Below are positions 1 to 64,000 of a DNA stretch of 64,000 nucleotides, one piece after another. The DNA comes from an uncultured Acidobacteriota bacterium. GTDB taxonomy: Bacteria; Acidobacteriota; Vicinamibacteria; Marinacidobacterales; SMYC01. The stretch is taken from positions 5,354 through 69,353 of the forward strand of contig CAWGBY010000021.1 of NCBI GenBank assembly GCA_963820855.1, in the 5' to 3' direction. How positions within the stretch are numbered: the stretch's first letter is position 1; every line of letters begins with the position of its first letter. A program made the position numbers and the translations under genes. The notes beneath the pieces were generated by a model, which saw only the letters and a list, made by a program, of their open reading frames with translations, did no database searches and was not told where the DNA came from.

Positions 1-399
1 GCTTTCGCCTTGGACCTCGAGAACGACGTTGATGGCGTCCTCTCGCAGTCGGCGGCCGAGCTTTTCGGCCCACTCTACCACCAGCACCGCTCCTTCCTCT
101 TCCATCTCCTCGATTCCGAGCTCCGCGAGCTCCCGTTCGTTCTCGATGCGGTAGAGGTCGATATGGTACAGCACGCGGTTCCCGCCGCTATGGCGCGCGA
201 CGAGCGCGAAGGTGGGACTTGCGATCTCGCTCGGGTCGATTCCGTGATAGGACGCGATACCTTTGGTGAAGAGAGTCTTTCCCGCGCCGAGCTCACCGTG
301 AAGATAATAGAAGGACGCTTCCGGATGCTGGCGGGCCAGCTCGAAGGCGGAAGAGAAGGTTTTCTCGGGGCTCTCCGTCTCCGCGACGGTCTCCTTCAA
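1..399 (-). CDS. tsaE: tRNA t6A37 threonylcarbamoyl-transfer ATPase TsaE (YjeE); C-terminus cut by window edge
   Basis: Minus-strand frame, absent from the ORF track because it has no stop inside the window. It reads ...SFYYLHGELGAGKTLFTKGIASYHGIDPSEIASPTFALVARH..VLYHIDLYRIENERELAELGIEE..AVLVVEWAEKL. P-loop and layout are typical of TsaE. Candidate TTG start at 399-397 overlaps the nnr stop (TTGA). Confidence 0.8.
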   Translation of the reverse strand, partial: MKETVAETESPEKTFSSAFELARQHPEASFYYLHGELGAGKTLFTKGIASYHGIDPSEIASPTFALVARHSGGNRVLYHIDLYRIENERELAELGIEEMEEEGAVLVVEWAEKLGRRLREDAINVVLEVQGES

Positions 400-1946
400 T
401 CGGCCCCCAGACTTCGGAGGGCGGCGGGAAGCTTTCCGATGAGGTCGGTCGCGACCAGGGAAGTCTGACCGATCTCGGCGGCGCCGAGGTCGCCGGCGAG
501 TCCGTGGACGTGGGCTCCCAGAGGAAGGGCCTCCTCGACGTCGATCCCCTGAGCGAGTAGTGAGCCCACGATTCCGGTGAGCACGTCTCCGGTCCCTCCG
601 GTCGCCATTCCCGCATTGCCCGTGAGATTCACGAGAACGTTTCCACTGGGATCCGACACGAGCGTGCGGCGGCCTTTCAAAAGCACGTGCGCCTTCGTGC
701 TCTGTGCGAGCCTTCGAACGGCGGTCAGGCGATCGTTCTCGACTTCCTTCGCCGATGTTCCGAGGAGTCTTCCGGCTTCTCCGGGGTGGGGAGTGAGAGC
801 GAGAGCGCGGCCGGAAGGTATGCTGCCCGGCTTGCGGGCAAAGGCGTTGAGCCCGTCGGCGTCGACGACGGTCGGAATCTCCGAAGCGGCGACGATCTCG
901 CAAATCAGATCGACGGTCTCGTCTTCCGTGCCGAGTCCAGGTCCCACGGCGAAAGCCTGGCGTTCGCGGAGAAGCTCGCGGAGCCTGGGAGCCGCCTCTA
1001 TCGAGACCGCTCCCGACTCGGTCTCGGGCAGAGCCTCCCACATGGCTTCCGGGATCTGCGGCGCCATGATCGGGATGGCGCTTTTCGCGGAAGCGACCGT
1101 GACCAGGCCGACGCCCGCGCGGAGCGCCGCTTCGGCGGCCATCACGGCCGCCCCCGTCTTCCCGAGCGAGCCCGCCAGGATCAGGAGGTGGCCGAACGTG
1201 CCCTTGTGGCTTACGGGCCGGCGCCTTGGAAGGGCCTCCGCCAGGATCGAAGGCTCGAGGGTCTCGAGCCGAGGCGTAGCACTCTCGAGAAACCGCGGCG
1301 GGATCCCGATCTCGACGACCGCGACCTCTCCGCAAAGCTCCGATGCCGGAGAAAGGAAGTGGCAGACCTTCGGGGCCGCGAAGGCGATGGTGAGATCGGC
1401 GTCGAACGCGACTCCGTGAACCACGCCGGAGTCCGATGACAGACCCGAGGGAACGTCGAGCGCTACGCGGAACGTCTCGAGCGAGTTCAGGTCCTCGATC
1501 ACGTGCCGATGGAAAGCGCGGGGCGGCTCGGTCAGGCCGGTGCCGAAGAGCGCGTCGACGACCACGTCGGCGGAAGCGATCTGGGCGAGGACGTCGCTCC
1601 AGGAGTCGGCCGCTGGAGCGGACTCGACGGAGAGTCCGAGCTTCAAGGCGGCCTGGAGGTTGTCGAGCGCCTCGGCGGAGAGCGCTTCGAACGGAGCGAG
1701 AACGATCGCGCGGGCGTCGTAGCCGAGATTGGCGAGCGTCCGGAGCACGACCAATCCATCGCCTCCATTTCCGCCCTTGCCGCAGACGATGACGATGGAT
1801 CGAGACTCGAGATCTTCGATGCGCTCCACCATGGTCCGGACGGCGGCGCGTCCAGCGCTCTCCATCAGGACCGACGCGGGAATTCCGACCTCACGGATCG
1901 TGCGCCGGTCGGCCTCGCGCATGGAGGCGCCGGTCAGGATGTGCAT
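396..1946 (-). CDS. nnr: bifunctional NAD(P)H-hydrate repair enzyme Nnr (epimerase + ADP-dependent dehydratase)
   Basis: Intact 516-aa ORF. N-terminal YjeF_N motif (IVIVCGKGGNGGDGLV). C-terminal carbohydrate-kinase-like domain (HKGTFGHLLILAGS..GKTGAAVMAA, GGTGDVLTG). Confidence 0.9.
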   Translation of the reverse strand: MHILTGASMREADRRTIREVGIPASVLMESAGRAAVRTMVERIEDLESRSIVIVCGKGGNGGDGLVVLRTLANLGYDARAIVLAPFEALSAEALDNLQAALKLGLSVESAPAADSWSDVLAQIASADVVVDALFGTGLTEPPRAFHRHVIEDLNSLETFRVALDVPSGLSSDSGVVHGVAFDADLTIAFAAPKVCHFLSPASELCGEVAVVEIGIPPRFLESATPRLETLEPSILAEALPRRRPVSHKGTFGHLLILAGSLGKTGAAVMAAEAALRAGVGLVTVASAKSAIPIMAPQIPEAMWEALPETESGAVSIEAAPRLRELLRERQAFAVGPGLGTEDETVDLICEIVAASEIPTVVDADGLNAFARKPGSIPSGRALALTPHPGEAGRLLGTSAKEVENDRLTAVRRLAQSTKAHVLLKGRRTLVSDPSGNVLVNLTGNAGMATGGTGDVLTGIVGSLLAQGIDVEEALPLGAHVHGLAGDLGAAEIGQTSLVATDLIGKLPAALRSLGAD

Positions 1947-2750
1947 GGGAGAGGCTTCCGGCCGAGCGCGATTTCGATCGCCTCTGCCGCCGCGACCTCC
2001 ATGGGATCCAGGAGTGGAACCTCACCGGCGCGCTCTCGACCTAGAACCAGCGGAATCTCGGTGCAGGCGGTGAGGACGAGAGACGCCCCCGCATCGCTAA
2101 GTCTTCGAGCGGCCTCCTGGAGCCGCGCGGCGATCGATTCACGGCACTTCGGGATCGCGGAACGCTCCCGACTTGATCCCGCCCCCGGCGCGTTTTCCCT
2201 CGTGCAACGGGCCGAAGATCGGTTCCATCACGAGCCGTTCCTGCATCTCGTCACCGCCGTTCAGATCGAGCAGACTCACGACGCGCGCTCGCGGCGCGAG
2301 CGCTTCGACCTTCTTCCGATAGATATCGGAGCGAACCGTTCCGGACACGGCGAGGAGACCGATCGTCCCGTCCCCACCCACGCGTTCGACCGCGCGCTCG
2401 GCGGTGACTTGAATCATGTCGAGGAAGGGGAGCGTGGTCCGCCGGCGGACCTCATCGAGAAACGCATGAGCGGTGTTGCAGGGAATGACGGCGAACGCGG
2501 CGCCCTCGAGCCGCTTCGCGCTTTCGACCATGGCATCGACGGGAGACTCCGCTCCCTCGAGAAGCGCCCGGGTCCGATCGGGAATGCCCGGCACGGACGA
2601 CACGACCCAGGAAGGGTAGTCCTGGTCTCGAGGCGGCCGACCGAGAGTTTTCGCCGCGCGGTCGAGGAGGAGGCTTTCGAACTCGATGTGGGCATGAGGC
2701 CCCATGCCTCCGAGGATGCCGATCACATACTTCCAGCGGGGCTCTGTCAT
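1934..2750 (-). CDS. aspartate/glutamate racemase family protein, interrupted by one frameshift in this assembly
   Basis: ORF 2139..2801 gives YVIGILGGMGPHAHIEF...AVIPCNTAHAF. The C-terminal third, ESIAARLQEAARRLSDAGASLVLTACTEIPLVLG..PLLDPMEVAAAEA, continues in another frame right after the TGA at 2141-2139. Likely start is the MTEPRWKY Met at 2750. The stop at 1936-1934 overlaps the nnr start. Confidence 0.75.
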
Positions 2751-2787
2751 TTCCTGGGAGCCGGCGAACTGCCGGCTTTCAGACCGC

Positions 2788-2997
2788 TCAGGTGCCGCCA
2801 TAGCCGACGGTCACCTTGCCGCCGTCGAGGATGACGGGGACGGCTCTTCCACCTCCCGTGACCGACATCATCTCCTTCAGACGAGCGGCGTCCTTCTTCA
2901 CGTCGTAATACTCGACCCCTCGTTCCGCATAGGCCTCACGGGCCGCGGTGGTGTAGGGTCAGCCAGCTTTTCCGTAAATCTTGACTTTCTCGGACAT
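2788..2997 (-). CDS. glutaredoxin-like small (seleno)protein, in-frame TGA at 2961-2959 read as Sec
   Basis: Not in the ORF track. The minus strand from ATG 2997 (AGGA 7 nt upstream) reads MSEKVKIYGKAG-TGA-PYTTAAREAYAERGVEYYDVKKDAARLKEMMSVTGGGRAVPVILDGGKVTVGYGGT*. This is a glutaredoxin fold (cis-Pro VP, GG tail) with the TGA at the first position of the CxxC-type motif. Confidence 0.6.
2925..2948 (-). promoter_or_regulatory. candidate bacterial SECIS hairpin downstream of UGA 2961-2959
   Basis: Starts 10 nt after the UGA: CCGC-GGCC-(CGUGA)-GGCC-UAU-GCGG. Two 4-bp stems, a 3-nt bulge, and a G/U-containing apical loop about 18 nt from the UGA. Confidence 0.4.
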
Positions 2998-3021
2998 AAA
3001 TAGATCCTAGCACGACGCTTT

Positions 3022-3807
3022 TCAGCTCATCACCTGTCCGCCGCAGATGTTGTACGCCTGGCCGGTGATTCCGGACGCGTCGTCGGAAGTCAGGTAGAGC
3101 ACGAGCTTCGCGATCTCGGCAGGATCGAGGAAGCGCTTGAGGGGGACACCCGCGATGGCTTGCTCGCGGAATGCTTCGGGAGAGACTCCCAAGACGGCCG
3201 CCGTCTCTCGAATGCCCTGGTCCGCCATGTCGGTCTCGACCCAACCCGGACAAAGCGCGTTCACGGTGATTCCGCGGGGCGCGAGCTCGAGCGCGAGCGC
3301 CCGGGTGAATCCGATGATTCCGTGTTTCGCCGTGCAGTACGCGGCGTACCCGGGAACGCCGAACCGGCCGAGCACCGAGGACATGTTCACGATGCGTCCC
3401 CCGCCCGAGCTCATGAGCGGGAGCGCGTATCTCGTCATCCGGTAGCTTCCGGTCAAGTTCGTCGCCAGGATGCGATCCCACGATTCCTCTTCGCCGTCGC
3501 GCGGCGGGCCGAGCGGCGTCCGTCCCGAGATTCCGGCGTTGTTCACGAGGACATGAAGCTTCCCCCAGCTCTTCTCGACTTCCTCGAAGGCCCGCCGGAC
3601 CTCGTCGCCCGAGGTCACGTCGCAGGAAAGCGCGATCGCGCGGCGGTCTTTTCCGTTCCAGGAATCAGCGAGCCTCTCGAGCTCCGCGAGAGAGCGGGCG
3701 CATAGAGCGACCTTCGCTCCCTCCTCCAGATAGGCCTCCGCGATGGCGCGCCCGATCCCGCGGCTCGCGCCGGTCACGACGGCGACTTTTCCAACGAAAC
3801 GGTTCAA
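3022..3807 (-). CDS. SDR family oxidoreductase (FabG-like)
   Basis: C-terminal 261 codons of ORF 3022..4305: GKVAVVTGASRGIGRAIA, NNAG, S..YxxxK (YAAYCTAKHG). GGAGAGG SD precedes a TTG at 3807 that overlaps the NUDIX stop (TTGA). The Arg-rich N-terminal extension of the ORF is spurious. Confidence 0.9.
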   Translation of the reverse strand: MNRFVGKVAVVTGASRGIGRAIAEAYLEEGAKVALCARSLAELERLADSWNGKDRRAIALSCDVTSGDEVRRAFEEVEKSWGKLHVLVNNAGISGRTPLGPPRDGEEESWDRILATNLTGSYRMTRYALPLMSSGGGRIVNMSSVLGRFGVPGYAAYCTAKHGIIGFTRALALELAPRGITVNALCPGWVETDMADQGIRETAAVLGVSPEAFREQAIAGVPLKRFLDPAEIAKLVLYLTSDDASGITGQAYNICGGQVMS

Positions 3808-4343
3808 GGTTTCCTCTCCTTCGTCCGGGAACAGAAGTAGCGGCGCGTGTAAGCGCGAAGCGCGTCCCGCGTGCTCGGAAAGGCGAGCTCCTCCCAGGGA
3901 ATGTCCGGAGGCGCGAAGGTCGCGAGCTCGAGGCTCTCGTCTTCGGCCCGTGGCTCCCCCGAAACGAGGTCCGCGGCGTAGACCACGACCACGATGGGCG
4001 AGCCGGAGTAGGAGTACACGTCGAGAAGCTCCCGCACGCGCACCTCGACGCCGGCTTCCTCTCGCGTCTCGCGGACCGCCGCTTCCACGACCGTCTCGCC
4101 GCGGTCGACGAACCCGCTCGGGAACCCCCACTTTCCGTAGCCGGGCTCGATCGCGCGCTTCAGCAGGACGAGCTTGCCGTCGACTTGAAAGAGAGTTCCC
4201 GCAGCGACCTTTGGATTCAGGAAGAAGACGAACTCGCAAAGGCGGCAGACGAGCCTCTCGGGCTCGTTCTTCTTCAGCGTCTTCGAATCGAGGGCGCCGC
4301 CGCACTTGGGACAGAAGCGGTACTCGTCCGCGGGAATGCTCAT
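3804..4343 (-). CDS. NUDIX hydrolase with N-terminal zinc ribbon
   Basis: CPKCGG..CRLC ribbon, then a Nudix box GFPSGFVDRGETVVEAAVRETREEAGV. Alternative start at 4367. Confidence 0.85.
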   Translation of the reverse strand: MSIPADEYRFCPKCGGALDSKTLKKNEPERLVCRLCEFVFFLNPKVAAGTLFQVDGKLVLLKRAIEPGYGKWGFPSGFVDRGETVVEAAVRETREEAGVEVRVRELLDVYSYSGSPIVVVVYAADLVSGEPRAEDESLELATFAPPDIPWEELAFPSTRDALRAYTRRYFCSRTKERKP

Positions 4344-4390
4344 GGTGGTCGACCCGTGATCTATCATCCGGTCCAGGGGAGAGTCAAAGA

Positions 4391-5338
4391 ATGGCGATAT
4401 TCTTCACTGAAGAGGACGTCCGGAGCCTCCTTCCGATGGCAGACGCAGTCGCCGGGGTCGAGGAGGCGTTTCGGCTCCTGGGCGAGAAGAAGGCGGTCAA
4501 CCGGCCCCGGGGCCGCGTCCGGCTGAACCGGCTCGTGCTCCACGTGATGTCGGCGGGAAGCGACGCGCTTGGCTACGCGGGGCTCAAGGCGTACACCACC
4601 GGACCTTCGGGCGCGCGTTTCTACTTCCTGCTCTTCGATTCGGGAACCGGGGAGCTGAAAGCGATGATGGCGGCCGATAGCCTGGGGCAGATCCGCACGG
4701 GCGCCGCGACCGCGGTCGCGACCCGCCACCTCGCACCGCGCGAGGCGACGCGGGTGGGAATCTACGGAAGCGGCTGGCAAGCGCGCTCGCAGATCGAAGC
4801 CCTCGCGGCTTCGCGTGCAGTGTCCCAGGTGATGGTCTTTAGCCGCGATCCCGCCCGGCGACAACAATTCTGCGGCGAGATGACGAGCGCCATCAATCTT
4901 CCCGTGCGCCCGGCGTCGCGTCCGGAGGAAGTCGCGGCGGAGTCCGAGATCCTCGTGACCGCGACGAGCTCGAAGGAGCCGGTCCTCCTCGGCGCGTGGC
5001 TCGAGCCGGGGCATCACGTGAATGCGGTCGGCTCGAACGCCGTGGGCCGCCGCGAGATCGACGAAGCCGCGGTGACCAGGGCCGACGTCATCGCCGCGGA
5101 CTCCGTCGAGGGCGCGAAGATCGAGTGCGGCGATCTGATCGCCGTCGTGGAGGCGGGGAAGTTATCCTGGGACAAGGTCCGGGAGCTTTCGGACATCGTC
5201 GCCCTTGGCTTCACGCGGGAGCCTCGCGCGGTAACGCTCTTCGAATCGCAGGGGCTCGCGATCGAGGATGTCGCGGCGGCGAAGACGGTCTACGAGAGGG
5301 GACTGGAGCAAGGGCGCGGACGATCGATCGATGTCTAG
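4391..5338 (+). CDS. ornithine cyclodeaminase / mu-crystallin family protein
   Basis: Begins MAIFFTEEDVRSLL inside ORF 3743..5338. Rossmann motif IYGSGWQARSQIEA. Family-typical length of 315 aa. Confidence 0.9.
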   Translation: MAIFFTEEDVRSLLPMADAVAGVEEAFRLLGEKKAVNRPRGRVRLNRLVLHVMSAGSDALGYAGLKAYTTGPSGARFYFLLFDSGTGELKAMMAADSLGQIRTGAATAVATRHLAPREATRVGIYGSGWQARSQIEALAASRAVSQVMVFSRDPARRQQFCGEMTSAINLPVRPASRPEEVAAESEILVTATSSKEPVLLGAWLEPGHHVNAVGSNAVGRREIDEAAVTRADVIAADSVEGAKIECGDLIAVVEAGKLSWDKVRELSDIVALGFTREPRAVTLFESQGLAIEDVAAAKTVYERGLEQGRGRSIDV

Positions 5339-7176
5339 ATCCAAACGGGAAATTCTCGAGGCCGCGGCTGCGGGAGACGCCATCGCGGAGCTCCTGATTC
5401 CGGTCCTCGAGGAGCCCACGGGCGTTTCGAGCGCGGGATTCCCCTACTTGCAGCAGAGCGCGTGGGAGACGTTTCGCGATCGGGTCCCTCATCTCCTCGG
5501 AATGGGACAGAGAGTGGTCGATGCCTGCGATCGGTTGAGCTCGGCCTTCGACCGCGGAGACTCCGCGCTGGAGGATCGGGAAGCGATTCGAAACGCGTCG
5601 ACCGTCGTCCGGCAGGTCGCGCTCACCGCGGCCATCACCGCGCCCCCCGATCTCTGGCTCTTGCGGCACGTGCTCGGCGCTTTCGCGGATCTCGGGCTTC
5701 TCGAACGGCTTTCGCAAGGGGAAGCCATCTACCCCGATGCCTGCGCCGTTCCAATCGACGGCCGGACAAGGCGGCTCGATGCCGCCGAGCTCGACAAGGA
5801 CCTCCATTTCCTTCTGTCCCGGGGGCTCGTCGAACAATACGACGAGGGATTTCGCATCGCGGGTCATCCCCGGGCAAGAGACCTCTTCTCTCGCATTGGA
5901 CCGCTTCCCTGCCCGAATTCCCGCGAACCTGACGAGTCTGTGGAGGCGTCTTTTCACCGGTTTGGTGCTCTCGAACGAGGAGCTCGAACTTCTCCTCGAT
6001 CTCGGCAAGGCGGCACGGCGCCGCATCGACACCGCGCAGAACCACTGGATTCCCGACCGCGACGAGCTCGGGCTCGGATTTCGGCTGCTGCCGATCGTCC
6101 TCGGCCTCCGGGCGAGCGGGCGGACCTCCGCGCTGGTCGAGTCCGCCGCGACGCGGCCCGAGGAATGGAGCCGCCCGCATCCCGTGGTCGCCGCCTCCGC
6201 ACTCGAGGTCCTCACCGCTTCCGGTTGGATGCGGCGGGACGGCGAGAGCTACAAAGTGACGGCCTCGGGGGCGAGAGGCTTCGCGAAAGGCCCCGGGCCC
6301 TTCGGCATCATCGAGACCTACCACCCGTACATGCAGCGGGCTCGCGAGATCCTCCTCCACGGGACATCGTCCGCTCACGTGAGCCGCGGCGAGAACGTGG
6401 GAGCGAGCCAGGACGCGAACCGCGCTACCTTCGAACAGGCGAACGACGCGCTCGATCGCTTCTGCCAGGACACGGGCTTTCAGTATCAGGTATTCATCGA
6501 GCACGCGATCGGCCGCGGCGAGGCGACGCGCCAGAGGTTCGCCCGGTCGGGCGGCGCGCTCCACTACGTGGGGGCGGATCTCGAGGACGCCGCGATCGAC
6601 GCGGCGATGGAGGAGCAGCGCCGGGGCGCCCTACCCGCGAGCATGATGTTCGTGCGGCAGGCGGACATCGGCCGGCCCGAGGTCCTGACCGCGGCGCTCT
6701 CGAGCGCGGGACTCTCATCCGACGGCGCGGTGATGCTCGTCGGAAACGGATTTCACGAAGTGCGCGGCCAGTCGGACGAGAGCATGGTGGAAGTCTTCCG
6801 CGCCTATCACCGCGCGGGATTCCTGCTGCTCTTCACCGAAGAAAGCGCGCTCTCTATCGATGATTTGAGGGCTACCGCCTGGAACACCTACCACGCGGGG
6901 TTCAAGTACGTTCACGACAAGAGCGGCCAGGCGCTGCGGCCCGCGGAGCCGCTGCCGCGACCCGCGCGGCTCGGCCGTCCCATGCTCGCTCCGTGGAGCG
7001 AATGCGCCCGGCACGCCGGCTACGTGCGCGCGGACGCCTACTGCACGAGGACGCGCACCGTTTACCCCTACCGGCCGAAGGGCGGGTTCAACCCTTCGAT
7101 CAGCGTGAACCACTTCTTCGTGCCGTCGCGGCTCGCGGGAACGATCCGCTCGGCGAAGTCGGGCTCGGAACCGTAA
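5331..7176 (+). CDS. hypothetical protein, winged-helix-like N-terminal repeats plus degenerate class-I methyltransferase-like C-terminal domain; one frameshift near 5895-5930
   Basis: ATG 5331 overlaps the OCD stop by 8 nt. Frame of ORF 5268 (MSRSKREILEAAAAGD...GLVEQYDEGFRIAGHP) continues in the frame of ORF 5737 (LTSLWRRLFTGLVLSNEE...). The C-terminal part has YVGADLEDAAIDAA, MLVGNGFHEV and VNHFFV. Confidence 0.55.
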
Positions 7177-8097
7177 GCGTCAGGGCGCTCTTCTTACCCC
7201 GCCGGGCACGGCGAGATTCAGAGGCGGCGGCGGCGCAAGCTTCCGCGGGAGCGAGGGCGAACCACGCGACTCCCGCGCGCTGGGGAAGCCGGCGGACCTC
7301 TCGTCCCGTCGCGCGATCGACGAAGACCGCATCGAACGTTCCGTTCGTTCCCAGAAGACCGCGCCACATCACGGACGGGTTTTCGAAGAGCGCCTTCTCG
7401 GGCTCGAAGTAGGACGCCTGCGCGATGTGCTCGGGAAGCTGCGCGAAAAGATCTCCGCCGTTCATGATCGTCACGAACACGGGCTCCGCGGAATGTTCGA
7501 CTTCGATCGTTCTCCCTCGACGGAACCTTCGAAGCCCCAGGCAATCCTCAGAGGATAGCCTCGGCGGACGGAGTCGAAGAGAGCCTCCTTCGTTCCCTCC
7601 ATCGCCTGGCCGTCCGCGTCGTGGCGGTAGACGAGGCGCCATGCGGGAATCGCGCAGGCCGAAGCGCGCTCGTCGACGCACCACTCGCTCGCGACGCGAT
7701 GAGTGCTGGGGTCGCTGCCGTCGTCGAAATGACTTTCGAGAACACCGTTCGTGCCGAGAAGTCCGGTCCATCGCAGACCGCCCCGCGGAAGCTCGATGCG
7801 GCCCTCGCCGCGCCGCGGCTGCTGCCTCTGGATGTCGTGGAGCTGCGCGAAAACGTTGCCTTCGAACTCGGTCAGAAAACCGGAGTCGGCCCAATGCGAG
7901 ACGTCGGGGGAGCCGTCGCCGTCGCCGTCGAGGGACCAGGAGACACGCAGGGGAAGTCCCGCGCGAAACGCCGAGAGAACGGCCGCCTTCGTTCCGTACT
8001 GCTCACGGCCATCCTGGTCCAATCGAACGAGAGGATGAGAGCAGAGAGACTCGGGAGGAGCTGCGAGCGCCGCGGCCAGAAGGAAAGGCGAGAACAT
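7100..8097 (-). CDS. secreted hypothetical protein with two internal repeats (LLGTNG motif); frameshifted near 7500, 3' end uncertain
   Basis: Signal-like start MFSPFLLAAALAAPPES. Repeat 1 is LRWTGLLGTNGVLESHFDD. Repeat 2, VMWRGLLGTNGTFDAVFVD, lies in the frame of ORF 7100..7894. Confidence 0.45.
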
Positions 8098-8098
8098 C

Positions 8099-8752
8099 TC
8101 ACCCCTGTGTCATCTGCGAAAGGAACTCTCGAAGCTCCTCGGGCTCGAAGCGGAACGGACCCATTCCGCCCTTGTAGGCGATGCGGCCCGCCTGGTCGAT
8201 GACGTAGATCCGCTCGGGCCACGCGGCGTAGCAGGCCATCGCGGTGTTGCGGATGTCATCGACCAGAGTCTCCGTCTCGACCTCCATCCGATCGACGAAG
8301 GTGCGAGCGAGCTCGACGCGAGCCTCGAAGGTCTGGGGCTGGTCGAAGACCACCTTCGGACTCGACGTTGGAGTCCATCTGCCATTCGTCCTCCGGGTGG
8401 GCTTCCTTGATGTACACGAGGACGAGCTCGACGCGGTCCTTGAAGTCTTCCCTGATTTTTTCGATTTCGGCCAACCTGGCTCGAAAGGGCGGTCACGTGT
8501 AGCTGCCGAAGACCAGGACCAGAGGCTTCTCACGATAGAAATCGGAGATCTTCCTCGGTCCCGAGCCGTCGGCAGACGCAAGCTCGAGGTCGGGAGCCAG
8601 GTCGCCGACCGCGAGCGAGCCCTCGGAGCGGATGTCGTACTCGTTGTAGCGGATCCACGCCCGCTTCAGCGCTTCGAAGTAGCCCCACGCCGCCGAGAAG
8701 AACGAGGGCTACGGCCGCGAGGAGGAGTCTTGAGCCATCTCTTCTTCTTCAA
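8099..8752 (-). CDS. membrane-anchored iodothyronine-deiodinase-like (thioredoxin-fold) selenoprotein; in-frame TGA at 8495-8493; two indel frameshifts (about 8690 and 8355)
   Basis: TTG 8752 gives MKKKRDGSRLLLAAVALVLLGGVG (TM anchor). Then ...DFYREKPLVLVFGSYT-TGA-PPFRARLAEIEKIREDFKDRVELVLVYIKEAHPEDEWQMD. The C-terminus comes from ORF 8099..8581 (VVFDQPQTFEARVELARTF...ERIYVIDQAGRIAYKGGMGP). Confidence 0.7.
8468..8483 (-). promoter_or_regulatory. candidate bacterial SECIS hairpin downstream of UGA 8495-8493
   Basis: Starts 9 nt after the UGA: CG(A)GCCA-GGU-UGGCCG. GC-rich stem with one bulged A and a GGU apical loop about 16 nt from the UGA. Confidence 0.45.
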
Positions 8753-10139
8753 GGTCTCGAGCCCTCCGGAGTCCGCGCCGTGCCCGCCTCACGGCGAACG
8801 AAGGCGCCGTCGGTGATCGCTCCGACGTGCTTCTGGTCTTTCACGACCACTTTGCCTCGGAGGAGGACGGTGTCGGGGATGCCGGTCACCTCGGTGCCCT
8901 CGTAGGCGTTGTAGTCAACCTTCATCCGATGGGTCTTCGCAGCTGATGGTCCACTTGCGCTTCGAGTCCCAGAGGACCAGGTCGGCGTCAGCCCCGACGG
9001 TGATCGACCCTTTGCGCGGGTACAACCCGAAGATCTTCGCGGGACGCGTGGAGACGAGCTCGACGAAGCGGTTCATGGTGATGCGGCCCCGGTTCACTCC
9101 GCCCTCGTGCAGGAGCATGAGCCGATTCTCGATCCCGGGAGCGCCGTTCGGGATCTTGCTGAAGTCGCCCTTGCCGAGCTCCTTCTGCTCCTTCATGCAG
9201 AAGCTGCAGTGATCGGTCGAGACCGCCTGGAGGGCGTCGGTCTTGAGACCGTTCCAGAGCCTCTCCTCGTTCCCCTTGGGCCGGAGGGGCGGCGACATCA
9301 CGTACTTCGCGCCCTCGAATCCAGGCTTCTCGTAGTCTTCGTACGACAGGAAAAGGTACTGCGGACAGGTCTCGGCGAATACCGGAAGACCCCGCTCGCG
9401 GGCGCGGCGGACCTCTTCCATCGCGTCGCCGGCGGAGAGATGCACGATGTAGACGGGAACGCCCGCCATCTCGGCGAGCGCGATCGCCCGCCGCGTCGCC
9501 TCGGCCTCGGCGCTCATCGGACGGGTGAGGGCGTGCCACTTGGGCTCGGTGTGGCCTTCCGCGAGAGCGCGTTTCACGAGCGTATCGATGACGCCTCCGT
9601 TCTCGGCGTGCATGCAGATGAGGCCGCCGTTGTCGCGCGTTCGCAGCATCGCCTGGAAGATGGTGGCGTCGTCGACCATGAAGACGCCGGGGTAGGCCAT
9701 GAAGAGCTTGAAGGTGGTGATGCCTTCCTTGACGAGCGCGTCCATCTCCTTCAGATGGGATTCCTTCAGCTCGCGCACGATGGTATGGAAGGAGTAGTCG
9801 ATGGCCGCTTTCGCCTCGGCGCGCGCGAACCAGGCGTCGACTCCCTTTCGCAGAGAGCTTCCAAAGTCCTGGATGGCGAAGTCGATGACGGTGGTGGTGC
9901 CGCCGCAGGCCGCGGCGATGGTTCCGCTCGACCAGTCGTCCGCGGTGACCGTGCCTCCGAAGGGCATGTCGAGGTGCGTATGGACGTCGATGCCTCCGGG
10001 CATGACCAGCTTTCCCGAGGCGTCCAGGGTCGAAGCCCCCTTCGAGCTCGAGGCCGATGACGGCGATCTTGCCGCCGGCGATGCCGATGTCGGCACGGTA
10101 GGTGTCGTCGGCGGTGACGATCGTGCCGCCGCGTATCAC
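8749..10139 (-). CDS. dihydropyrimidinase / D-hydantoinase; two frameshifts in this assembly
   Basis: GTG 10139 gives VIRGGTIVTADDTYRADIGIAGGKIAV. A shift lies in the C5 run at 10036-10040. ORF 8915..10096 follows (GGIDVHTHLDMPFGG...FKLFMAY...HAENG..STDHC). A second shift lies near 8938-8945, then KTHRMKVDYNAYEGTEVTGIPDTVLLRGKVV. The stop at 8751-8749 overlaps the downstream TTG. Confidence 0.9.
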
Positions 10140-10271
10140 GGTATCGAGTACGCATCCGCGGAGGATAAAGGCTCCCCGTTCGCGAAATCAAGCTCGCGTG
10201 GTAACGTAGCGCGCCTTCGCGTTCGCGGCGGGTTTACGCGCCGAAGCGTACTCGCGAAGGCGGAGGTTTTC

Positions 10272-11743
10272 GATGCGAACCGGCTCTTTCATCGACGGAG
10301 AGTGGATCCAGCCCCTTCCGGGCGCGTGTTGAAGAACGTGAATCCCGCCGACCCGGACGACGTGATCGCGGAGTTCCCGATGGCGACGGCGAAGGACGCC
10401 GAGCGCGCCATCGAGGCGGCGCGGAACGCCTTCGAGAAGTGGCGCAAGGTCCCTGGTCCCGAGCGCGGGCGGGTCCTGTGGCGCGCCGCCGACATCGCCC
10501 GCACCCGCGTCGACGAGATCGCGCGGGTCATGACGCGCGAAGAGGGGAAGATTCTGAAGGAAGCGCGAGGCGAGGTCATGAAGGGCATCTCTCTCATCGA
10601 GTACTACGCGGGTGCCGGGTTTCGCATGGGAGGAAAGACGCTCCCGTCCGAGGCGCGAAACACGTTCACGTACACCATCCGCCAGCCGGTCGGCGTCGTC
10701 GCGCTCATCGCTCCCTGGAACTTTCCCTGGGCCATTCCGGTCTGGAAGTCGGCGCCGGCGCTGGTCGCGGGAAACGCGGTCGTCTTCAAGCCCGCGAGCC
10801 TCACGCCTTCGACGGCCGCGCTCCTCGCCGGAGATTTACGCGGATGCCGGGCTCCCTCCCGGAGTCTTCAACGTCGTCGTCGGCTCCGGCTCGGAGGTCG
10901 GAGAGACGCTCGTCCACTCGCGCGACATTCCGATCATCTCCTTCACCGGCTCGAACTCGATCGGGACCGATCTGTACGTCAAAGCCGCCTCGAGAGGAGC
11001 CAAGGTGACGTGCGAGATGGGAGGGAAGAACGCGGTCATCGTGATGTCCGACGCCGATCTCGACAAGGCGGCTCTCGCCATCCGCGACGGAGCCTTCGGG
11101 TCGACCGGCCAGCGCTGCACCGCGACCTCGAGGGTCATCGTGCTCGAGGACAAGAAAGACGCGCTGGTGGAGCGGCTCGTCGAGCACGCCCGGAACATCC
11201 GCGTCGGCAACGGGCTCGACGAGAACGTCGACATGGGGCCCGCGGTCGACGAGAGCCAGTACAAGACCGATCTCGAGTACGTCGAGATCGCGAAAGCGGA
11301 AGGCGCGCGACTCGTGTCGGGAGGCGGCAAGCCCCGAGGGACTCGAGGACGGCTATTTCGTCGAGCCCACGATCTTCGACGACGTCGACGCCGGGATGCG
11401 TATCTTCCAGGAAGAGGTCTTCGGGCCGGTGCTCGCGGTCTCGAAGGCGAAGAGCTTCGAGGAGGCGATCCGGATGGCGAACTCGGTTCCGTTCGGACTC
11501 ACCACGTCGATCTTCACCCGGGACGTGGACCAGGTGATGCGCTTCGTCGAGGACGTCGAGTGCGGCATGGTGCACGTGAACGAGCCCACCATCGGCGGAG
11601 AGGCGCAGCTTCCGTTCGGCGGAGTCAAGGCGACCGGTGTCGGCGAGCGTGAGATGTCCGAAGAGGGCCTGAACTTCTTCACCGAGCTCAAGACCGTCTT
11701 CGTGAACTATTCCGGCGAGTCCGGGAGGCAAATGTTTCGTTAA
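10272..11743 (+). CDS. NAD(P)-dependent aldehyde dehydrogenase family protein; at least 3 frameshifts (about 10325, 10830, 11340)
   Basis: GGAGG then ATG 10272. Fragments in three frames join into one ALDH: VNPADPDDVIAEF, IAPWNFP, FTGSNSIG, EMGGKNA, GQRCTA, EEVFGPV, PFGGVKATG. Confidence 0.9.
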
Positions 11744-11935
11744 CCACAGGAGCACAAAAGTTGTTCCGTTTTTCGCGATCCATTGCCTTTTGTCATCCGA
11801 TGTAGCCGCCAGCCTTTCCACAGGTCGATTCCTCGAACGACCATAACTGGCCTATTTGCATAACTTGATACCTTCGCCTCGCATGCCCCGATCTGGCCTG
11901 GTCCTTGCAATGAGAAAGGGGCAGGGAGGTGGGTT

Positions 11936-12137
11936 ATGGGGGAGGCGGAAATCCTGGGAGCGAAAGGGAAGCGCTGCACCGTCAGTCTCGAAGCCTGTGA
12001 CGACGGCGCCAACCCCAAGACTCGGTCTGAAAGCTCTTCTACGAGACCGGACGGGCGTGCATGTCGTCAGCCGTGTCTTCGATAGCCTCGACGAGGCGCT
12101 CGCATTCGCTCAGACCCTGTATCAGACGGCGGCCTGA
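11936..12137 (+). CDS. small hypothetical protein (about 67 aa), apparent frameshift near 12025
   Basis: Strong SD AGGGAGGTG sits 3-12 nt before ATG 11936 (MGEAEILGAKGKRCTVSLEAC..). The protein-like C-terminus LKALLRDRTGVHVVSRVFDSLDEALAFAQTLYQTAA lies in the frame of ORF 11856..12137. Confidence 0.35.
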
Positions 12138-12138
12138 C

Positions 12139-13391
12139 TCAGTTCGGCCAGAAGGACGTCTCGGAATCCGGAACCGGAGTCGTCGGCCGCCTCACGACCT
12201 CACCGTTCAGGATGACCCACGACGGGCGGACGGCCGTCGCCGGCGCCGCCAGGACGTCTCCCTCGACCACGATGATGTCCGCCCATTTGCCCGGCTCGAG
12301 AGTTCCAAGCCGGTCGCGAAGCCCCGCCGCCTCCGCTCCAATGCGCGTCGCCGACTGTAGCGCTTCGTGGGCACTGTATCCCCAGGAAATCCACCTCAGA
12401 ATCTCTTCGGCGTAGAACGATCCAATCTCGCCCTGGTCCTTGCCGCCGGCGTCGGTTCCCATCGCCATGGGCACGCCCGCGGCGTGCAATTTGCGGAACC
12501 TCTGCTCGTAGTCGGTGGGCCTCGTCAGCTCTCGTGCGTCCCGCTCTGTCGGCTCGTCCCAGCGCGCCCCCGCGAACCGCCGGGTCGCGTGCAGTGTGGG
12601 AACGACGATCGTCCCGCGCTCCTTCATCAACGCGATGACCCGGTCTTCGTGCTTCATCGGCGCCAGGTGCTCGATGGTGTCGGCACCGGCTTCGACCGCG
12701 TGCTCGACCATCATCATTCCGGGGTACGCCTGCCCCGCGGCGTCGACCGCGATCCGGGCCCCGAAATTGTGGGCCTCTTCGACAGCGAGCGCGATCTCGT
12801 CGCGGGTGAAGGGCGGCGTGACCTTCACGTAGTCCGCTCCCATCTTGAAGTTTTGACGGATGTTCTTTCTCCACTCGTAGGGGGAGTCGGACTCGCGAAG
12901 CCACTTCGGCGTCTCCATCCGATCGCCTTCGGTTCCGTGTCCGCCGGTGACGCCGACGATCTGGTTGCAGATGACGAAGCGCGGGCCTTCGATGTAGCCC
13001 TCCTCGATGGCGCGTTTCAGGGCGGTCGCGGTGTAGTTCCGCGCGCCCGCGTCCCGCACCAGCGTGATGCCGGAGTCGAGCGCTTGTCGGAGGAGAGCCG
13101 CCGCTCTCAGCGCCGACATCGCGTCATCCTCGAACGCCCGAGGGCTCGCGATGAAATGGGTGGCGTGGGTGTGGAGGTCGGCGAGTCCTGGAAGAACGCT
13201 CGCTCCAGTCGCGTCGAGAACGAGCGCCCCATCAGGGACGGGATCCGGGAGCGAGGCCCGACGGCTCGGATCTCGTTTCCTTCGACGAGCACGACACCGT
13301 CCTCGATGGGTGCTCCGGGCGTACCGTCGATGACCTTGCCTCCGACGATGGCGAGAATGCCTGTTGCGGTGACGGTTGCGAGCGAAAGCAT
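12139..13391 (-). CDS. amidohydrolase family protein (imidazolonepropionase/prolidase-like metal hydrolase); one frameshift near 13250
   Basis: ATG 13391 gives MLSLATVTATGILAIVGGKVIDGTPGAPIEDGVVLVEGNEIRAVG. It continues in ORF 12139..13461 (LPGLADLHTHAT.., GADYVKV, TIEHL, MGTDAG, GTLEPGKWADIIV). Confidence 0.85.
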
Positions 13392-13394
13392 GGG

Positions 13395-13498
13395 CTAGTG
13401 CCGTTCCAACTTGGTCGGCCGAGTTGATCGGTCGAGTTGGCCCACACGGTCTCGTCCACACTCAAGGGTTTTATTGGCAGGCAAAAGTTGGAACGGCA

Positions 13499-13502
<4 letters not shown>
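13395..13502. repeat. 108-bp intergenic element bounded by a perfect 18-bp inverted repeat
   Basis: CTAGTGCCGTTCCAACTT (13395-13412) and AAGTTGGAACGGCACTAG (13485-13502) are exact reverse complements. The interior holds direct repeats TCGGCCGAGTTGA / TCGGTCGAGTTGG. Confidence 0.7.
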
Positions 13503-14493
<991 letters not shown>

Positions 14494-14497
<4 letters not shown>

Positions 14498-15947
14498 GCA
14501 TGACCTCTCGAAACGCGCGAATCTTCTCGTCGACTTCAGCGACTTTCTTCTGGTGCGCGATCCACCACTCGGGGTCCCGCTGGGCGTCGAGCTCTTCGAC
14601 GGTCTTTCCCTGCTGTTCGACCCAGGTGTAGTACTTGAGGTTGTGCCAACGGTTCCGGTTGTGCACGGTGCCTTCCTGGATCCAGTCGAGCTCCGGCGCC
14701 ATGGAAGATCGCTGCGAGTCTCGCGGTCGCCGCCGCCTCGTCCAGGGGACCGTCCTTTTTCGTGAGCCACTCCATCACGCTTCGATAGCGCCCGATGTCG
14801 TCGGTGAGCACGGTGACCACGACGTCGTTCCTTCCGAAGACCGTAGAACTTCGCGGTCTTGATCGCGCCGAGAAGATTGCAGACGCCGCTGATGCCGAAG
14901 ATCGATGCCAGCATCGAGGCGTCCTCGGGCGATACGCCGAAGCGGCGCTCCATCACGAGTCGTCCCATTTCTTCGGTGAAGAGCTGACAGCCCGCGTACC
15001 GAGGACATGTCGTCGATGCAGATGAGGGCGTCCATGTTCGCGACGTGGTGGATCCAGGTGACGTGCTTGTCGCCGATTCCCTGAATCTCGTGCGAGCCGT
15101 AGCCGTTGTCGTAGAGCGTGCGGCACTGGATGGGCTCGAGGCCCACGATCTTGTGCTCGGGCCAGATCTGCTTCAGGCGATCGCCCGCGGCGATGGTGCC
15201 CGCGCTTCCCATCGATGAAACGAATGCGGCGATGCGGCCGTCGCCGATGCCCTTCTCGCGCAGGCGAGGGGCGAGGGCGGCGACGCTTCCGCCCGTCACT
15301 TCGTAGTGGAAGCGGTAGTTCCCCATGACCTCGAACTGGTTCAGCACGCGCACGTCGGGGTCTCTGCCGGAGCTCCCAGGTCTTGTCGTAGATCTCCTTG
15401 ACGTTCGACTCGCTTCCCGCGGGTCTTCACCACCTCCGCCCCGTAGCTCTCGATGAGCTCGAACCGCTCCCGGCTCATCCCTTCGGGAAGGACGACGAGG
15501 CTCCGGCAGCCGAGACGCCCGCCGACCCAGGCGCCCCCGACACCGTAGTTGCCGGTGCTGGGCCAGACGAGGCGGTGCTTGCGGGGATCGACGGCGCCCT
15601 CGACGATGAGCTCGGCGAGGACCGAGTAGGCGGCGCCCACCTTGTGGCTTCCGGTGGGAAAGTCGCGGCTGTAGATCGCGACGATGGGCGCGTCGACGCC
15701 GGTGACTTCTTTCGGCACGACGAAATGCCGGACGTTCGTCGTCGGCTCCGTACCAGTGAACGTTCCAGAGGTTCACCGGGTCGAGAGGGTCTGACTCCGC
15801 GGGCAGCGTTCGCCCGGCTGCGCAGCGTGCGCTCTTGGGTCCACGGCTCGCGCATCTCGGAGAGCGTCGGACCCAGTCGTTCTGAAAGAATTCATCGTAT
15901 TCGTGCTCGAGTCGAGCCCAATTATACCCCTGGCTCCTCCTTGACAT
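14494..15947 (-). CDS. PLP-dependent enzyme, tryptophan-synthase-beta/cysteine-synthase fold (type II) with C-terminal extension; at least 6 frameshifts
   Basis: Fragments: DFPTGSHKVGAAYSVLAE (Lys for PLP), STGNYGVGGAWVG, SMGSAGTIAAG, GIGDKHVTWIH. Tail is MAPELDWIQEGTVHNRNRWHNLKYYTWVEQQG. A TGA at 14496-14494 would overlap the LLM GTG (GTGA). Start is uncertain. Confidence 0.65.
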
Positions 15948-16061
15948 CCCTCCCGCGCATCCCCTAACGTTCCGCCGGTCGCGGAATCGCTGTGCGGGGA
16001 GCTTTCTCCACCTCGCCTTGTGCCCCGCGGTCTGCGGTGGTTCCTTACTAAGGAGGTAGCT

Positions 16062-19000
16062 GTGCCCAAAACCCTGTTAGTGCGTTTCGGCGTAGCCTTG
16101 TCGGTTCTCGGTCTTTCGATTCCATGGCTGGGAGCGCAAACTCGCGACCCGAGCGAGCTCCGCTCGCGCTCCGGAATCGTCACCATGGGCTCTCAGAGTC
16201 TCGAAAAAGAAGCCGACATCGCGGAACGGCCGCATGGTCCCGGTGGTCGTGAAATTGGACGTGCCGTCGGTCGCCTCCTATCGAGGCGGGATCGCGGGTT
16301 TCGCGGCCACGAGCCCTCGGGCGAGAGGGCAGTCGCGCATCGCTCTTTCGAGTCCCGAGGTGAGGGCCTACCGGACGTTTCCTCGAGACGAGAACGGCGA
16401 CGCTCGAGAACGCCATCCAGCGCTCCGTTCCACGCGCCCGGATAGTGCACCGGTTCCACACGGTGGTGGGCGGAGTCGTCGCTTCTCGTGCCCGAGGAAG
16501 AAGTCTCCGAGCTCTACCGGCTTCCGGGCGTTTCGGCCGTCTACAAAGACGAGCTTCTGCACCCTGACACGTATCGAAGCCCGAGGTTTCTCGGCGCACC
16601 CGCTCTCTGGGCGCAGCTCGGCGGCGAACGGAAGGCCGGAGAGGGCATCATCGTCGCCAACATCGACACCGGAGTCTGGCCGGAGCTCGAATCTTTCGCC
16701 GACCCGGATCCGTCGGGTCGCCCATATCCGGCGCCTCCCGCCAAATGGACCGGGACGGCCTGCGACTTCGGCAACACGGCCTGGAACTCGAACGACGCGG
16801 ATTTCGACTGCAACAACAAGCTCATCGGCGCACAGCGTTTCATGAATACGTACGACACCGTTCGAGATCGTCGACGCGAGCGAGTTCAAGTCGGCGCGCG
16901 ACGATGACGGCCACGGGAGCCATACCCTGAGCACCGCGGGAGGGAACTCCGGCGTCGAGCCGTCGGTCAGTTTCGACGCTCCGACCCTTCCCGAAATCTC
17001 GGGCATCGCCCCGAGGGCGCACGTCGTCGCGTACAAGGTGTGCGGCATCGAGGGCTGCTACGGCTCGGATTCGGCCGCGGCCGTCCAGCAGGCGATCCTG
17101 GACGGAGTCGACGTCATCAATTTCTCCATCAGCGGCGGCGAGAGCCCGTACTCCGACTTGGCGAGCCAGGCTTTTCTGGATGCCTATGAGGCGGGGATCT
17201 TCGTCGCCGCTTCCGCCGGGAACGACGGACCGGGCGCCGAACACCGTCGCGCATCGCGAGCCCTGGACCACCACCGTCGCCGCGAGCACCTCCGACGTGT
17301 ACATCGCGGGCAGCGTCTCGCTCGTGGGAAGCTCGACCCTGGAGCTCGTCGGAACGTCGGTCACGGGAGAGTTCACCGCCCCGGTCGTTCTGGCCGCGGA
17401 CTTCGACGGCGGCGATCCCGGCTGCTTCGACTCCGTTTCCCGCCCGGGACCTGGAACGGCGAGATCGTCGTCTGCGCTCGGGGAACCGTCGCGCGCGTGA
17501 CGAAAGGCGAGAACGTTATGGCAGGTGGAGCCGGAGGCATGATCCTCTATAACCCGACGCCGAACAGCCTCGATCACGACAAGCACTTCCTCCCCGCGGT
17601 CCACGTGGACGCGGCGGAGGGAACCGCTCTCCTGGCGTTCATGGCGGCCCAGACCGGGCCCCGTCATGGGAACGATCCATCAGGGAGTTCCCCGAAACGT
17701 CGAGACCCACCCCGGCGGGCCTCCGTCCCTTTTCCCGGGCACCGCCGGCGGCGCGGACGTCATGGCGGATTTCAGCTCTCGAGGCGGACCGCAGCAGACG
17801 CTCGGCATCAGCAAACCCGACGTCACCGCGACCGGTGTCGCGATTCTCGCCGGCGGCACGCCGATGCCGAACGACTCGGGAGAGACGGCTTCGTTCGGAG
17901 CTCCCGGCGAGTACATGTTCATCAGCGGAACGTCGATGTCGAGCCCGCACGTGGCCGGCGCCGCGAGCGCTCTTGAAAGATCTCCATTCGGACTGGACGC
18001 CCTTGGCAGATCAAATCCGCTCTGATGACGACGGCCAAGAACCACGGCGTCGTCAAGGAAGACGGAGCGACACCTGCCGATCCGTTCGACTACGGCTCGG
18101 GACGCATCGACCTGCTGCCGAGCGGGATCGCCCGGCTTGACGTTCGTTTCCCCGACCCGAGCGGACTTCGAGGGACACCAGAACGACCTCTGGAACGTGA
18201 ACTACCCGAGCCTCTACATCCCGGTCCATCCGGGAAAGACGGAGGTCGAGCGCACTCTCCGAAGCGAGCGCAAACATACCGTCGCTGTGGTTCGCCTGGG
18301 TGTCCTCTCCCAGAGACCTCGACGTCGACGTGGAGCCTCGGTTGTTCCTGATCCGGCCCGGGCACGAACAAGACGCTCGAGATCGAAGTCGACAGCCGCG
18401 ACGTGCCCATCGGGGAAGTGCGCCACGCCACTCTGCATCTCGCGGATTTCCACGATCGGCTCGACTTTCCCATCACGATCGTGAAGCGGCAGGGTGCGGT
18501 GAGCCTGACCAAGACCTGCGAACCAACGGAGCTCGAGAAGGGCGAGAAGACCGAGTGCGTCATCGAGATGACCAACACTTCCTTCGACACCGCCGCCGTG
18601 CGGCTGCGTGATCACGTTCCGTCGGAGCTCGAGGTCCAGACGGTCAGCGGCGCCTCGGGCCGCCGGGTCCTCACCTTCGAGGGCAACCTCGCCGGCGCCC
18701 AGCCGCCGAACGTGACCGCGGTCGTGGACCCGTTGGCCTCTCCCTTTGGCTATGTCCCCCTCGCGGCTTTCGGCATTCCGCCGATAGCCGCCAGCGACGA
18801 AAGCCTCGCCAACTTCGGCATTCCAGCCGTTCCTCTACGCGGGCGAGACGTACGGCACGATCGGCGTGGTCTCGAACGGATACATCGTGGTCGGCGGCGG
18901 AACGGCGGACGATATCGACTTCCTCAATACGAACTTTCCCAACCCGCTCAGGCCGAACAACGTTCTCGCGCCCTGCTGGACGGACCTGGATCCCGGATCG

Positions 19001-19471
19001 GGAGGAGCGATTCGGATCGACGTGCTGACCGACGGCGTCAGCGACTGGACGGTCGTGGAATGGGACCGAGGTCCCGAACTTCACCGACGGGGAACTCAAC
19101 ACCTGTCAGGTCTGGATCGGCGCGGAAGCGAACACCTTCGGCGAGGACATCAGCTTCAACTATGGGCCCGAAATCTCCAACGGCGACGGCACCTCCTTGA
19201 CGGTTGGCGCTGAGAACAAGTTCGGAAACAGCGGAACCGCTGTCTACTTCAATGGCGTGGGAACGGCACCGACTCCGTCGGCCAGAATCCGCCCTACGAG
19301 GTCGACGTCTTCTCGACTCCCGGGGCTCCCGGCGAGACCCACACCGTGACCTTCACCGCCAAGGGCGTGAAGCACGGCGAGTGGAAGAACTGCGCCGCAA
19401 TGGAGAGCGCGTTCACCTTCGGGACGACTCTCGCCTGCGTCGAGGGCGAGGTGACGAGACGAAGGCACTGA
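16062..19471 (+). CDS. secreted S8 subtilisin-family serine protease with I9 propeptide, PA domain and long C-terminal extension; more than 10 frameshifts
   Basis: AGGAGG then GTG 16062, signal VPKTLLVRFGVALSVLGLSIPWLGA. Propeptide VVVKLDVPSVASYRGGIAGF. Catalytic D (ANIDTGVWPE), H (DDDGHGSHT), S (SGTSMSSPHVAG). Pieces are spread over about 15 ORF-track fragments in all three frames. Ends ...ACVEGEVTRRRH* at 19471. Confidence 0.85.
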
Positions 19472-19485
19472 GCTAGCGCGATGTC

Positions 19486-19518
19486 GGGCGGGGCTCTCGC
19501 AGAAAGGGGGCCCCGCCC
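19486..19518 (+). terminator. GC-rich hairpin after the protease gene (candidate intrinsic terminator)
   Basis: GGGCGGGGC-14 nt-GCCCCGCCC, followed by TTACGGCTTTCCTTTTC. Lies 15 nt after the stop at 19471. Confidence 0.5.
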
Positions 19519-19541
19519 TTACGGCTTTCCTTTTCGGGTCG

Positions 19542-19939
19542 TTACCGCGGCATGTCCGGGCAGAGGTACGGCACCGGCGCGGGGCGATAGCGCTGCTCTT
19601 CTTGTCCGCTCGAAAGCTCGAGCCGCAACACCAGCTCGTCGACGCTGAGCGCCACGATCTCGGCCCGAATTTCGGAAGCGTCCTCTTGCCAGACCAGCGT
19701 ATGGTCCGAGTCCTTTCTCCAGCGGGAGAGGCGGTGGGTCTCCCAGCACGAGTCCATCACGAGCGTCCCGTCCGAGAGAAAGATGCGCAGGATACCGGGA
19801 AGCTCGGTCGAGTCCGATCGCGTCCACGCGCGGTCGACGAGGGCGCTTTCTCTTCCGTGGGAGCGGGGTCGACGACGGACTCGGGCCGGCATCCCGTGAG
19901 CGCGAGAGCGACCGCGGCGAAGTAAGCTCTGCTCCTCAT
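19542..19939 (-). CDS. small lipoprotein, hypothetical; one frameshift near 19850
   Basis: ATG 19939 gives MRSRAYFAAVALALTGC (lipobox). It continues in ORF 19542..19892 (ILRIFLSDGTLVMDSCWETHRLSRW...PYLCPDMPR). The start overlaps the upstream stop (ATGA). Confidence 0.5.
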
Positions 19940-20572
19940 GAGCCCGGGGTTCGAGCGGGGCTCTCGCAGAGAAAGGGCGCCCCGCCCTGACTGCCGTGGT
20001 AGCGGTAGACTCGCTTTTGCAGCCTCAGTCGGATGAGAAACCCGTCTTTCGTGACCTGCGGATAGACTTTCCCGGGACGAGGGCAGCCGAGGCTCGCGTC
20101 GGGCCAGACGACTTCTTCGATCGCGAGGAGCTCGATGCTCTCCTCTGAGGCCGAAAGCCTCCCCGCGAGATCTTTCCGCGCCTGAATCACGCAGCTCACG
20201 AAGCTTCTGCGCCTCGGGAAGCTCGATGGGACTCTCGGGCTCGAAACTCTCTTTCGCGACAGCGCCTTCGACCGCGCGCAGCGCCGTCCCGCACACAACA
20301 GCCCTTCCGTCGCCGACATGAACCGAGTACACCTGCCCCTCCGCCTGAGCCGTGACGAGGTATCCGGAGGTGAGGACCTGGGCGTAGCTCTCGCCATCCT
20401 TCGGGCAGCCCAGACTCGAGTCCGGCCAGTCGACGGGTGTCGCGCGCCGCACCTGCACCCGATCGACGCCAACGTCGAGATGGTGCGCGAGCGCCTCCAT
20501 CGCGAGCTTGTCCGCCTCGTCCTTCGTCATCTGAAAGACTGAGAGAACGAGCGCGAGCCACATTGCGACCAT
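19936..20572 (-). CDS. secreted hypothetical protein with two homologous Cys-containing repeats (WPD[SA]SLGCP); one frameshift near 20170-20200
   Basis: ATG 20572 (SD GGTAGGAG overlapping the clpB stop) gives MVAMWLALVLSVFQ. Repeat 1 is ..RATPVDWPDSSLGCPKDGESYAQVLTSGYLV. Repeat 2, EEVVWPDASLGCPRPGKVYPQVTKDGFLI, is in ORF 19936..20472. Confidence 0.55.
19953..19987. repeat. second copy of the GC-rich hairpin at 19486-19518
   Basis: GAGCGGGGCTCTCGCAGAGAAAGGGCGCCCCGCCC versus GGGCGGGGCTCTCGCAGAAAGGGGGCCCCGCCC. This copy lies inside the 3' coding end (GGAPFLCESPAR) of the 19936..20572 gene. Confidence 0.6.
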
Positions 20573-20582
20573 CCGCGTTCTC

Positions 20583-23177
20583 CTACCCTTTGCGGAATGT
20601 GAAGCTCCCGCCCGAGTCCACATCGACCAGGACCCGGTCGCCCTCGCGGAATTCACCCTGAAGGAGCCGGAGCGAGAGCTCGTTCGAGATCTTCTGCTGG
20701 ATCAGCCGCTTCAACGGGCGCGCGCCGAAGATCGGATCGTAGCCCTCTTCCGCCAGGCGTTTCTTCGCGGCTCTCGTCGAGCTCGAGAGCGATTTTGCGG
20801 TTCGCGAGGAGCTCCCTGAAGCCGGGCGAGCTGGATGTCCACGATCGCGACGAGGTGCTCTCGGCCCAGGGGGCCGAAGACGATCACTTCGTCGATGCGG
20901 TTCAGAAACTCCGGACGGAGCTGGTCGCGAAGCTCCTCGAGCACCCGGGTGCGGATCGCGTCCTGGCTCGCTGCGCTCCGGGTCATCTCCTGGATGGTAT
21001 GGCTCGCGATGTTCGACGTCATGATGATGACCGTGTTCCGGAAGCTCACCACGCGGCCCTGGCCGCTGGTGAGCCGGCCGTCGTCGAGAATCTGGAGAAG
21101 AACGTTGAAGACGTCGGGGTGGGCTTTCTCGATCTCGTCGAAGAGCACCACGCTGTACGGCTTGCGCCGCACCGTCTCGGTGAGCTGCCCGCCCTCGTCG
21201 TAGCCCACGTAGCCCGGAGGAGCGCCGATGAGCCGCGCGACGCTGTGCTTCTCCATGTACTCCGACATGTCGATGCGGATCATCGACGTCTCGTCGTCGA
21301 ACAGGAACTCCGCGAGCGCCCGGGCGAGCTCGGTCTTGCCGACCCCGGTCGGGCCGAGGAAGAGGAAGGAGCCGAGGGGCCGGTTGGGATCCTGGAGCCC
21401 GGCCCGCGCGCGGCGGATCGCGTTCGACACCGCCCGGACCGCTTCTTCCTGACCGACCACCCTCTTCTGGAGGCGCTCCTCCATCCGCACGAGCTTGTCG
21501 ACCTCGCCCTCCAGGAGCTTCGTCACCGGGACACCGGTCCATTTCGAGACCACGGCGGCGATGTCCTGAGCGTCGACCTCCGTCTTGAGGAGCGTCTTCC
21601 CGCCGGACGAGAGCTCGGCCTCCGCTTTTGCCAGCTCCTCCTCCAGCTTCGGCACCTTCCCGTAGGAAAGCTCCGCCGCCTTGTTGTAGTCGAACTCGCG
21701 CTGGGCTCGCTCGATCTCGACCCGGGTCTGGTCGATCTCCTCCTTGATCCTGCGAATCCTCTGCGCGACCTCCCGCTCGCGCTGGAGCTGGGCTTCGAGG
21801 GCGCTTCGCTGTTCCCTCAGATCCGCGAGCTCCCGCTCGATGCGCGAAAGGCGCTCCTTGCTCGCGGCGTCTCGCTCTTTCTTCAGCGCCTCCCGCTCGA
21901 TCTCGAGCTGCATCGCGCGGCGCTTGAGGTCGTCGAGCTCCTGCGGGTCGGAGGTGATTTCCATCCGGAGGCGCGCCGCGGCCTCGTCCATCAGATCGAT
22001 CGCCTTGTCGGGGAGGAAACGGTCGGAGATGTAGCGATCCGAGAGCACCGCGGCGGACACGATGGCCGCCGTCGGAGATGCGGACGCCGTGGTGGGACTC
22101 GTAGCGCTCTTTCAAGCCGCGGAGGATGGAGATGGTGTCCTCGACCGTGGGCGGCTCGACCACCACCGGCTGGAAGCGCCGCTCGAGCGCGGCGTCTTTC
22201 TCGATGTGCTTCCGGTACTCGTCGAGGGTCGTCGCGCCGATGAGGTGCAGCTCGCCCCGCGCCAGCATCGGCTTGAGCATGTTGGAGGCGTCCATGGAGC
22301 CTTCCGCGGCGCCCGCGCCGACCACGGTATGGAGCTCGTCGATGAAGAGAATGACGTCGTCGCGATCCTGGATCTCCTTGAGCACCGCCTTCAGACGCTC
22401 TTCGAACTCGCCGCGGTACTTGGCGCCGGCCACGAGCGCCCCCATGTCGAGGGTGACCACGCGCTTTTCCTTCAGCGATTCGGGCACGTCCCCGCGGACG
22501 ATGCGCTGGGCGAGGCCCTCCACGATCGCCGTCTTGCCGACGCCGGGCTCGCCGATGAGAACGGGGTTGTTCTTGGTGCGCCGGCTCAGGATCTGGATGA
22601 CGCGGCGAATCTCATCGTCCCGGCCGATGACCGGATCGAGCTTGCCTTTTCGCGCCAGGTCGGTGAGGTCTCTCCCGTATTGCTCGAGCGCGGCATAGGT
22701 CCCTTCGGGGGTCTGGCTTCTGACCCGCTGCGTCCCGCGGACTTCCCGTAAGGCGGCGAGGAGTCCGTCGCGCTCGACTCCGGCGTCCTTCAGAAGGCGC
22801 GCGGCCGGGTTTCCCGCGTGCGCGAGGATCGAAAGAAGGAGGTGCTCGGTCGAAACGTACTCGTCGCCGAAGGTGTCGAGCTCGTCGTGCGCCCGAACCA
22901 GCACTGTTCGCAGCCGAGGAGAGATGCCGGGCCCACCGGTCGCGCCGCTGACGCGCGGGAACTTTCCGATCTCCGTTCGAACCTGCTGGATGAGCGCGCC
23001 GAGCGCGACGTTCATCTTCGAGAGGACCTGCGGAACGACGCCCTCGGCCTGCTCCAGCAGGCTCAGCAGCAGATGCTCCGGCTCGACCTGGCTGTTTCCG
23101 TTCCGCTCGGCCAGGCTCTGGGCGGCTTGGGTCGCCTCCTGAGATTTCTGAGTGAAGCGGTTTATGTCGAACGCCAT
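20583..23177 (-). CDS. clpB: ATP-dependent chaperone/disaggregase ClpB; 2-3 frameshifts (about 22055 and 20770-20800)
   Basis: ATG 23177 gives [18 protein letters not shown]1 GEPGVGKT. Coiled-coil middle domain. NBD2 [11 protein letters not shown] in ORF 20711..22060. The C-terminus returns to the first frame ([12 protein letters not shown]). Total of about 865 codons. Confidence 0.95.
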
Positions 23178-23254
23178 AGGCGACCTCTTTCGTCGCTCCA
23201 TGATAGCGCTCTCCTCCCGGATCGGTTCCCCAGGCGCGATGCTAGAGTGTCGCC

Positions 23255-24956
23255 ATGGTGAAGCGCTACTTCGTCTGCCCTGATTCGTCGCCGCCGCGCG
23301 AGTCCGCGTTTCGCCGATACCTATCCCCGCCAGCCGGGAGTGGACGCGCTTCACTATGCCTTCCGGCTCACCCTGAGCGACGACACCGACGAGATCGAAG
23401 GCGAGTCGGTGCTCGACGTGCGCTTTCTTCGTGAGGACGTTCCATCGATCGCTCTCGATCTGGTGAACGCGCGAGAGGGGAAGGGCATGACGGTCCGCGC
23501 GGTTCTTTGGGATGGCGTCCCTGCGGAATTCGAGCACCGCGACGATCGTTTGACCGTGACTCTGCCCCAAGCGCCTTCTGCCTCCGACCGGAGGCAGCTC
23601 ACCGTTCGGTACCGTGGGACGCCCGCCTCGGGGCTTCGCATCGGGCCGAACCTCCACGGGGATCGCACGTTCTTCAGCGACAACTGGCCGAATCGGGCGC
23701 GTCACTGGCTTCCGACCATCGATCACCCGTACGACCGGGCCACCTGCGAGCTCATCGTGACGGCGCCGTCCCACTATCAGGTGATCTCGAACGGACTTCT
23801 CGTGGAAGAAACGGACTTGCAATCCGGGGCGCGTCGCACCCACTGGAAGCAGTCGGTGCCCATCGCTACCTGGCTCTTCGTGCTCGGCGCGGCGCGCTTC
23901 GCCGTCGATCACTATGACCAGGTCGGAGGGCGATCCCTTCAATCCTGGGTCTATCCCCAGGACCGCGATCGCGGGTTCCGTGACTTCTCCTACCCCACCC
24001 GGCAGGCGCTCGAGTTCTTCAGCGAGAGCGATCGGGCCGTACGCGTACGAGAAGCTCGCGAACGTGCAGTCCGCGAGCATCGGCGGCGGAATGGAGGCGG
24101 CGACGGCGATCTTCTACGGGGAGGAACTGGTGAAGGGGGAGCGCGATTCCCGCCTTCGCGACATCATCATTCACGAGATCGCGCACCAGTGGTGGGGGAA
24201 CTCGGTGACGGAAGCCGACTGGAATGACGTCTGGCTCTCGGAGGGCTTCGCCACGTACTTCACGCTTCTCTTTCGCGAGCACGCGTACGGCCGCGACGAC
24301 TTCGCGCGGGGCCTCGAAGACGCTCGCCGTCAGGTGCTGGAGTTCCACGCGAAAGATCCGGAGTACCGCATCGTCCACGAGAACCTCGACGACATGTCGC
24401 GGGTGACGACGAGCCAGACCTATCAGAAAGGGCGCTTTCGTCCTCCACATGCTTCGCGGCGTCGTGGGCGACGAGGCTTTCTGGCGGGGAATTCGGTCGT
24501 ACTATGAGGAGTTCTCGACGAGGAACGCGACCACCCTCGATTTCCGGCGAGCGATGGAGGAGGCGTCGGGGCAGCGATCTCGCTCGGTTCTTCCGGCAGT
24601 GGCTCGAGCGCGGCGGGACTCCCGCGCGTCGAGGGGACCTGGCGAGTAGCAGGCTCCGCGCTCGAGGTCGATCTCCGTCAGACCCAGGCGGGAGAGCCGT
24701 TCGAGCTCGAGATTCCCGTCGTCATCGAGACTCGAGGGCGGCTCGCTCGCCGCGGGTCGAGAAATTACGGATGACGGAGCGAGAGGCGAAAGCGACCTTC
24801 CCGCTCGAAGGCACAATGCGGGCGGTCGCTCTCGACCCTGAGCTCTGGGTGCTGATGGAGTCGAGCATTCGTTCGAAAGTAGCACATACGCCGTCGCCGC
24901 CCCCTCGAGACGCTCCGCGGCTCTCGCGATGGACAGGCGAACTCAGAGCGTTTTGA
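23255..24956 (+). CDS. M1 family metallopeptidase (aminopeptidase N-like); 4-5 frameshifts
   Basis: [14 protein letters not shown].., [10 protein letters not shown] and WLSEGFATY motifs across ORFs 23340, 23914, 24449 and 24504. N-terminal start is uncertain. Confidence 0.85.
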
Positions 24957-26472
24957 GGAAGGCGATGAGCGCCCGTCGGTCCTCGACCGCGAGGTCGAGC
25001 CCGAACTCGTGCCCCGGGACGGCGCGCGCCTTGCCGTCCGCGCCGTTGAAGCCCGTCGGCACGTAGTCGTCCCTCAGGCGCCGCGGATCGAACCAGTCCT
25101 CGAGCGTGGCTACCGAGCCGTGGTGACCGAATGGACCGCGGTACCACAGGCCCTTGAGCGACGGGACCTTGTAGTAGCCGGTGCCCCTCCGCGACCTCAA
25201 CGTCAGGTCCGGGTCGGTGCCGACCGAGACCGGCATGATGTCGAACTTCGTTGGGTGGGCCGCCGGGACCTGGAAGCCCGCGGCGGGCGTCAGCATGTTG
25301 TTCGTGTAGAGCGGCGGCGCGTGGCACGCGGCGCATCCCTCGCGGTCGAAGACTTCCCGGCCGCGCGCCGCGAGCGCGTCGAACCGGTTCGGGTTCGCCG
25401 GCGGCTCGAGCGAGTAGATGAAGAGCGCGAGCGCGTAGAGCTGTTCGTCGCTGTACCGGTCGCCCTTCTCGGGGTCAGGAAGGTCGCCCACGGGCCGGAA
25501 GCCGTCGTACGTCGAGAGCATGTCGGCGCCCTGGTTGAGCGCGGCGTACCGCATCAGGTCGCCGACCGTGCGGTGCCGGACGAGGCCCGAAGCGTCGAGG
25601 TAGCGGCGGTCCCTGACGCCGATCAGATCGGGGATTCGCGCGGGGTAGTAGGCGCTCGACCCCTGTCGCGCGCACACGCCCGGCGGGATCGCCTCGAGCG
25701 CGGCGAGAATGTCGTCGAGCGACGCTCGCTCGGGGACGGCGTTCGGGTCCGGCCGCAGCCACGGCGCGGCGTAGAACCGCCGCATGGCGCTCCGCATCTC
25801 CTGAAGGACGGCGGCCTCGTCCTTCGCCCGCGCCGCGTCGAGCCGTGTCTCATAGGCGAAGCTGCGGTCGTCGGGGAAGTTCCCCTGCGCGCCTTTGATC
25901 GCCGCACCGTCCGGCATCACGCGCGTGTGGCACATCCCGCAGGCGCTGATCCCGATCTCGACTTTTCCGCGCTCCCGGACGACGTAGCGCATGAACGGGA
26001 AGACGCCCTCCTTCGTCAGCGGAATACGGAGCTTCTCGTACCACTCCCGCGACCGCACGACCGAGTAGAGGGTCCCCTCGGAAACGAACTCGATCGGCGC
26101 GTCGAAGACGACCTCGCCCGCCCGGATCCAGTCCTCCTCGGTCTTGAGGGCTGAGGCGTCGAAGGCGACCTCGGGCTCCTGATTCGCAAGTCCGTCCAGG
26201 TAGCCGGGCGGCTCCCGATCCGGATGATAGATCGGATAGCTCTCGTAGATAGGCCGCACGGGCATGCGGTAGTAGTACTCGGCGGAAACGTGGCGCGGGG
26301 ACGCGGACGCGACGGCGAGCGGGACCTCGAGGTCCCGCATCACCTCGTCTTCCCATGTCCTCGGAACGGACGGCAACCAGGCTTCGGGGCTCTGGGCGGC
26401 GCCGGCGAGGGTCGCCGCCGCCGCGAACGCAATGGCCGCGAGAATGGGCACCGTTCTTTCGCAAGGTCGCAT
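24943..26472 (-). CDS. di-haem cytochrome c peroxidase-family protein, secreted
   Basis: Intact. Starts MRPCERTVPILAAIAFAAAATLAGA (signal). Two CxxCH motifs (ACGMCH, CAACH). Confidence 0.85.
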   Translation of the reverse strand: MRPCERTVPILAAIAFAAAATLAGAAQSPEAWLPSVPRTWEDEVMRDLEVPLAVASASPRHVSAEYYYRMPVRPIYESYPIYHPDREPPGYLDGLANQEPEVAFDASALKTEEDWIRAGEVVFDAPIEFVSEGTLYSVVRSREWYEKLRIPLTKEGVFPFMRYVVRERGKVEIGISACGMCHTRVMPDGAAIKGAQGNFPDDRSFAYETRLDAARAKDEAAVLQEMRSAMRRFYAAPWLRPDPNAVPERASLDDILAALEAIPPGVCARQGSSAYYPARIPDLIGVRDRRYLDASGLVRHRTVGDLMRYAALNQGADMLSTYDGFRPVGDLPDPEKGDRYSDEQLYALALFIYSLEPPANPNRFDALAARGREVFDREGCAACHAPPLYTNNMLTPAAGFQVPAAHPTKFDIMPVSVGTDPDLTLRSRRGTGYYKVPSLKGLWYRGPFGHHGSVATLEDWFDPRRLRDDYVPTGFNGADGKARAVPGHEFGLDLAVEDRRALIAFLKTL

Positions 26473-26555
26473 TCGCGCCCTCCCTTCCGAGCCCGCGACG
26501 CTCGGCGATCCTATATCGAACGGGAAGGGACTGATATTCGGTCCAAAAGGAAAGC

Positions 26556-27006
26556 TCAGCCCGGGCATTCGGGGAAGACCCAGCTTCCCGAGGAGTCTTT
26601 CTCGACCGGGACGTGGGTCGATACGCAGCACGTATAGAGAGGGACGATCAAGTACTTCATCCCCAGGAGCTCGCTCGCCGGGCTCGTGGGACTCAAGACC
26701 GCGCGCTCCATTCGGCGGGTGTCGAGGTTCTTTTGAGCCTCCACCCAGACGTTCTTCGCTTCGTCGCACAGGGCTTTCATGTCTTCCCGGTCGTGCTGCG
26801 TCACGTAGTTGATCACCAGGTCGCGGTTCTCGTTCAGGTGCGTGCTGAGCACGGGAATCTCGAGCCCGGAAGGAAGCCGAAGAACGGGCTCACCCTCGAC
26901 CGGGCTGCACGACCGCTCTCCGCAGGCGCGGAACTCGCGGTATTGCCAAAGAAACCAGCCCGCCGCGGCCACTCCGATCGCAAGAAGCGCGAAGCCGAAG
27001 CTTCAT
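26556..27006 (-). CDS. membrane-anchored Cys-rich hypothetical protein; one frameshift near 26985
   Basis: ATG 27006 overlaps the upstream stop (ATGA). MKLRLRA then LLAIGVAAAGWFLWQYREFRACGERSC... (ORF 26556..26972). Eight Cys including a TCC pair. Confidence 0.5.
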
Positions 27007-28112
27007 CCCACGATCCTTCGATAACTCTCGGGGTCGGTCGCGCCTTCGGTGACCAGGACAAGTACGCGTCGCGTTCCGGTCGAGTCCGATATCGCCCCGG
27101 TCCGGCCGGGCGAGAAGGGCTTCGAGACCGGCGAGGGCCGCGGCTCCGGTCTCGCCCGATACGATCCCGGAGCGAGCGAGCGCGCGCATCGCTTCTTCCG
27201 CGAAGGAGTCGTCGATCGCGACGCACGCGTCGAGCCCCGCGAGGAGTGTGGGAAAAGCAATCGAGGACGGCGTGCCGCAATTGAGGCCGGCCATGATGGA
27301 ATCCTGTGGACCGGGAACGGTCACGAGCTTCCGCGCTTCGATGGACGCGAGAACGCAGGCGGCGCTCTTGGGCTCGACGCCGATGACCGAAGTGCCGCTG
27401 GTCCGCTTGTAGAAATCGACGGCGGCGGCGCCCAGAGCACCCACGCCGATGGGCACGAACGCTGCCGTGGGAGGCGAATCGATCTGCTCCGCGATCTCGC
27501 TGAAAGATCGTTCCGTAGCCCTGGATGACCCAGCGCGGGATTTCCTCGTAGCCCGGCCACGATGTGTCGTCCACGACGAGACACCGTTCGCTCATCTCCT
27601 CCGCGGAGCGGGCAATCGTCGCGTCATAGTCGCCGTCGACGACGGTTACGGTCGCTCCTTCGCTCTCGATCGCGCGGATGCGCGCCTCGGCCGTTCCCCG
27701 CGGAACGAAGATCCGCGCCTCGAAGCCGAGAACGCGCGCGAAATGGGCGACGGCACGGCCGTGGTTCCCATCCGTAGCCGCCGCGAGTGTGAAGGGATGG
27801 AGCACCTCGACCTCCCGCGCGAGGTCCTCGAGAGTCGACCAGCGGTCGAGGGCGAGACCGGACTTGTCGATGAGCGCGCGGTAGATCGCCCAGGACGCGC
27901 CCAGGAGCTTGAACGAAGGCAGACCGAAGCGGCTCGATTCGTTCTTCACCAAAACGCGCGCGACTCCGAGCCTCGAGGCGATAGCGTCGACCGAGACGAG
28001 TGGAGTGGGGGCGTACCTCGGAAGCTTGCGGTGAAACGGAGATCGGAGAAAGCGTATCCGACGCCAGCGGTGGGGGAGCTCCGGTCGAGCGATTGCGGAG
28101 ATACCTCGTCAT
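27003..28112 (-). CDS. dpaL: diaminopropionate ammonia-lyase (YgeX-like, PLP-dependent); about 3 frameshifts
   Basis: FHRKLPRYAPTPLVSVDAIASRLGVARVLVKNESSRFGLPSFKLLGASWA, TDGNHGRAVA (ORF 26834..27952). Then VPIGVGALGAAAV...MAGLNCGTPS (ORF 26890..27456). Tail VLVLVTEGATDPESY. ATG 28112 overlaps the upstream stop (ATGA). Confidence 0.85.
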
Positions 28113-29140
28113 CCGAGTCTCGCGAAGAGTCTCTTCTTCTGCTCGTCCGCGCGCCTCCGGATCTCCACGGGATCGACGCGCGTCGGTCGTCCGTCCTCGA
28201 GAACCGTCTCGCCCGCGACATCGACGCGAAGCGGCCGCACTCCGGGAGTGAACGCGAGATGCCAGGGCTCCATCGGGTCGTAGGACCAGGTGACGCGGTC
28301 CTCGCGCGCTTCGGGGAAGAGATCCCACCCCGCCTCGAGCCACTTCCACGCGGCCTCTGGAGACGCGGCGGAGTCCGCCTCTCGATGGCGCAGATACGCC
28401 ATGCGAAAGATCTCGATCATGTCGGCGCCGATTCCATCCGAGCCGAGCACGATGCGGTTTGGCTTCGACGCGGGGAACGCGTAGCCCACGGAGTTGTTCA
28501 TGTTCGAGAGCGGGTTGTGGGCGATCGTTCCCGGAAGCTCGCCGATCGAGGTGCACCGCGTGGGCGAGGAGCCAGCCGTCGCGCGCGCGGCCCTCGAGGC
28601 GCTTTCCCGATTCGATGTCCTCGGGGCCCTCGGCGACGTGGATGTGGACTCCGGCGTCGAGATCGGAGGCGAGCGACGCAGACCCTGTCGAGGGTATCGT
28701 CGGAAAGCGTGAAACAGGCGTGGGCCCCGACGATATCGCGGCCCTTTCCATCGAAGGTCTTCAGGTGCCGCTCGTTCTCCGCGAGCCCGGCCTTCGCTCC
28801 GTCGAGCCCGTGGCGGTCGGTCACTTCGTAGCAGGTCGCGACTCGCACGCCGACTTCGCGGCAGGCGCTCGGCGATGACCGCGAGCGACCCCTCGATGGC
28901 ATTCGGGGAGGCGTGGTGGTCGATGATGGCCGTGGTGCCGCGTTCGAGGGCCTCGAGGGCGCCGAGCTTGGCCGACCAGCGGATCATCTCGAGGTCGAGG
29001 GCCTGGTCGAGTCGCCACCAGATGAGCTCGAGGATCTCCCGAAAACTATGCGGAGCCCGTGGAGGCGCGGGCATACCCCTCGCCAGTGCGGAATACAGAT
29101 GGTGATGCGCGCAGACGAGACCGGGGGTGGTCGCTGACAT
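28109..29140 (-). CDS. SsnA-like/chlorohydrolase-type aminohydrolase lacking the usual N-terminal beta-sandwich segment; about 3 frameshifts
   Basis: MSATTPGLVCAHHHLYSALARGMP (HxH metal motif). Middle pieces in ORFs 28498..28902 and 27624..28751 (VGAHACFT, GVHIHVAEG). C-terminus NPLSNMNNSVGY, LGSDGIG. Confidence 0.8.
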   Translation of the reverse strand: MSATTPGLVCAHHHLYSALARGMPAPPRAPHSFREILELIWWRLDQALDLEMIRWSAKLGALEALERGTTAIIDHHASPNAIEGSLAVIAERLPRSRRASRDLLRSDRPPRARRSEGRARGERAAPEDLRWKGPRYRRGPRLFHAFRRYPRQGLRRSPPISTPESTSTSPRAPRTSNRESASRAARATAGSSPTRCTSIGELPGTIAHNPLSNMNNSVGYAFPASKPNRIVLGSDGIGADMIEIFRMAYLRHREADSAASPEAAWKWLEAGWDLFPEAREDRVTWSYDPMEPWHLAFTPGVRPLRVDVAGETVLEDGRPTRVDPVEIRRRADEQKKRLFARLG

Positions 29141-29149
29141 CGAACCCTC

Positions 29150-29165
29150 TAATGATAATGATAGT
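29150..29165. promoter_or_regulatory. AT-rich hexamer repeat (Fur-box-like) directly upstream of the SsnA-like gene RBS
   Basis: TAATGATAATGATAGT in a GC-rich context. 13 of 17 positions match the TAATGATAATCATTATC part of the classical Fur box by eye. Confidence 0.25.
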
Positions 29166-29344
29166 GGAGAACGTCGGCGGGGCTTACAATTTCGAGGAAT
29201 CTTTCCAACTCCTTTCGTCTATGTCATTTGGCTCCCGGCGACCCGGATTCCTGTGTCGAGCGTTCTGACACCCGCGACGATTCGGGCGTTTCCCTGGATT
29301 CGACAAACAGCCTGTCCACATACCTTTAGTGCGAGGTGCCAGAA

Positions 29345-29360
29345 TGGCCCGGCCTTTGCA
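29345..29360 (+). promoter_or_regulatory. candidate sigma54 (-24/-12) promoter
   Basis: TGGCCC-GGCCT-TTGCA matches TGGCAC-N5-TTGCW with exact GG/GC spacing. Lies about 60 nt upstream of ATG 29421. Confidence 0.45.
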
Positions 29361-29420
29361 ATCCCGTTGAGCTCACGTCGTCTGCGAGATTGGGAATGGC
29401 GCACCTCGTTCAGGACCGTG

Positions 29421-30313
29421 ATGAGATCGGGAAACCTCGCGCGGAGGACCGTCGTCCTCGTGGAGGCGCCGAGCTCTCCGTCCCTTCGAATCCGGCAGAT
29501 TGCCACGGAAGGCGGCTTCCGCGTCGTCTCCGCGATCTCAGGGCCGATGCTGCAGTCTTACGCCCGAAGGAACGCGCCGGACCTGATCCTCCTGGCTCCC
29601 GAGACCGGACCACCCGGACCGGCGGAGATCGCCCGCTCCATCAAGGAAGACCCGGAGACGCGCGAGATACCCGTGTTTCAGCTGATGCGCTCGAGCCGGT
29701 TCGGCGTGGAAAACGCCCGCCACACGTACCCGACCGAGGCGCTCCTCTCGGACGACGCTCCGGCCGATGAAATTCTGCGCACCATGCGGATGCTCACGAC
29801 CCGAGCGCCGCGAATTCGCTACGAAAAGAAGACGGCGTCCCAGCTCGAAGGAGACCTCGAGAGCGACACCTTTCCCGAGGTGCTGCAGTTTCTCTTCGCG
29901 ACCGCGAAGACCGGCCGCATCACGCTCCACGCCGGATCGCGAGAAGGGATGATTTGCCTCGAGTCGGGCCGCGTGGTGCACGCGGAGCTCGGCGAGCTGG
30001 AAGGCCTCGCCGCCTTCCGGCGCATGTGCTTCTCCCAGCAAGGCTGGTTTCGATTCGACCCGGGGACGCCCGGCCCCCGCCGCACGATGCGAGCCGACGG
30101 GATCGCGCTCCTCCTGGAATCCGCGCGGCAGAAAGACCTCGGGGATCGCGACAAGACTCCCTTCCCCGTGAAGAAACCCAGGACTTCCTCGACCGAGCTC
30201 TTCATCGTCGCGCGAGAGCGACGGCTGACTCGCGAGCCTCTCAGCTCGGCCCCGCCGGCATCGCAATTCTGGTCGGACTCCTCCTGCTCGTCGCCTACGG
30301 GCTCCTGCCCTAG
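29421..30313 (+). CDS. receiver-like domain + DUF4388/PATAN domain protein with C-terminal TM helix; one frameshift near 30240
   Basis: RRTVVLVEAP...PDLILLAPE (receiver fold, Ala where the phospho-acceptor Asp is expected). LEGDLESDTFPEVLQFLFATAKTGRITL..GMICLESGRVVHAELG..GLAAFRRM (DUF4388). Tail GIAILVGLLLLVAYGLLP from ORF 29954..30313. Confidence 0.7.
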
Positions 30314-33300
30314 CGCTTTCGCCGCATCGGAAGCTCGCTCCGCCAGACACCGTCCAGGTCGTGGAGCGCCGCCGCCACCGCGCCGGCCGTTGGGACGAGT
30401 CCAATCTCGCCGACGCCTTTGATCCCGTAGGGCGCGTTCGGCTGAGGGCTCTCGACGAGAATCACGTCGAGCTCCGGCATCTCCGCGGGCTTCAGGATCC
30501 CGAGGCTCTTCAAAGTCAGGTGGGTCGGACGGCCGTTCGCGTCGGCGGGGAAGTCCTCGCTGAGGGCGAAGCCGAGGCCCATGTGCACGGCGCCTTCCAC
30601 TTGCCCCTCGCACAGGAGCGGGTTCACGGCGCGTCCCACGTCGTGCGCGGCGACGACCTTCTCGATCTTTCCGCTGGCGCGGTCCACTACCACGAGCTGC
30701 GCCGCGTATCCGAACGTCGAGTGGATGACGGGATTCTCGACGCCCTCATAGAGCGAATTCGTCCAGTCGACCCGGTACTCACCCGGATAATCGACTCCGG
30801 GACGGCGGCCGTCCGCATCGGCCGCCTTGCACGCGGCGAGGACCGAGCCCGCGGTCATGAGCGTCGCGCGGGAGCCCGTGGTCTGGCCGGCGCCGAGCTC
30901 TCTCGTCGTGTCGACTTTCACGGTGACACGGCTGGGATCGATTCCGAGCTCCTCGACCGCGACCTGAAGAGCCACGGTGTGGACTCCCTGGCCCATCTCG
31001 GTCCAGCAGTGCCGGACCTCGATGCCCCCGTCCTCCGCGAAGCGAACGATCGCTTTCGCGACTTCCTTGAATCCGTTGCCGAGTCCCGAATTCTTGAGGC
31101 CGAGAGCGACCCCGACCGCTTTCCCGGCGGCGACGGAATCGTCGTACGCGGTCTTTACCGCATCGAGGCAGCGGAGGGCGCCGAGACATCCGTCGTCCAT
31201 GATCTGTCCCGGTCCCCAGACCGCGCCAGGCGCGATCACGTTTCGCCGCCGCATCTCGTATCCGTCGAGGCCGGCCTTCTCCGCGAGCCGATCGAGAACG
31301 CCGTCCATCGCGAAGTGCGCCTGGTTCGCGCCGAATCCGCGGAAAGCGCCGGCGATGGGATTATTGGTGCGCGCGGCCACGGCCTCGACGTCGACCGCCG
31401 GCACGTGGAAGGGTCCGGTCGCGTGCCCCGCGGCTCGCTCCAGGACTTTCATTCCGACGGAAGCGTAGGCGCCCGAGTCGCCCACCATCCGCGCTTTCAC
31501 CGCGGTGAGCTTTCCCTCCGCGTCGCAGCCCGCCCAGTACTCCATCCGGATCGGGTGCCGTTTGGGATGCATGAAGAACGACTCTTCGCGGGAGAGCGTG
31601 CACTTCACCGGCTTTCGCAGGAGAAACGCCGCGAGCGCGGTCTGCGCCTGGTTCGATAGGTCTTCTTTCCCGCCGAAGGCGCCGCCGTTCGACACCAGCT
31701 CCGCTTCGATTCGGTCGGGAGCGACACCGAGCACCGCCGCGGTCTGGTTGCGATCGTCCCAGATCCCCTGTCCCCCCGAGTAGAGCTTGAGGCGCCCGTC
31801 GGGAAGCGGCACCGCGAGCGTCGACTCTGGCTCGAGAAACGCGTGGTCGACGCGCTGCGTCTGGAAGACCTCGTGCACCCGATGGGCGGACGAAGCGAGC
31901 GCGGCCTCGACGTCTCCGCGGCGATACTTCGAACGGGAGAGAACGTTGTCTTTCGTTCCCCAGACCGCGATCTCGGCATCCTCGATCGCCGCGAGAGGGT
32001 CGGTGATTGGACGAAGCACCCGGTAGTCGACGTCCACGAGAGCGGCCGCGCGGCGCGCCGTCTCGCGATCGCGCGCGACCACGATGGCGAGAACGTCCCC
32101 GAGGTAGCTCGTGAGACCGCCCTCCGGAATGAAAACCGGCCAGTCCTTGTGGATGAGCCCGACGCGGAGCTCGCCGGGAACGTCTTTCGCGGTGAAGATG
32201 CCATCGACGCCTTCTTCACGCGAGGCCCGCGTCGTATCGATCCGGACGATTTCCGCCCGCGCATGGTCCGTGAGCCGCAGCGCTCCATGGAGCATTCCCG
32301 GGACGCGCATGTCGTCGATGTAGGGCCTCCGGCCAACCGCGAGATCGCACCCCTCGTACTTGATGCCGGAGCTTCCGATGCCTCGAGGGAGCTCGATCGC
32401 GACTTCGCCGCCCTGGGCCAGGAGCTCGACCGCGTCCAGAATCTTCACGTAGCCGGTGCAGCGGCAGAGGTGCGTTCCGAGAAAGCGCGCCGCCTCGTCC
32501 CGCGAAAGACTCGACCCCCTCGAATCGACGAGCGCTTTGGTGCGCATCACGATTCCCGGCGTGCAGAAGCCGCACTGAAGGGCGCCCTTCGAGGCGAAGG
32601 CGCGGGCGTAGCGCTCGAGCTCCTCCGGATCGATTCCTTCGAGAGTTTCGACGCTCTTTCCCGCGGTGGCCGCGAGCGATTGGGTGCAGCTCGTGACGGC
32701 TCTTCCCTCGACCAGCACCGTGCAGCAGCCGCACTGACCCGACGGCGAGCAGCCGTCTTTCGGAGAGATGACGCCCAGCTCTTCGCGAAGCGCGGAAAGG
32801 AGATGAGGGTGGCTTCCCTCGATTTCCACCTTCTCACCGTTCAGCGTGAAGACGGTCACAGCGGAGCCCTCCTTGGGCGGCACCGCGCCCCGGCGCTCGG
32901 TGATGAGCTTGTACTGGTCGGGCCTCCGGTAGCGGTCGAAATCGAAGAGCGTCTCCTTGTAGCTCCTGCACAGATCGAGGTCGCAGTCCGCGACCGCGAG
33001 CTCGTCTCCGTTCGTGTGGCACCGCGCGGCGATGACCCCCGAGGGAGCGATGATCGCGCTCTGCGCGAGGGAATCGACGCCCTCTTCGATTCCGCCCTTC
33101 GCCACTCCCACAACCCAGGTCCCGTTCTGATAGGCGCCGGCCTGCATCACCAGATGGTTGTGAAACCCGGCGAGCACGTCCTGGCTCGGATCCGGCGCGT
33201 AGTGAATGGGCGTGTTGTAGCCGATGAGAATCATTTCGACGCCCTGGAGCCCGAGCACCCGATAGGTCTCGGGCCAGCGGCGGTCGTTGCAGATCGCCAT

Positions 33301-33795
33301 CCCGACGACCCCACCGAACGCGCGCCACACGGGGAAGCCGTCGCTTCCCGGCTCGAAATAGCGGCGCTCGAGGTGCTGGAATCGCCGCCACGGCTCGTGC
33401 TCCTCGTGTCCGGGAAGGTGGACCTTTCGATATTTCCCGACGACGCGCCCGTCGCGCTCGACGAGAATCTGCGTGTTGTAGTGATGCCCGTCGGGGGTCA
33501 GCTCCGCGTAGCCGAGGCAGAAGCCGATGCCGAGCCGTTTCGCCTCGTCGAAGAGAGGCTTCGTATCCCGTCCCGGCATCTCACGCTCGAAGAACGAGTC
33601 GATCTCGCGCGGGTCCTCGATGTACCAGCGGGGGAAGAACGTGGTGAGAGCGAGCTCGGGGAATACGACGAGCTCGCAGCCACGCTCGTTCGCGCTTCGC
33701 AGGAGCGCGAGGAGCCTCTCGACGACCTGCGCCCGCGTCTCGCTCCTCGCCACGGGACCGAGCTGCGCGGCTCCCGCCGTGACCACCCGGCTCAT
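30310..33795 (-). CDS. single ORF encoding N-carbamoyl-amino-acid amidohydrolase (CN-hydrolase) joined in frame to an XdhD-like 2Fe-2S + molybdopterin hydroxylase
   Basis: ATG 33795 (ATGA overlap with the M20 stop) gives MSRVVTAGAAQLG..VVFPELALT..KYRKVHLPG..MAICNDRRWPE (Glu-Lys-Cys triad). Junction is ..DQYKLITERRGAVPPKEGSA-VTVFTLNGEKV. Then CSPSGQCGCC and CGFCTPG (2Fe-2S), hammerhead and MoCo-binding domains, GVGEIG. No frameshift in 3.5 kb. The Arg-rich 5' part of ORF 30310..34953 is spurious. Confidence 0.85.
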   Translation of the reverse strand: MSRVVTAGAAQLGPVARSETRAQVVERLLALLRSANERGCELVVFPELALTTFFPRWYIEDPREIDSFFEREMPGRDTKPLFDEAKRLGIGFCLGYAELTPDGHHYNTQILVERDGRVVGKYRKVHLPGHEEHEPWRRFQHLERRYFEPGSDGFPVWRAFGGVVGMAICNDRRWPETYRVLGLQGVEMILIGYNTPIHYAPDPSQDVLAGFHNHLVMQAGAYQNGTWVVGVAKGGIEEGVDSLAQSAIIAPSGVIAARCHTNGDELAVADCDLDLCRSYKETLFDFDRYRRPDQYKLITERRGAVPPKEGSAVTVFTLNGEKVEIEGSHPHLLSALREELGVISPKDGCSPSGQCGCCTVLVEGRAVTSCTQSLAATAGKSVETLEGIDPEELERYARAFASKGALQCGFCTPGIVMRTKALVDSRGSSLSRDEAARFLGTHLCRCTGYVKILDAVELLAQGGEVAIELPRGIGSSGIKYEGCDLAVGRRPYIDDMRVPGMLHGALRLTDHARAEIVRIDTTRASREEGVDGIFTAKDVPGELRVGLIHKDWPVFIPEGGLTSYLGDVLAIVVARDRETARRAAALVDVDYRVLRPITDPLAAIEDAEIAVWGTKDNVLSRSKYRRGDVEAALASSAHRVHEVFQTQRVDHAFLEPESTLAVPLPDGRLKLYSGGQGIWDDRNQTAAVLGVAPDRIEAELVSNGGAFGGKEDLSNQAQTALAAFLLRKPVKCTLSREESFFMHPKRHPIRMEYWAGCDAEGKLTAVKARMVGDSGAYASVGMKVLERAAGHATGPFHVPAVDVEAVAARTNNPIAGAFRGFGANQAHFAMDGVLDRLAEKAGLDGYEMRRRNVIAPGAVWGPGQIMDDGCLGALRCLDAVKTAYDDSVAAGKAVGVALGLKNSGLGNGFKEVAKAIVRFAEDGGIEVRHCWTEMGQGVHTVALQVAVEELGIDPSRVTVKVDTTRELGAGQTTGSRATLMTAGSVLAACKAADADGRRPGVDYPGEYRVDWTNSLYEGVENPVIHSTFGYAAQLVVVDRASGKIEKVVAAHDVGRAVNPLLCEGQVEGAVHMGLGFALSEDFPADANGRPTHLTLKSLGILKPAEMPELDVILVESPQPNAPYGIKGVGEIGLVPTAGAVAAALHDLDGVWRSELPMRRKR

Positions 33796-35042
33796 GAGGA
33801 AACCGCGTCGGTCTCGGTCAGTGTGAGGACGGTCTCGAGGAGGACGTTCGCCCCGAGCTCCAGGTCCGCGGGGTCGGTGTGCTCTTTCGGGTTGTGGCTC
33901 AGCCCCTTCACGCTGGGCGTGAAGATCATCCCCGACGGGCAGACGCGCGCGAGCATTTGGGCGTCGTGTCCGGCTCCCGCGGGGAGGCGCTTGACCGTCG
34001 CTCCGAGTGACGAGGCGGTCTCCTCGACGAGCGAGATCATTCTCGGATCGAAATCGACGGGCTCGAAGCGCGCGAGTCTTCGGGTCGAGATTTCGACGCC
34101 CTCGTCGTCCCCCGTCCGCCCGAGGAAATCGTCGAGCCTCGCTTCCGCCGACTGCAGGAGCTTCTCGTCGGTATTGCGGAGGTCCACCGTGAAGACCGCC
34201 TTGTTCGCGACGACGTTCACCAGGTTGGGCTCGAGCGTGAGGTAGCCGACCGTGCCGACCTGCGCGCCTTTCATCTCTCTCGTCAGTTGCCGCACGAACG
34301 CCGCCGTCGCCCCCGCCACGTACCCGGCGTCGTGCCGGTACGACATCGGCGTCGTGCCCGCGTGGTTCGACTGACCGCGCACGGTGACTTCCGTCCAGGA
34401 GATTCCCTGGACTCCGGTGACGGCGCCGATGCGGAAGCCCTCGGCCTCGAGGACCGGACCCTGCTCGATGTGAAGCTCGACGTAGGCGTACGGCACCGGG
34501 CCGGGGACCGGGGCCTCGCCTCGATAGCCAATGCGTGAAAGCTCGTCTCCGACCCGCTTTCCGTCGATGGTGACGGCGTCGTGAGCCTCCTCGAGCCCGA
34601 AGCCGCCGACGTACACCAGGCTCCCCATCATGTCGGGGGCGACGCGGCTGCCTTCCTCGTTCGAGAAGAAGGCCACGGCGAGCGGCCGCCGGGTCGTGAC
34701 ACCCGCGTCTTTCAGCGTTTCGACGACCTCGAGACCGGAGAGGACTCCGTAGTTTCCATCGTACCGCCCGCCGGTCCGGACGGTATCGATGTGAGAGCCG
34801 ACCATGACCGGAGGACCGTTCTCGAGGCCGGGACGGAAAGCGACGCCGTTTCCGATGGCGTCGATCGTGACCTTCATCCCGAGCTCGCGCATCCATCGGG
34901 TGACCAGATCGCGGCCCTCTTTGTCGGCGTCGGTGAAGGCGAGCCGGTTGCATCCGCCGTCGTCCCGCGCCCCGCGGGTCGCGAGCTCGGAAAGGCGACC
35001 GAGGAGCCTCTTGCCGTCGACGCGCAGTGATTTCTTCGTCAT
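33792..35042 (-). CDS. M20 family Zn-dependent amidohydrolase (allantoate amidohydrolase / N-carbamoyl-L-amino-acid hydrolase type)
   Basis: MTKKSLRVDGKRLLGRLSELA..GGCNRLAFTD..GSHIDTV..GRYDGNYGV..FSNEEG..SNHAGTTPM..GAGHDAQ. Intact. Confidence 0.9.
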   Translation of the reverse strand: MTKKSLRVDGKRLLGRLSELATRGARDDGGCNRLAFTDADKEGRDLVTRWMRELGMKVTIDAIGNGVAFRPGLENGPPVMVGSHIDTVRTGGRYDGNYGVLSGLEVVETLKDAGVTTRRPLAVAFFSNEEGSRVAPDMMGSLVYVGGFGLEEAHDAVTIDGKRVGDELSRIGYRGEAPVPGPVPYAYVELHIEQGPVLEAEGFRIGAVTGVQGISWTEVTVRGQSNHAGTTPMSYRHDAGYVAGATAAFVRQLTREMKGAQVGTVGYLTLEPNLVNVVANKAVFTVDLRNTDEKLLQSAEARLDDFLGRTGDDEGVEISTRRLARFEPVDFDPRMISLVEETASSLGATVKRLPAGAGHDAQMLARVCPSGMIFTPSVKGLSHNPKEHTDPADLELGANVLLETVLTLTETDAVSS

Positions 35043-35088
35043 CGGGAAATGCCCCCGGGCCTCAAAGGTTATGATAGCCTTTTTTCCC

Positions 35089-35961
35089 ATGGCCAGAATC
35101 GTCAAGGGCGGTCTCATCCAGTGCGCGAACCCCGTGAACGACGAGAGCCGTTCGGTTCGGGAGATCCAGGCAGCGGCGCTCGAAAAGCACCTGCCGTTCG
35201 TCGATCGGGCGGGTCAGGAGAAGGTGCAGCTCCTGTGTCTCCAGGAGATCTTCAACGGGCCTTACTTCTGCCCGTCGCAGGACGCGCGGTGGTACGACGC
35301 GGCGGAGCCCGTGCCGGGACCGACCGTCGAGGCTCTCGTTCCCTATGCGCGGAAGTACCAGATGGTCGTCGTCGTTCCTGTCTACGAGAGGGAGCAGGCG
35401 GGCGTCTACTACAACACCGCCGCCGTCCTCGACGCCGATGGGAAGTACCTCGGCAAGTACCGCAAGAACCATCTCCCGCACACGTCGGGCTTCTGGGAGA
35501 AGTATTTCTTCAAGCCGGGAAACCTCGGCTACCCCGTGTTCCAGACCGCCTACGCGACCGTCGGGGTCTACATCTGCTACGACCGCCACTTTCCGGAAGG
35601 CGCCCGGCTTCTGGGATTGAAAGGCGCGGAGATCGTCTTCAATCCTTCGGCCACGGTCGCCGGGCTCTCGCAGTATCTCTGGAAGCTCGAGCAGCCGGCC
35701 CACGCCGTCGCGAACGGCTACTTCATGGGCTGCCTCAACCGGGTGGGGGAAGAGGCCCCGTGGCGTATCGGAAAATTCTACGGGCACAGCTACTTCGTCG
35801 ATCCGCGGGGGAAGTTCCTCGCGGAGGGAAGCGAAGACCGGGACGAGCTCGTCACCGCGGAGATGGATCTCGACCTCATCGAGGAAGTCCGGCGCGTCTG
35901 GCAGTTCTACCGCGATCGCAGGCCCGAGACCTACGGAGAAATGACGGCCCTTCTTCCTTGA
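35089..35961 (+). CDS. beta-ureidopropionase-type CN-hydrolase (nitrilase superfamily)
   Basis: MARIVKGGLIQC..LLCLQEIF..KYRKNHLP..VYICYDRHFPE..NPSAT. Intact. Divergent from the M20 gene with a 46-bp spacer. Confidence 0.9.
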   Translation: MARIVKGGLIQCANPVNDESRSVREIQAAALEKHLPFVDRAGQEKVQLLCLQEIFNGPYFCPSQDARWYDAAEPVPGPTVEALVPYARKYQMVVVVPVYEREQAGVYYNTAAVLDADGKYLGKYRKNHLPHTSGFWEKYFFKPGNLGYPVFQTAYATVGVYICYDRHFPEGARLLGLKGAEIVFNPSATVAGLSQYLWKLEQPAHAVANGYFMGCLNRVGEEAPWRIGKFYGHSYFVDPRGKFLAEGSEDRDELVTAEMDLDLIEEVRRVWQFYRDRRPETYGEMTALLP

Positions 35962-35980
35962 GGCCGCCGGGAGGCACGAC

Positions 35981-36478
35981 ATGTCTTTGACCGATGCACA
36001 AGCTCACGCGGAGCGGGAATCTCTCGTCGAGCGCTACATCCGCAAGCCCGCCTACACCGGGTTCGAGAGCGAGGCCGCGGGGGTCAACCACCTCGCGTTC
36101 ATCAGCACCGATCTCGACAAGACCATCGAGTTCTACACCCAGGTCATCCGGCTCAAGATGCTGCGGGTGAGGGCGCATGACGAAGACCCGCGATCGACCC
36201 AGGTGTTCTTCGACATGGGACGAGGGGAGCTTCTCGCGTTTCTCCGCGTGAACGACATGAAGGAGAAAGCGCGCCTCGGACTCGGCGGATTCCACCACGC
36301 CGCGCTCACGGTGACCCGCGAGCAATACGAGGCGGCGAAAAAGCGCCTCGACGAGAGGGGAATCAAGTACAGCACGATCTCGCACGAGATCCTGGACACC
36401 ATCACCCTCACCGACCCGAACGGGATCACGCTCGAGCTCTCGGTCTGGAACGTCGACCCGAAAGACGTCCAGATGTGA
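35981..36478 (+). CDS. VOC (glyoxalase/bleomycin-resistance/dioxygenase) family protein
   Basis: GVNHLAFISTDLDKTIEFY..GGFHHAALTV..ITLELS. Intact 165 aa. Confidence 0.85.
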   Translation: MSLTDAQAHAERESLVERYIRKPAYTGFESEAAGVNHLAFISTDLDKTIEFYTQVIRLKMLRVRAHDEDPRSTQVFFDMGRGELLAFLRVNDMKEKARLGLGGFHHAALTVTREQYEAAKKRLDERGIKYSTISHEILDTITLTDPNGITLELSVWNVDPKDVQM

Positions 36479-37938
36479 CAACGGGACTCTCGGGCCCCGT
36501 CGTTCTCGTCTCCTATCTCGTTCTGGTCCTCGCCATCGGGTGGCTCTCGTCCCGCGGGCAGGGAACCCCCGAGGATTTCTGGGTCGCGGGACGTAGCTTT
36601 GGAGTGCCGCTTCTGGTGGCGGCGAACGTCGGCTCCATCCTGCACGGGGGAGCGATTCTGAGCCACGTCGGATTCGCCGCCCACGTCGGGGGAGTGGCCG
36701 TGACCACGAACCTGTCGTACGCGCTCGGGTTCGCGGTGATGTTCTTTTTCTTCGCGGCGAAGCTCCGCCGCTCGCGCGGGTTCACCCTTCCCGACTTCAT
36801 GGGCGACCGGTTCGATTCGCGCCTGCTCCGAGGCTGGACCGCTCTCGTGGTCGCGGTGACGAGCATCCTCTATCTCGTCGCGCAGATCCGCGCGATGGGC
36901 TTCGTGATGGAGCGTCTTCTCGGGCTCGAGTTCTGGGTGGGCCAGCTCGTCGGCACGGCGATCTTCGTCGCGTACGTCGCTCTCGGAGGCCTGAGCGCCG
37001 TCGTCTGGACCAACGTCCTCCAGATAGCCCTGATGTGGATCGGACTCCTGGTCCTGGCGCCTTCCGTGTATCGCGCGATCGGTGGGTTTCGCGAGCGTCA
37101 TGGACGCGAGCGGAAGCGGTGGCTCCCGGCTGGACCTCTCCTTCCGGAGTGCAGTGGTCGACGGGATATCTCATCTCCTGGTACCTCCTCGTCTTCATCG
37201 CCTACAGCACGAGGCTCGAGCTCCTGACGAAGGTGTTCGCCGCCCGCGACGAGGCCGTCGCGCGCCGCGCCATTCCGTGGACCGCGGTCATCGTGATCGC
37301 CTTTCTCGTCTTCGGCGGGACTCTATCTGGCCGCCGCCGCGCGCGTGCTGGTATGGGACTCGATCGCGTCGCCGGACGAGGCCTTTCCGGCGATGATCGC
37401 GATGCTCCTCGGACCGCTCGGCGACGTCGCTCGCGCTCACCGGCGTCGCCTGCGCCATCATGTCCACGACCGACTCCCTTCTTCTGATGACCGGATCGGC
37501 GGTGGCGCACGATTTCCTGAGAAGGTGCGTTCACGAGCCGAGAGGAACGAAGAGGAGCGAGGCCTACTATCTCAGGGTCTCGCGGCTGACGGTCGTGATG
37601 GTGGGCGCCCTGAGCTTTCTCCTCGCGCTTCCTGACGTCGCCCTCATTCTCGAGCTCGTGGCCTACGCGCTCGCGATCGTGGGGTCGAGTTTCTTCTTCC
37701 CGCTGCTCGCGGGGCTCTGGTCGCCGCGCGTGAGCCGCGAAGCGGCGACGATCGCCTCGATCGCGGGCGGCCTCATTGCGGCGTTCTGCACGGTGTTCGC
37801 GATCCGGGAGGCGCCCTGGGCGCTCCAGGTGCACCCGGTCGTTCCCGGGCTCGCTCGTGTCCGGCGATGCTCATCGTGGTCGTGACTCTCTTCACCCGCC
37901 CGGTCCGCGACGAGGCGGTGCGGCTCTACTTCACCTGA
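36475..37938 (+). CDS. sodium:solute symporter (SSS) family transporter; about 5 frameshifts
   Basis: GTG 36475 overlaps the VOC stop (GTGA). EDFWVAGRSFG, TLPDFMGDRF, multiple TM segments across ORFs 36475, 37035, 37345 and 37460. Ends ..VRLYFT*. Confidence 0.8.
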
Positions 37939-37957
37939 ATTCCAAGGAGTGAACTCC

Positions 37958-39276
37958 ATGTCGCGTCGGTCCTTCCTGAAATCGGTCGGCCTCCTCGGAG
38001 GCGCCAGCTTCACCGGACGCCGGGAATCGCAGGCCGGCGGGCTTTCTCTCGGCGATATCGACGTCATCGACGTGCACGTCCATCCGCCGCAGCCGATGAC
38101 GCTTCGGCAGTCGTACGACGGCTGGAACTCGTCTTTCGTCGACGCGCTCTTGCCCGCCTTCGACTATCCGCAGAAAGAAGAGCTGCGGGAGAAGCTCGGA
38201 GGCGTCTTCAAGGGGCACCTCTACCGCATGCCGCGGCAGATCGGCTACTACAACTACATGGCGAGGGTGTACGGCGTCGAGCCGACGCTCGAGGGTTTCG
38301 ACTCCGTCCTCGAGAAGAAGCTCAAGGGCGACTTCAGCGAGTACATCTCCTCGATCCTCGACCGGGAGAGGATCCCGGCCGTCGTCCTTCAGTCGCGCTC
38401 CTCCGATCCGGTTCGGCCGGAGAGCGCGATTCCCCGGCACCGCTTCGTCTGGACGTACTCCGTCGGCGATCTGATCCAGCCGACCTGGCCGCAGGCGCAG
38501 GAAGCGCGCGAGCTCGGGGAAGTGCTCGAGCGGGTCGACTTCGATTCTGAAGCGCGCCGCCGAGAACGATTGCCGCGGAATCAAGATTCCGATCGCCTAC
38601 TACCGGCCCATCGTCATCGAAGCGGTCGAGAAAGACGAGGCCGAGCGACGCGCTCTGAAGACTTTTCGCGACCTCCCACCCTCCGGGCAGCGCGCGTTTC
38701 CCGGCCCGATTCCTCTCTACGACGACCCCGCCGTCACGAGGGCGGTCCACCGGTATCAGGACTACCTCCTCAAGCACATGTACGTTCGGGCGGGAGAGCT
38801 CGGCCTCAAGGTCATCATCCATACGGCCGTCGGGCTCCATCCCGGGACTTCGCTTCGACTACAACAGCCCGGTCGACATGTACCACACCTTCCAGAACGA
38901 CGACGTGAAGCGGGCCTATACCGAGTTCGTGCTGATTCACACCGGTTATCCCTACCATCACCACGTGGCCGCGCTCCTGAGCCAGTTCCCGAACGTCTAC
39001 ACCGACGTCTCGTTCTACGCGAAGTTCCCGGGGACGCTCGAGGAGACGATGAAGGCGTTTCTCTCGCTCGCCCCGTCCGAGAAGGTGATGCACGGGAGCG
39101 ACTCGAACAACGTGCCGGAGGAGATCGGCTACTGCGCCGACAACAGCCGCCGGGTGCTCGGGAAGCTTCTGAACGAGTTCCAGAGCTACTACGGCTGGAC
39201 GGAGAAGGACTGCCGCATCGCCGCCGAGAACGTGCTCAGCGGGAACGCGCGAAGGATCTATCGAATCCCCGCTTAG
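37958..39276 (+). CDS. Tat-exported amidohydrolase (amidohydrolase_2/TIM-barrel type); 2-3 frameshifts
   Basis: AAGGAG then ATG 37958. MSRRSFLKSVGLLGG (twin-Arg). IDVIDVHVH. Continues through ORFs 38778 and 38878 (IIHTAVG, VLIHTGYPY, HGSDSN). Confidence 0.8.
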
Positions 39277-41193
39277 CGGCCTGCCTTTGTCGAACGTCAT
39301 CGTCGCGCCGCCGCCGAGCTCGAGCGTAAGACGGTCGCCTTCCCGGCGGAACTTCGTCTCGCGGCGCGAGTCTTCCGCCTCGACGAATCCCTTTCCGCCG
39401 ACGCAGTGGATCGAAGCGAGAACTTCGAGCGCGAGCGAGTCCCCCGCGATGGTGAACGATCCGCCGTGAGTCCGGCCATCGAGTGTGCCCGCTTCGTTCC
39501 TCATGTTGTAGACGAGCGCGAACCGGCCGCCCTCGAAGAGAGCGAGTCCTTCGGCCGCGCCGGTCTTCGCCCGGCTCTGGTAGGACGTCATCCGCCACGC
39601 GCCGTCGGCCGGCCCCGCCGGTCCTTCGGGGAGACGTTTGAGGCGCTGGACCGAGCCGCTGTCGAAGCGGATGACGAGGCGATCGCCCTGGATCTCGAAC
39701 CGGCCGCCGGCTTCGACCGGACTCTGGATGACGTTCGGCTTCCCCTCCACGAATTCCGACCAGAAGGGAATCGCGAAGACGATTCGGTCGGCTTCGACCC
39801 GGTATCGGCCGCCATGTCCGCGGCCGGAGTCCCGCGCCGGGTCCCATGCGGTAGACGAGCCCGAAGTGGCCGTCTTCGAAGATCATCGTCCCCGAAACGG
39901 GGATTTCCTTACCTTCCCGCTCGTAGCCGTCGAGGGTCCAGGAGCCTTCGAGCGCGTCGCTTCGATGCACGATCTCTCCGTTCTGGATGACGAGGCCAGG
40001 CCGAACGAGAGCGCCGATGTCGGCGAGCGGATCCTGTCGAACCAGAATCACGTCGGCGCGCTTGCCGGAAGCGATGCTGCCCGCCTCGGCGCCGAGCCCC
40101 ATCGCTTCCGCCGCGTGAAGCGTCGCCGACTGGATCACCTGCATCGGGGTGAGGCCGCCCGTCGAAAGACCCTGGAGCTCCTGCAGGTAGAGAGCGCCGA
40201 TGGTGTCGAGATCTTTCGCGTTCGAATCCGTTCCGACGCCGAACTTGACCCCGCTCTCCCTCATCTGGCGGAAGAGCTCCATCATTCCATCGCGGGTGTG
40301 GCCCAGGTTCGCCTCGAGCCAGTCCGCTTTGTAGGTGTACTCGCCCGCGAGCTCGCGGAGGTGATACCCCATGGTGGGGATGACGTAGATTCCCTTTCGT
40401 GCGAGCTCCTTCACCACCTCGGCTCCGCCGTAGGGGTAGAGGTGCTCGACACTATCGACGCCGGCCTCGACCGCGAGCCGGCCCGAGACCTGGTGGAGGT
40501 CCTGGGCGCCGCCCACGTGCGCGGTCACGCGAAGCTTCCAGTAGTGCGCTTCGTCGACCACCGCCGCGAGCTCCTCGCGGCGTGTAGGGCGGCGTGAGCT
40601 TGATGAGATCGACTCCGAGCTTCACCGCCTCGCGAACCCGCTTTCGGAACTCCCAGGGACCGTCCGCCTCGACGGCGAAGACCGGGGGCGCGAGCGGCTG
40701 GAACTCCGTCGCGTGCCCGGCGGTGGTCGTGATGAGCGGACCGGAGACGTAGAACCGCGCCCCTCCCGCGAGTCCCTCGCGCTGCGCCCGTTTCAGGGAG
40801 TAGCCGACGTGGTAGCGGGAGGCGACGTCTCTGCACGGTCGTGACTCCGATTCTCTGGTATGCCTCGAGAAACCGCTCGGAGCGCAAGGCATTCACGACG
40901 TCGTCTTCGAGGTCGCGCGCGCCCGCGAGCTTGAAGGTGATGTGCGCGTGGAGGTCGAACATCCCCGGAAGGATCCATTGCCCCTCGGCCGAGATTCGCG
41001 CGACGCCGGCCGGCGGTTTCTCCCCGACGGACTCGATGACACCGTCTCTCAGAAGGATTCCGGGGTTGGCGCGGGGCGCGGCCCCCGAACCGTCGATGAG
41101 CGTTCCTCCCTCGATGTAGAGCGGAGCCTCTCCTTCGGCGAAGCTCGCCGCGGCGATGATTACCGTGAGCGCGAGGAGCGAGCGATGCACCAT
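39275..41193 (-). CDS. secreted amidohydrolase with C-terminal tandem small beta-rich repeats; 4-5 frameshifts, 3' end uncertain
   Basis: GAGGGAGG then ATG 41193. MVHRSLLALTVIIAAASFA, LPGMFDLHAHI, then ORFs 40452 and 39236 (VTAHVGG, SVEHL, VGTDSN, GKRADVILV). C-terminal repeats are ..GTMIFEDGHFGLVYRM.. and ..GLALFEGGRFALVYNM.. (ORF 38815..39750). Confidence 0.7.
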
Positions 41194-41283
41194 GGACCTC
41201 CCTCGGTTTGTGAAGCGACGCGATGATAGCCGCCCTCCCGCGTTTTGCAATAGCCGGAGGAGAAAACCGTAGAATGATCCGTC

Positions 41284-42061
41284 GTGAGAATCGTCTTTCT
41301 CATCGTCGACGGCTTGAACCTCATTCGCCGCGTGTATGCGGCGACGCCGGAAGCCGAGGGCTCCCTTCATTTCGATGCCGCCCTCGCCGCGACCGTGCAG
41401 TCCTTGCGCCGAGCCCTCCTCGAGGCTTCACCGACGCATGCGGTCGTCGTCTTCGACGGAGCAGGAGCCGACTTTCCGCCACGAGCTCTACCCGGAGTAC
41501 AAGGCCGGAAGAAAGCCGATGCCCGAGGAGCTGCGCCTCGGGCTCGATCGCTACCCGGAGGCGTTCTCGAAGCTCGGAGTGTCCTCCGTGAGCAAGCCCG
41601 GAGTGGAGGCGGATGACGTCGTCGCGACGCTCGCGTCCGGAGTGGCGGTCCATGACGGCGACGTCGTCATCCTCTCGACCGATACCGCCTTCTGCCAGCT
41701 CATCTCGGAGCGCGTCACGGTTCGCGATCACTTCCAGAAGCGGCCTCTCGACGCACGCTACGTTCGGGAGAAGTTCGACGTCGGACCCGAGGAGCTCATC
41801 GACTTGTGGGCCCTCGCGGGCAGCAGCACGACTCACATCCCGGGTGTGCCCGGCGTGGGAGCCAAGACCGCGGCGCGGCTTCTCGGGGAGCACAAAACGC
41901 TCGAACGAGTGCTCGAATCCGCCTCCGGGATGAAGGGTAAGCTCGGCGAAGCGCTGCGGACGCACGCGGATCTCGCGCGATTGTCGCAGAAGCTCGCCCG
42001 GCTGCGAGTGGACCTGGACCTCGGCTGGAACCTGAAGTCGTTTCGCTACCGGGCGCTCTAG
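41284..42061 (+). CDS. xni: flap endonuclease Xni / 5'-3' exonuclease family; one frameshift near 41465
   Basis: VRIVFLIVDGLNLIRRVYAA, FRHELYPEYKAGRKPMPEEL, EADDVVATLA, LWALAGSSTTHIPGVPGVGAKTAARLL. Confidence 0.85.
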
Positions 42062-42273
42062 GTCTGCCGCTGGCGGGAGGCGAGGTAGAACCCGATCACC
42101 GTCCCGACCACCAGGCTTCCGAGGGTCGTGAGGTCGCGGGTGAGCTCGGTGGCGGTGATGGTGTCCATGACCCCGGCGAGCTTCGAAAGCTCGATAGCCC
42201 CCGCGAGCAGGATGTAGACGCCAGCGACGAAAAGGATGAGACGGCGTGCCGTCCGCACGTCGAGACCATTCAT
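42058..42273 (-). CDS. small two-TM membrane protein, hypothetical
   Basis: AAGGAAGAG then ATG 42273. MNGLDVRTARRLILFVAGVYILLAGAIEL...LGSLVVGTVIGFYLA. Confidence 0.5.
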   Translation of the reverse strand: MNGLDVRTARRLILFVAGVYILLAGAIELSKLAGVMDTITATELTRDLTTLGSLVVGTVIGFYLASRQRQT

Positions 42274-42479
42274 GATGTTGTGCTCTTCCTTGATGTTAGA
42301 AACTCGCGTCCTTTCTGTCAAACCGGGCGCTCGGAGGCCGCGTCCGCTCGCAGGGCTTCGTAGCCGAAGGCCTCCCGGGTGGCTTTTCAGCGGCGGTAAG
42401 CGTCTCGCGCCGTTGCCGGGTCGGTGATAGTATCCCAATCCGCAGGGTGCGAGTCCGTCTCTTCCGGAAGGAGGATCTG

Positions 42480-43631
42480 ATGACTAGATTCAAAGCATTG
42501 GTCCTGGGTGCTTTCGTGACTTCTCTCTGGGCGGCCTGCGGCAGCCCGGAGCAATCCACCGTTGAACAATTTTTCCGCGCCGCGCAGAGCGACGACACGG
42601 GGACGGTTGCCTCGATGTCTGCTGTCGGCCCTCCGGGGAAGATAGAATCGTGGAAAGTCGTCGAGGTCACCTCCCGCACGACAGAACCGTTCACGCTTCC
42701 CGAGCTCGTCGCGAAGTTCGAGACGGCCCAGGCGGAACGGAAGGCGAGTCAGGAGGCGCGCGACAAATATTTCAAGGACAACAAGGACGCGCTCGAGGAG
42801 ATCATCCCGAAGCTTCGCGACGATCCCGAGTATAAGTTCAGTGGCAAGCTGGCGCCGATCCAGCAAGAGTGGGAAACGATGCTCGCCGCCCGCAACGAGC
42901 AGGAAAGCGCGTTTCAGGAGCTCAAACGGACGGTGGACCGGGAAAGCGGGATTGCGTCGAAGTCCGTCATGCGCCAGTTGGACCTCGGGACGCTCCACGG
43001 AGCGATCGCGGTTACGGACATGCTGCTCAACCTCAAGCCACCGGATGGCGCGGAGCTGCCCTTCAAAGTCCAGCTTCGGAAGTACGACCTCTCCGAGCCG
43101 GAGAGCGATCGCGTCGAGCCGGCGCGTTGGGTCATCGTCAACATCGAGGGCGCGACGGAGGAGGCCAAGGCCGCGGCGGCCGCCGCCTCCACCGCCGGCA
43201 GACGTCCCGCGGAATCCTCCGGTGCCGTGACGGATGCCGCCGACAAACCCAGCGCGGCCGCGAGCAAGCCACCGGCCGGCGACGAACCGAACTACGTGCC
43301 GAAAGAGCTGCGCGGCTCCGCCAAGGTTCAAATTCTCGCGCCGAACTCGAGGGTCGCCGGCGACGAGGTGCTCACCACGATCAGTGTTCGCAACGTGTCG
43401 AAGGACTGGATAACGGGACTGACGGTGACCGAGCTCTGGTACGACAAGCAGGGAAACGAGGTCGGAACCGGCTCACGGACGCACCGGGAACGGTTCATGC
43501 CGGGCGAGGTCATCGAGATCGAGTTGAAGATGAAAAAGCGCCCCGACTTCTATCAGAGCCAGTACCAGTTCACGCACGCGAACGGGGACGTAACCACCAC
43601 CAGGGTCGGAAGCTTCCCGAAGGCGATGTAG
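42480..43631 (+). CDS. lipoprotein, hypothetical (coiled-coil-rich N-half, Ala/Pro linker, beta-rich C-domain)
   Basis: GGAAGGAGG then ATG 42480. MTRFKALVLGAFVTSLWAACG (lipobox). Intact. Confidence 0.7.
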   Translation: MTRFKALVLGAFVTSLWAACGSPEQSTVEQFFRAAQSDDTGTVASMSAVGPPGKIESWKVVEVTSRTTEPFTLPELVAKFETAQAERKASQEARDKYFKDNKDALEEIIPKLRDDPEYKFSGKLAPIQQEWETMLAARNEQESAFQELKRTVDRESGIASKSVMRQLDLGTLHGAIAVTDMLLNLKPPDGAELPFKVQLRKYDLSEPESDRVEPARWVIVNIEGATEEAKAAAAAASTAGRRPAESSGAVTDAADKPSAAASKPPAGDEPNYVPKELRGSAKVQILAPNSRVAGDEVLTTISVRNVSKDWITGLTVTELWYDKQGNEVGTGSRTHRERFMPGEVIEIELKMKKRPDFYQSQYQFTHANGDVTTTRVGSFPKAM

Positions 43632-43657
43632 CCTGTCGCGACAAATTGAACCGCGGT

Positions 43658-43689
43658 GAGCGCGGCGTCTCTCGCTGAGCGCCGCGCTC
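43658..43689 (+). terminator. 10-bp perfect stem hairpin after the lipoprotein gene
   Basis: GAGCGCGGCG-12 nt-CGCCGCGCTC. No clear U-tract. Confidence 0.3.
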
Positions 43690-43702
43690 GCTCGGTTCCG
43701 GA

Positions 43703-44674
43703 ATGCTTCCCACGGTCGACCTGCATCGCCATCTCGATGGGAATCTGCGTCTCACGACGGTGCTCGATCTCGCCCGCAAGCATCGGGTGAGGCTTCCCGC
43801 CGACGACCTCGAAGGCTTGCGCCCTCATCTTCAGATCCGGGATCGGGAGCCGGACCTTCGCGCGTTCATCGCGAAGGTCGAGCTCATGGCGAGCGTCCTG
43901 GGCGACGACGATGCCTGCCGCCGGGTCGCTCGCGAGAACGTCGAGGACGCGCACGACGAGGGGATTCAGCACGTCGAGCTTCGATTCAGCCCTTTCTTCA
44001 TGGCGCGCGCGCATGGGTTGAGCCCGGAGAGCGTGGTGGGTGCGGTCGTCGAAGGAGCGTCGGAAGGCAGGCGCACGCACCCAATCTCCGTGAAGCTCAT
44101 CGGCATCCTGAGCCGGACCTTCGGGCCGGAAGCGGCCACGGTCGAGCTCGAGGCGCTCCTCGCACACCGGGAGCACATCACGGCGCTCGACCTCGCGGGC
44201 GACGAGGACGGCTGGCCGGGAGAGCTCTTCGTTTCCCATTTTCGGCGAGGCCGCGATGCCGGGTTTCGCATCACCGTGCACGCGGGGGAAGCGGCGGGGG
44301 CCGAAAGCGTCTGGCAGGCCATCCGCGATCTCGGCGCGGAACGGCTCGGCCACGCCGTGCGCGCCATCGACGATCCTGCGCTTCTCGACTACATCGCTGA
44401 GCACGGGATCGGAATCGAGTCTTGTCTCACGAGCAACGTCCAGACTTGCACCGTCAGGAGTTACGAGACTCACCCGCTGCGCCGCTTTCTCGATCGGGGG
44501 ATTCTGGCCTCGATCAATACCGACGATCCGTCGGTCAGCGGAATCGATCTCGCCCACGAGCTCACGCTCGCCGCCGAGGCGGCGGGGCTCAACGAGCGCG
44601 ACGTCCAGAAGGCGCAGCGAAACGCCGTTGCCACCGCGTTTCTTTCCAAAGAGGAGAAGGCGCGCCTCCTCTGA
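43703..44674 (+). CDS. add: adenosine deaminase
   Basis: [25 protein letters not shown]. Intact 323 aa. Confidence 0.92.
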
Positions 44675-44686
44675 GCGCGCAGCGCT

Positions 44687-47329
44687 CTACTCGGAGCGCA
44701 GGGTGGCAATCGGATCGATGCGGGTGGCCCGGTATGCGGGGACGAGCATGGCGACGAGACCCACGACGATCACGATGGCCGTGACGGCGGTGAACGTGGC
44801 AGGGTCGCGTGCGGTGATCCCGAAGAGGAGCGTCGCCAGGACCTGCACCAACCAGGCGGCGCCGAGAAGCCCCAGTCCAACGCCGACGAGCGTCGGCTTC
44901 AACCCCTCGACCACGATCATCTTGAGGACGCCGCTCGAGGGCGCTCCCAGCGCCATGCAGATGCCGATCTCGCGCACGCGCTGGCGCACAGCGTAAGCGA
45001 GCACGCTGTAGATACCGACCGATGCGAGCACGAGCGCGAGAGCCGCGAACGCCGAAAGGAGGAGCATCGCGAACCGCCGCTGGCCCAGCGAGTCCTCAAC
45101 CACGCTCTCCATCGTCATGATGTCGAGTACCGGCTGTTCGGGATCGAGAGTCCGAACGGTGCCAACCATTGCCCGGGTCAGGCTCTCGGGCTCGATCGCA
45201 GTCCGCAACACCAGCGTCATTCCGCCGAAGCCCACTTGCGCTAATGGAAGGTAAATGGCAGTTTCGGGCTCTCGCTCGTCGAGCCGGTCGGTCTTGACCT
45301 CGCCCACGACCCCGATCACCTCACGCGGCTCATCCGACATGAGGCTCAACGTCAAGCGCTTTCCGATCGGGCTCTCGCCGGGCCAGAAACGAGCGGCCGT
45401 CCCCTTGGAGACGAGAGCTACCCGTGGACGGTCGAGTCCCTCCGTATCCGCGAAGTCGCGGCCCTCGCGAAGCGGGATGCGAGCGGTCTCGAAGTATCCG
45501 GGGGAAGCCACGCGCACCGCCACTACCGGCAGCTCGGATTCGGGGACGGGCGGTGCGCCTTCGACCGCCACGTACTGCGAGGAGCCGCCCGAGAGGGGCA
45601 GGTTGTCGATGAGGGCCGCCGACTCGACGAGAGGAAGGGCACGGATACCCTCCAAGACGCGGTCGAAGAAACGGATCCTCTCTTCGGGCGTCGGGTATTT
45701 GGCCTGCGGTATCTCAATGGTCGCGGTCAGCACTCGATTCACGTCGAATCCCGGATCGACGGCGCGCAATCCGGCGAGGCTGCGGAGGAGCAAGCCCGCT
45801 CCGACGAGAAGCATGATGGCGAGCGCGACCTCCGAAGCGACCAGGAGCTTCCGGACGCGCCCGTCGCCTTTCGAGGAGTTCCCCCGGGCCGAGCCCTGCT
45901 TCAACGTTTCGTTGGCATCGCGCCGCGCGATCTGCCACGCCGGCACGAAAGCGGCGAGAAGTCCCGTCGAGACCGCAATCGCCGCGGTGAAACCGAGGAC
46001 CCTCACATCGAGAGCGATTTCCCCCGCGCGCGGCAAGGCCGGCCCGAAGACGGCGACGAGAGCGTCCACACCGAAGACGGCCGCGAGGAGCCCGAACGCC
46101 CCGCCGCCGGCTCCGAGGAGGAGACCTTCCGCGAGCGTCTGCTGCATCAGGCGAGTGCGGCTCGCGCCGAGCGCGGCGCGCAAGGCGATCTCCTTCGCGC
46201 GGCCGTAGGTGCGCGCGAGCATCAAATTGGCGAGGTTGGCGCAGGCGATCAGCAGAACCAGGGCGACCGCGCCGAGGAGCATGAGAAGCGAGAGACGCGC
46301 ATCGCCCACGAGATCGTCCTGGAGGGGCACGACCAGCGCACCCCAACCTTTGTTGTCTTCGGGATACTGTTCTTCGAGCCGCTTCGAGATGGCGTCCATG
46401 TCGGCCTGCGCGCGCTCCCTGTCGACGCCCGCCTTGAGCTTCGCGATCCCCCGGTAGTTGTGATTGTTGCGGATCGCGCGCTCCTCGGCGCTCCAGCCGA
46501 GCGGGATCCACAACTGAACGTCGTCGATGAATCCCGGCGGCCTCGGCACCACACCGATCACCGTGTGGGGCATGCTGTTGAGCAGAACGACTCTCCCGAG
46601 CACGGACGGATCCGCGCCGAATCGAGATCGCCAGATCCCTTCGCTCAAGAGCACGGTTCTCGGGCCGCCCTCCCGGTCTTCCTCTCGCGTGAAGCCGCGC
46701 CCGAGGCTCGGAGACACTCCGAGAATGGGGAGAAAATCCGCCGACGCACGAGCGGTGCTCACCGCATCCGGCTCACCCTGCCCGGTCAGTGTCCGGCGCC
46801 CGATGCGGTAAATCGCCATGCGCTCGAAGACCTGGTTCTGTTCCTCCCAGTCGATGAAGTTCGCAGGGGACAAGGGAAACGTAGGGGAGTTGAAAAGATG
46901 CGGCGGCGGTGTGTGCCAGACGCTCATGATCCGATCCGCTTCGGCGAAGGGAAGGGGCTTGAGAACGACGGCGTTGACCACCGTGAAGATCGCGGAGTTC
47001 ACGCCGATGCCAAGCCCGAGAATGGCGATCCCGGCGAGGGTGAAGCCCGGATTCTTGATGAGCGTGCGCACCCCATAGCGCAGATCGCGCAGGAGAGAAT
47101 CGATCGCCGGAACCCCGCGGCGATCGCGGTACTCTTCCCGCACGCGCTCGATGCCTCCGAGCGCGAGGACGGCGTTCCGGCGCGCCTCGGCGGGATCCAT
47201 TCCCGCGCGGATGTTGTCGTCCATGTGAAGCTGCAGATGGCTTTCGAGCTCGGCTTCGAGCTCTCGTTCGGAGCCGGCGGATCCAAAAAGATTCCGGACG
47301 CGGACGAGCCAGGCGCGCAAGGTCCTCAC
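44687..47329 (-). CDS. ADOP-type duplicated MacB/FtsX-like ABC transporter permease
   Basis: GTG 47329 (GTGA overlap with the padR stop). N-terminal 'permease prefix' helix (RELEAELESHLQLHMDDNIRAGMDPAEARRNAVLALGG). Two MacB_PCD + FtsX modules. Intact. The 5' extension of ORF 44687..47689 is spurious. Confidence 0.9.
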   Translation of the reverse strand: MRTLRAWLVRVRNLFGSAGSERELEAELESHLQLHMDDNIRAGMDPAEARRNAVLALGGIERVREEYRDRRGVPAIDSLLRDLRYGVRTLIKNPGFTLAGIAILGLGIGVNSAIFTVVNAVVLKPLPFAEADRIMSVWHTPPPHLFNSPTFPLSPANFIDWEEQNQVFERMAIYRIGRRTLTGQGEPDAVSTARASADFLPILGVSPSLGRGFTREEDREGGPRTVLLSEGIWRSRFGADPSVLGRVVLLNSMPHTVIGVVPRPPGFIDDVQLWIPLGWSAEERAIRNNHNYRGIAKLKAGVDRERAQADMDAISKRLEEQYPEDNKGWGALVVPLQDDLVGDARLSLLMLLGAVALVLLIACANLANLMLARTYGRAKEIALRAALGASRTRLMQQTLAEGLLLGAGGGAFGLLAAVFGVDALVAVFGPALPRAGEIALDVRVLGFTAAIAVSTGLLAAFVPAWQIARRDANETLKQGSARGNSSKGDGRVRKLLVASEVALAIMLLVGAGLLLRSLAGLRAVDPGFDVNRVLTATIEIPQAKYPTPEERIRFFDRVLEGIRALPLVESAALIDNLPLSGGSSQYVAVEGAPPVPESELPVVAVRVASPGYFETARIPLREGRDFADTEGLDRPRVALVSKGTAARFWPGESPIGKRLTLSLMSDEPREVIGVVGEVKTDRLDEREPETAIYLPLAQVGFGGMTLVLRTAIEPESLTRAMVGTVRTLDPEQPVLDIMTMESVVEDSLGQRRFAMLLLSAFAALALVLASVGIYSVLAYAVRQRVREIGICMALGAPSSGVLKMIVVEGLKPTLVGVGLGLLGAAWLVQVLATLLFGITARDPATFTAVTAIVIVVGLVAMLVPAYRATRIDPIATLRSE

Positions 47330-47676
47330 GTCGCCTCTCCGCTGCCAGTGAGGAACCGCGCCATGATCTCGGAGGTCTCCTCCCACTGTTTCGTGTCGCG
47401 CTCGATCCGGCGCCGGCCTGCCTTCGTCAGTCGATAGAATTTGGCCCGGCGGTTGTTGTCGGAGACGCCCCATTCCGACGCGATGAGTCCCTCCTGCTCG
47501 AGCTTCAGGAGGGCGGGATAGAGAGTGCCGTAATTGATGGAGAGCCGGCCGGCGCTGGTCTGCTCGATGCGGCGCGCGATGCCGTAGCCATGCTGCGTAC
47601 CCATGGTCAAGAGCGTCCGCAGCACCATCAGGCTCAGCGTCCCCTGCCAGACCGAATTGCGCTCGCCGCTCGTCAT
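47326..47676 (-). CDS. PadR family transcriptional regulator
   Basis: MTSGERNSVWQGTLSLMVLRTLLTMGTQHGYGIARRIEQTS..YGTLYPALLKLEQEGLI. 116 aa. Confidence 0.9.
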   Translation of the reverse strand: MTSGERNSVWQGTLSLMVLRTLLTMGTQHGYGIARRIEQTSAGRLSINYGTLYPALLKLEQEGLIASEWGVSDNNRRAKFYRLTKAGRRRIERDTKQWEETSEIMARFLTGSGEAT

Positions 47677-47683
47677 ATGGCTC

Positions 47684-47715
47684 TCCCATAGGAATCTAGC
47701 TCGATTCCTATGGGA
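47684..47715. promoter_or_regulatory. 13-bp perfect palindrome with 6-bp spacer, candidate PadR operator
   Basis: TCCCATAGGAATC-TAGCTC-GATTCCTATGGGA. It begins 8 nt upstream of the padR ATG and overlaps its GGGAGAG SD. Confidence 0.5.
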
Positions 47716-47735
47716 ATGCAATAGGGCGTCGCTGG

Positions 47736-49334
47736 TTACGAGCTCGAAGGCCGAGTCGCCCAGCGAGCGATAAGGAGCAGCGCGCCGACGAGCAGGTACG
47801 CAACGCCGTAGTCCCAGGCCGGGACCAGAGCTGCCGGACGTCCGTTCACGAGCGCTTCGAGGAGCGGTATGTGGACCACGGTGTCGCCTGGCGTGAACTG
47901 CCAGGAGTGCATCAAGCCGAGGAGCGAGAGAACCGCGGCTGAAAGGCTCCAGACCGCCGCGGCGGCGAATCGACCTTCGATGATCAGCACCGTCATGGCG
48001 GAGAGGATCATCGCCGAGTAGATGAATCCCTGCTCGAGCGCGAATCCGCCGTCGATGAAAAAGTTGTTCGCCTGCGCGGCTTCCACCAGCGCCGGCGAGA
48101 GCGCCATACCGGATGCGGTCCCGAACCCGGCGGAGCGCAGCGCGGTCTTGGCGACGAGCGTCGCCCAGGCCACGAGGGCGGGCACCATGCCGACAGCGAC
48201 CGCGGCCATGTGCCGCGGCTCCGTGACTTCGAAGGCCTGCGCGGTGATGATGATTCCGATCCAGACGATGATGGCGATGCCGGCATCCGGCGGCACCGCC
48301 CAGGCCACGAGCGCGAAGGTGCCGGAGAGGCACATGAGCGCAACCGCCAACCCGTTGAGGGCCGAATAGCCGGCGCGGGCGCCCACGCGTTTCAACGCGG
48401 GCTGTCCGATGTAGATCGACGTCGGAAACGGGGACCCGAAGAGAGCGGCCCCCACCGTACCGAGACCGTTCGCGACGAGACTCGGCTTCGGCTGAAACGT
48501 GTCGCCCGCCGCGGCGGCGGACTCCAGATTCTGGAGCGAAGAGATGGCGCTCAGAAGTCCCATGGGAACGATGATCGAAAGGTACGGAAAGAGGTGGCCT
48601 CCCTCGATCGCTGCCCAGGTCTCCCCGAACGCGCTCTTCGGGAAGTAGAACCCGAAAGGCCCGAAAGGGTCCCCTCCGATCGGCGCGAGTCCCGTCATCC
48701 AGGAAAGCACGCCGCCGAGGACCAGGACACAGAGACTTCCCGGCAGCTGCCACGCGACCTGACGGCGACCGAAGAAGAGGATGAATACCGCGAAGAGCGT
48801 CGTCAACCCGACGATGGGCCGTGCGTAGGTCTGAAACACGAACCCCAGAGCGAGAAAGCCCATCCCGATTCCCGAGAGCGTTGCCAGCATGGCCGCGCGC
48901 GGCGTAACGTCGAGAATCCGCCGGGCGACGAACGCGGTCACGATCTCGATGACTCCCGCCGCGAGAGTCGCCAGAAGACCCGCCTGCCAGGCGACCCGCT
49001 CGGGATCCGGAACGCCCTGGGCCATCGCGATTTGCTTCGCGGGCAGCATCACGAGAAACACGAAGGCGATGAGACTCGGAGTGTTGATCCCATAGGGGAG
49101 AGCGCAGACGTCGTCGCGATTCTCGGCCTTCGCGAGCCGAAGAGCCTGCCACGCGTAGAAGAGGTTTCCGATGAGAAACGAGATCGCGACGCCAGGTAGA
49201 ATGCGCCCGTACACGAGCTCTGGCGAAAAGCCGAGCACGTCCTGGCAGAGCGCCACCAGGATCAGGAACTGGACCAGGTGGTTGATGAAGATGGAGAAGA
49301 AGCCTTCCCAGTCTCCCTTGACGAAGAGCTTCAC
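47736..49334 (-). CDS. NCS2/AGZA family purine (xanthine/uracil-type) permease
   Basis: GTG 49334 (GTGA overlap). VKLFVKGDWEGFFSIFINHLVQF.., YGINTPSLIAF, about 12 TM segments. Intact. Confidence 0.85.
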   Translation of the reverse strand: MKLFVKGDWEGFFSIFINHLVQFLILVALCQDVLGFSPELVYGRILPGVAISFLIGNLFYAWQALRLAKAENRDDVCALPYGINTPSLIAFVFLVMLPAKQIAMAQGVPDPERVAWQAGLLATLAAGVIEIVTAFVARRILDVTPRAAMLATLSGIGMGFLALGFVFQTYARPIVGLTTLFAVFILFFGRRQVAWQLPGSLCVLVLGGVLSWMTGLAPIGGDPFGPFGFYFPKSAFGETWAAIEGGHLFPYLSIIVPMGLLSAISSLQNLESAAAAGDTFQPKPSLVANGLGTVGAALFGSPFPTSIYIGQPALKRVGARAGYSALNGLAVALMCLSGTFALVAWAVPPDAGIAIIVWIGIIITAQAFEVTEPRHMAAVAVGMVPALVAWATLVAKTALRSAGFGTASGMALSPALVEAAQANNFFIDGGFALEQGFIYSAMILSAMTVLIIEGRFAAAAVWSLSAAVLSLLGLMHSWQFTPGDTVVHIPLLEALVNGRPAALVPAWDYGVAYLLVGALLLIARWATRPSSS

Positions 49335-50093
49335 CGGCTGGCGAGGCTCCGGACGAAATGCATCGTGAACCGCGCCGCCTGATGCGCCGCGATCTGCCCC
49401 AGGCGCCGGTAGTCTTTTCCCGGGTTCGGCTGCGCGAGGTTGCTGCCGCTCCGGATCACGAGGTGGGGCACGCCGAGCTGCCAGCATACTTGCGCGGCGG
49501 CGGAGCCTTCCATCTCGATGAGATCGCATCCGAGCTTTCGCCGGATGTCGTCGATCTTCTGCTTCGTCAATCCGAAGACGTCCCCGGAACAGACTCTCCC
49601 GGTCCTCACGAGCGGCTGGTAGGTGTGGCCGTTCGCGGTCACCTGGTTTTTGGGAAAGGTGCGAATCGCCGATCGAGCGAGGCTCAGGAGAGCGGCGTCC
49701 GCGGAGTACTCATAAGGCGTCATTTGTCCCGCGAGCGGACCGCGGACCTTGCGGTAGATCATCCCGGACTCGGTCCAATTCCCGGCGTTGTGATGCGATG
49801 TCTTCTTCGAAATGATGACGTCTCCGGTTCGAACTTCCGGATTGAGGCGCGCACCGGAGCCGGTAAAGATGAGCTCGGAGGGTCGGAAGCGGTGGAGGAA
49901 GAGCGCCGAAGTCATCGCCGCGTTCGTGATGCCGACGCCGGTGACGGCGACGATCACGGCGCGTGCGCCGAGCTTGCCTCGGTGGAAGGGATACCCCTCG
50001 AGCTCACCATCGCTTCTCGAGGACAAGCGCGGGAACGATGGAGGTGACCTCCGACGGCATCGCGCCCAGAATGAGGGTAACGGCTTTGGCCAT
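49331..50093 (-). CDS. nucleoside phosphorylase / MTA-SAH nucleosidase family (PNP_UDP_1); one frameshift near 50015
   Basis: ATG 50093 gives MAKAVTLILGAMPSEV. Then ORF 49331..50026 (VTGVGITNAAM, CDLIEMEGSAAAQVC). Confidence 0.8.
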
Positions 50094-50204
50094 GGCCGGC
50101 GCGCGATGCTATCACGAGCCGCCGCCGCTCCCCTCCTTCCGCCGATTGGAAACGAGATCGTCTGCTGCTACGCTTCCTGAAGTCTCGAACGGAGGGACTC
50201 GGCC

Positions 50205-52374
50205 ATGCCTTCAAGCCGGATACGTCGTCTCTCGCGCAGGGAATTCATCCACACGAGCGCAGCCGGTGCCACCGCTCTGCTCGGGTCGGAAGCGATCCCG
50301 ACGAGCGAAGCTAGAAATGCCGAAGTGCGCGGCGCCTGCATGCACGATTGCCCGGATACCTGCTCCTGGATCGTCACGACGGAAAACGGCCGTGCGGTCG
50401 GATCTTCGGGGGGACGCCGACCATCCGCTGACCCGCGGCTCGCTCTGCGAAAAGATGGACGGCTTTCTCACCGACGTCCTGTACAACCCCGATCGGCTCG
50501 TGCATCCCCTGCGTCGAGTGGGTCCGAAGGGTGAGGCCCGGTTCGAGCGAGTCGGCTGGGACGAAGCGCTCGACGATGTCGCGTCACGGTTGAAGAGGAT
50601 CCTCGACGAACACGGAGGCACGGCAATCCTCCCGTACAGCTATATGGGAACCGAGGGGATCGTCCAGGGGAAGTCCCTGGATCGCCGCTTCTTCGCTCGT
50701 CTCGGGGCGACGCGGCTCGAACGAGACATTTGCGGCGCCACGGCGCACGCGGGCTTGACCGTAACCCTGGGCACCAGCACCGGGATCCTTCCTGAGGATA
50801 TCCAGAAGAGCCGCATCATTGTTATCTGGGGCTCGAATCCTGTCGTGACCAACCCCCACGGCTGGCCGCATGTCGAGGAGGCGCGGCGTCGAGGGGCGCG
50901 CCTCGTGGTCGTCGACCCGCTGAGAACTCCGACCGCCGAGAGAGCCGACTGGCACCTGCGGCCGCGCCCCGGAACCGACGCCGCACTCGCCCTCGGCCTG
51001 ATGCACGTGATCGTGCGAGAAGGGCTTCACGACAAGGAGTACATCGAGAAGTACACGATCGGTTTCGAGCGGCTCCAGGAACGGCTCCGGGACTATTCCC
51101 CCGAACGGGCCTCCGAGCTTACCGGGCTCCCGGCGCAAGAAATCATCGACCTCGCGAAAGCCTACGCGACGACGCGGCCCGCTCTGATCCGGACGCAGAT
51201 TGCCATGGAGAAACACTCGAACGGGGCGATGATGTATCGGAGCATCGCCTGTCTTCCGGCGCTCGTCGGTGCGTGGCGGGACGAAGGAGGCGGTCTCCTC
51301 CAGTTCACGGCGGGTTGGTTCCACGAGGCGATGGCTCTCGGCTCTCTGATGATGCCGGAGCTGGAGGATCCGAAGACGCGATCCGTGAACATGGTGCAGC
51401 TCGGAAACGCGCTCACCGATCAAGCGATGGATCCTCCCATCAAGGCGCTCATCGTCTACAACAGCAATCCGGGAACCATCGCGCAGAATCAGAACCTCGT
51501 TCGCCAGGGCTTGAAGCGGGAGGATCTGCTGACGGTCGTTCTCGATCACTTCGTGACGGACACCGCCCGCTTCGCAGACTATGTATTTCCCGCGGCGACA
51601 CAGGCGGAATATCTCGACCTGGTGACACCCTGGGGCAGCCCCTATCTGACTCTGAACCTGCCCGCCGTGGAGCCAGTCGGCGAAGCGCTTCCGAACACGG
51701 AGTTCTTTCGACGTCTGGCCCGCCGATTGGGACTCGACGAGCCGTACCTTCATGTCTCCGACGAGGAGCTCGTCGAGCAAGCTCTGAACAGTAGTCATCC
51801 CTACCTGAAGGGCATCACCTACCAGAGGCTTCGCCGGGAGGGATGGGCGCCTCTCGATTTGCCGCGGCCGTTTCTTCCGTTCGCCCAGGGCGGCTTTCCG
51901 ACTCCTTCGGGAAAATGCGAGCTCTATGCGGAGCGGCTCGAGGCCATCGGAATGGATCCGCTTCCGCGGTTCGACGAGCCCGGAGGCGATCCGTCCGACC
52001 GGAAACGATATCCGCTCACCTTCATGAGCATGAAGTCGAATCGCTATTTCCTGAACTCGAGCCACGCGAACCAACCCCGTCATCTCAGGGCCTCCGGAGA
52101 GCCCCGCCTGCAAATCCATCCCAAGGATGCCGCCGCGCGCGGCATCGAGGACGGTGACGAAGTGCGCGTCGAAAACGACCGAGGGTCTATCGAGATCAAG
52201 GCCTCGGTGAATGACGCCACCCTCGAAGGTGTGGTCACCATGCCGCACGGTTTCTGGGCCTCGCTCCTGCCCGGAGGCTCGTCGGCGAACGCTCTCACTC
52301 CCGACGGCCTGAGCGATCTGGGCGGCGGCGGCTCCTTCTACGACGCGAGGGTCGAGGTCGAGAAGACCGTCTGA
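50205..52374 (+). CDS. Tat-exported molybdopterin oxidoreductase (DMSO reductase superfamily); one frameshift near 50400
   Basis: MPSSRIRRLSRREFIHTSAAGATALLG, 4Fe-4S motif CMHDCPDTC..(C). It continues in ORF 49963..52374 (RGDADHPLTRGSLCEKM, IIVIWGSNP, C-terminal beta-barrel DGDEVRVEN). Confidence 0.85.
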
Positions 52375-52398
52375 GCTCCGTGGGGCCGGCCTTGCGAC

Positions 52399-52917
52399 TC
52401 AGGCGCGGCCGCAGCACTTCTTGTATTTCTTGCCGCTTCCGCACGGACAGGGATCGTTGCGGCCGATCTTGGGGCCCTCGTGCCGAACGGTCCGCGGACC
52501 GAGGACCCGTCCGTCCGAGAAGTACCAGATGCCGTCCCGCTTGACGAAAGTGCTGAGCTCGCGGTGCTCGTGCTCGACGCCGTCGGATCGATACCGGGCC
52601 TCGAACTCGACCGTGCCTTCGTCATCTTCGGGACCGCCGTTTTCCGTCGAATGGATCTGAAGACCCAGCCACTCGGAGCTCTCCGCCCACTTCCGAGCCT
52701 CTTCGGGATTTTGTTCCTCTCGGGTCTCCGGGTCGTGCGTGGCGGTCACGTAGTCGATGCGCGCGAGAGTAAAAGCCGTATAGCGGGAGCGCATCAACGC
52801 TTCGGCCGTGGGCGCGCTCTCGCCGCCCTCGATGAAGCGCCCGCAGCACTTCGAAAACGTCTCTTCCGATCCGCAGGGACAGGGCGTCATGATCTCGTCG
52901 TCCGCATGTTGCGCCAT
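52399..52917 (-). CDS. YchJ family protein with two SEC-C metal-binding motifs
   Basis: CPCGS..CC at the N-terminus and [17 protein letters not shown] at the C-terminus. Intact. Confidence 0.9.
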
Positions 52918-53020
52918 GGGAACATGAATCGTCCCACGGGAACAAGCCTCCTCGCCTATTTGTTCTCGATCCCGCGCCGGACCACCTTCTTGGCGCCGGA
53001 ATCCTTAAGTTTCTGAGGCT

Positions 53021-54763
53021 CTAACCGAGCTCGGGATGGCGCTTATGATGCGACGTCTTCTCCTGATAGGCCTTCGCGAGCGCCAGGAGCTGGGATTCAC
53101 CGTACAGATTCCCCACCAGATGCATCGACGTCGGCATTCCCTTGTCGTTGAAGCCCGTGGGAACCGCGACGCCGGGATGGCCGGTCGAGTTCGCGGCGCG
53201 TAGATTCCGGTCTCCCTGGGGAGTGAAAAAGGGAGCCGCGTAGGCGTCTACTTTTTCGAAAACACGCGCCATTTCCTCCATCAGACGCATGCGGACCCGG
53301 CTCATCTGAAAGTACTCGACGCCAGGGACGAGACGATGGGCGCGAAGAAGCATCGCCTCGGGGTCTTCTCGATCCTGGATGAGAAGCTCGTCCCGGCCGC
53401 TTCGGGTGAGCTCGTCGAGGACGGCGCCTTCCTCCACGAGCAGCATCATGAGCGCCTCCATGTCGGCGAGGTCGGGGAGTGAGACCGGCACGAGCTCGAT
53501 GCCGAGAGAGCGCAGGTCAGCGAGCGCCCGGTCGTCGTTCTCCTTGGACGCGGCCTCGTTCGTCCGCTCCTCCGCGAAGGCCTCCGCGAGATAACCCACG
53601 CGGAGCTTCGTCACGTCGAGATCCGGATCCCAGTCGTAGGGTTTGTCGGCGAGCGACAGATCCCACCCGTCCGGACCCGCAATGCCGTTCAGCACCAGTG
53701 CACAGTCCTCGGCGCTCCGGCAGATGGGCCCGACCTTGTCGAGGCTCCACGCGGCTGGCATCACCCCATGCCGGCTCACGCGTCCGTACGTCGGACGAAG
53801 TCCCGTGACGCCGCAGGTGCGGGACGGCCCCAGGATGGATCCCAGTGTCTCGGTGCCGAGCGAGAAACCGACGAGGCCCGCTGCCGTTGCCGATCCCGGT
53901 CCGGCCGAGGAGCCGCCCGACCCTTCTTCGGGGTTCCACGGATTTCGCGTGCGGCCGCCGAACCAGCGATCGCCCCGCGCGAGCTCGCCCGTGCTGAGCT
54001 TCGCGACGAGCACGGCACCCGCCTCCTCGAGTCGGGTCACGACCGTCGCGTCCATGTCGATGACCTGATCGCGAAATGCTTCCGAGCCGCCGGTGGTCTT
54101 GTAACCGCGTTTGGCGATGAGGTCCTTGGCGCCCCAGGGGATCCCGTGGAGCGCTCCCCGATAACGACCCGCGGCGATCTCTTCGTCGGCGCGGCGCGCC
54201 TGCTCTAAAGCCAAATCCTCGGTGAGCGTGATGACGCAGTGGAGGCGCGGGTCGTAACGGTTCAGCCGTTCGAGATAGAGCGCCGTGAGCTCACGCGAGC
54301 TCACCTGGCGCGACTCGATGAGCGCGGCGAGTTGGGTAACCGGCCAGAAAGCGATCTCGTCGAGGTCGTTCGGCCGAGACACTCGCGGACCGGAGCTCTT
54401 GAGCAGAGACCTCCGGGGATTCACGGGAGACGTTCCCGGCACGACGGGGTTGAAGTAGAGCGGCGGCACGACGGTGAAGGGAAGCGAAACCGCGCGCGTC
54501 TTCTCGTAGTTGACGAGGTTCTTGTTCACGGTCGCGACCATTTCGCGCCGTTCCTCGGCGGTGAAATCGAGTCCCGCGACCCGCGCCGCATCGGCGAGCA
54601 TCATCTCGGTGACTTCGGATGCGCCGGATTCCTGAAACCGGGCCCAGAGCACTCCGGGCAGGAGACTCGAACCGGCAAACGCCGCCAGAAAACGCCGCCG
54701 CGCCGCTACGTCCGTCAAGAGAACACCTCCGTGCGGCGCCAGTGTACGCATTCGAGCGAACAA
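53021..54763 (-). CDS. amidase (amidase-signature family), Tat signal
   Basis: AARRRFLAAFAGSSLL. GGSSAGPGSATAAG signature. KDLI.. Lys. Intact. Confidence 0.88.
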   Translation of the reverse strand: MFARMRTLAPHGGVLLTDVAARRRFLAAFAGSSLLPGVLWARFQESGASEVTEMMLADAARVAGLDFTAEERREMVATVNKNLVNYEKTRAVSLPFTVVPPLYFNPVVPGTSPVNPRRSLLKSSGPRVSRPNDLDEIAFWPVTQLAALIESRQVSSRELTALYLERLNRYDPRLHCVITLTEDLALEQARRADEEIAAGRYRGALHGIPWGAKDLIAKRGYKTTGGSEAFRDQVIDMDATVVTRLEEAGAVLVAKLSTGELARGDRWFGGRTRNPWNPEEGSGGSSAGPGSATAAGLVGFSLGTETLGSILGPSRTCGVTGLRPTYGRVSRHGVMPAAWSLDKVGPICRSAEDCALVLNGIAGPDGWDLSLADKPYDWDPDLDVTKLRVGYLAEAFAEERTNEAASKENDDRALADLRSLGIELVPVSLPDLADMEALMMLLVEEGAVLDELTRSGRDELLIQDREDPEAMLLRAHRLVPGVEYFQMSRVRMRLMEEMARVFEKVDAYAAPFFTPQGDRNLRAANSTGHPGVAVPTGFNDKGMPTSMHLVGNLYGESQLLALAKAYQEKTSHHKRHPELG

Positions 54764-54794
54764 TGGGAACGACGAGCCTCGAGATCGGCTTCGA

Positions 54795-55942
54795 CTAGCG
54801 GGTCAGCAGCAACCGTTTGCCGATCAGCATCTCCGGCTCGGCATCCGGTTTCGGCACGAACTTGTCCACCCAGCCGCCGCTGTAGGACGCGACGTAGAGC
54901 GTTCCGTTCTCGTCCACGTCGAGCTGATGAGGAAGCGAGAGTCCCCCGGCCAGGTGTCTCGACCCATCGTGCCCGCCTGGGCGTAGGTGCCCCAGTGATA
55001 CAGGAGCGCACCGTCGCGGCTGTACTTCGAGACCCGGTTCAGGCTCGCGTCCAGCACCCAGACGGCATGCCGCTCGTCGACCCAGATCTCGACGGGGTCG
55101 AAGATGTCGGGCCATTCCTCGAGGAATTTTCCCTCGCGGGAGAAGACCTGGATGCGGCGGTTCTGGCGATCGCCGACGTAGATTCGATCTTCGTCGACGG
55201 CGAGACCGTGAAGGAGGTCGAACTCGCCCGGGCCGTCGCCGAGAGCGCCGAACTCCGACACGTGCTTGCCGTCCGCGGTGTAATGGATGATGCGCGAGTT
55301 CCAGTATCCGTCGGCCAGGAGAAAGCTCCCGTCGGGGAGAAACGCGAGCTTCGAGGGCCAACCATAGGTCGTCGGTGCTGGCTTCGGGTTCGCGCGGGCT
55401 TCCTCTCGCGTCTTGGGATGGTCCTTCTCTCCGAGCTGCATCACGACCGTCTTCCCGTCGTTCGAGAACTTCAAGACCTGCATGTGGCCTTCACCGCCGC
55501 CGCTGTCGATGACCCAGACGTGGCGGTCCGGGTCATAAGGGCTGATGTAAGCCTGGTGCGGAAGTGTCAGGATCGAGTCCCACTGGGTCCACTGCTCCAC
55601 GATGGTCCCGTTTCCGTCGGCGACGACGATGAAGTTCGTCCGCCGGAGCCGGTCCTCCCGAGGCTGCGATCGGTCTTTGGGCCAGTCTCCTCGAGTCACC
55701 ACGATGACGCGGTTTGGCGTATCGACCGCGACACCCGCTACCTGACCCCACGACCACTCTTCGTCGTGATTCGGCGCCGGCTTCCACCAGCCCTCGACGA
55801 CATCGTAGGGACCGGTCCGGTCGTCGCCGCCCTTCTTCGCGACGACGTCCGTGTCGGCGGGCGGCGCGGCGCGGTTCTCAGCGACACAGCCGGCGAGAGC
55901 CACGAGCGTGGATACCGCGAGCGCCAGAACGGTCCGTTTCAT
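54795..55942 (-). CDS. NHL-repeat beta-propeller lipoprotein; one frameshift near 54960
   Basis: MKRTVLALAVSTLVALAGC. Repeats such as DRIYVGDRQNRRIQVF and AVWVLDASLNRVSKY. Tail LYVASYSGGWVDKF from ORF 54795..55361. Confidence 0.8.
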
Positions 55943-57762
55943 TTCTTCTCCTCATGTCGCGAGTTCGGGGGCGCCCAGGGATCGCCGACGCCGGCTCCCT
56001 TGCAGAAGTCGCCGGTGTCGAGAAAGTGCGTGTGCAGGCACTCGAGCGTCGAGCCGAGATCCGTCAGGAGCGAGACCGTTTCGGGATACTCCACCCGCGT
56101 GAAGAAACCCGCGCGGCCGCCGCGCGCCATGTCCGCCGTCGACTGGCCCAGGCGCGTGATCGCTTTCACGTCCCCGCCTTTCGCGACGAGATATTGGATG
56201 AGCTCGTTGTCGCCCCGGGACGCCGCGTAGTGCAGCGGTCGATAGCCCCAGGAGTCGGAAAGGTTCACATCGGCTCCCTGCTCCTCGACGAGGTACTTCA
56301 CGGCGGGGAGGAACTGGTCAGGAACGTTCCGCACGCTGAAGGCGCCGAGACCGAGGTAGCCCCCGCCCGCTGCGGCGTGGATTGGATAGGCGTTCGGCGC
56401 GCCCTCCGGGATGAAAGGCAACGCGGAATCCTCCTGCTGCCGGCCGTCCTCCTGCCGGTGCTCTCTCATCCCGACTTCGGGCCACGTCGTCGGGAGGTTC
56501 GGATCCGCGCCGTGCGCCACGAGAAGCTTCATCGCGGGAAGGTCTTGTGCGAAGGCGGCCCGCCAGAACGGAGTTGCCCCCGTGAGGTCGATGCCCATCT
56601 TGTTGAGCCCGTACTCCCAGTACCACAAATGGGTTTTCAGCCGAACGTTCGGATCCGCGCCCGCGTCGAGAAGCGCCTTCAGAACGTCCAGGTAGCGGGA
56701 CGCCTGCTCGTCCTGCGCGCGCGGCTGAGGATAGTTCGATTTCGGGGCCCATTCCGTCTGGAGAACGGCGAAGAGCGGCGTCACCCCGTCGGTGTCCGCG
56801 GCGGCGTTGGGATCGGCGCCGCGCTCGAGGAGGAGCAACGCCAGATCGAACTGGCCGTTGAGAGCGGCGATCAGAAGCGGACTCGTTCCATCCGCGCTCA
56901 GCTGGTTGACGTTCGCATCTCCCTCGAGGAGTGCTTCCGCCGCCTCGATGTGACCTTCACGAGCCGCATGCAGGAGAGCCGTCATGCCTCCGGTTCTCCC
57001 GACGAGAACTTCGCGGAAGGGAGGACGCGCGACGTCGGGACCACCGGGATAGTCGGGCCTTACCCGTGCGAGCGAGTGCGCATTCGCATCGCCGACGTCG
57101 TAGTCCGACTGCAGGAACTCGCGCTGCGCTCGAATCGCCGCTTGCACCTCTTCCGGATCCGCCTCCGCGCGGCCCGCGTCGGTGTAAGGACCGTCATCAT
57201 CGAAATCCGCTCCGGGCTCGGCCTGGGCTTCCGCCTTTCCGGAGGTCGTCGCGCGAAAGCGGGCTTCCGCCTCCCGATCGAGAGCGAGGCTCCGGAGCAC
57301 GTCGACTTCTTTCGTGCGCAGCGCGGGATCCGCGCCGCCCTTCAGGAGCTCGCGGATCGCCGAAGCGCCGTTCGTTCCGGCCGCGAACATGAGGGGCGTC
57401 TGGCCCGCCGAGGTTTCGCGGGCATTCGGGTCGGCCCCGCGGGCGAGAAGCGCCGTGATGGCCTCCGCGGCTCCGGTCGAGGCGGCCGCGAGGTGCAAAG
57501 GGGTGACACCGCTCGTCGTGGTGACAGCGCGCGGATCGGCCCCGAAGTCGAGCAGCATCATTATTACCGGAACGTGTCCGCCTCGGCTGGCCAGATGGAG
57601 AGGGGTATAGCTGCCGATGCGGGTCTTCGATTCCACATCGGCGCCCTGCTCGAGAAGCGAGCGGACCGCTTCCGCATCTCCACGGAGCGCGGCATCGAGG
57701 ATCGGGGCTTCGGTCGAAGGAGACGCGGTGACGACGAGCGCGAGACTCAGAAGCAGGCTCAT
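55939..57762 (-). CDS. secreted ankyrin-repeat protein
   Basis: Many G.TPLH.AA..G......LL..GADPN repeats. Intact 607 aa. ATGA overlaps at both ends. Confidence 0.9.
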   Translation of the reverse strand: MSLLLSLALVVTASPSTEAPILDAALRGDAEAVRSLLEQGADVESKTRIGSYTPLHLASRGGHVPVIMMLLDFGADPRAVTTTSGVTPLHLAAASTGAAEAITALLARGADPNARETSAGQTPLMFAAGTNGASAIRELLKGGADPALRTKEVDVLRSLALDREAEARFRATTSGKAEAQAEPGADFDDDGPYTDAGRAEADPEEVQAAIRAQREFLQSDYDVGDANAHSLARVRPDYPGGPDVARPPFREVLVGRTGGMTALLHAAREGHIEAAEALLEGDANVNQLSADGTSPLLIAALNGQFDLALLLLERGADPNAAADTDGVTPLFAVLQTEWAPKSNYPQPRAQDEQASRYLDVLKALLDAGADPNVRLKTHLWYWEYGLNKMGIDLTGATPFWRAAFAQDLPAMKLLVAHGADPNLPTTWPEVGMREHRQEDGRQQEDSALPFIPEGAPNAYPIHAAAGGGYLGLGAFSVRNVPDQFLPAVKYLVEEQGADVNLSDSWGYRPLHYAASRGDNELIQYLVAKGGDVKAITRLGQSTADMARGGRAGFFTRVEYPETVSLLTDLGSTLECLHTHFLDTGDFCKGAGVGDPWAPPNSRHEEKK

Positions 57763-59159
57763 GCCATATGTCCCAAGGGGAACGCGCCCGTGCTGTCTCC
57801 GAACGCCGTCATCTCGTCGTGTCCGATCTTCTGCATCAGGCTGACGAACACGTTCGCCATCGGTGTCCCCTCCGGGGCTCGGAGATGGAGACCTCCCTCG
57901 AGAGCGCCGTTGGCACGGCCGAAGAGAAGGAGGGGCGCTCGGCGATGGTTGTGGAGGTTACCGTCGGCCATCGCCGATCCCCAGACGATCGCCGTCTTGT
58001 CCAGGAGCGACGCCTCGCCATCGACGGTGTCGCGCATTTTCGAAAGGAAGTAGTTGAGCTGGCTCAATCGGTACGTGTTGATCCTGTTGAAGTCGAGTAT
58101 GTCCGCGGGAACGTTTCCGTGGTGAGAGGCGCCATGGATTGACTTCGTGGTTCCGCTCTCGGGAAAAACGCGATTGGACTGATCGAACCCGGTCTTGAAG
58201 GTGATGACCCGCGTCAGGTCGCTTTGCAGCGCGAGCACTTGAAGGTCGAACATGAGCTGCATGTGCTCCGCGAACGATTCGGGAACGCCCGAGGGCGCCT
58301 CGGGCATCTGGCGCGCGTCGCCATCGGCGGCTCGCGCCTCGACGAGCTGAATGCGGCGCTCTAGCTCACGAATGTGCTCGGTGTACTCGTCCAAAGCCGC
58401 GCGGTCCGCGGCGGAGAGCGTGCGCTTCAGCCGCGAGAGCTCGGTCGATATCCAATCGATGAGGCTGCGGTCGGTGTCTCGCCGCGCCGCCCGTTCTTCC
58501 GGAGTGTCGCCCGCGCCGAAGAGGCGCTCGAAGACGACCCGGGGCTCTCGAATCGCCGGAAGTGGGCGGGTCGAAGAGGCCCACGCGAGAGACGTCGTAT
58601 AGACGCAGTGGTAGTTGTAGGCGCAGCCGCCCCCGCGGTCGATGCCCTCGATGCAGAGCTCCAGCGAGGGGAGAGCGGTATCACGCCCGAAGCGCTGCGC
58701 GTGAATCTGATCGATCGAGATTCCCAGCTCGACATCCGAGCCCTGGGTCTGTTTCGGATGGGCCTGAGTCAGGAAAACCGCCGTCGTCCGATCGTGGTCC
58801 CCTCCGATCTCCTCGGCGCGAAAGGCTTCCGCCGCTCGACAGTCCGTGTTGCTGACGATGGTCATGTACTCGCGGAAGGCTTCGAGCGGCTTCAACTCGC
58901 TCGCGGGACCGAATTCGAAGTCGCGGCCGAGACCGGCCGGAGCGAAGAGGTGCTGCGAGTCGCCCCAGTCGCTCGAGCCCGCGACTCCCATCGACTCCTC
59001 GATGCAGACGAGACGGGTGAAGCCCGTCGCGTCCCGCACGGTCTCCGCCCACGCCCGCCCCGCGGGAACCATGGCGTCGAGGAATGGCAACGCGACGCTC
59101 ACGCCCGCGCCGCGGAGGAAGGTGCGCCGCGAAAGATGCTTTCCGGTGATGACGGCCAT
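57759..59159 (-). CDS. DUF1552 domain protein, Tat signal
   Basis: LSRRTFLRGAGVSVALPFLDAM. HGASHH. NLHNHRRAPLLLFG. Intact. Confidence 0.88.
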   Translation of the reverse strand: MAVITGKHLSRRTFLRGAGVSVALPFLDAMVPAGRAWAETVRDATGFTRLVCIEESMGVAGSSDWGDSQHLFAPAGLGRDFEFGPASELKPLEAFREYMTIVSNTDCRAAEAFRAEEIGGDHDRTTAVFLTQAHPKQTQGSDVELGISIDQIHAQRFGRDTALPSLELCIEGIDRGGGCAYNYHCVYTTSLAWASSTRPLPAIREPRVVFERLFGAGDTPEERAARRDTDRSLIDWISTELSRLKRTLSAADRAALDEYTEHIRELERRIQLVEARAADGDARQMPEAPSGVPESFAEHMQLMFDLQVLALQSDLTRVITFKTGFDQSNRVFPESGTTKSIHGASHHGNVPADILDFNRINTYRLSQLNYFLSKMRDTVDGEASLLDKTAIVWGSAMADGNLHNHRRAPLLLFGRANGALEGGLHLRAPEGTPMANVFVSLMQKIGHDEMTAFGDSTGAFPLGHMA

Positions 59160-59163
59160 GACG

Positions 59164-61530
59164 CTACTCCTCCTCGTCGGTCTTCGCGCTCTGGCCCATC
59201 TGGAAGGGAGTGCTCTTCACGACGCCCAGGATGAAGGAAGACATGCGGTAATCGCTTGCTTCGGCTTCTCGCGCGATGGCCCGAACCGTGGGCTGGTCGA
59301 AGTATTCGATGCGCCGTCCGGTGGCGTATGCGAGGAGGTTTGCGGTGAAGTTCCGCACGAGCGGGATCGGCCGCTTCAGGAGCGCCTCGACGAGCTCGTC
59401 CGGCGCGCTCACGTCGGTGCCGTCGTAGAAGGTGCCGCGCGTATCGAGGGGTACTCCGTTCTCCCGAGTGCGCACGCGTCCGGTGACGTCGTAACCATCG
59501 AGCGCGAGCCCGATGGGATCCATGAAGCGATGGCACGAATGACATGTTGGATTCGCCCGGTGCATCTCGAGCCGCTCCCGGGTCGTAAGGCGTCGGCCTC
59601 CCGAAGCGCTCGCGGTGTCATCGAACGCGGGGATGTTGGGAGGCGGCGGTGGAGGGGGCGTTCCCATGAGCACCTCCATGACCCACTTCCCGCGCAGCAC
59701 CGGGGAGGTCCGGGCGGACATCGACGTCGAGAGGAGGACGCTCCCGTGTCCGAGCACACCGCGTCGAGTTCGATCGGGATACGAGACCCGGCGGAACCGG
59801 TCGCCCGAAATTCCCGGGATCCCGTAGTGGCGCGCCAGACGTTCATTGAGAAACGTGTAGTCCGCGGTCAGAAGCTCGAGGAAGCTCCGATCCTCACGTA
59901 CGAGATTGTCGAAGAAGAGCTCCGTCTCGCGCACGAGATCGAAGCGCAGCTGCCCGGTGAAGTCCGGATAGAGATAGGGCTCGGGCTGGTTGTCCTCCGC
60001 GTCCTGGAGGCGGAGCCACTGCGACGCGAAGCGCGCGGCGAGCGCGCGGGAGCGAGGGTCGGCGAGCATGCGTTCGACCTGCTGCGACAGGACTTCCGGA
60101 TTCGACAGCCGGCCCTCGGCAGCGGCCTCGAGGAGCGCGTCGTCCGGGCTCGTGTCCCAGAGGAAGAACGAGAGCCGGGAAGCGAGATCGAGATCGCTCA
60201 AACGATAGCTCTCCCCGGAGTGTTGGCCTTCGGGGGTCTCTTCCAGCCGAAAGAGGAAATGCGGGCTCGCCAGGATCGCCTGGAGCGCCGGTCCGTACGC
60301 CGGCCTCGAAGCCCTCGCTCGCGGCGCTTCGATCGTAGAAGGACATCGGCCCTTCGAGATCCTCGGCGGTGACCGGCCGCCGGTACGCCTCGCGCGCGAG
60401 CGCGCGAGAGGATGTCCTCGGCGCAGGATCGCTCCTCGTCCGATGACGCCGGGGTGCAGCGGAAGATCTTCTGGCGGCTCGACGTCATCGACACACCGAT
60501 GGGGTTGTCGGGCCCGGTAATCACGAGCTCGCTCAGGTGCGGGAGCGCTGTGATTCCGTAGTTCGCCCAGTCCTGCGAGTCCTCGCCCCCGACGAACGAC
60601 CAGGCATGCGGGCTCAACCGGTCGTCGTAAGGCCCTTCGATCGTTCGAACGAAGGCGGCGGCGATCCGGTGCTGGCCCGCGCGCACGAAGACAGGCTCGG
60701 TCTCGATCGGAACGCCCTTGGACCCGCCGTTTGGAAGTCCCAGCAGCGCGACGCCTTCGCCGTCGATCGAGATGTCGACATCCTCGAAGCCGGTGCCGTC
60801 GCCGAAAAGGGTCTCGATCGAGAAAACGTACTCACCGTCCGCCGGAAAGTCGTGGGTGACCACGAGCCCACCGCGCGTTCCGTAGGGCGCGCCCTCGATG
60901 TGATCCCACGCGTGCTGCGAGACCTCGATGGGATTCGTGTACTTGACGCTCGTCGATCGCGCCGCCGGATTGCCGACGGCGAGCCGGCTCACCTCGCTCG
61001 CGGCCCTCATGTAGGCTTCGAGGAGCGTCGCCGAGAGTCCCTGCGCCGCGGACATGTTGTCGAAGCTGCCGAGGTAGGTGTCGGGAGGAAGCCACCGGCT
61101 CGCATCGATGTCGAGCGCGAGAAGGTCTCGGACCACCCGTTCGTACTCGGCGCGGTTGAGTCTCTGAAATCGCCGAGCTCCGGGGGTGGGGTGTTTCGCC
61201 GCCGCCTGGTCCACGACGGTCTCGAGCGCCGCGACGAGCGCGAGAAGAGTTTCCGCAGGCGGACGCGGGACGTCGGGAGGGGGCATCATGCCGGCCCGGA
61301 GCTTGCCGATCATTTTCTCGGCGGTCTCGGCGCGCTCGAACGCGCGAGAGACATCGAAGGTCTCGAGCGAGAGGTTTCCCGAGAGCGTCGCGTCGTTGTG
61401 ACAGACGACGCAGGAATCCTCGACGACGCGATTGAGGTCTTCCGACGCCTCGCCCGGGAAGCGCCGCGGCGATCCCGAAGGCGAGCCAGAATCCAAGCCT
61501 TGCGGTGCGTGCGGGGGCGCGTGTTTTCAT
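59164..61530 (-). CDS. DUF1592/DUF1588/DUF1585/DUF1587/DUF1595-type protein with haem-c motifs; about 4 frameshifts
   Basis: ATG 61530 gives MKTRAPARTARLGFWLAFGIAAALPG. CVVCHN. Pieces in ORFs 60198..61496, 59894..60346 and 59164..60201 (LASRLSFFLWDTSPDD, CHSCH). Confidence 0.85.
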
Positions 61531-61660
61531 TCGAGCTCTGGCGGCCCGGACCCGGCGATCATCGCAGAGCCGGACAACCCGTGGCAAGTGGAAGGGCTAT
61601 GCAGCTCGACGCCGTCACCACGCGCGGGGCACGCGCTGGAATCTCCTTTTCTCCTTCGGT

Positions 61661-62338
61661 CTATTTCACTTCAGTGATGAACGTTCCACTCTGAACCACG
61701 CTTCCATCGGGGAGCGTCGCTTCGACCTGCCAGAGAACCTTCGCGCCCGCGAGGAAGCTCTTCCAATCGTCTCCGCGGGAACCACGTACTCCGGCGACGA
61801 GAGATCCGAAGCGGTGTCGAGGATGCGAAGGTCCTCGGTCGTCACCCGGATGTCGAATCGCGCGCCCTCCGGGGGCCTGCCATCTCAGCCGGAAATCGTT
61901 CCGCGGCAGGCTCTCCTCGGCGCCGGTGAGCGGGACGACGACCCCCCCTCGATAGACGGGCTCGTCCGGCGGAGTCCTCTGCGACACGAGGACACCGAGC
62001 AGGCCAACGACCAGTACCGCGGCCGCGGCCAGAACGTAGGGCGACCACGAAAGAGTGCACTCGCAGGCCCGCCGGCTTTCCCCGCGGGCCTCCGGGACTG
62101 GGCTCGAAATCGAGCCGCCCGACGCCTCGAAGAGCTCGGTCGCCAGACGCCACGCTTCGGCGTAACCCGGCTCGAGAGCCACTTTGTCGATGACCTCGAG
62201 CCGCTCTTCCGGGCTGAGCTCGCCGGCGACCGCTTGCCAGACCTTCAGCGTATCCACGTCTCCCTCACCCACACCCTCGGACTCGGAAAGCGCGCGAAAC
62301 GCCTCCCGCAGCCGGGCTTCGTCCCATTCCCGTCTCAT
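61661..62338 (-). CDS. anti-sigma factor-like single-pass membrane protein; two compensating frameshifts (about 61860 and 61775)
   Basis: ATG 62338 overlaps the ECF sigma stop (ATGA). MRREWDEARLREAFRAL.., TM SPYVLAAAAVLVVGLLGVLV. The extracytoplasmic domain reads better as ..WQAPEGARFDIRVTTEDLRILDTASDLSSPEYVVPAE.. in an alternative frame. Confidence 0.7.
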   Translation of the reverse strand: MRREWDEARLREAFRALSESEGVGEGDVDTLKVWQAVAGELSPEERLEVIDKVALEPGYAEAWRLATELFEASGGSISSPVPEARGESRRACECTLSWSPYVLAAAAVLVVGLLGVLVSQRTPPDEPVYRGGVVVPLTGAEESLPRNDFRLRWQAPGGRAIRHPGDDRGPSHPRHRFGSLVAGVRGSRGDDWKSFLAGAKVLWQVEATLPDGSVVQSGTFITEVK

Positions 62339-62892
62339 GGCTCGAAGCCTTTCGCGGCGAGACAGCGGCGCAGGTCGTCGAGTCCCCGATACACGAGGTT
62401 CTCGGCGCGCTTCTCTCCGCAATCGAGGAGCCTTGCCGCTTCCGCAATCTTGTGGCCCTGTAGATGCAGCGCGACCGCGAGCCGGCGTTCCCGTTTCATC
62501 GCCGACAGGCACTCTCGAATGCCGCGGCCGATCTCCTCGGCGGCGGCGCTTCGCTCGGGATTTTCATGGGCCACGGCATGCCCCTCGTTCCCGCCGTCCA
62601 CCTCGAGGGCGACCTCCCGGCGCCTTCGAATCCTCCGGATTTCGTCGACCAGAGCGGAGTGGGCGACTCTGTAGAGATAAGACGTCGAGAGCTCTCGATT
62701 CCCCTCACTTTTTCTGTGAATTTCCATGACCCGCATCATTGCGGCCTGCACCAGATCGTCGCGGCGGTCGACGAGCCAGGAGGGACAGACGCGCGATATC
62801 GCGGCGCCGATGTCGTGCCGGAGCTTCGAGTAGGCCTCTTCGCTCAGATCGAAGCGAAGTCCCACATCCGAGGTGTCGTTCACCGCCCGCAT
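62335..62892 (-). CDS. ECF-type RNA polymerase sigma-70 family factor
   Basis: Region 2 (DDLVQAAMMRVMEI.., YLYRVAHSALVDEIRR) and region 4 (RLAVALHLQGHKIAEAARLLDCGEKRAENLVYRGL). Starts MRAVNDTSD at 62892. Confidence 0.9.
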   Translation of the reverse strand: MRAVNDTSDVGLRFDLSEEAYSKLRHDIGAAISRVCPSWLVDRRDDLVQAAMMRVMEIHRKSEGNRELSTSYLYRVAHSALVDEIRRIRRRREVALEVDGGNEGHAVAHENPERSAAAEEIGRGIRECLSAMKRERRLAVALHLQGHKIAEAARLLDCGEKRAENLVYRGLDDLRRCLAAKGFEP

Positions 62893-63090
62893 GTCTCCTG
62901 GCGGGATGGTAACTCCTCGTGAGGGACACCACCACTCCGGTCGTGACCACCACCGAATCCGACAATTCGAAGCAGGTGAGTCGCACTTGTCTAGAAAGGA
63001 AGTTGTCCTACCCTGCGATTCCGACGCCACGACGAAAAAGATCGACATCGCCGCCATGGAGAGCCTACGCGGGGAAGTCGTGGGCTCCCG

Positions 63091-63282
63091 ATGGATATGC
63101 AATTTGCGGAATTTCACGTCCACGGCGACGGCAGGCTCACCCTCTATCCCCTCAAGATCGATCGCGTCCCGCGGCGATGGAAACCTCGTTCCGAGGCCCG
63201 CACCGACACCGAATCGCGGATCGTTCCGGAGGATCCGCTACGGATCGAGCTCATCGAGCCGCCGATCGTGCTGAAGCGCTGA
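63091..63282 (+). CDS. possible small hypothetical protein
   Basis: 63-aa ORF with non-repetitive composition (FHVHGDGRLTLYPLKIDRVPRRW). No clear SD and no recognisable family. Confidence 0.25.
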   Translation: MDMQFAEFHVHGDGRLTLYPLKIDRVPRRWKPRSEARTDTESRIVPEDPLRIELIEPPIVLKR

Positions 63283-63300
63283 AACGTTGAATCGGGAGCT

Positions 63301-63732
63301 CTATCGCGCGGCTTTCTCGCCGTACATCCAGGCGCCGAAGACCGTCGCGATGGGCAGCTCGAAGAGCCTCCACACCGATTCGGCGAGGGGCAAGGTTGCC
63401 GGAAAGACCCCGAGTCCCATCAGCACGAAGTTCGCATAGAAGACAGCGAAGAACCACACGATGAGCCCTGCCGTCACCGCCGTCTTCGGCCCGGCTCCCA
63501 GCCGCGGGCGAATCAGGGCGTAGAGGAACAGCGCGCCGACTCCCAGCAGGAACCCCAGGACCACGAAGATCCCGATCGAGCCTCCGCCGATCGGAGGCTT
63601 GCCGAGCGCAGCCATCGCCGCGTCCCACCTCTTCGCCAGGAGCGTCCCGTTCAGAAGAAACTCCGAGAGGTTGATCACGAACCCGGCCACGAGTCCGCCC
63701 ACGATCACACGGACCCAGGAAATGGACTCCAT
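63301..63732 (-). CDS. four-TM membrane protein, hypothetical
   Basis: Intact 143-aa ORF with four hydrophobic segments (VIVGGLVAGFVINL, IFVVLGFLLGVGALFLYALI, GLIVWFFAVFYANFVLMGLGVF, IATVFGAWMY). Confidence 0.7.
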   Translation of the reverse strand: MESISWVRVIVGGLVAGFVINLSEFLLNGTLLAKRWDAAMAALGKPPIGGGSIGIFVVLGFLLGVGALFLYALIRPRLGAGPKTAVTAGLIVWFFAVFYANFVLMGLGVFPATLPLAESVWRLFELPIATVFGAWMYGEKAAR

Positions 63733-63800
63733 GAGCGCCTCCTGCCCAGAAGGCGCGACTCTACCACAGGCGGGAGGGGACGATTCGAGAAGAGGCTGCG

Positions 63801-64000
63801 TCAGGAGCGGTGAGTCGGATGAGTCTTTCCGTCCTGGCTCCGGTTCACTTGAAACTGCGTTACCAGGTCGCGCATCAAGCCGGCCTGGCGCGAGAGTTTG
63901 TCGGCCAGGGAGGCGAGGCTTCCGGCGCTCGACGCGTTCTCGTGGGCCATGCTTCGAATCTGCTCCATCGAGCTCACTACCTGCTGCGTGCCGGTCGATT
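63801..64000 (-). CDS. methyl-accepting chemotaxis protein, C-terminal end only (extends beyond window)
   Basis: The minus frame reads STGTQQVVSSMEQIRSMAHENASSAGSLASLADKLSRQAGLMRDLVTQFQV..*. This is the typical end of the MCP signalling domain. Stop at 63803-63801. Confidence 0.7.
   Translation of the reverse strand, partial: STGTQQVVSSMEQIRSMAHENASSAGSLASLADKLSRQAGLMRDLVTQFQVNRSQDGKTHPTHRS

Follow-up and report, generated by a model that had tools for sequence, protein, structure and literature searches.

The gene described here occupies positions 2997 to 2779 on the minus strand of the window, by which is meant the whole 64-kb stretch of DNA that was analysed. It is a complete CDS of 72 codons plus a stop, and its translation reads MSEKVKIYGKAG-U-PYTTAAREAYAERGVEYYDVKKDAARLKEMMSVTGGGRAVPVILDGGKVTVGYGGT-U-AV-stop, a selenoprotein of UXX-star family 1. 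A Shine-Dalgarno-like AGGA can be read from the sequence at 3008-3005 (minus strand), 7 nt upstream of the ATG at 2997, and the N-terminus, M-S-[ED]-K-V, agrees with the N-termini of related proteins in alignment. Two in-frame UGA codons are assigned to selenocysteine (Sec). The first (2961-2959) encodes residue 13 within the active-site motif G-U-P-Y-T, where U13 aligns with the leading Cys of the CPYC motif of glutaredoxins; the second (2790-2788) encodes residue 70. The nucleotides TGA GCG GTC TGA at 2790-2779 give the protein the end ...GYGGT-U-A-V-stop, with the true stop codon, TGA at 2781-2779, following Ala71-Val72. The original prediction had described a 69-codon protein with a single Sec, ending at 2790-2788. 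The start codon, the AGGA and the first in-frame TGA are all present where that prediction placed them, and reading from 2997 to 2788 reproduces its peptide exactly, MSEKVKIYGKAG-TGA-PYTTAAREAYAERGVEYYDVKKDAARLKEMMSVTGGGRAVPVILDGGKVTVGYGGT-TGA; the supposed stop, however, is read here as a second Sec codon, which is followed by Ala-Val-stop and by a SECIS-like hairpin of its own.

The genes around this locus had been listed as NUDIX, SDR, racemase, nnr and tsaE, and these were found as described, all on the minus strand: a NUDIX gene (3804-4367), an SDR gene (3022 to ~3795), an Asp/Glu racemase gene (2139-2750), nnr (396-1946) and tsaE (1 to ~395), the last of which is partial. The upstream SDR gene ends in a TGA (3024-3022), as does the UXX-star gene itself; UGA is thus an ordinary stop codon here, and the genetic code is standard. 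The possibility that the operon context offers a clue to function was considered and rejected, as no loci other than the three closest, from Acidobacteriota, preserve the gene order of the window, and the neighbours vary across the family. A census of 101 ORFs flanking about 50 loci revealed no neighbour conserved beyond single lineages, and the commonest flanking families (RtcB with 7 ORFs, HD with 6, and BrkB and GGDEF with 5 each) were each confined to one lineage. With no recurrent neighbour family, the context carries no indication of what the protein does.

In profile searches, for which U was written as C, the product matched the NCBIfam equivalog model NF041114, "UXX-star selenoprotein family 1", at 105.2 bits against a curated cut-off of 72, over profile positions 1-70 of 70. 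When the last three residues were removed the score fell to 97.8 bits and the match covered only positions 1-67 of 70, so that the C-A-V tail contributes 7.4 bits. The parent model NF041212, "Uxx-star family glutaredoxin-like (seleno)protein", was matched at 83.6 bits (cut-off 66), and the Pfam Glutaredoxin model PF00462 at 38 bits (gathering score 22.9). No glutaredoxin, NrdH or mycoredoxin equivalog model reached its cut-off in the NCBIfam search: Grx3 (TIGR02181) scored 36.8 bits against 90, with a match that stops at profile position 57 of 80 and a motif of UPYT rather than CPYC, while NrdH (TIGR02194) scored 16.1 bits against 85.75 and mycoredoxin (TIGR02200) 29.9 bits against 89.5. The models for UXX-star families 2 and 3 and for the HUGP/GUXX-star fusion (NF041211, NF047338 and NF045501) gave weak matches of 51-58 bits, their cut-offs being 100, 97 and 325. 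The active-site motif of the window protein has the form U-x-x-T, and its UPYT is the commonest variant, present in 56 of 78 relatives; the U-X-X-stop ending is shared by all 78. The original prediction had pointed to a family of glutaredoxin-like (seleno)proteins with a U-x-x-[T/S/C] motif, membership of which was to be settled by HMM search. That family exists, and with NF041114 and NF041212 both above their curated cut-offs the window gene is a genuine member of the curated, already known UXX-star selenoprotein family 1.

The UXX-star families were reportedly named in a paper by Haft and Tolstoy in 2025, and the "star" most likely denotes the stop codon, judging from the U-X-X-stop pattern. 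The family 1 entry carries two Sec residues and the family 2 entry one Sec, in a GxGU motif; family 1 also goes by the name "Distant Grx-like protein 1" in the prokaryotic selenoproteome literature (PMC13188914). In the parts of the GOS paper that were searched, a "Grx-like" family with a UxxC motif is described, and the terms "distant Grx" and "C-terminal" gave no match. Experimental characterisation of a UXX-star family 1 member was not found in the literature searched.

A scan of one genome per species yielded 147 relatives, of which 80 loci were taken for comparison; the codon counts given here come from 78 gene copies in 77 sources. These relatives are spread over the Acidobacteriota, Syntrophales, Methylomirabilota, Nitrospirota, Binatia, Leptospirales and other groups, the nearest being three Acidobacteriota MAGs at 75-81% identity. 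In most loci the active-site codon is TGA, and the alignment shows strong conservation of the peptide on both sides of it, including the part downstream of the TGA at 2961-2959. Orthologues of both the Cys and the Sec type exist. Sites 1 and 2 together read U/U in 68 of the 78 copies and C/U in the other 10. The TGA/Cys orthologues and the conserved flanking peptide uphold the earlier assignment of 2961-2959 as the Sec codon of a glutaredoxin-fold protein with a U-x-x-T motif.

Ten nucleotides after this codon begins the first SECIS-like hairpin, CCGC-GGCC-(CGUGA)-GGCC-UAU-GCGG (2948-2925, minus strand), which lies within the CDS. Its two stems had been drawn in the original prediction and correspond to the minimum-free-energy fold: an apical stem GGCC/GGCC (2944-2941 with 2935-2932) closed by the loop CGUGA (2940-2936), and a lower stem CCGC/GCGG with a UAU bulge. 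The folding energy is unexceptional compared with shuffled sequences (z of -0.9 and -1.3) in this 66% GC sequence, and energy alone therefore proves nothing. Evidence from covariation was sought in a gapless alignment of 48 nt, counted from the UGA, of 46 distinct TGA-containing homologues. RNAalifold predicted no structure on this alignment, and the covariation was taken from a pair count on the named structure. The 4-bp apical stem (columns 18-21 with 27-30) spans two Ala codons and two third-codon positions, and is paired in 92.4% of cells as against 85.6% in shuffles. At the wobble positions the pairs switch among GC/AU/UA/GU and CG/UA/AU/UG, and 11 cells are changed on both sides where 1.9 would be expected. 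For covariation the score is 0.269; shuffles give 0.136, none of the 500 attains 0.269, and the slid controls are far below. At least 90% of the sequences have a G as the second nucleotide of the loop (column 23). A minority, comprising the Methylomirabilota and some deltaproteobacterial lineages, have a different hairpin at the same place. The hairpin thus covaries across the TGA-containing relatives, which the original prediction had proposed as a check. At its gathering thresholds Rfam gave zero matches in the 64-kb window, and scores that high would not be expected of hairpins as short as a bacterial SECIS.

At the second site, the codon that follows GG[TSA] is TGA in 78 of 78 copies and never TAA, TAG or Cys, and in every copy an in-frame stop stands exactly two codons beyond it. 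The last residue is valine in 73 of the 78 (UxV-stop). If 2790-2788 were simply the stop of a single-Sec protein of 69 residues, and the hairpin that follows a terminator or an incidental structure, TGA would be serving in its normal role in this genome, and the gene callers that end the Cys-form homologues P0001 and P0002 at that TGA would be correct. Such a stop would nevertheless have to be an invariant TGA in all 78 copies, while the codon two places further on varies as a real stop is expected to: among 53 distinct tails it is TGA in 33, TAA in 11 and TAG in 9. It would also have to be followed by a second stop at codon +3 in 53 of 53 tails (the figure for 1310 ordinary stops, taken from long ORFs at these loci, is 3%), and by a conserved valine in a position that was supposedly untranslated. 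The three further HMM positions filled by the tail, with the bits that they add, likewise argue against termination at this codon.

The hairpin behind the second UGA bears on the same question. With the sequence AGCCGGC-(AGUUC)-GCCGGCU (2777-2759, minus strand), identified from its fold and from covariation, it starts 10 nt after the UGA, its stem running from position 14 when the U of UGA is counted as 1, and it lies past the true stop because only two codons follow the second UGA. It occupies the 28-nt spacer ahead of the racemase ATG (2750), which begins 9 nt past the hairpin, and its fold energy is -18.3 kcal/mol (z of -1.93). Hairpins after stop codons are common, as the single-Sec interpretation would note, and yet 49 of the 53 distinct tails have a hairpin with 6 bp or more whose start lies 12-17 nt from the U of UGA; at random positions the rate is 8%, and at ordinary stops it is also 8%. 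Just 2 of the 53 tails continue into a UUUU run, and the window copy has no U-tract, so that the element is not an intrinsic terminator; the closeness of the next gene also speaks against that role. The stems differ wholly among lineages (GCCGGC, UUCGGCC, GCCCUGCA, GGCCCAU, AAAGCCGC, CCUUCC and others). From a MAFFT alignment RNAalifold derived a 6-bp helix with compensatory changes at all 6 pairs, in which 83.8% of cells are paired compared with 61.2% in shuffles. This helix has a covariation score of 0.620, whereas shuffles give 0.243, with none of 500 attaining the observed value, and slid controls 0.204 or less. The hairpin keeps a constant distance from the UGA, and its second loop position is an invariant G, mostly followed by U; the alignments of both hairpins thus show covariation together with a conserved G in the loop. 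On this evidence a 69-residue product ending at 2790-2788 is highly improbable, and the minus strand from 2997 to 2779 very probably encodes a 72-residue UXX-star family 1 protein with U13 and U70, each UGA being recoded by way of its own hairpin. Each hairpin would act as a bacterial SECIS that recruits SelB carrying Sec-tRNA(Sec), and we infer SelB-dependent Sec insertion at both sites.

The predicted fold of the second element also includes a lower stem, UCUG at 2783-2780 (overlapping the true stop) with CAGG at 2756-2753. Within this stretch of the minus strand (2783-2752) the CAGG overlaps an AGGA at 2755-2752, just upstream of the racemase ATG at 2750. Through this overlap, translation of the racemase could conceivably be coupled to reading past the second UGA; this is a weaker possibility than the diselenide centre considered below.

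Twelve homologues were found in the protein database, of which two, P0001 and P0002, are full-length Cys forms (GKAGCPYT) and ten are fragments of 37-39 residues that start at internal GTG or ATG codons, a pattern usual where gene callers cut a selenoprotein gene. The DNA of the "Cys form" P0001 ends T-TGA-GGC-GTG-TAG and then continues into a hairpin; the database versions of P0001 and P0002 are both cut at the second UGA. One deltaproteobacterial MAG (L024) carries two UXX-star genes in tandem about 200 nt apart, with ends near 5834 and 6254 (plus strand), each with both TGA codons and its own post-stop hairpin. Four of the relatives fetched are off-pattern (L047, L021, L048 and L079); L047 has an insertion, GFGGESGVGFT-U-AV, and the N-terminal half of L079 looks frameshifted.

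The original prediction had counted two recoded TGA codons in the 64-kb window, the other being in a deiodinase-like gene. That gene is present (8708-8099, minus strand; PF00837, 72 bits), with its TGA at 8495-8493 in the motif VFGSYT-U-PPF and a hairpin about 8 nt after the UGA, and since 2790-2788 is itself a Sec codon the window holds three candidate Sec codons. The second Sec codon of the UXX-star gene adds support to the view that this probable acidobacterium decodes Sec, and the in-frame TGA of the deiodinase-like gene lends it indirect support. No selA, selB or selD was found among the roughly 40 ORFs scanned in the window, which likewise contains no tRNA gene, including tRNA-Sec. Three adjacent ORFs of 345, 466 and 607 residues at 55.9-60.2 kb were considered as selD, selA and selB and were rejected by NCBIfam search: the matches of the 607-residue ORF were all to effector-type families and fell well short of the cut-offs, and the 345- and 466-residue ORFs had no NCBIfam match. 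Elsewhere in the window are an ADOP family duplicated permease of 1000 residues (44687-47689, minus strand; TIGR03434, 928 bits) and a molybdopterin oxidoreductase of 803 residues (49963-52371, plus strand; PF00384 and PF01568). The permease is in keeping with an Acidobacteriota origin, to which the nearest relatives of the UXX-star gene also point. The molybdopterin oxidoreductase superfamily includes some enzymes that are selenoproteins; the ORF in the window is uninterrupted.

The deiodinase-like gene appears to be frame-broken. The frame of its Sec codon leaves family-like sequence after ...EDEWQMDSNVES, near 8365-8352, and the family-like C-terminus KVVFDQPQTFEAR...YVIDQAGRIAYKGGMGPFRFEPEELREFL runs on in another frame to a stop at 8101-8099, a break that suggests a 1-nt indel, whether through misassembly or because the gene is a pseudogene. 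Other ORFs match partial profiles or begin in mid-domain (36475-37224, 41336-42058, 23914-24504 and 17038-17973 on the plus strand, and 20714-22060 on the minus strand). An SSF symporter ORF reaches only from profile position 1 to 174 of 406, a 5'-3' exonuclease match begins at profile position 58, a ClpB-like ORF starts inside AAA_lid_9, and M1 and S8 peptidase ORFs are fragments. Together these partial ORFs suggest indel errors or gene decay across the window, and they bear on the trust to be placed in single-base calls of this assembly. Were the TGA codons of the UXX-star gene themselves sequencing errors, marks of a decaying pseudogene, or codons read as a standard amino acid, the apparent indel-type breaks and the lack of sel genes among the ORFs scanned would fit. 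This would leave it to chance that both TGA codons recur at the same positions, within a conserved flanking peptide, in dozens of genomes from many phyla, and that homologues have Cys where the TGA stands, as is characteristic of Sec; decoding as a standard amino acid is further opposed by the termination of neighbouring genes at UGA. Such an origin for the two codons is even less credible than a single-Sec protein, and recoding of both to Sec is the reading carried forward here.

The structural model available is that of the Cys-form homologue P0001, which ends before the tail Sec and has a mean pLDDT of 80.3. Its elements, beta1 (5-9), alpha1 (14-26), beta2 (30-34), alpha2 (39-48), beta3 (57-60) and beta4 (63-66), follow the strand and helix order of glutaredoxins without the C-terminal helix, and its last three residues are disordered. 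The best structural matches in the PDB are glutaredoxins and NrdH, with TM values of 0.70-0.79 over the query, and these proteins are 10-30 residues longer; by sequence, only ordinary glutaredoxins were matched in the PDB (E ~1e-4). Absence of the C-terminal helix also follows from the Grx3-type profile matches, which end about 23 positions before the end of the profile. As modelled, the protein is a minimal glutaredoxin fold, beta1-alpha1-beta2-alpha2-beta3-beta4. Since beta4 and GG lie at the C-terminal end of the modelled fold, the tail G-G-T-U-x-V directly follows the beta4/GG motif, and U70 is predicted to sit in a flexible tail, G-G-T-U-A-V.

The placement of the two Sec residues invites a proposal for their function. 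Only three copies have kept the resolving Cys, its place being taken by Thr or Ser in all the others; the Sec in the tail never varies, and the tail itself leads straight off the GG motif, which in glutaredoxins borders the active site. For these reasons U13 and U70 may form an intramolecular Se-Se redox couple (a selenenylselenide), or an Se-S couple in the Cys-13 variants, in which the tail Sec70 would resolve the adduct made by the active-site Sec13. Such a couple has a little short of an even chance of being correct. The more specific version, a diselenide centre whose tail Sec is a built-in resolving group at the place where glutathione binds in ordinary glutaredoxins, is possible but leans to the doubtful side. 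Three relatives have the full CPYC motif alongside the C-terminal Sec, and the tail Sec is therefore not simply a substitute for a lost resolving Cys. The two Sec residues might instead be ligands for metals or metalloids (e.g., Hg, As or Cu) in a small selenol-based chaperone or carrier, and two soft selenolates, one on a flexible tail and one at a helix N-terminus, would suit metal binding; metal or metalloid ligation has been raised as a suggestion in a review (PMC13188914). Against this alternative stand a fold and cis-Pro/GG motifs of the thiol-disulfide oxidoreductase type, and metal-resistance or transport genes did not recur among the 101 neighbouring ORFs of the ~50 loci or among the window ORFs scanned. 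Metal ligation is rather unlikely on these grounds, and the Sec13-Sec70 couple is the preferred reading.

The value of the locus is mainly one of annotation, in that recognition of the U-X-X-stop ending leads to the correct 72-residue product. UXX-star genes are missed or mangled by standard gene callers, and the earlier sequence-only reading likewise stopped at the second UGA. As a well-defined family member with two clean SECIS elements, this gene is a reasonable candidate for expression, redox or metal-binding assays.

The window protein shares with UXX-star family 1 a length of about 70 residues, a Grx-like fold, the U-x-x-T motif and a second Sec three residues from the end, and it differs from that family in nothing of substance, being an orthologue that had not been catalogued and that probably comes from an Acidobacteriota genome. 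UXX-star families 2 and 3 and the HUGP/GUXX-star fusion have the same small Grx-like module and the same type of C-terminal tail, but the fusion carries an extra N-terminal domain of ~160 residues that is absent from the window protein. Classical dithiol glutaredoxins are alike in the Trx/Grx fold, in the active site at the N-terminus of helix 1, and in the cis-Pro (VP) and GG; the window protein differs from them in having Thr for the resolving Cys, no C-terminal helix and a tail Sec. A Sec-containing glutaredoxin from Clostridia has a U-x-x-C motif (cited in PMC13188914). The motif of the window protein, in contrast, is U-x-x-T. Mammalian thioredoxin reductase carries its redox-active Sec on a flexible C-terminal Gly-Cys-Sec-Gly tail, a few residues before the stop codon, and its SECIS accordingly lies beyond the stop. 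The window gene resembles it in having a tail Sec near the stop and a SECIS beyond it. The two differ in protein fold and in the form of the signal, which in the reductase is a eukaryotic SECIS in the distant 3' UTR and in the window gene is a hairpin immediately past the stop, separated from the UGA by ~10 nt as is usual in bacteria.

Follow-up and report, generated by a model that had tools for sequence, protein, structure and literature searches.

In bacteria, SelB with Sec-tRNA(Sec) binds a hairpin and decodes UGA as selenocysteine (Sec). Four bacterial deiodinase-like sequences were reported from the Sargasso Sea in 2005, with both Sec- and Cys-containing homologues and with bSECIS elements (Zhang, Fomenko & Gladyshev; PMC1088965). 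The GOS study of 2008 gave 22 Sec- and 21 Cys-containing deiodinase-like sequences (PMC2398784), and the family is listed in the prokaryotic selenoproteome reviews of 2022 and 2026, the tables of which state its motif as 'UxxC' (PMC9312934, PMC13188914). We found no biochemical or experimental report on any bacterial deiodinase-like member in the literature. The gene analysed here comes from a 64,000-nt stretch of a contig of an uncultured Acidobacteriota bacterium (the window). It shares with the published bacterial selenoproteins the PF00837 domain, an in-frame UGA where homologues have Cys, and directly after it a bSECIS whose small apical loop contains a G. The published sets are small and marine, whereas the member in the window belongs to an Acidobacteriota lineage. 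The family and its SECIS have been known since 2005, and for that reason the gene opens no new category. The novelty implied by a preliminary description of this DNA must therefore be withdrawn, since bacterial Sec-containing deiodinase-like proteins with a bSECIS were reported in 2005 (PMC1088965) and appear also in PMC2398784 and PMC13188914.

The gene lies on the minus strand at 8099–8752 and runs from a TTG start (8752–8750) to a terminal TGA (8101–8099), the TTG being present where it had been placed before. The in-frame TGA at 8495–8493, in the context FGSYT-TGA-PPF exactly as first described, is the predicted Sec codon; once the frame is corrected it specifies residue 86, within the motif FGSYT-U-PPFR. 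In one-frame translation of the minus strand, ...DFYREKPLVLVFGSYT precedes this codon and PPFRARLAEIEKIREDFKDRVELVLVYIKEAHPEDEWQMD... follows it. We conclude that the in-frame TGA almost certainly encodes Sec in an Acidobacteriota homologue of the thyroid-hormone deiodinases. The fuller reading appears very probable to us: a genuine Acidobacteriota selenoprotein gene for a membrane-anchored PF00837 enzyme of the thioredoxin/peroxiredoxin fold, in which UGA is read as Sec and the frameshifts are errors of the contig.

The corrected protein (with U replaced by C) matched PF00837 (T4_deiodinase) with 136.7 bits (cutoff 27, E 1e-39), residues 36–214 falling on profile positions 62–235 of 237. It also matched mouse Dio3 (4tr3, E 2e-26) and Dio2 (9h48, E 1.6e-21), and the TGA aligned with the Cys engineered in place of Sec in these structures (FGSCT[U]PPF in Dio3 and FGSAT[U]PPF in Dio2). 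The earlier assignment to the deiodinase family, with the TGA at the position of the active-site Sec or Cys, is thus well founded. Weaker matches to AhpC-TSA, Redoxin and Thioredoxin_8 overlapped the PF00837 match; of these, PF00578 (AhpC/TSA) reached 35.5 bits (cutoff 26), under the far stronger PF00837 match. By eye, S83-x-x-U86 fits the peroxidatic (S/T)-x-x-C motif. The top NCBIfam match was NF038285 'deiodinase_rel', but membership was rejected: the score of 190.2 bits was below the cutoff of 250, and only positions 177–339 of 347 were matched. This hypothetical equivalog (a 347-position model) differs from the window protein in having an extra N-terminal region of ~170 residues.

As sequenced, the gene is 654 nt long; once three +1 insertions are removed, 651 nt remain (216 aa plus stop). 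The preliminary description was right that the frame is kept across the TGA, but the gene is not free of frameshifts. Instead of one open frame, 8752–8099 takes the path 0 → 1 → 2 → 0 and so uses every frame of the minus strand. It begins in frame 0, with TTG-KKKR (MKKKR), and continues in frame 1 with the hydrophobic segment and DGSRLLL...GGVG. Frame 2 then carries YFEALKRAW and continues across the TGA to SNVESE, after which frame 0 resumes with VVFDQPQTF and ends in MTQG-stop. DNA alignment with intact orthologues placed the three single-base insertions near 8734, 8688 and 8353. The first (context 8724–8740) leads from frame 0 to frame 1; since the orthologues differ in their N-termini, the extra base itself is placed with some uncertainty. 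The second, an extra base in CTCGGCGGCGTGGGG (8679–8700), leads from frame 1 to frame 2. The third, an extra G in GAAGGTGG (8345–8363), restores frame 0 from frame 2; the orthologues read ...SNVESEVVFDQP... at this site. The N-terminus given earlier, 'MKKKRDGSRLLLAAVALVLLGGVG', had silently joined MKKKR in frame 0 to frame 1 over the first insertion and has to be replaced by the orthologue-guided reading, MKKKRWSRLLLAAVALVLLGGWGYFEALKRAW.... The C-terminal stretch given with it ends just short of the third insertion. After the KKKR cluster comes the hydrophobic segment WSRLLLAAVALVLLGGWGYF (8680–8737, minus strand), a predicted membrane anchor or signal-anchor. All full-length orthologues have an equivalent N-terminal hydrophobic segment of variable sequence, in agreement with the anchor predicted before.

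Three +1 indels within 654 nt, in a gene whose independently retrieved orthologous loci are intact in 7 of 7 cases, would also be expected of a decaying pseudogene, in which the TGA was formerly a Sec codon and the gene was inactivated by the three frameshifts. The surroundings of the gene make this unlikely. The window was probed by tblastn with intact ORFs from the nearest related genomes, L008–L010, which are MAGs of uncultured Acidobacteriota and share synteny with it. Relative to these orthologues, an aldehyde-dehydrogenase-like gene (10149–11740) and a hydantoinase/dihydropyrimidinase gene (8936–10288) were each spread over three frames, and a gene at 5151–7137 was spread over two. The same type of frame break thus affects at least three neighbouring genes, and for this reason the indels appear to be a contig-wide property. 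The third insertion is a change in the length of a G run (GAAGTGG to GAAGGTGG), which is a typical sequencing error. Indels aside, the protein is 81–93% identical to its orthologues, and its invariant core is without substitutions. Judged by these comparisons, the three frameshifts are sequencing or assembly errors of the contig and not signs of gene decay.

Homologues were then considered at the level of the active-site codon. The species scan used one genome per GTDB species and gave 349 relatives. In the best 80 of these 349, the active-site codon was mostly TGA, while TGC or TGT was found in 10 distinct loci. With the loci retrieved earlier included, there are about 70 distinct TGA loci, each with one uninterrupted frame, from at least eight bacterial phyla. 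Within the Acidobacteriota the TGA forms include members of 'Ca. Marinacidobacterales', Bryobacterales and Solibacter; elsewhere they occur in Planctomycetota, Armatimonadota, Actinomycetota (Gaiellales, Thermoleophilia), Chloroflexota (Chloroflexia), Ignavibacteria, Binatia and MAGs labelled Deltaproteobacteria. The core FGS.T[U/C]PPFR...VYI.EAHP is invariant, with invariant residues on both sides of the TGA. In the Sec forms found here the motif is always U-P-P-F or U-G-P-F, and none has Cys at +3, in contrast to the 'UxxC' of the review tables; we regard this as a modest addition.

The Cys-type homologues, annotated as 'redoxin domain-containing protein' or 'peroxiredoxin' (for example P0040, P0044 and P0050), have the length and architecture of the window protein, including the N-terminal hydrophobic segment and the active site FGSFT-C-PPFR. 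They are 41–43% identical to the corrected window protein in one alignment and 44–49% in local alignments. They differ in having TGC or TGT instead of TGA, and mostly lack a hairpin at the SECIS position. As read from these alignments, the alternation of TGA with a Cys codon is the classic signature of a Sec/Cys pair.

The preliminary description had called the gene invisible to ORF calling, and the protein databases bear this out. In a collection of 5.8 billion proteins, the best 120 matches were mostly fragments of 119–140 aa, covering ~56% of the query and starting just past the TGA; the closest match in the collection, which does not contain the window's own proteins, was 93% identical to the window protein. 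The fragments begin with LAEIEK or MAEVQK..., six codons past the TGA. The full-length matches in the collection were Cys forms (FGSFTCPPF). On every retrieved contig, an ORF of 82–87 aa ends 18 nt upstream of the 'deiodinase' ORF. Read straight through, each of these contigs yields a single frame that includes an N-terminal hydrophobic segment and FGSYT-TGA-PPFRA; the invariant PPFR is encoded within the 18 nt that separate the TGA from the downstream start assigned by gene callers. Orthologues ending at the TGA as two separate genes, an outcome that had been considered beforehand, were not what we saw, as the ~70 loci are conserved on both sides of the codon.

These data also bear on the proposal that the TGA marks a genuine stop or arose by a base-call error, the locus then consisting of two unrelated short genes or of a mis-sequenced Cys-type gene. 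Gene callers do emit two ORFs, and the contig is error-prone. Its errors, however, are indels and not substitutions, and two independent assemblies, L001 and L003, have the identical 48 nt surrounding the TGA, so the codon is no read error. About 70 independent assemblies carry the same TGA, the nearest of them with identical local DNA. In addition, a single thioredoxin-fold domain spans the codon, and the 18 nt that the gene callers leave out encode PPFR. By the comparison of assemblies, the proposal seems already refuted to a large extent, and we attach almost no probability to it. An alternative code with TGA as a sense codon was considered as well and rejected: TGA terminates this very gene (8101–8099) as well as other ORFs of the window.

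A GC-rich hairpin had been described 9 nt downstream of the TGA, at 8483–8468, and is found there as stated (16-nt core, CGAGCCAGGTTGGCCG). The minimum-energy stem extends to 8486–8465 (minus strand). The resulting predicted bSECIS, UUUCG(A)GCCA-GGU-UGGC-CGAAA, consists of a 4-bp upper stem, a bulged A and a 5-bp lower stem, with the apical loop GGU at 8476–8474, 16 nt past the UGA. Its folding energy is −9.9 kcal/mol, or −9.1 kcal/mol in the family-wide local fold (loop GGU, spacing 16). The published bSECIS model has an upper stem of 4 bp or more, an apical loop of 3–9 nt with a G among its first two nucleotides, a UGA–loop distance of 16–37 nt and a minimum free energy (MFE) of −7.5 kcal/mol or lower (PMC13188914, Fig. 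2A). The window element agrees with this model in every item, and the family covaries. Taken alone, the window hairpin is not significant (z = −1.37; 23 of 200 shuffles fold as well), and its significance thus derives from comparative data only.

The Sec forms have a hairpin of 6–9 bp in a fixed register, starting ~11 nt past the UGA. Its stem pairs change in a compensatory way, as in GUCGCCA/UGGCGAC, GGUCCUC/GGGGACC, GUUCCCA/UGGGAAC and GGAACCA/UGGUUCC. Pairs were counted over the named 7-bp helix in 36 diverse orthologues, with 500 shuffles and slid registers as controls. The sequences are phylogenetically related, so that the following shuffle figures overstate independence: 81.7% of cells were paired versus 65.9% in shuffles (0 of 500 reached the observed value) and 37–50% in slid registers; 39 double-substitution cells were observed versus 12.2 in shuffles; and the covariation score was 0.409 versus 0.146 in shuffles (0 of 500) and 0.08–0.16 in the slid controls. 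Double changes occurred in six of the seven stem pairs in these 36 orthologues. The median local MFE (nt 10–36) was −10.2 kcal/mol for the Sec forms and −3.3 kcal/mol for the Cys forms (Mann–Whitney p = 4e-6, which overstates independence for the same reason); values of −7.5 or lower were reached by 67 of 70 Sec forms and by 3 of 10 Cys forms. All 70 Sec forms have a G among the first two loop nucleotides, the loop being mostly GGU, GUC or GGC, and the spacing from UGA to loop is 16–17 nt in 61 of them. Within the window's own clade of 15 sequences the stem is nearly invariant, and RNAalifold gave only four nearly invariant pairs; covariation is uninformative there because the stem barely varies.

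Searches against Rfam, of the whole window at the gathering threshold and of 8380–8560 at E up to 10, returned nothing relevant; the only matches were chance snoRNA and U6 hits of 9–13 bits, and Rfam offers no model that would serve for this SECIS. We also built a covariance model (R1) from 36 Sec-form elements, leaving out the window clade. With R1 the window element was the unique top match (8495–8457, 21.8 bits, E ~4e-5). As a structural discriminator R1 was rejected: Cys-form loci also score 10–23 bits, because the model mostly captures conserved coding sequence.

The comparisons suggest how the codon would be read. UGA 8495–8493 would be recoded to Sec during translation, with the stem-loop at 8486–8465, lying within the coding sequence, predicted from its SECIS features to recruit SelB and Sec-tRNA(Sec) to the ribosome. 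The terminal TGA at 8101–8099 would act as an ordinary stop.

A different kind of decoding has some precedent in this phylum. Unusual tRNA-Sec-like 'allo-tRNAs', possible missense or nonsense suppressors, are reported from Acidobacteria, and selC*-type tRNA-Cys from other phyla (PMC5389517). The UGA might accordingly be read through non-canonically, for instance with Cys or Ser inserted by an opal-suppressor tRNA or by one resembling tRNA-Sec, or with a mixture of termination and read-through. We found no tRNA-Sec in the 64-kb window, and the ORFs covering ~80% of it contain none of the SelA, SelB and SelD domains; this absence of Sec machinery fits non-canonical read-through, but the window amounts to ~1% of such a multi-megabase genome. 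A hairpin of bSECIS geometry, with its G-first loop and compensatory changes, lies in at least eight phyla exactly where SelB needs one, and most Cys forms lack it. The codon, moreover, occupies the position of the catalytic Sec of the animal enzymes. With these observations, non-canonical read-through becomes very improbable, and decoding as Sec is the reading we retain. Acidobacteria are on record as having selenoproteins (PMC1794560, Table 2). In a related 7-Mb genome (L005), a CMD/AhpD-like selenoprotein gene directly upstream of the orthologue has an in-frame TGA of its own (...VNACEY-TGA-VKAH..., the canonical CxxU motif) and its own downstream hairpin. Two further in-frame TGA candidates in the window were discarded, as their frames look antisense to real genes and are without redox motifs.

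The window protein resembles the vertebrate enzymes Dio1–3 in its thioredoxin/Prx-like fold, its active site FGS-x-T-U-PPF, its predicted single N-terminal membrane anchor and the loop-D edge YI-x-EAHP-x-D-x-W. The proton-relay residues are conserved as well. The roles of deiodinase residues, including the proton relay of Dio2 (Ser127, Thr129, Tyr157, Glu160 and His162), have been described (PMC11592359); S83, T85, Y113, E116 and H118 of the window protein align with these five. Across 82 bacterial sequences these residues and U86 show a conservation of 90% or more. This alignment suggests that the selenolate and the proton-relay core have been retained.

Other features set the protein apart from Dio1–3. 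Its SECIS is a coding-region hairpin beside the UGA, whereas the vertebrate SECIS is a 3'-UTR element. The distal relay His (Dio3 His219, Dio2 His182) aligns with Pro138, and the carboxylate clamp (Dio3 Arg275, Dio2 Lys241) with Met196. The Cys adjacent to Sec in the deiodinase sequence SCTU is replaced by Tyr84. The position aligned with the distal Cys of the animal enzymes is not Cys, and the window clade has Cys173 instead. The site of a second Cys is clade-specific: of 72 Sec forms, 21 have C173, the window protein among them, and 43 have a Cys at a different site. Because Met196 stands at the carboxylate clamp and Pro138 at the distal His, thyroid hormone is an improbable substrate. The retained proton relay and the loss of these two residues narrow the hypotheses to non-iodothyronine electrophiles.

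From these residues a catalytic cycle can be proposed. Located in the conserved FGS-x-T-U-PPF pocket, the selenolate of residue 86 would attack an electrophile as its substrate and give rise to an Se-X or Se-OH intermediate. A thiol, for which the clade-conserved Cys173 is a speculative candidate, would resolve this intermediate, and a thioredoxin-type system would then carry out the re-reduction. The likeliest substrates would be halogenated phenolic compounds, in a reductive dehalogenation, or a peroxide or disulfide, in Prx-like chemistry. We favour, on the residue comparison, a Sec oxidoreductase acting on a non-iodothyronine electrophile of one of these two kinds. Genomic context gave no functional clue, since no neighbouring gene was common to more than 7 of the 84 loci.

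A bolder and rather doubtful proposal is that the UPPF-type Sec clade is a widespread membrane-anchored, Se-dependent reductive dehalogenase of natural halogenated phenolics, ancestral to animal deiodinase chemistry. If the dehalogenase reading were true, it would add a non-corrinoid, oxygen-compatible route of dehalogenation and would imply a substantial hidden demand for selenium in Acidobacteriota and Planctomycetota.

For annotation, the locus is a case of a textbook selenoprotein cut at its UGA by standard pipelines, which leave C-terminal fragments as most of the best 120 database entries. A dedicated profile combined with a SECIS rule would mend hundreds of gene models. Among the closest relatives, taken as species representatives, the Sec form outnumbers the Cys form in many environmental phyla. 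The dominance of the Sec form among close relatives from many non-marine phyla, together with its being split by gene callers almost everywhere, is likewise a modest addition to what was known. The UPPF-type Sec clade as a whole spans at least eight phyla of soil, freshwater and marine bacteria, and its members are systematically mis-annotated as two ORFs.

For the bacterial deiodinase-like selenoprotein, review tables (PMC9312934, PMC13188914) give the redox motif as 'UxxC'. This does not match the ~70 Sec-form loci that we retrieved (TGA at the active-site codon): all of them read U-P-P-F, except two with U-G-P-F, and a Cys at +3 from the Sec was absent throughout. Either the reviews took their representative from a different subgroup, or the motif is wrongly entered in their tables. 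Among the relatives with a Cys codon at the active site, 3 of 10 (L038, L059 and L070) still form a hairpin at the SECIS position, about 10–36 nt 3' of the TGC codon (−7.6 to −9.9 kcal/mol). The covariance model of the SECIS scored L038, and likewise the orthologous locus L036, at ~23 bits. These could be leftovers of recent Sec-to-Cys conversions or could reflect chance.

In the window, the deiodinase-like gene (minus strand) uses TGA twice, as the predicted Sec codon (8493–8495) and as the terminator (8099–8101). Because the three insertions that it carries total +3, the uncorrected interval (654 nt) remains divisible by three. Single-base indels are abundant across 5151–11740, as judged against intact orthologues in the syntenic Acidobacteriota loci L008–L010. 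By this comparison, the gene at 5151–7137 has one frame switch, and a hydantoinase (8936–10288) and an aldehyde-dehydrogenase-like gene (10149–11740) are each spread over three frames. ClpB, a peptidase S8 and further genes also look fragmented, and dense indels probably extend over the whole window. Frame correction is required before any ORF-based reading of this sequence.

Directly downstream of the deiodinase-like gene lies a 208-aa ORF (7471–8097, minus strand), whose ATG at 8097 is 2 nt past the stop codon (8101–8099). Its N-terminus is signal-peptide-like (MFSPFLLAAALAAPP...); the Pfam annotation gave no family for this ORF. The ORF could be co-transcribed with the deiodinase-like gene; it is not a conserved neighbour of that gene at the other loci. 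Further downstream, the order NUDIX, Asp/Glu racemase, YjeF_N/Carb_kinase (399–4403) is common to the window and a 34-kb JGI contig, which encodes an 88%-identical orthologue (P0002). The upstream side agrees instead with L008–L010. Gene order here has been locally rearranged among close Acidobacteriota relatives.

A different neighbour was seen in L005, an orthologous locus from a 7-Mb 'Marinacidobacterales'-type genome. Here, a CMD/AhpD-like gene (L005 1903–2718, plus strand) directly upstream of the deiodinase-like orthologue contains an in-frame TGA within a C-E-Y-U (CxxU) motif, and a hairpin follows 3' of this TGA (CUGCAGCC-GGGAAG-CUGCAG region). From its sequence, this gene is predicted to encode a second selenoprotein, adjoining the first; it is cut into two ORFs of 84 and 186 aa.

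Genes for nucleobase and nucleoside catabolism are numerous in the window (about 8900–10300, 33800–37000, 43679–44671 and 49334–50167) and include dihydropyrimidinase/hydantoinase, adenosine deaminase, PNP/UDP phosphorylase and a carbon-nitrogen hydrolase, which runs into xanthine-dehydrogenase-type [2Fe-2S] and molybdopterin domains where the sequence is frame-broken. The window also encodes several amidohydrolases.

Follow-up and report, generated by a model that had tools for sequence, protein, structure and literature searches.

A gene set in a soil acidobacterium of the class Vicinamibacteria that probably encodes the core of a hydrolytic, YgfK-less reductive urate pathway variant

The 64,000-nucleotide stretch of DNA analyzed in this study (the window) is from a Vicinamibacteria-class soil acidobacterium and contained a set of catabolic genes located in three places within 27 kb (Table 1). 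Profile searches confirmed the families that the original prediction had placed in the central region, namely a diaminopropionate ammonia-lyase (DAPAL), an SsnA-like aminohydrolase, a Fe-S/molybdopterin (MoCo) hydroxylase (XDH), an M20 amidohydrolase, two CN-hydrolases (CN1 and CN2), and a VOC protein, as well as the hydantoinase, adenosine deaminase, and nucleosidase found elsewhere in the window. The reported absence of a FAD subunit, carbamate kinase, and YqeB from the window was also borne out. Among the ATGA overlaps said to chain the genes, those of SsnA/DAPAL and M20/CN1 agreed with the coordinates; for the link onward from DAPAL, the DAPAL reading ends at 27006. A supposed AGZA purine permease (47769-49340) had no Pfam or NCBIfam match and did not resemble E. 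coli GhxQ, leaving that claim unsupported.

Table 1. Genes of the window considered in this study, with coordinates, strand, and supporting match
Feature	Coordinates	Strand	Match
D-hydantoinase/dihydropyrimidinase, HyuA analogue; proposed ureidomethyl-hydantoin opening	8776..10139	-	TIGR02033
Luciferase-like (Mer/F420-type LLM) oxidoreductase; proposed 2,8-dioxopurine reduction	13508..14488	-	PF00296
CysK-like PLP enzyme, ~456 aa, directly upstream of LLM; recurrent cluster companion	14508..15879	-	PF00291
Cys-rich protein with membrane anchor; translational coupling to DAPAL	26556..27006	-	75% identical to G002
Diaminopropionate ammonia-lyase DAPAL (YgeX/DpaL); proposed last step to pyruvate and ammonia	27003..28112	-	NF006058
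Short SsnA-type aminohydrolase, 343 codons; proposed dihydro-2,8-dioxopurine ring opening	28109..29140	-	NF005540
DUF4388 (PATAN) protein, C-terminal membrane helix, between XDH and SsnA genes	29396..30313	+	PF14332, E 1.8e-15
Fe-S and molybdopterin hydroxylase (XDH), no FAD domain, XdhAC/TIGR03311 type; candidate urate to 2,8-dioxopurine reductase	30310..32859	-	TIGR03311
CN1, N-carbamoyl-D-amino-acid hydrolase (D-carbamoylase); proposed 2-ureido cleavage	32860..33795	-	PDB 8i99/6lcg
M20 amidohydrolase, allantoate-amidohydrolase/L-carbamoylase type; candidate YgeY stand-in	33792..35117	-	PF01546
CN2, CN-hydrolase like beta-ureidopropionase/N-carbamoylputrescine amidase; candidate 3-ureido cleavage	35071..35961	+	PF00795, E 4e-64
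VOC/glyoxalase-fold protein	35981..36478	+	PF00903, E 4e-13
Sodium:solute symporter family (SSF) transporter, four frame pieces	36475..37950	+	PF00474
Adenosine deaminase	43700-44671		profile search
PNP_UDP nucleosidase	49340-50005		profile search

The XDH, originally described as XdhD-like, matched TIGR03311 over its full length with 793.8 bits (cut-off 830.45) and the XdhD model TIGR03313 with only 169 bits, belongs with TIGR03311 and not in the XdhD clade, and was 89% identical to its G002 orthologue and 24.5% to XdhD. A closer XdhD/XdhA relative is encoded on another contig of the same genome. Counterparts of E802, R880, F914, and E1261, residues of the purine type, were retained, with A1078 replaced by T. 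The enzyme resembles the TIGR03311 "selenium-dependent xanthine dehydrogenase" of the Enterococcus faecalis type in its full-length match (794-813 bits), Fe-S and MoCo domains, and length of about 850 residues, but it scores slightly below the cut-off of 830 and belongs to a lineage lacking the selenium-cofactor marker yqeB, which was absent from all 19 genomes searched. Evidence for the selenium link proposed earlier is mixed: selD is present in the genome, and so is a yqeC-like gene, although on another contig beside mocA/xdhC-like genes. Characterized XdhAC requires the selenium cofactor trait, and in this respect the absence of yqeB counts against the pathway reading given below.

The SsnA-type protein is 35-37% identical to E. 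coli SsnA but shorter, lacking ~50 residues at the N terminus, and clustered with that protein rather than with guanine-deaminase-type amidohydrolases (support 100/98), as the original prediction had anticipated. Its intact orthologues scored 252-256 bits on the SsnA model NF005540 (cut-off 444; next family 69); SsnA and XDH thus both fall under curated NCBIfam cut-offs, a further point against the pathway reading. DAPAL is 36% identical to E. coli YgeX, and the intact G002 orthologue scored 328.6 bits on NF006058 (cut-off 276).

Several hydrolases of ureido compounds and hydantoins were identified. Residues 1-303 of CN1 aligned to residues 1-305 of the D-carbamoylases 8i99/6lcg (426 bits, E 5e-127), and the top PDB matches of CN2 were the beta-ureidopropionases 2vhh/6ftq (189 bits), with CN2 kept in seven family relatives at 78-95% identity. 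The M20 protein, whose likely true start is MTKKSL at ~35042, had been regarded as the YgeY counterpart; it is of the AllC/hydantoinase-carbamoylase type and gave no BLASTP match to E. coli YgeY, and its G002 orthologue passed both NF006769 (453.9, cut-off 452) and TIGR01879 (376.6, cut-off 204). The hydantoinase reached 571.7 bits on TIGR02033 (cut-off 393) and, at 44% identity, is the best match to E. coli HyuA in the genome. As in the D-hydantoinase/D-carbamoylase systems of Agrobacterium and Nitratireductor (DCase), CN1 aligns end-to-end with crystallized D-carbamoylases (366-426 bits) and a D-hydantoinase lies in the same window. Unlike those systems, the pair is set here among SsnA, DAPAL, and a Mo hydroxylase, which suggests that the substrate is an endogenous diureido compound and not a 5-substituted hydantoin.

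Some neighboring genes were genus-restricted. The Cys-rich protein, which had no Pfam match, was found only in G001, G002, and G003, and the VOC protein and SSF transporter were conserved only in G002. The transporter is possibly involved in substrate uptake. The DUF4388 protein, a possible regulator, is 82% identical to that of G002, with two frame changes that put its N- and C-termini in another frame.

Although the families assigned to DAPAL and SsnA held, neither gene is intact in this assembly. By tblastn, DAPAL showed three frame changes (near 28040, 27500, and 27066), for which comparison with three relatives located +1 insertions at 28037, 27501, and 27067, and the middle third of SsnA (~28870-28540) is out of frame, with +1 insertions at 28867, 28733, 28677, and 28541. 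All of the frame breaks were single-base insertions relative to the three relatives, and insertions of this type interrupt about 40 sites of the window, clpB and other housekeeping genes among them. From these sequence comparisons, the breaks in DAPAL, SsnA, DUF4388, and SSF are most likely +1 assembly insertion errors. In this assembly, CN1 is not closed by a stop codon and reads in frame into the XDH gene, which the original prediction took as a single carbamoylase-XdhD gene. This arrangement is unique to the assembly: at each of the 22 other loci, an ATGA or GTGA overlap links CN1 to a separate, out-of-frame XDH gene, indicating that the fusion was probably made by an insertion. XDH also retains its own GTG start (32859-32857) with the Shine-Dalgarno sequence AAGGAGG just before it, and the junction carries exactly one base more than G003 before GTGA, the same type of change as elsewhere in the window. 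The single ORF is thus most likely another +1 insertion error. A genuine species-specific fusion, yielding a bifunctional 1161-aa D-carbamoylase/Mo-hydroxylase, in a genome where DAPAL and SsnA are real pseudogenes and the pathway is decaying, appears doubtful, with some points in its favor. The ORF is open across 1161 codons, the linker length varies among relatives, and the extra base could be genuine given that no further frame error occurs in the 6 kb around it (30.3-36.5 kb). Completeness of just 74.5%, despite 8.26 Mb in 31 contigs, nevertheless argues against this reading.

The gene set was conserved in at least nine related Vicinamibacteria genomes, as expected from the original prediction, and genomes of other phyla, numbering in the hundreds, carry its core as well. 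The blocks CN2, M20-CN1-XDH, and SsnA-DAPAL were kept in G002, G003, G004, G009, G013, G016, G018, and others. In a set of 80 SsnA loci drawn from several phyla, XDH was present in 58 (directly upstream of SsnA in 47), LLM in 31, CN1 in 21, DAPAL in 14, and M20 in 11. One locus, L037, encodes XDH-SsnA-LLM-CN1-M20-hydantoinase-DAPAL inside 11 kb, and its M20 and hydantoinase are 64% and 44% identical, respectively, to those of the window. At another, L085, the neighbors of a short SsnA are a genuine YgfK (931.5 bits, cut-off 835.3) and a gene of the YgeW type, which is 48% identical to E. coli YgeW but, at 383 bits, falls below the cut-off of 453.

The original prediction compared the region with the E. 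coli ygeW-...-xdhD neighborhood, and this functional analogy is supported. Its statement that the E. coli pathway is not worked out is outdated: the counterpart was solved in 2025 as the reductive urate (2,8-dioxopurine) pathway, the oxygen-independent route of uric acid breakdown in gut bacteria (PMC12507026; PMC12990295; bioRxiv 10.1101/2025.04.24.650524). The window appears to offer one candidate for each step, and the candidates XDH, DAPAL, hydantoinase, SsnA, and D-carbamoylase are each the best or sole match in the genome. From the observed family assignments, synteny, and cross-genome co-occurrence, we infer all of the enzymatic steps as follows. The XdhAC-type enzyme would take the 6-oxo group off urate to give 2,8-dioxopurine, the luciferase-like oxidoreductase would reduce the ring instead of YgfK, and the short SsnA would open the pyrimidine ring to form ureidomethyl-hydantoin, which the D-hydantoinase would convert to 2,3-diureidopropionate. 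Both ureido groups would then be lost hydrolytically, with CN1 as the candidate for the 2-ureido group and M20, the beta-ureidopropionase-like CN2, or both as candidates for the 3-ureido group, and DAPAL would release pyruvate and ammonia. No ATP would be gained at ureido removal by hydrolysis, in contrast to the E. coli route through the carbamoyltransferase YgeW and carbamate kinase. The window has more decarbamoylase candidates (three) than ureido groups to be removed (two), and CN2 and the hydantoinase could alternatively serve pyrimidine catabolism.

The LLM likely stands in for YgfK, which genome searches did not find in the lineage; the LLM gene, like the assembly-type nature of the frame breaks, was missed by the original prediction. 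Although in pieces through frame shifts, it is 50% identical to the L037 LLM that follows SsnA and is its sole close match, the next in the genome reaching 34%. Downstream of SsnA, an LLM was found in 22 and a YgfK/GltD-like gene in 21 of 62 loci, both in none, so that 43 of the 62 had one or other reductase-type partner. The top NCBIfam matches of the L037 LLM were F420-dependent families, all under cut-off, but the F420 biosynthesis gene cofD was absent from this genome and every cluster-bearing relative searched, which makes F420 dependence doubtful. The adjacent CysK-like enzyme is 54-70% identical to its G009 orthologue and has orthologues of 38-45% identity in at least 25 SsnA loci. Li et al. 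(2025) described, from a sequence-similarity network, Chloroflexota SsnA clusters with a putative F420-dependent luciferase-family reductase (PMC12507026). In those clusters, the partner of SsnA is likewise a PF00296 protein instead of YgfK/UacX, and we found the pairing in Acidimicrobiia and Actinomycetota loci as well (22 loci). Unlike in the Chloroflexota clusters, the LLM here lies 11 kb from the core rather than adjoining SsnA, in a lineage without cofD. Neither Acidobacteriota nor the D-carbamoylase replacement is described in that study.

The gene set shares its logic and end-point with the E. coli cluster (xdhD-ygfM, ygfK, ssnA, hyuA, ygeW-yqeA, ygeY, ygeX). With C. sporogenes and C. 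difficile (xdhAC, ygfK or uacX, uacY) it shares a Fe-S/MoCo hydroxylase that, like clostridial XdhAC, has no FAD, and, with C. difficile, hydrolytic ureido cleavage, there by UacY. It differs from both in having the LLM candidate instead of YgfK or UacX, a CN-hydrolase D-carbamoylase instead of YgeW, carbamate kinase, or UacY, an AllC-type M20, the additional CN2, a shortened SsnA, no yqeB, a dispersed arrangement, and an environmental host. Linkage is loose, with 11-17 kb separating the LLM and hydantoinase from the core.

Judged by homology and synteny only, urate would be the substrate, as opposed to some other purine or N-heterocycle, and two other assignments were considered. The cluster might serve the use of hydantoins, dihydropyrimidines, or N-carbamoyl-D-amino acids, with the hydantoinase, D-carbamoylase, CN2, and M20 acting on pyrimidine-derived or exogenous hydantoins and the Mo enzyme hydroxylating another N-heterocycle. 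The equivalog-level dihydropyrimidinase, the classic D-carbamoylase CN1, and the character of CN2 fit this assignment, as do PreT/PreA dihydropyrimidine-dehydrogenase-type genes adjoining CN2 in G004 and an NCS1 nucleobase/hydantoin permease nearby in G003. We regard it as unlikely, because it leaves unexplained the conserved SsnA and DAPAL, the frequent XDH-SsnA adjacency, the occurrence, in other lineages, of the short SsnA next to YgfK and a YgeW-type gene, and the joining of all seven functions in L037; moreover, PreT/PreA were not found in this genome.

Members of the Acidimicrobiia and Vicinamibacteria, both among the cluster carriers, are mostly aerobes. In a probably aerobic soil host, the Mo enzyme could instead be oxidative, hydroxylating 2,8-dioxopurine or another environmental oxopurine, so that the reductive route applies only in part and the downstream enzymes degrade a different ring-opened intermediate. 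C. sporogenes XdhAC works in both directions, and the enzyme here has no FAD subunit or known electron donor, in a lineage without yqeB and ygfK. This possibility seems quite improbable, as the diaminopropionate end-point requires net purine reduction, a reductase-type partner commonly follows SsnA, and the OHCU decarboxylase of the oxidative urate route was found in none of the 19 genomes searched.

Taken together, the window probably holds the core of a reductive urate (2,8-dioxopurine) pathway that would remove the ureido groups by hydrolysis and do without YgfK, and its frame breaks are most likely caused by +1 assembly errors. These results suggest that this soil acidobacterium may possess an environmental variant of an already known pathway, in which several steps would be performed by different enzymes.

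The gene set of the window is real, with some corrections to its description, and probably encodes an environmental variant of the reductive urate pathway that is hydrolytic and lacks YgfK, for which we infer all catalytic steps from sequence. The original prediction likened these genes to the E. coli ygeX/ssnA/xdhD/ygeY/hyuA neighbourhood, which it described as a pathway still not worked out. It thus pointed to the right system, but it was imprecise about clades (the molybdenum enzyme is not XdhD and the M20 amidohydrolase is not YgeY) and is outdated, as the E. coli neighbourhood was solved in 2025. In the reductive urate pathway, XdhD-YgfM or XdhAC reduces urate to 2,8-dioxopurine (step 1), YgfK or the PydA-like UacX dearomatises the ring (step 2), SsnA opens the ring to give ureidomethyl-hydantoin (step 3), HyuA produces 2,3-diureidopropionate (step 4), the ureido groups are removed by YgeW (or UacY) and YgeY (step 5), and YgeX yields pyruvate (step 6) (PMC12507026, PMC12990295, bioRxiv 10.1101/2025.04.24.650524). 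The 2025 descriptions presented it as characteristic of gut anaerobes and tied it to the selenium cofactor and to ATP gain via carbamate kinase.

The published pathway and the window variant are alike in SsnA, a HyuA-type hydantoinase, and the YgeX-type diaminopropionate ammonia-lyase (DAPAL). In contrast to the published pathway, the window variant has neither YgfK nor UacX, and a luciferase-like (PF00296) oxidoreductase (LLM) would take the place of YgfK. Likewise, the D-carbamoylase CN1, one of two CN-hydrolases, would replace YgeW/YqeA, where the published pathway uses YgeW with carbamate kinase, or UacY, and an AllC-type M20 amidohydrolase would replace YgeY. The parts of the proposed pathway lie in three places of the window, and the coordinates of the core genes and of the LLM locus are listed in the table.

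Genes of the proposed pathway and their neighbours in the window (XDH, Fe-S/MoCo hydroxylase without FAD)
Feature	Position	Strand	Remark
LLM	13508-14488		candidate YgfK replacement
CysK-like PLP enzyme, 456 aa	14508-15879	-	immediately upstream of LLM
Cys-rich protein	26556-27006	-	
DAPAL	27003-28112	-	profile search and codon-likelihood segmentation
SsnA-like aminohydrolase	28109-29140	-	profile search and codon-likelihood segmentation
DUF4388 protein	29396-30313	+	
XDH	30310-32859	-	
CN-hydrolase CN1	32860-33795	-	
M20 amidohydrolase	33792-35117	-	
CN-hydrolase CN2	35071-35961	+	
VOC protein	35981-36478	+	
Sodium:solute symporter	start 36475	+	

Because the GC content of the window is 65%, plain ORF lists were full of spurious frames, and they were replaced by profile searches and codon log-likelihood segmentation, which gave the layout of all core genes in the table, GC3 filtering alone having failed at this GC content. 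An ORF at 4602-6188 (-) of locus L011, considered as a sodium:solute symporter, was a spurious frame without a Pfam match. The predicted ATGA overlaps are present by coordinates, and the hydantoinase, adenosine deaminase, and nucleosidase reported elsewhere in the window were identified as D-hydantoinase, adenosine deaminase, and PNP_UDP nucleosidase. The putative AGZA purine permease (47769-49340, -) matched nothing in Pfam or NCBIfam and did not resemble E. coli GhxQ; it is a 524-aa polytopic membrane protein located between padR/FtsX-like genes and the nucleosidase. Approximately 3 kb past the right end of the window (contig C21, 72390-73635), the source genome encodes an NCS1 nucleobase/hydantoin permease with 82% identity to the copy in G003, a genome of the same genus, where the gene sits 2 kb from the cluster. 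Upstream of SsnA, the AT-rich element CCACTATCATTATCATTA (29150-29167) is an 18-nt insertion missing in all three relatives compared.

The assembly of the source genome (31 contigs, 8.26 Mb) has a completeness of only 74.5%, and codon-likelihood segmentation revealed about 40 sites in the window at which a gene continues in another frame, affecting clpB and other housekeeping genes. Relative to the intact orthologues of G002, a Microflora Danica MAG of the same genus (isolate MFD10007), DAPAL contains three frame changes and the DUF4388 gene two, and SsnA loses its frame over the middle third. The Microflora Danica project, from which the source genome may also originate, reportedly used long-read sequencing. 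Nucleotide alignment with three relatives showed that each break consists of one extra base in the window (28867, 28733, 28677, 28541, 28037, 27501, 27067, 27001, 29441, and approximately 30215-30226). The breaks come in blocks of 3-7 kb (26500-30320, 13400-20600, and 36475-41400) with one +1 insertion per 300-500 nt, and break-free stretches, for example 30.3-36.5 kb and 44.7-47.3 kb, alternate with these blocks; all breaks examined were single-base insertions outside homopolymers, often beside CG. Programmed +1 frameshifting and quadruplet decoding were rejected because the insertion sites share no motif: no common four-base motif was found at seven sites, and the inserted base occupied varying codon positions.

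These insertions bear on the predicted single carbamoylase-XdhD ORF. The ORF is open over 1161 codons and joins a complete D-carbamoylase to XDH, but in each of the 22 other loci with CN1 next to XDH, the two are separate genes in different frames, with a stop/start overlap of ATGA or GTGA in relatives. At the window junction, the Shine-Dalgarno sequence AAGGAGG and the GTGA are retained, and alignment with G003 identified exactly one extra base within the 25 nt before the GTGA. We regard this extra base as a signature of the assembly's errors and the fusion as a likely artefact. Because the surrounding 6 kb are otherwise without frame errors, the extra base could be real, and a genuine fusion accompanied by decaying genes is conceivable, although the two-gene arrangement in 22 of 22 loci makes it doubtful. 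In practice, apparent fusions and pseudogenes of this assembly should be accepted only when reads support them.

Wherever the window copy was damaged, intact orthologues were scored. The short SsnA (341 residues, beginning just before the HxH motif) reached 252-256 bits with SsnA models, compared with 69 for the next family and a curated cut-off of 444, and shared 35-37% identity with E. coli SsnA. In the phylogenetic tree, the short SsnA formed a clade with E. coli SsnA (support 100/98), separate from guanine-deaminase-type enzymes, as anticipated by the original prediction. The family assignments of the hydantoinase and DAPAL were also borne out: the former scored 571.7 bits with TIGR02033 (cut-off 393) and is, at 44% identity and 17 kb from the core, the best match of the source genome to E. 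coli HyuA, and intact orthologues of the latter scored 328.6 and 343.2 bits with NF006058 (cut-off 276). The M20 protein, for which the prediction named the YgeY/AllC families, is of the allantoate-amidohydrolase/hydantoinase-carbamoylase (AllC/hydantase) type and had no BLASTP match to E. coli YgeY. CN1, which aligned over its full length with PDB 8i99 (426 bits), is a typical N-carbamoyl-D-amino-acid hydrolase, and CN2 is similar to beta-ureidopropionase. The best YgeW match of the source genome (26% identity) lies elsewhere in the genome, and no carbamate kinase was found in the window.

The molybdenum enzyme, the candidate for urate reduction in step 1, did not group as predicted. XDH matched the selenium-dependent xanthine dehydrogenase model TIGR03311 over its full length (794-813 bits, cut-off 830) and scored only 169-199 bits with the XdhD model TIGR03313 (cut-off 1101.9). 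Its identity to E. coli XdhD is only 24.5%, and the best XdhD/XdhA match of the source genome is on contig C11, outside the window. The closest solved structure is the D. gigas aldehyde oxidoreductase, which likewise has a FAD-less architecture. When aligned to rat XOR, XDH conserves the equivalents of the purine-type residues E802, R880, F914, and E1261 and has Thr at the A1078 position, a replacement that is one of two substitutions in the 2,8-dioxopurine dehydrogenase (DOPDH) according to Liu et al.; the F1009 position aligns with Asn, in a region where the alignment is uncertain. A cytochrome c gene (24943-26769) was rejected as an electron partner because it was not conserved beside the cluster in relatives.

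The selenium-cofactor trait is incomplete, judging from its marker genes. The source genome has selD (contig C12, 16373-17281; 270 bits, cut-off 125), and yqeB (TIGR03309) had no match in the 19 genomes searched; when E. coli YqeB was compared with the source genome, its N-terminal, XdhC-like half alone found a counterpart, an XdhC-family gene on contig C2. A yqeC homologue (TIGR03172) is present on C2 (23042-23674; 160.5 bits, cut-off 73), but beside mocA/xdhC-like genes and away from the window, and yqeC-like genes occurred in 12 of the 19 genomes, some of them without XDH. This C2 region (19689-25206) is a second locus resembling E. coli yqeB-yqeC-mocA...ssnA, in the order of a 392-aa SsnA-like amidohydrolase, the YqeC-like gene, and a MocA/XdhC-like gene, with hpt and a purine nucleoside phosphorylase a few kb beyond. 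Its amidohydrolase was rejected as a true SsnA (132 versus about 171 bits to E. coli SsnA; HxH metal motif changed to AGS). Additionally, the window carries a deiodinase-like gene (PF00837; 8099-8752, -) interrupted by an in-frame stop codon (8493-8495) that presumably encodes selenocysteine.

The arrangement CN2 / M20-CN1-XDH / SsnA-DAPAL is kept in genomes of the same genus and family, which carry the NCBI lineage Acidobacteriota; Vicinamibacteria; 'Ca. Marinacidobacterales', and the predicted co-localisation thus holds among these relatives. A database scan with the short SsnA yielded at least 578 related loci, of which the best 80 were analyzed; these belong to Acidimicrobiia and other Actinomycetota, Chloroflexia, Acidobacteriota, Armatimonadota, and a few Pseudomonadota MAGs. 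Among these 80, an XDH orthologue was found in 58 (directly upstream of SsnA in 47), LLM in 31, CN1 in 21, DAPAL in 14, and M20 in 11. The order XDH-SsnA-LLM-CN1-M20-hydantoinase-DAPAL occurs inside 11 kb in one locus (L037), and XDH-SsnA-LLM is found in the cultured Aciditerrimonas ferrireducens JCM 15389 (L050).

No ygfK (TIGR03315) was found in the source genome. In the 62 loci whose sequence extends far enough downstream, LLM follows SsnA in 22, a YgfK/GltD-like gene does so in 21, and no locus has both. Because the two genes are exclusive downstream of SsnA, LLM is proposed as a candidate non-homologous replacement of YgfK. In the source genome, the window gene is the sole close LLM match (50% identity, next 34%). 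In a similarity network only, Li et al. noted that Chloroflexota SsnA genes adjoin a putative F420-dependent luciferase-family enzyme, without YgfK (PMC12507026). The F420 synthesis gene cofD (TIGR01819) is absent from the source genome, from G001-G004 and G006-G011, and from every cluster-bearing relative searched, and was present in only five of 19 relatives (G005 of the same family, G019, G021, G023, and G025). The CysK-like PLP enzyme beside LLM has orthologues (38-45% identity) in at least 25 SsnA loci of several phyla, and in G003, G004, and G009, 4-8 kb separate the PLP-LLM pair from the cluster. This enzyme coexists with DAPAL in the window.

In locus L085 of a Thermoanaerobaculia MAG, the short SsnA is followed by a true YgfK (931.5 bits, cut-off 835.3) and then by a YgeW-type carbamoyltransferase (383 bits, cut-off 453; 48% identity to E. 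coli YgeW), and these adjoining genes connect this form of SsnA with the pathway known from E. coli. A cluster for pyrimidine or hydantoin utilisation, a reading to be set beside the hydantoinase and the beta-ureidopropionase-like CN2, is improbable. No PreT/PreA was found in the source genome. That the molybdenum enzyme works oxidatively is likewise improbable. Both OHCU decarboxylase and the XdhA-type FeS/FAD small subunit are absent from all 19 genomes searched, with no conventional small subunit of this type in the source genome, and therefore the lineage seems to be without the classical oxidative route. Two further observations concern the ring reductases of related loci. In L013 of the sister-genus genome G004, PreT- and PreA-type dihydropyrimidine-dehydrogenase subunits (14605-17203) directly follow CN2 and could either serve the pathway as a further, third type of ring reductase or belong to a pyrimidine route linked with it. 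At 14788-16848 of L085, the full-length YgfK is followed by a second ORF whose match to YgfK is confined to the first 400 residues.

As a broader and tentative reading, reductive urate catabolism may extend beyond selenium-cofactor anaerobes, and soil Acidobacteriota, Acidimicrobiia, and Chloroflexia may run a fully hydrolytic form lacking YqeB and YgfK. There, a Mer-like luciferase-family enzyme might dearomatise 2,8-dioxopurine (in Vicinamibacteria with a hydride donor other than F420), a CN-hydrolase D-carbamoylase might stand in for the carbamoyltransferase/kinase pair, and the 456-aa CysK-like PLP enzyme might catalyze a step missing from the published pathway. Taken together, the window cluster and several hundred related loci suggest that the reductive urate pathway has a widespread environmental form, without yqeB, in which three of seven steps would be carried out by unrelated enzymes (LLM, the D-carbamoylase, and the AllC-type M20), and they provide concrete candidates for other enzymes that would reduce 2,8-dioxopurine and hydrolyse diureidopropionate.

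Follow-up and report, generated by a model that had tools for sequence, protein, structure and literature searches.

The window, the 64,000-nucleotide stretch of acidobacterial DNA analyzed here, carries a long open reading frame (ORF) on its minus strand (30310..33795). The initial annotation described it as a complete CN-hydrolase running without a stop into a complete XdhD-like hydroxylase, and translation bore this out. The ORF encodes 1161 residues, and its sole stop is terminal. Pfam placed a CN_hydrolase domain at residues 7 to 280 and, from residue 316 to approximately 1158, the Fer2/Fer2_2, Ald_Xan_dh_C (a/b hammerhead), MoCoBD_1, and MoCoBD_2 domains. The ORF is also listed in a 1547-aa form that begins at an upstream ATG within the preceding M20 gene. 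The carbamoylase itself begins with the ATG at 33795, and this codon overlaps the stop of that M20 gene. The features of the locus are collected in Table 1.

Table 1. Genes and junction elements of the carbamoylase-XdhD locus (window coordinates)
Feature	Coordinates	Strand	Description	Basis
D-carbamoylase-like CN-hydrolase gene	32856..33795	-	312 aa if the putative extra base is discounted; reads through as assembled	Pfam, phmmer, orthologues
GGCT	32866..32869	-	4-nt stretch that probably holds one extra base	L002 alignment and junction comparison
Shine-Dalgarno-like AAGGAGGG	32867..32874	-	7 nt upstream of the XdhD-like start	GGAGGAG in relatives at this position
GTGA stop/start overlap	32856..32859	-	GTG, XdhD-like start; TGA, expected carbamoylase stop	Relatives have ATGA
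XdhD-like 2Fe-2S and molybdopterin hydroxylase gene	30310..32859	-	849 aa, no FAD domain	Pfam, TIGR03311, orthologues

The N-terminal part had been labeled a carbamoylase, and this label is sound. It matched PDB entries 8i99, 1fo6, and 1erz at E values of 1e-107 to 1e-127. With phmmer, residues 1 to 303 aligned end to end with stand-alone N-carbamoyl-D-amino-acid hydrolases of 303 to 307 aa (E values down to 5e-127). PF00795 scored 179 bits against a cut-off of 23.2, indicating a full-length CN_hydrolase domain. The motifs FPEL, YRKVH, and AICND occur at residues 45, 122, and 167, and such motifs carry the Glu-Lys-Cys triad in the nitrilase superfamily. D-Carbamoylases of known structure (PDB 8i99, 6lcg, 1fo6, and 1erz) resemble the window enzyme over its full length (residues 1 to 303), but the predicted substrate differs. 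Judging from its genomic context, the window carbamoylase may act not on a D-amino-acid derivative but on a ureido compound formed during purine breakdown.

Pfam, TIGR03311, and a PDB match all agree with the description of the C-terminal part as an XdhD-like 2Fe-2S/MoCo protein. TIGR03311 (Se-dependent XDH) was its best NCBIfam model and matched over the full profile length at 792.5 bits, which is below the curated cut-off of 830.45 for equivalog membership. The best PDB match, aligned from residue 3, was the aldehyde oxidoreductase of Desulfovibrio gigas, which is likewise a 2Fe-2S and MoCo chain without an FAD domain. Judged by these profiles and alignments, each half of the ORF is a complete stand-alone unit.

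An internal Shine-Dalgarno sequence (AAGGAGGG, 32874-32867) and a GTG codon (32859-32857) had been reported at the junction, and reading the sequence confirmed the coordinates of both. They are separated by the 7-nt spacer CTCCGCT. The GTG is in frame as residue 313 of the ORF, and the TIGR03311 match begins at residue 316 and covers positions 3 to 842 of the 848-position profile. Therefore, this GTG appears to be the start site of a stand-alone XdhD-like protein. The TGA of the GTGA tetranucleotide (32858-32856) is out of frame relative to the upstream ORF, as had been claimed. In the fused reading, the peptide that spans the junction is ...GAVPPKEGSAVTVFTLNGEK... / ...PPKEGSAVTVF.... The Shine-Dalgarno sequence, the GTG, and the TGA are all undecayed and at orthologous positions, as expected if the locus in the organism is unchanged.

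The initial annotation offered two readings of this arrangement and proposed aligning the junction with orthologous loci. We compared it with 13 related loci, two of them on public contigs (L002 and L039) and the others from eleven genomes of the same genus and family (L004 to L014). Gene order was the same at all 13, and at every one the carbamoylase and XdhD genes were separate, either in different frames or with an intervening stop. The four closest relatives are two same-genus genomes and the two public contigs, the latter with approximately 90% protein identity. In these four the genes share an ATGA stop/start overlap, and the carbamoylase ends in EEPA (L002), EEPT (L004), EEPT (L005), or EEPS (L039), each followed directly by the stop. 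Relatives thus have one base fewer upstream of the XdhD start, and the carbamoylase terminates at the ATGA/GTGA overlap. This is the arrangement that the initial annotation had named as evidence against a fusion.

The first of the two readings, and the one preferred in the initial annotation, was that a genuine and very recent one-base insertion has produced a 1161-aa bifunctional carbamoylase-XdhD protein. In that case, XdhD may also be translated separately, from the Shine-Dalgarno sequence and GTG inside the ORF. The frame is indeed uninterrupted. Neither half is truncated, and both are well conserved, at 88% and 90% full-length identity to the L002 orthologues. The two genes are also conserved neighbors in one pathway cluster, which is the usual raw material for fusions. 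However, the fusion is absent from 13 of 13 relatives, and the translation signals at the junction have not decayed, although the latter is still compatible with a fusion that is very recent. A weak argument against a fusion is that only about 9 residues would link the carbamoylase to XdhD, and structures of the carbamoylase were solved as a stand-alone protein with four chains per entry (8i99 and 1fo6). For these reasons, and others given below, we consider a genuine fusion unlikely. The second reading was that an assembly indel hides the carbamoylase stop.

Where the extra base lies can be narrowed down by comparing the junction from both sides. The stretch that runs from the conserved carbamoylase residue Glu300 to XdhD residue Phe4 measures 45 nt in the window, as opposed to 44 nt in L002, and blastn against L002 placed a one-base insertion in the window at approximately 32869. 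The relatives read GAG GAG CCG NCA TGA, and the window reads GAG GGCT CCG CTG TGA. At the position of GGCT the relatives have a 3-nt GAG codon, flanked by a conserved GAG and a conserved CCG. Therefore, the extra base probably lies within GGCT (32869-32866). The assembled sequence of 32874-32860 is GAGGGCTCCG / GAGGGCTCCGCTGTGA. Removing any single base in this interval, which gives for example GAGGCTCCG or GAGGGCCCG, yields a carbamoylase that terminates at the TGA of GTGA after 312 aa, the length of the orthologues in L002 and L039. When the removed base lies 5' of the CCG codon, the protein also regains the conserved Pro at its penultimate position.

A search of 5.8 billion proteins provided orthologues of the XdhD-like part. 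They are 849 to 854 aa long, are 88 to 91% identical, start with MTVFTLNG or MTAFTLNG, and align with the last 73% of the 1161-aa query only. We also looked for a contig of the same species by searching metagenome contigs with an exact-anchor pattern that allows a variable spacer, GCCGCCCAAGGAG N5-14 GTGACCGTCTTCACGCT. It returned no match, and the best protein matches were 91% identical.

The carbamoylase tail is variable among the relatives. The relative frame of the two genes has shifted in evolution, with gaps of 32 to 87 nt, and so real indels do occur in this region, which is a point against an artefact. Such tolerance of changes in length and frame also counts in favor of a genuine fusion.

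Fused proteins other than the one in the window were sought with a junction-centered query (residues 180 to 440) in the 5.8 billion proteins, a design in which fused proteins should outrank XdhD-only ones. There were five: P0014 (1150 aa), P0123 (656 aa), P0124 (703 aa), P0125 (663 aa), and P0126 (732 aa). Each is a singleton known from one contig, and four of the five end part-way through XdhD. The neighboring M20 and/or XdhD genes are fragmented in every case, with M20 pieces of 98 to 310 aa and XdhD present as two or three ORFs. At one of these junctions (L040), the overlap is ATGA with the TGA out of frame, a run of six Gs lies 20 nt upstream, and one G fewer would restore the stop. At another (L044), an alternative frame ends in PEETP and a stop at ATGA, matching the conserved tail. 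Two more (L041 and L043) are garbled by several shifts. P0014, which is 66% identical and covers the whole query, was considered as a natural fusion and rejected. The M20 gene adjoining it upstream is split in two, and its junction has the ATGA with an out-of-frame TGA and the G6 run 20 nt upstream. No fused form was seen on a contig with intact neighboring genes in this search. The fused form is confined to contigs with fragmented neighbors, which is predicted by an artefact and not by a natural fusion.

The quality of the source assembly bears directly on this question. The genome amounts to 8.26 Mb in 31 contigs, with the window on the one that we call C21, and its marker-gene completeness is 74.5%, compared with 91 to 95% for same-genus genomes of similar size. 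We sampled frame switches by searching 115 long ORFs, taken from 320 kb of four related genomes (G002, G003, G009, and G016), against the whole source genome. An orthologue-like match was found for 75 of the 115, and 31 of these 75 (41%), on seven contigs, were split across frames. The aligned coding sequence came to 96 kb and contained 53 switches (0.55 per kb), whereas the same procedure applied between relatives as a control gave 7 switches in 131 kb (0.053 per kb). Among 50 unique switches, 42 (84%) were of the +1 type, which implies one inserted base or, with lower probability, two deleted bases. Nucleotide alignments agreed. The window has 31 one-base insertions (junction included) and 3 one-base deletions over 13.2 kb aligned with L002, and for C21, aligned over 75.5 kb with the same-genus genome G002, the corresponding counts are 201 and 55. 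One example is an SsnA-like gene at 28115-29074, where four insertions and one deletion, all inside 28539-28868, leave a single ORF whose middle is garbled and whose identity reaches only 65%. The extra base at the carbamoylase-XdhD junction (+1) is of the prevailing error type, and 41% of the genes sampled in this assembly carry frame shifts, which argues against a genuine fusion.

What causes these errors was explored in two ways. Homopolymers do not account for them, because many of the one-base insertions lie elsewhere. The GGG run at the junction is therefore no special reason to suspect an error there, and this lack of help from sequence context is a further point against an artefact. 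A methylation or other sequence motif was also considered, since GAGCTC and GATC seemed frequent by eye, but k-mer enrichment gave no convincing motif. The top k-mer near switches was ACCGTG, with 5 observed and 0.39 expected in 32 sites when compared with random genome segments.

Frame switches that are so numerous, and on so many contigs, could instead be biological. The extra base would then be real and the locus pseudogenized or degenerating in a genome with widespread gene decay. We regard this as very improbable. Orthologue identity is 70 to 95% on both sides of the switches, with no accumulated stops or deletions, and an excess of 31 one-base insertions over 3 deletions is a technical signature rather than a mutational spectrum. 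Furthermore, frame switches in the carbamoylase gene also occur in highly contiguous genomes of the family (G004, with 20 contigs, and G018, with 1 contig), and others occur in a G002 region (L027) compared with G003.

The initial annotation had also stated that there is no other frameshift in the surrounding 6 kb. This is correct inside a block around the junction, but several switches lie just outside it. The junction is the only indel at 30236-35960 in comparison with the closest relative and at 30226-37083 in comparison with a same-genus genome, and frame switches outside the block fall at approximately 38540, 37855, 37423, 27502, 27066, and 24428. That the junction is the sole indel in a clean block of approximately 6.8 kb (30.2 to 37.1 kb) is the best point in favor of a genuine fusion, though not a strong one. 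The genome-wide load is 0.55 switches per kb, and at that rate the probability of one or no switch in 5.7 kb is 0.18. The junction also shares the +1 type of 84% of the switches. There is also a precedent for an isolated error. In a second clean block (3 to 9 kb of C21), a lone +1 switch at approximately 2150-2200 of the window breaks a conserved gene. Therefore, isolated errors do occur in clean multikilobase blocks, and the use of the clean 6 kb as support for a fusion proved weak.

The error rate in the block around the junction is approximately 0.1 per kb, below the genome average, and errors are unevenly spread. A per-site probability argument was set aside as not decisive by itself, since the local rate is so low. 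The case for an artefact rests on the type of error, the relatives, and the confinement of fused calls to error-prone contigs.

Programmed ribosomal frameshifting or another form of recoding at the junction might normally terminate the carbamoylase. Shine-Dalgarno-like sequences stimulate some bacterial frameshifts, and AAGGAGG lies upstream of the junction, although nothing specific points to recoding here. The relatives have a plain stop at ATGA and need no such mechanism, no slippery sequence is apparent in 32874-32860, and insertions throughout the assembly make a special mechanism unnecessary. Recoding is therefore the least credible of the explanations considered.

Taken together, the relatives, the error type, and the frameshift load of the assembly all point away from a genuine fusion, and the preference of the initial annotation for that reading is not supported. 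The evidence favors, with considerable confidence, its other reading, in which an assembly indel hides the carbamoylase stop. The apparent fusion very probably consists of two ordinary genes that overlap and were joined by a spurious base, one of hundreds of single-base insertion errors in this draft genome. We infer indirectly, from comparisons of assembled sequences, that this base is absent from the real DNA. In the organism, a 312-aa carbamoylase and an 849-aa XdhD would be translationally coupled and share a 4-nt GTGA overlap, just as their orthologues share ATGA. Among the final 15 nt of the carbamoylase gene, where the spurious base would lie, the GGCT stretch is its most likely position.

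The same model would explain why the result looks so clean. When two genes overlap by 4 nt, the start codon of the second precedes the stop codon of the first by one base. Therefore, any +1 shift in the tail puts the upstream frame onto the downstream frame and makes a seamless false fusion. Ahead of the XdhD start in L002, the XdhD frame stays open for approximately 150 codons. Where most errors are insertions and 4-nt overlaps are common, read-through of this kind is expected repeatedly, and the case in the window stands out only because an insertion in the last 15 nt spares both domains.

Watson and Warr reportedly drew attention in 2019 to gene-breaking indel errors in long-read assemblies. 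Indel errors that fragment or fuse genes have been described in long-read (meta)genome assemblies (PMC12007338 [Kastor]), as have Nanopore indels (PMC9262707). The window genome resembles such cases in its surplus of unevenly distributed single-base indels, which split ORFs or join them, in its low marker-gene completeness despite high contiguity, and in the recurrence of the same false fusion in other error-prone contigs. It differs in that its errors are overwhelmingly insertions, many of them outside homopolymers, and in that the error discussed here, in a 15-nt tail before a 4-nt overlap, would give a clean-looking fusion rather than a broken gene.

This calls for caution wherever genes overlap in ATGA or GTGA. 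One inserted base in the upstream tail is enough to produce a fully open and plausible "bifunctional fusion." Public protein databases appear to hold several false carbamoylase-XdhD fusions of this kind, derived from error-prone long-read contigs. For the source genome, single-gene oddities (a fusion, a split, or a frameshift) are best presumed to be assembly errors until reads show otherwise.

The gene pair itself lies in a recognizable pathway context. Its neighbors, judged from their intact L002 orthologues, encode an SsnA-like amidohydrolase, a second CN-hydrolase, a sodium/solute symporter, a diaminopropionate ammonia-lyase in the role of YgeX (344 bits against a cut-off of 276), and an M20 enzyme of the allantoate-amidohydrolase/carbamoylase type in the role of YgeY. 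The reductive uric acid degradation cluster of E. coli comprises XdhD, YgfK, SsnA, HyuA, YgeW, YgeY, and YgeX (PMC12507026). The window locus shares its SsnA-like, YgeX-like, and M20 (YgeY-type) members with that cluster, and the window XdhD-like protein resembles the E. coli XdhD/TIGR03311 family in being one chain with 2Fe-2S, a/b hammerhead, and MoCo-binding parts and no FAD domain. Unlike the E. coli cluster, the window cluster has two CN-hydrolases and a hydroxylase that scores below the TIGR03311 cut-off. Neither YgfK nor YgeW was seen in the examined part of the window cluster. The host belongs to the Acidobacteriota (its closest matches are Vicinamibacteria-like), a phylum absent from the survey in PMC12507026.

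Overall, these genes seem to form an acidobacterial version of the recently described cluster for reductive uric acid degradation. Because the carbamoylase and XdhD genes are conserved as a pair and often overlap, the CN-hydrolase may carry out one of the ureido cleavages in this version. It is doubtful that a fused 125-kDa enzyme joins the first (purine reduction/oxidation) and late (ureido cleavage) steps of reductive purine/uric acid degradation. The underlying biology is ordinary but useful, in that it identifies the carbamoylase as a conserved and probably translationally coupled neighbor of XdhD.

Single-base insertions occur throughout the assembly of the bacterium studied here (G000; GCA_963820855.1). 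Among conserved genes sampled across the whole genome, 41% were frame shifted, and the coding sequence carried 0.55 frame switches per kb; of these, 84% were of the +1 type (a one-base insertion or, less likely, a two-base deletion). The assembly comprises 8.26 Mb in 31 contigs and is 74.5% complete, a value that is probably explained by frameshifts caused by these insertions. Any fused or split gene of this genome requires read support.

In the window, the SsnA-like amidohydrolase is a single 343-aa ORF as assembled, but its gene holds four one-base insertions and one deletion. The middle third of the ORF is out-of-frame nonsense, and its identity to the orthologue is 65% rather than ~90%. 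A conserved gene, labeled "racemase" from sequence alone, is disrupted by one isolated +1 switch in an otherwise clean block of ~5 kb.

Locations of the gene cluster, frame switches, and database "fusions"
Feature	Location	Compared locus
Gene cluster	window 26556-38870	L002:1-12293 (closest relative)
SsnA-like gene	window 28115-29074 (-); indels 28868, 28750, 28733, 28679, 28539	
"Racemase" gene	window 1943-2756 (-); switch ~2150-2200	
Frame switches, examples	window 24428, 27066, 27502, 37423, 37855, 38540	
G000 contigs with switches, examples	C9, C12, C14, C15, C21, C24, C28	
Switch in orthologous carbamoylase gene	L006 (G004:C20) ~1959-1961	
Switch in orthologous carbamoylase gene	L011 (G018:C1) ~2064-2066	
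Frame switch	L027 (G002)	L037 (G003)
Five carbamoylase-XdhD "fusions"	L040:8001-11453; L041:3501-5492; L042:3501-5699; L043:3501-5471; L044:3501-5612	

Frame switches are likewise present in other genomes of this family that are highly contiguous, at L006, at L011, and in L027 versus L037. Therefore, among assemblies of this group that are long and in few contigs, indel errors are not confined to G000.

Five carbamoylase-XdhD "fusions" (P0014 and P0123 to P0126) occur in public protein collections. Because neighboring genes are fragmented on the contigs of all five, these look like the same artifact, at the same 4-nt overlap as the window junction. In a separate NCBI protein, P0013 (1,659 aa, from a 9.9-kb contig), a linker rich in Ala and Thr connects a molybdopterin large subunit of the CoxL/XdhA type with an XdhD-like chain; this may be a true fusion or a further read-through.

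The window cluster looks like a variant form of the cluster for reductive uric acid degradation (PMC12507026). It encodes XdhD-like, SsnA-like, YgeX-like (diaminopropionate ammonia-lyase), and M20 YgeY-type (amidase) proteins and additionally has two CN-hydrolases and a sodium/solute symporter. Its host is Vicinamibacteria-like (Acidobacteriota), and the survey in that study does not list this phylum. The D-carbamoylase-like gene, which shows translational coupling to XdhD, might stand in for YgeW/UacY.
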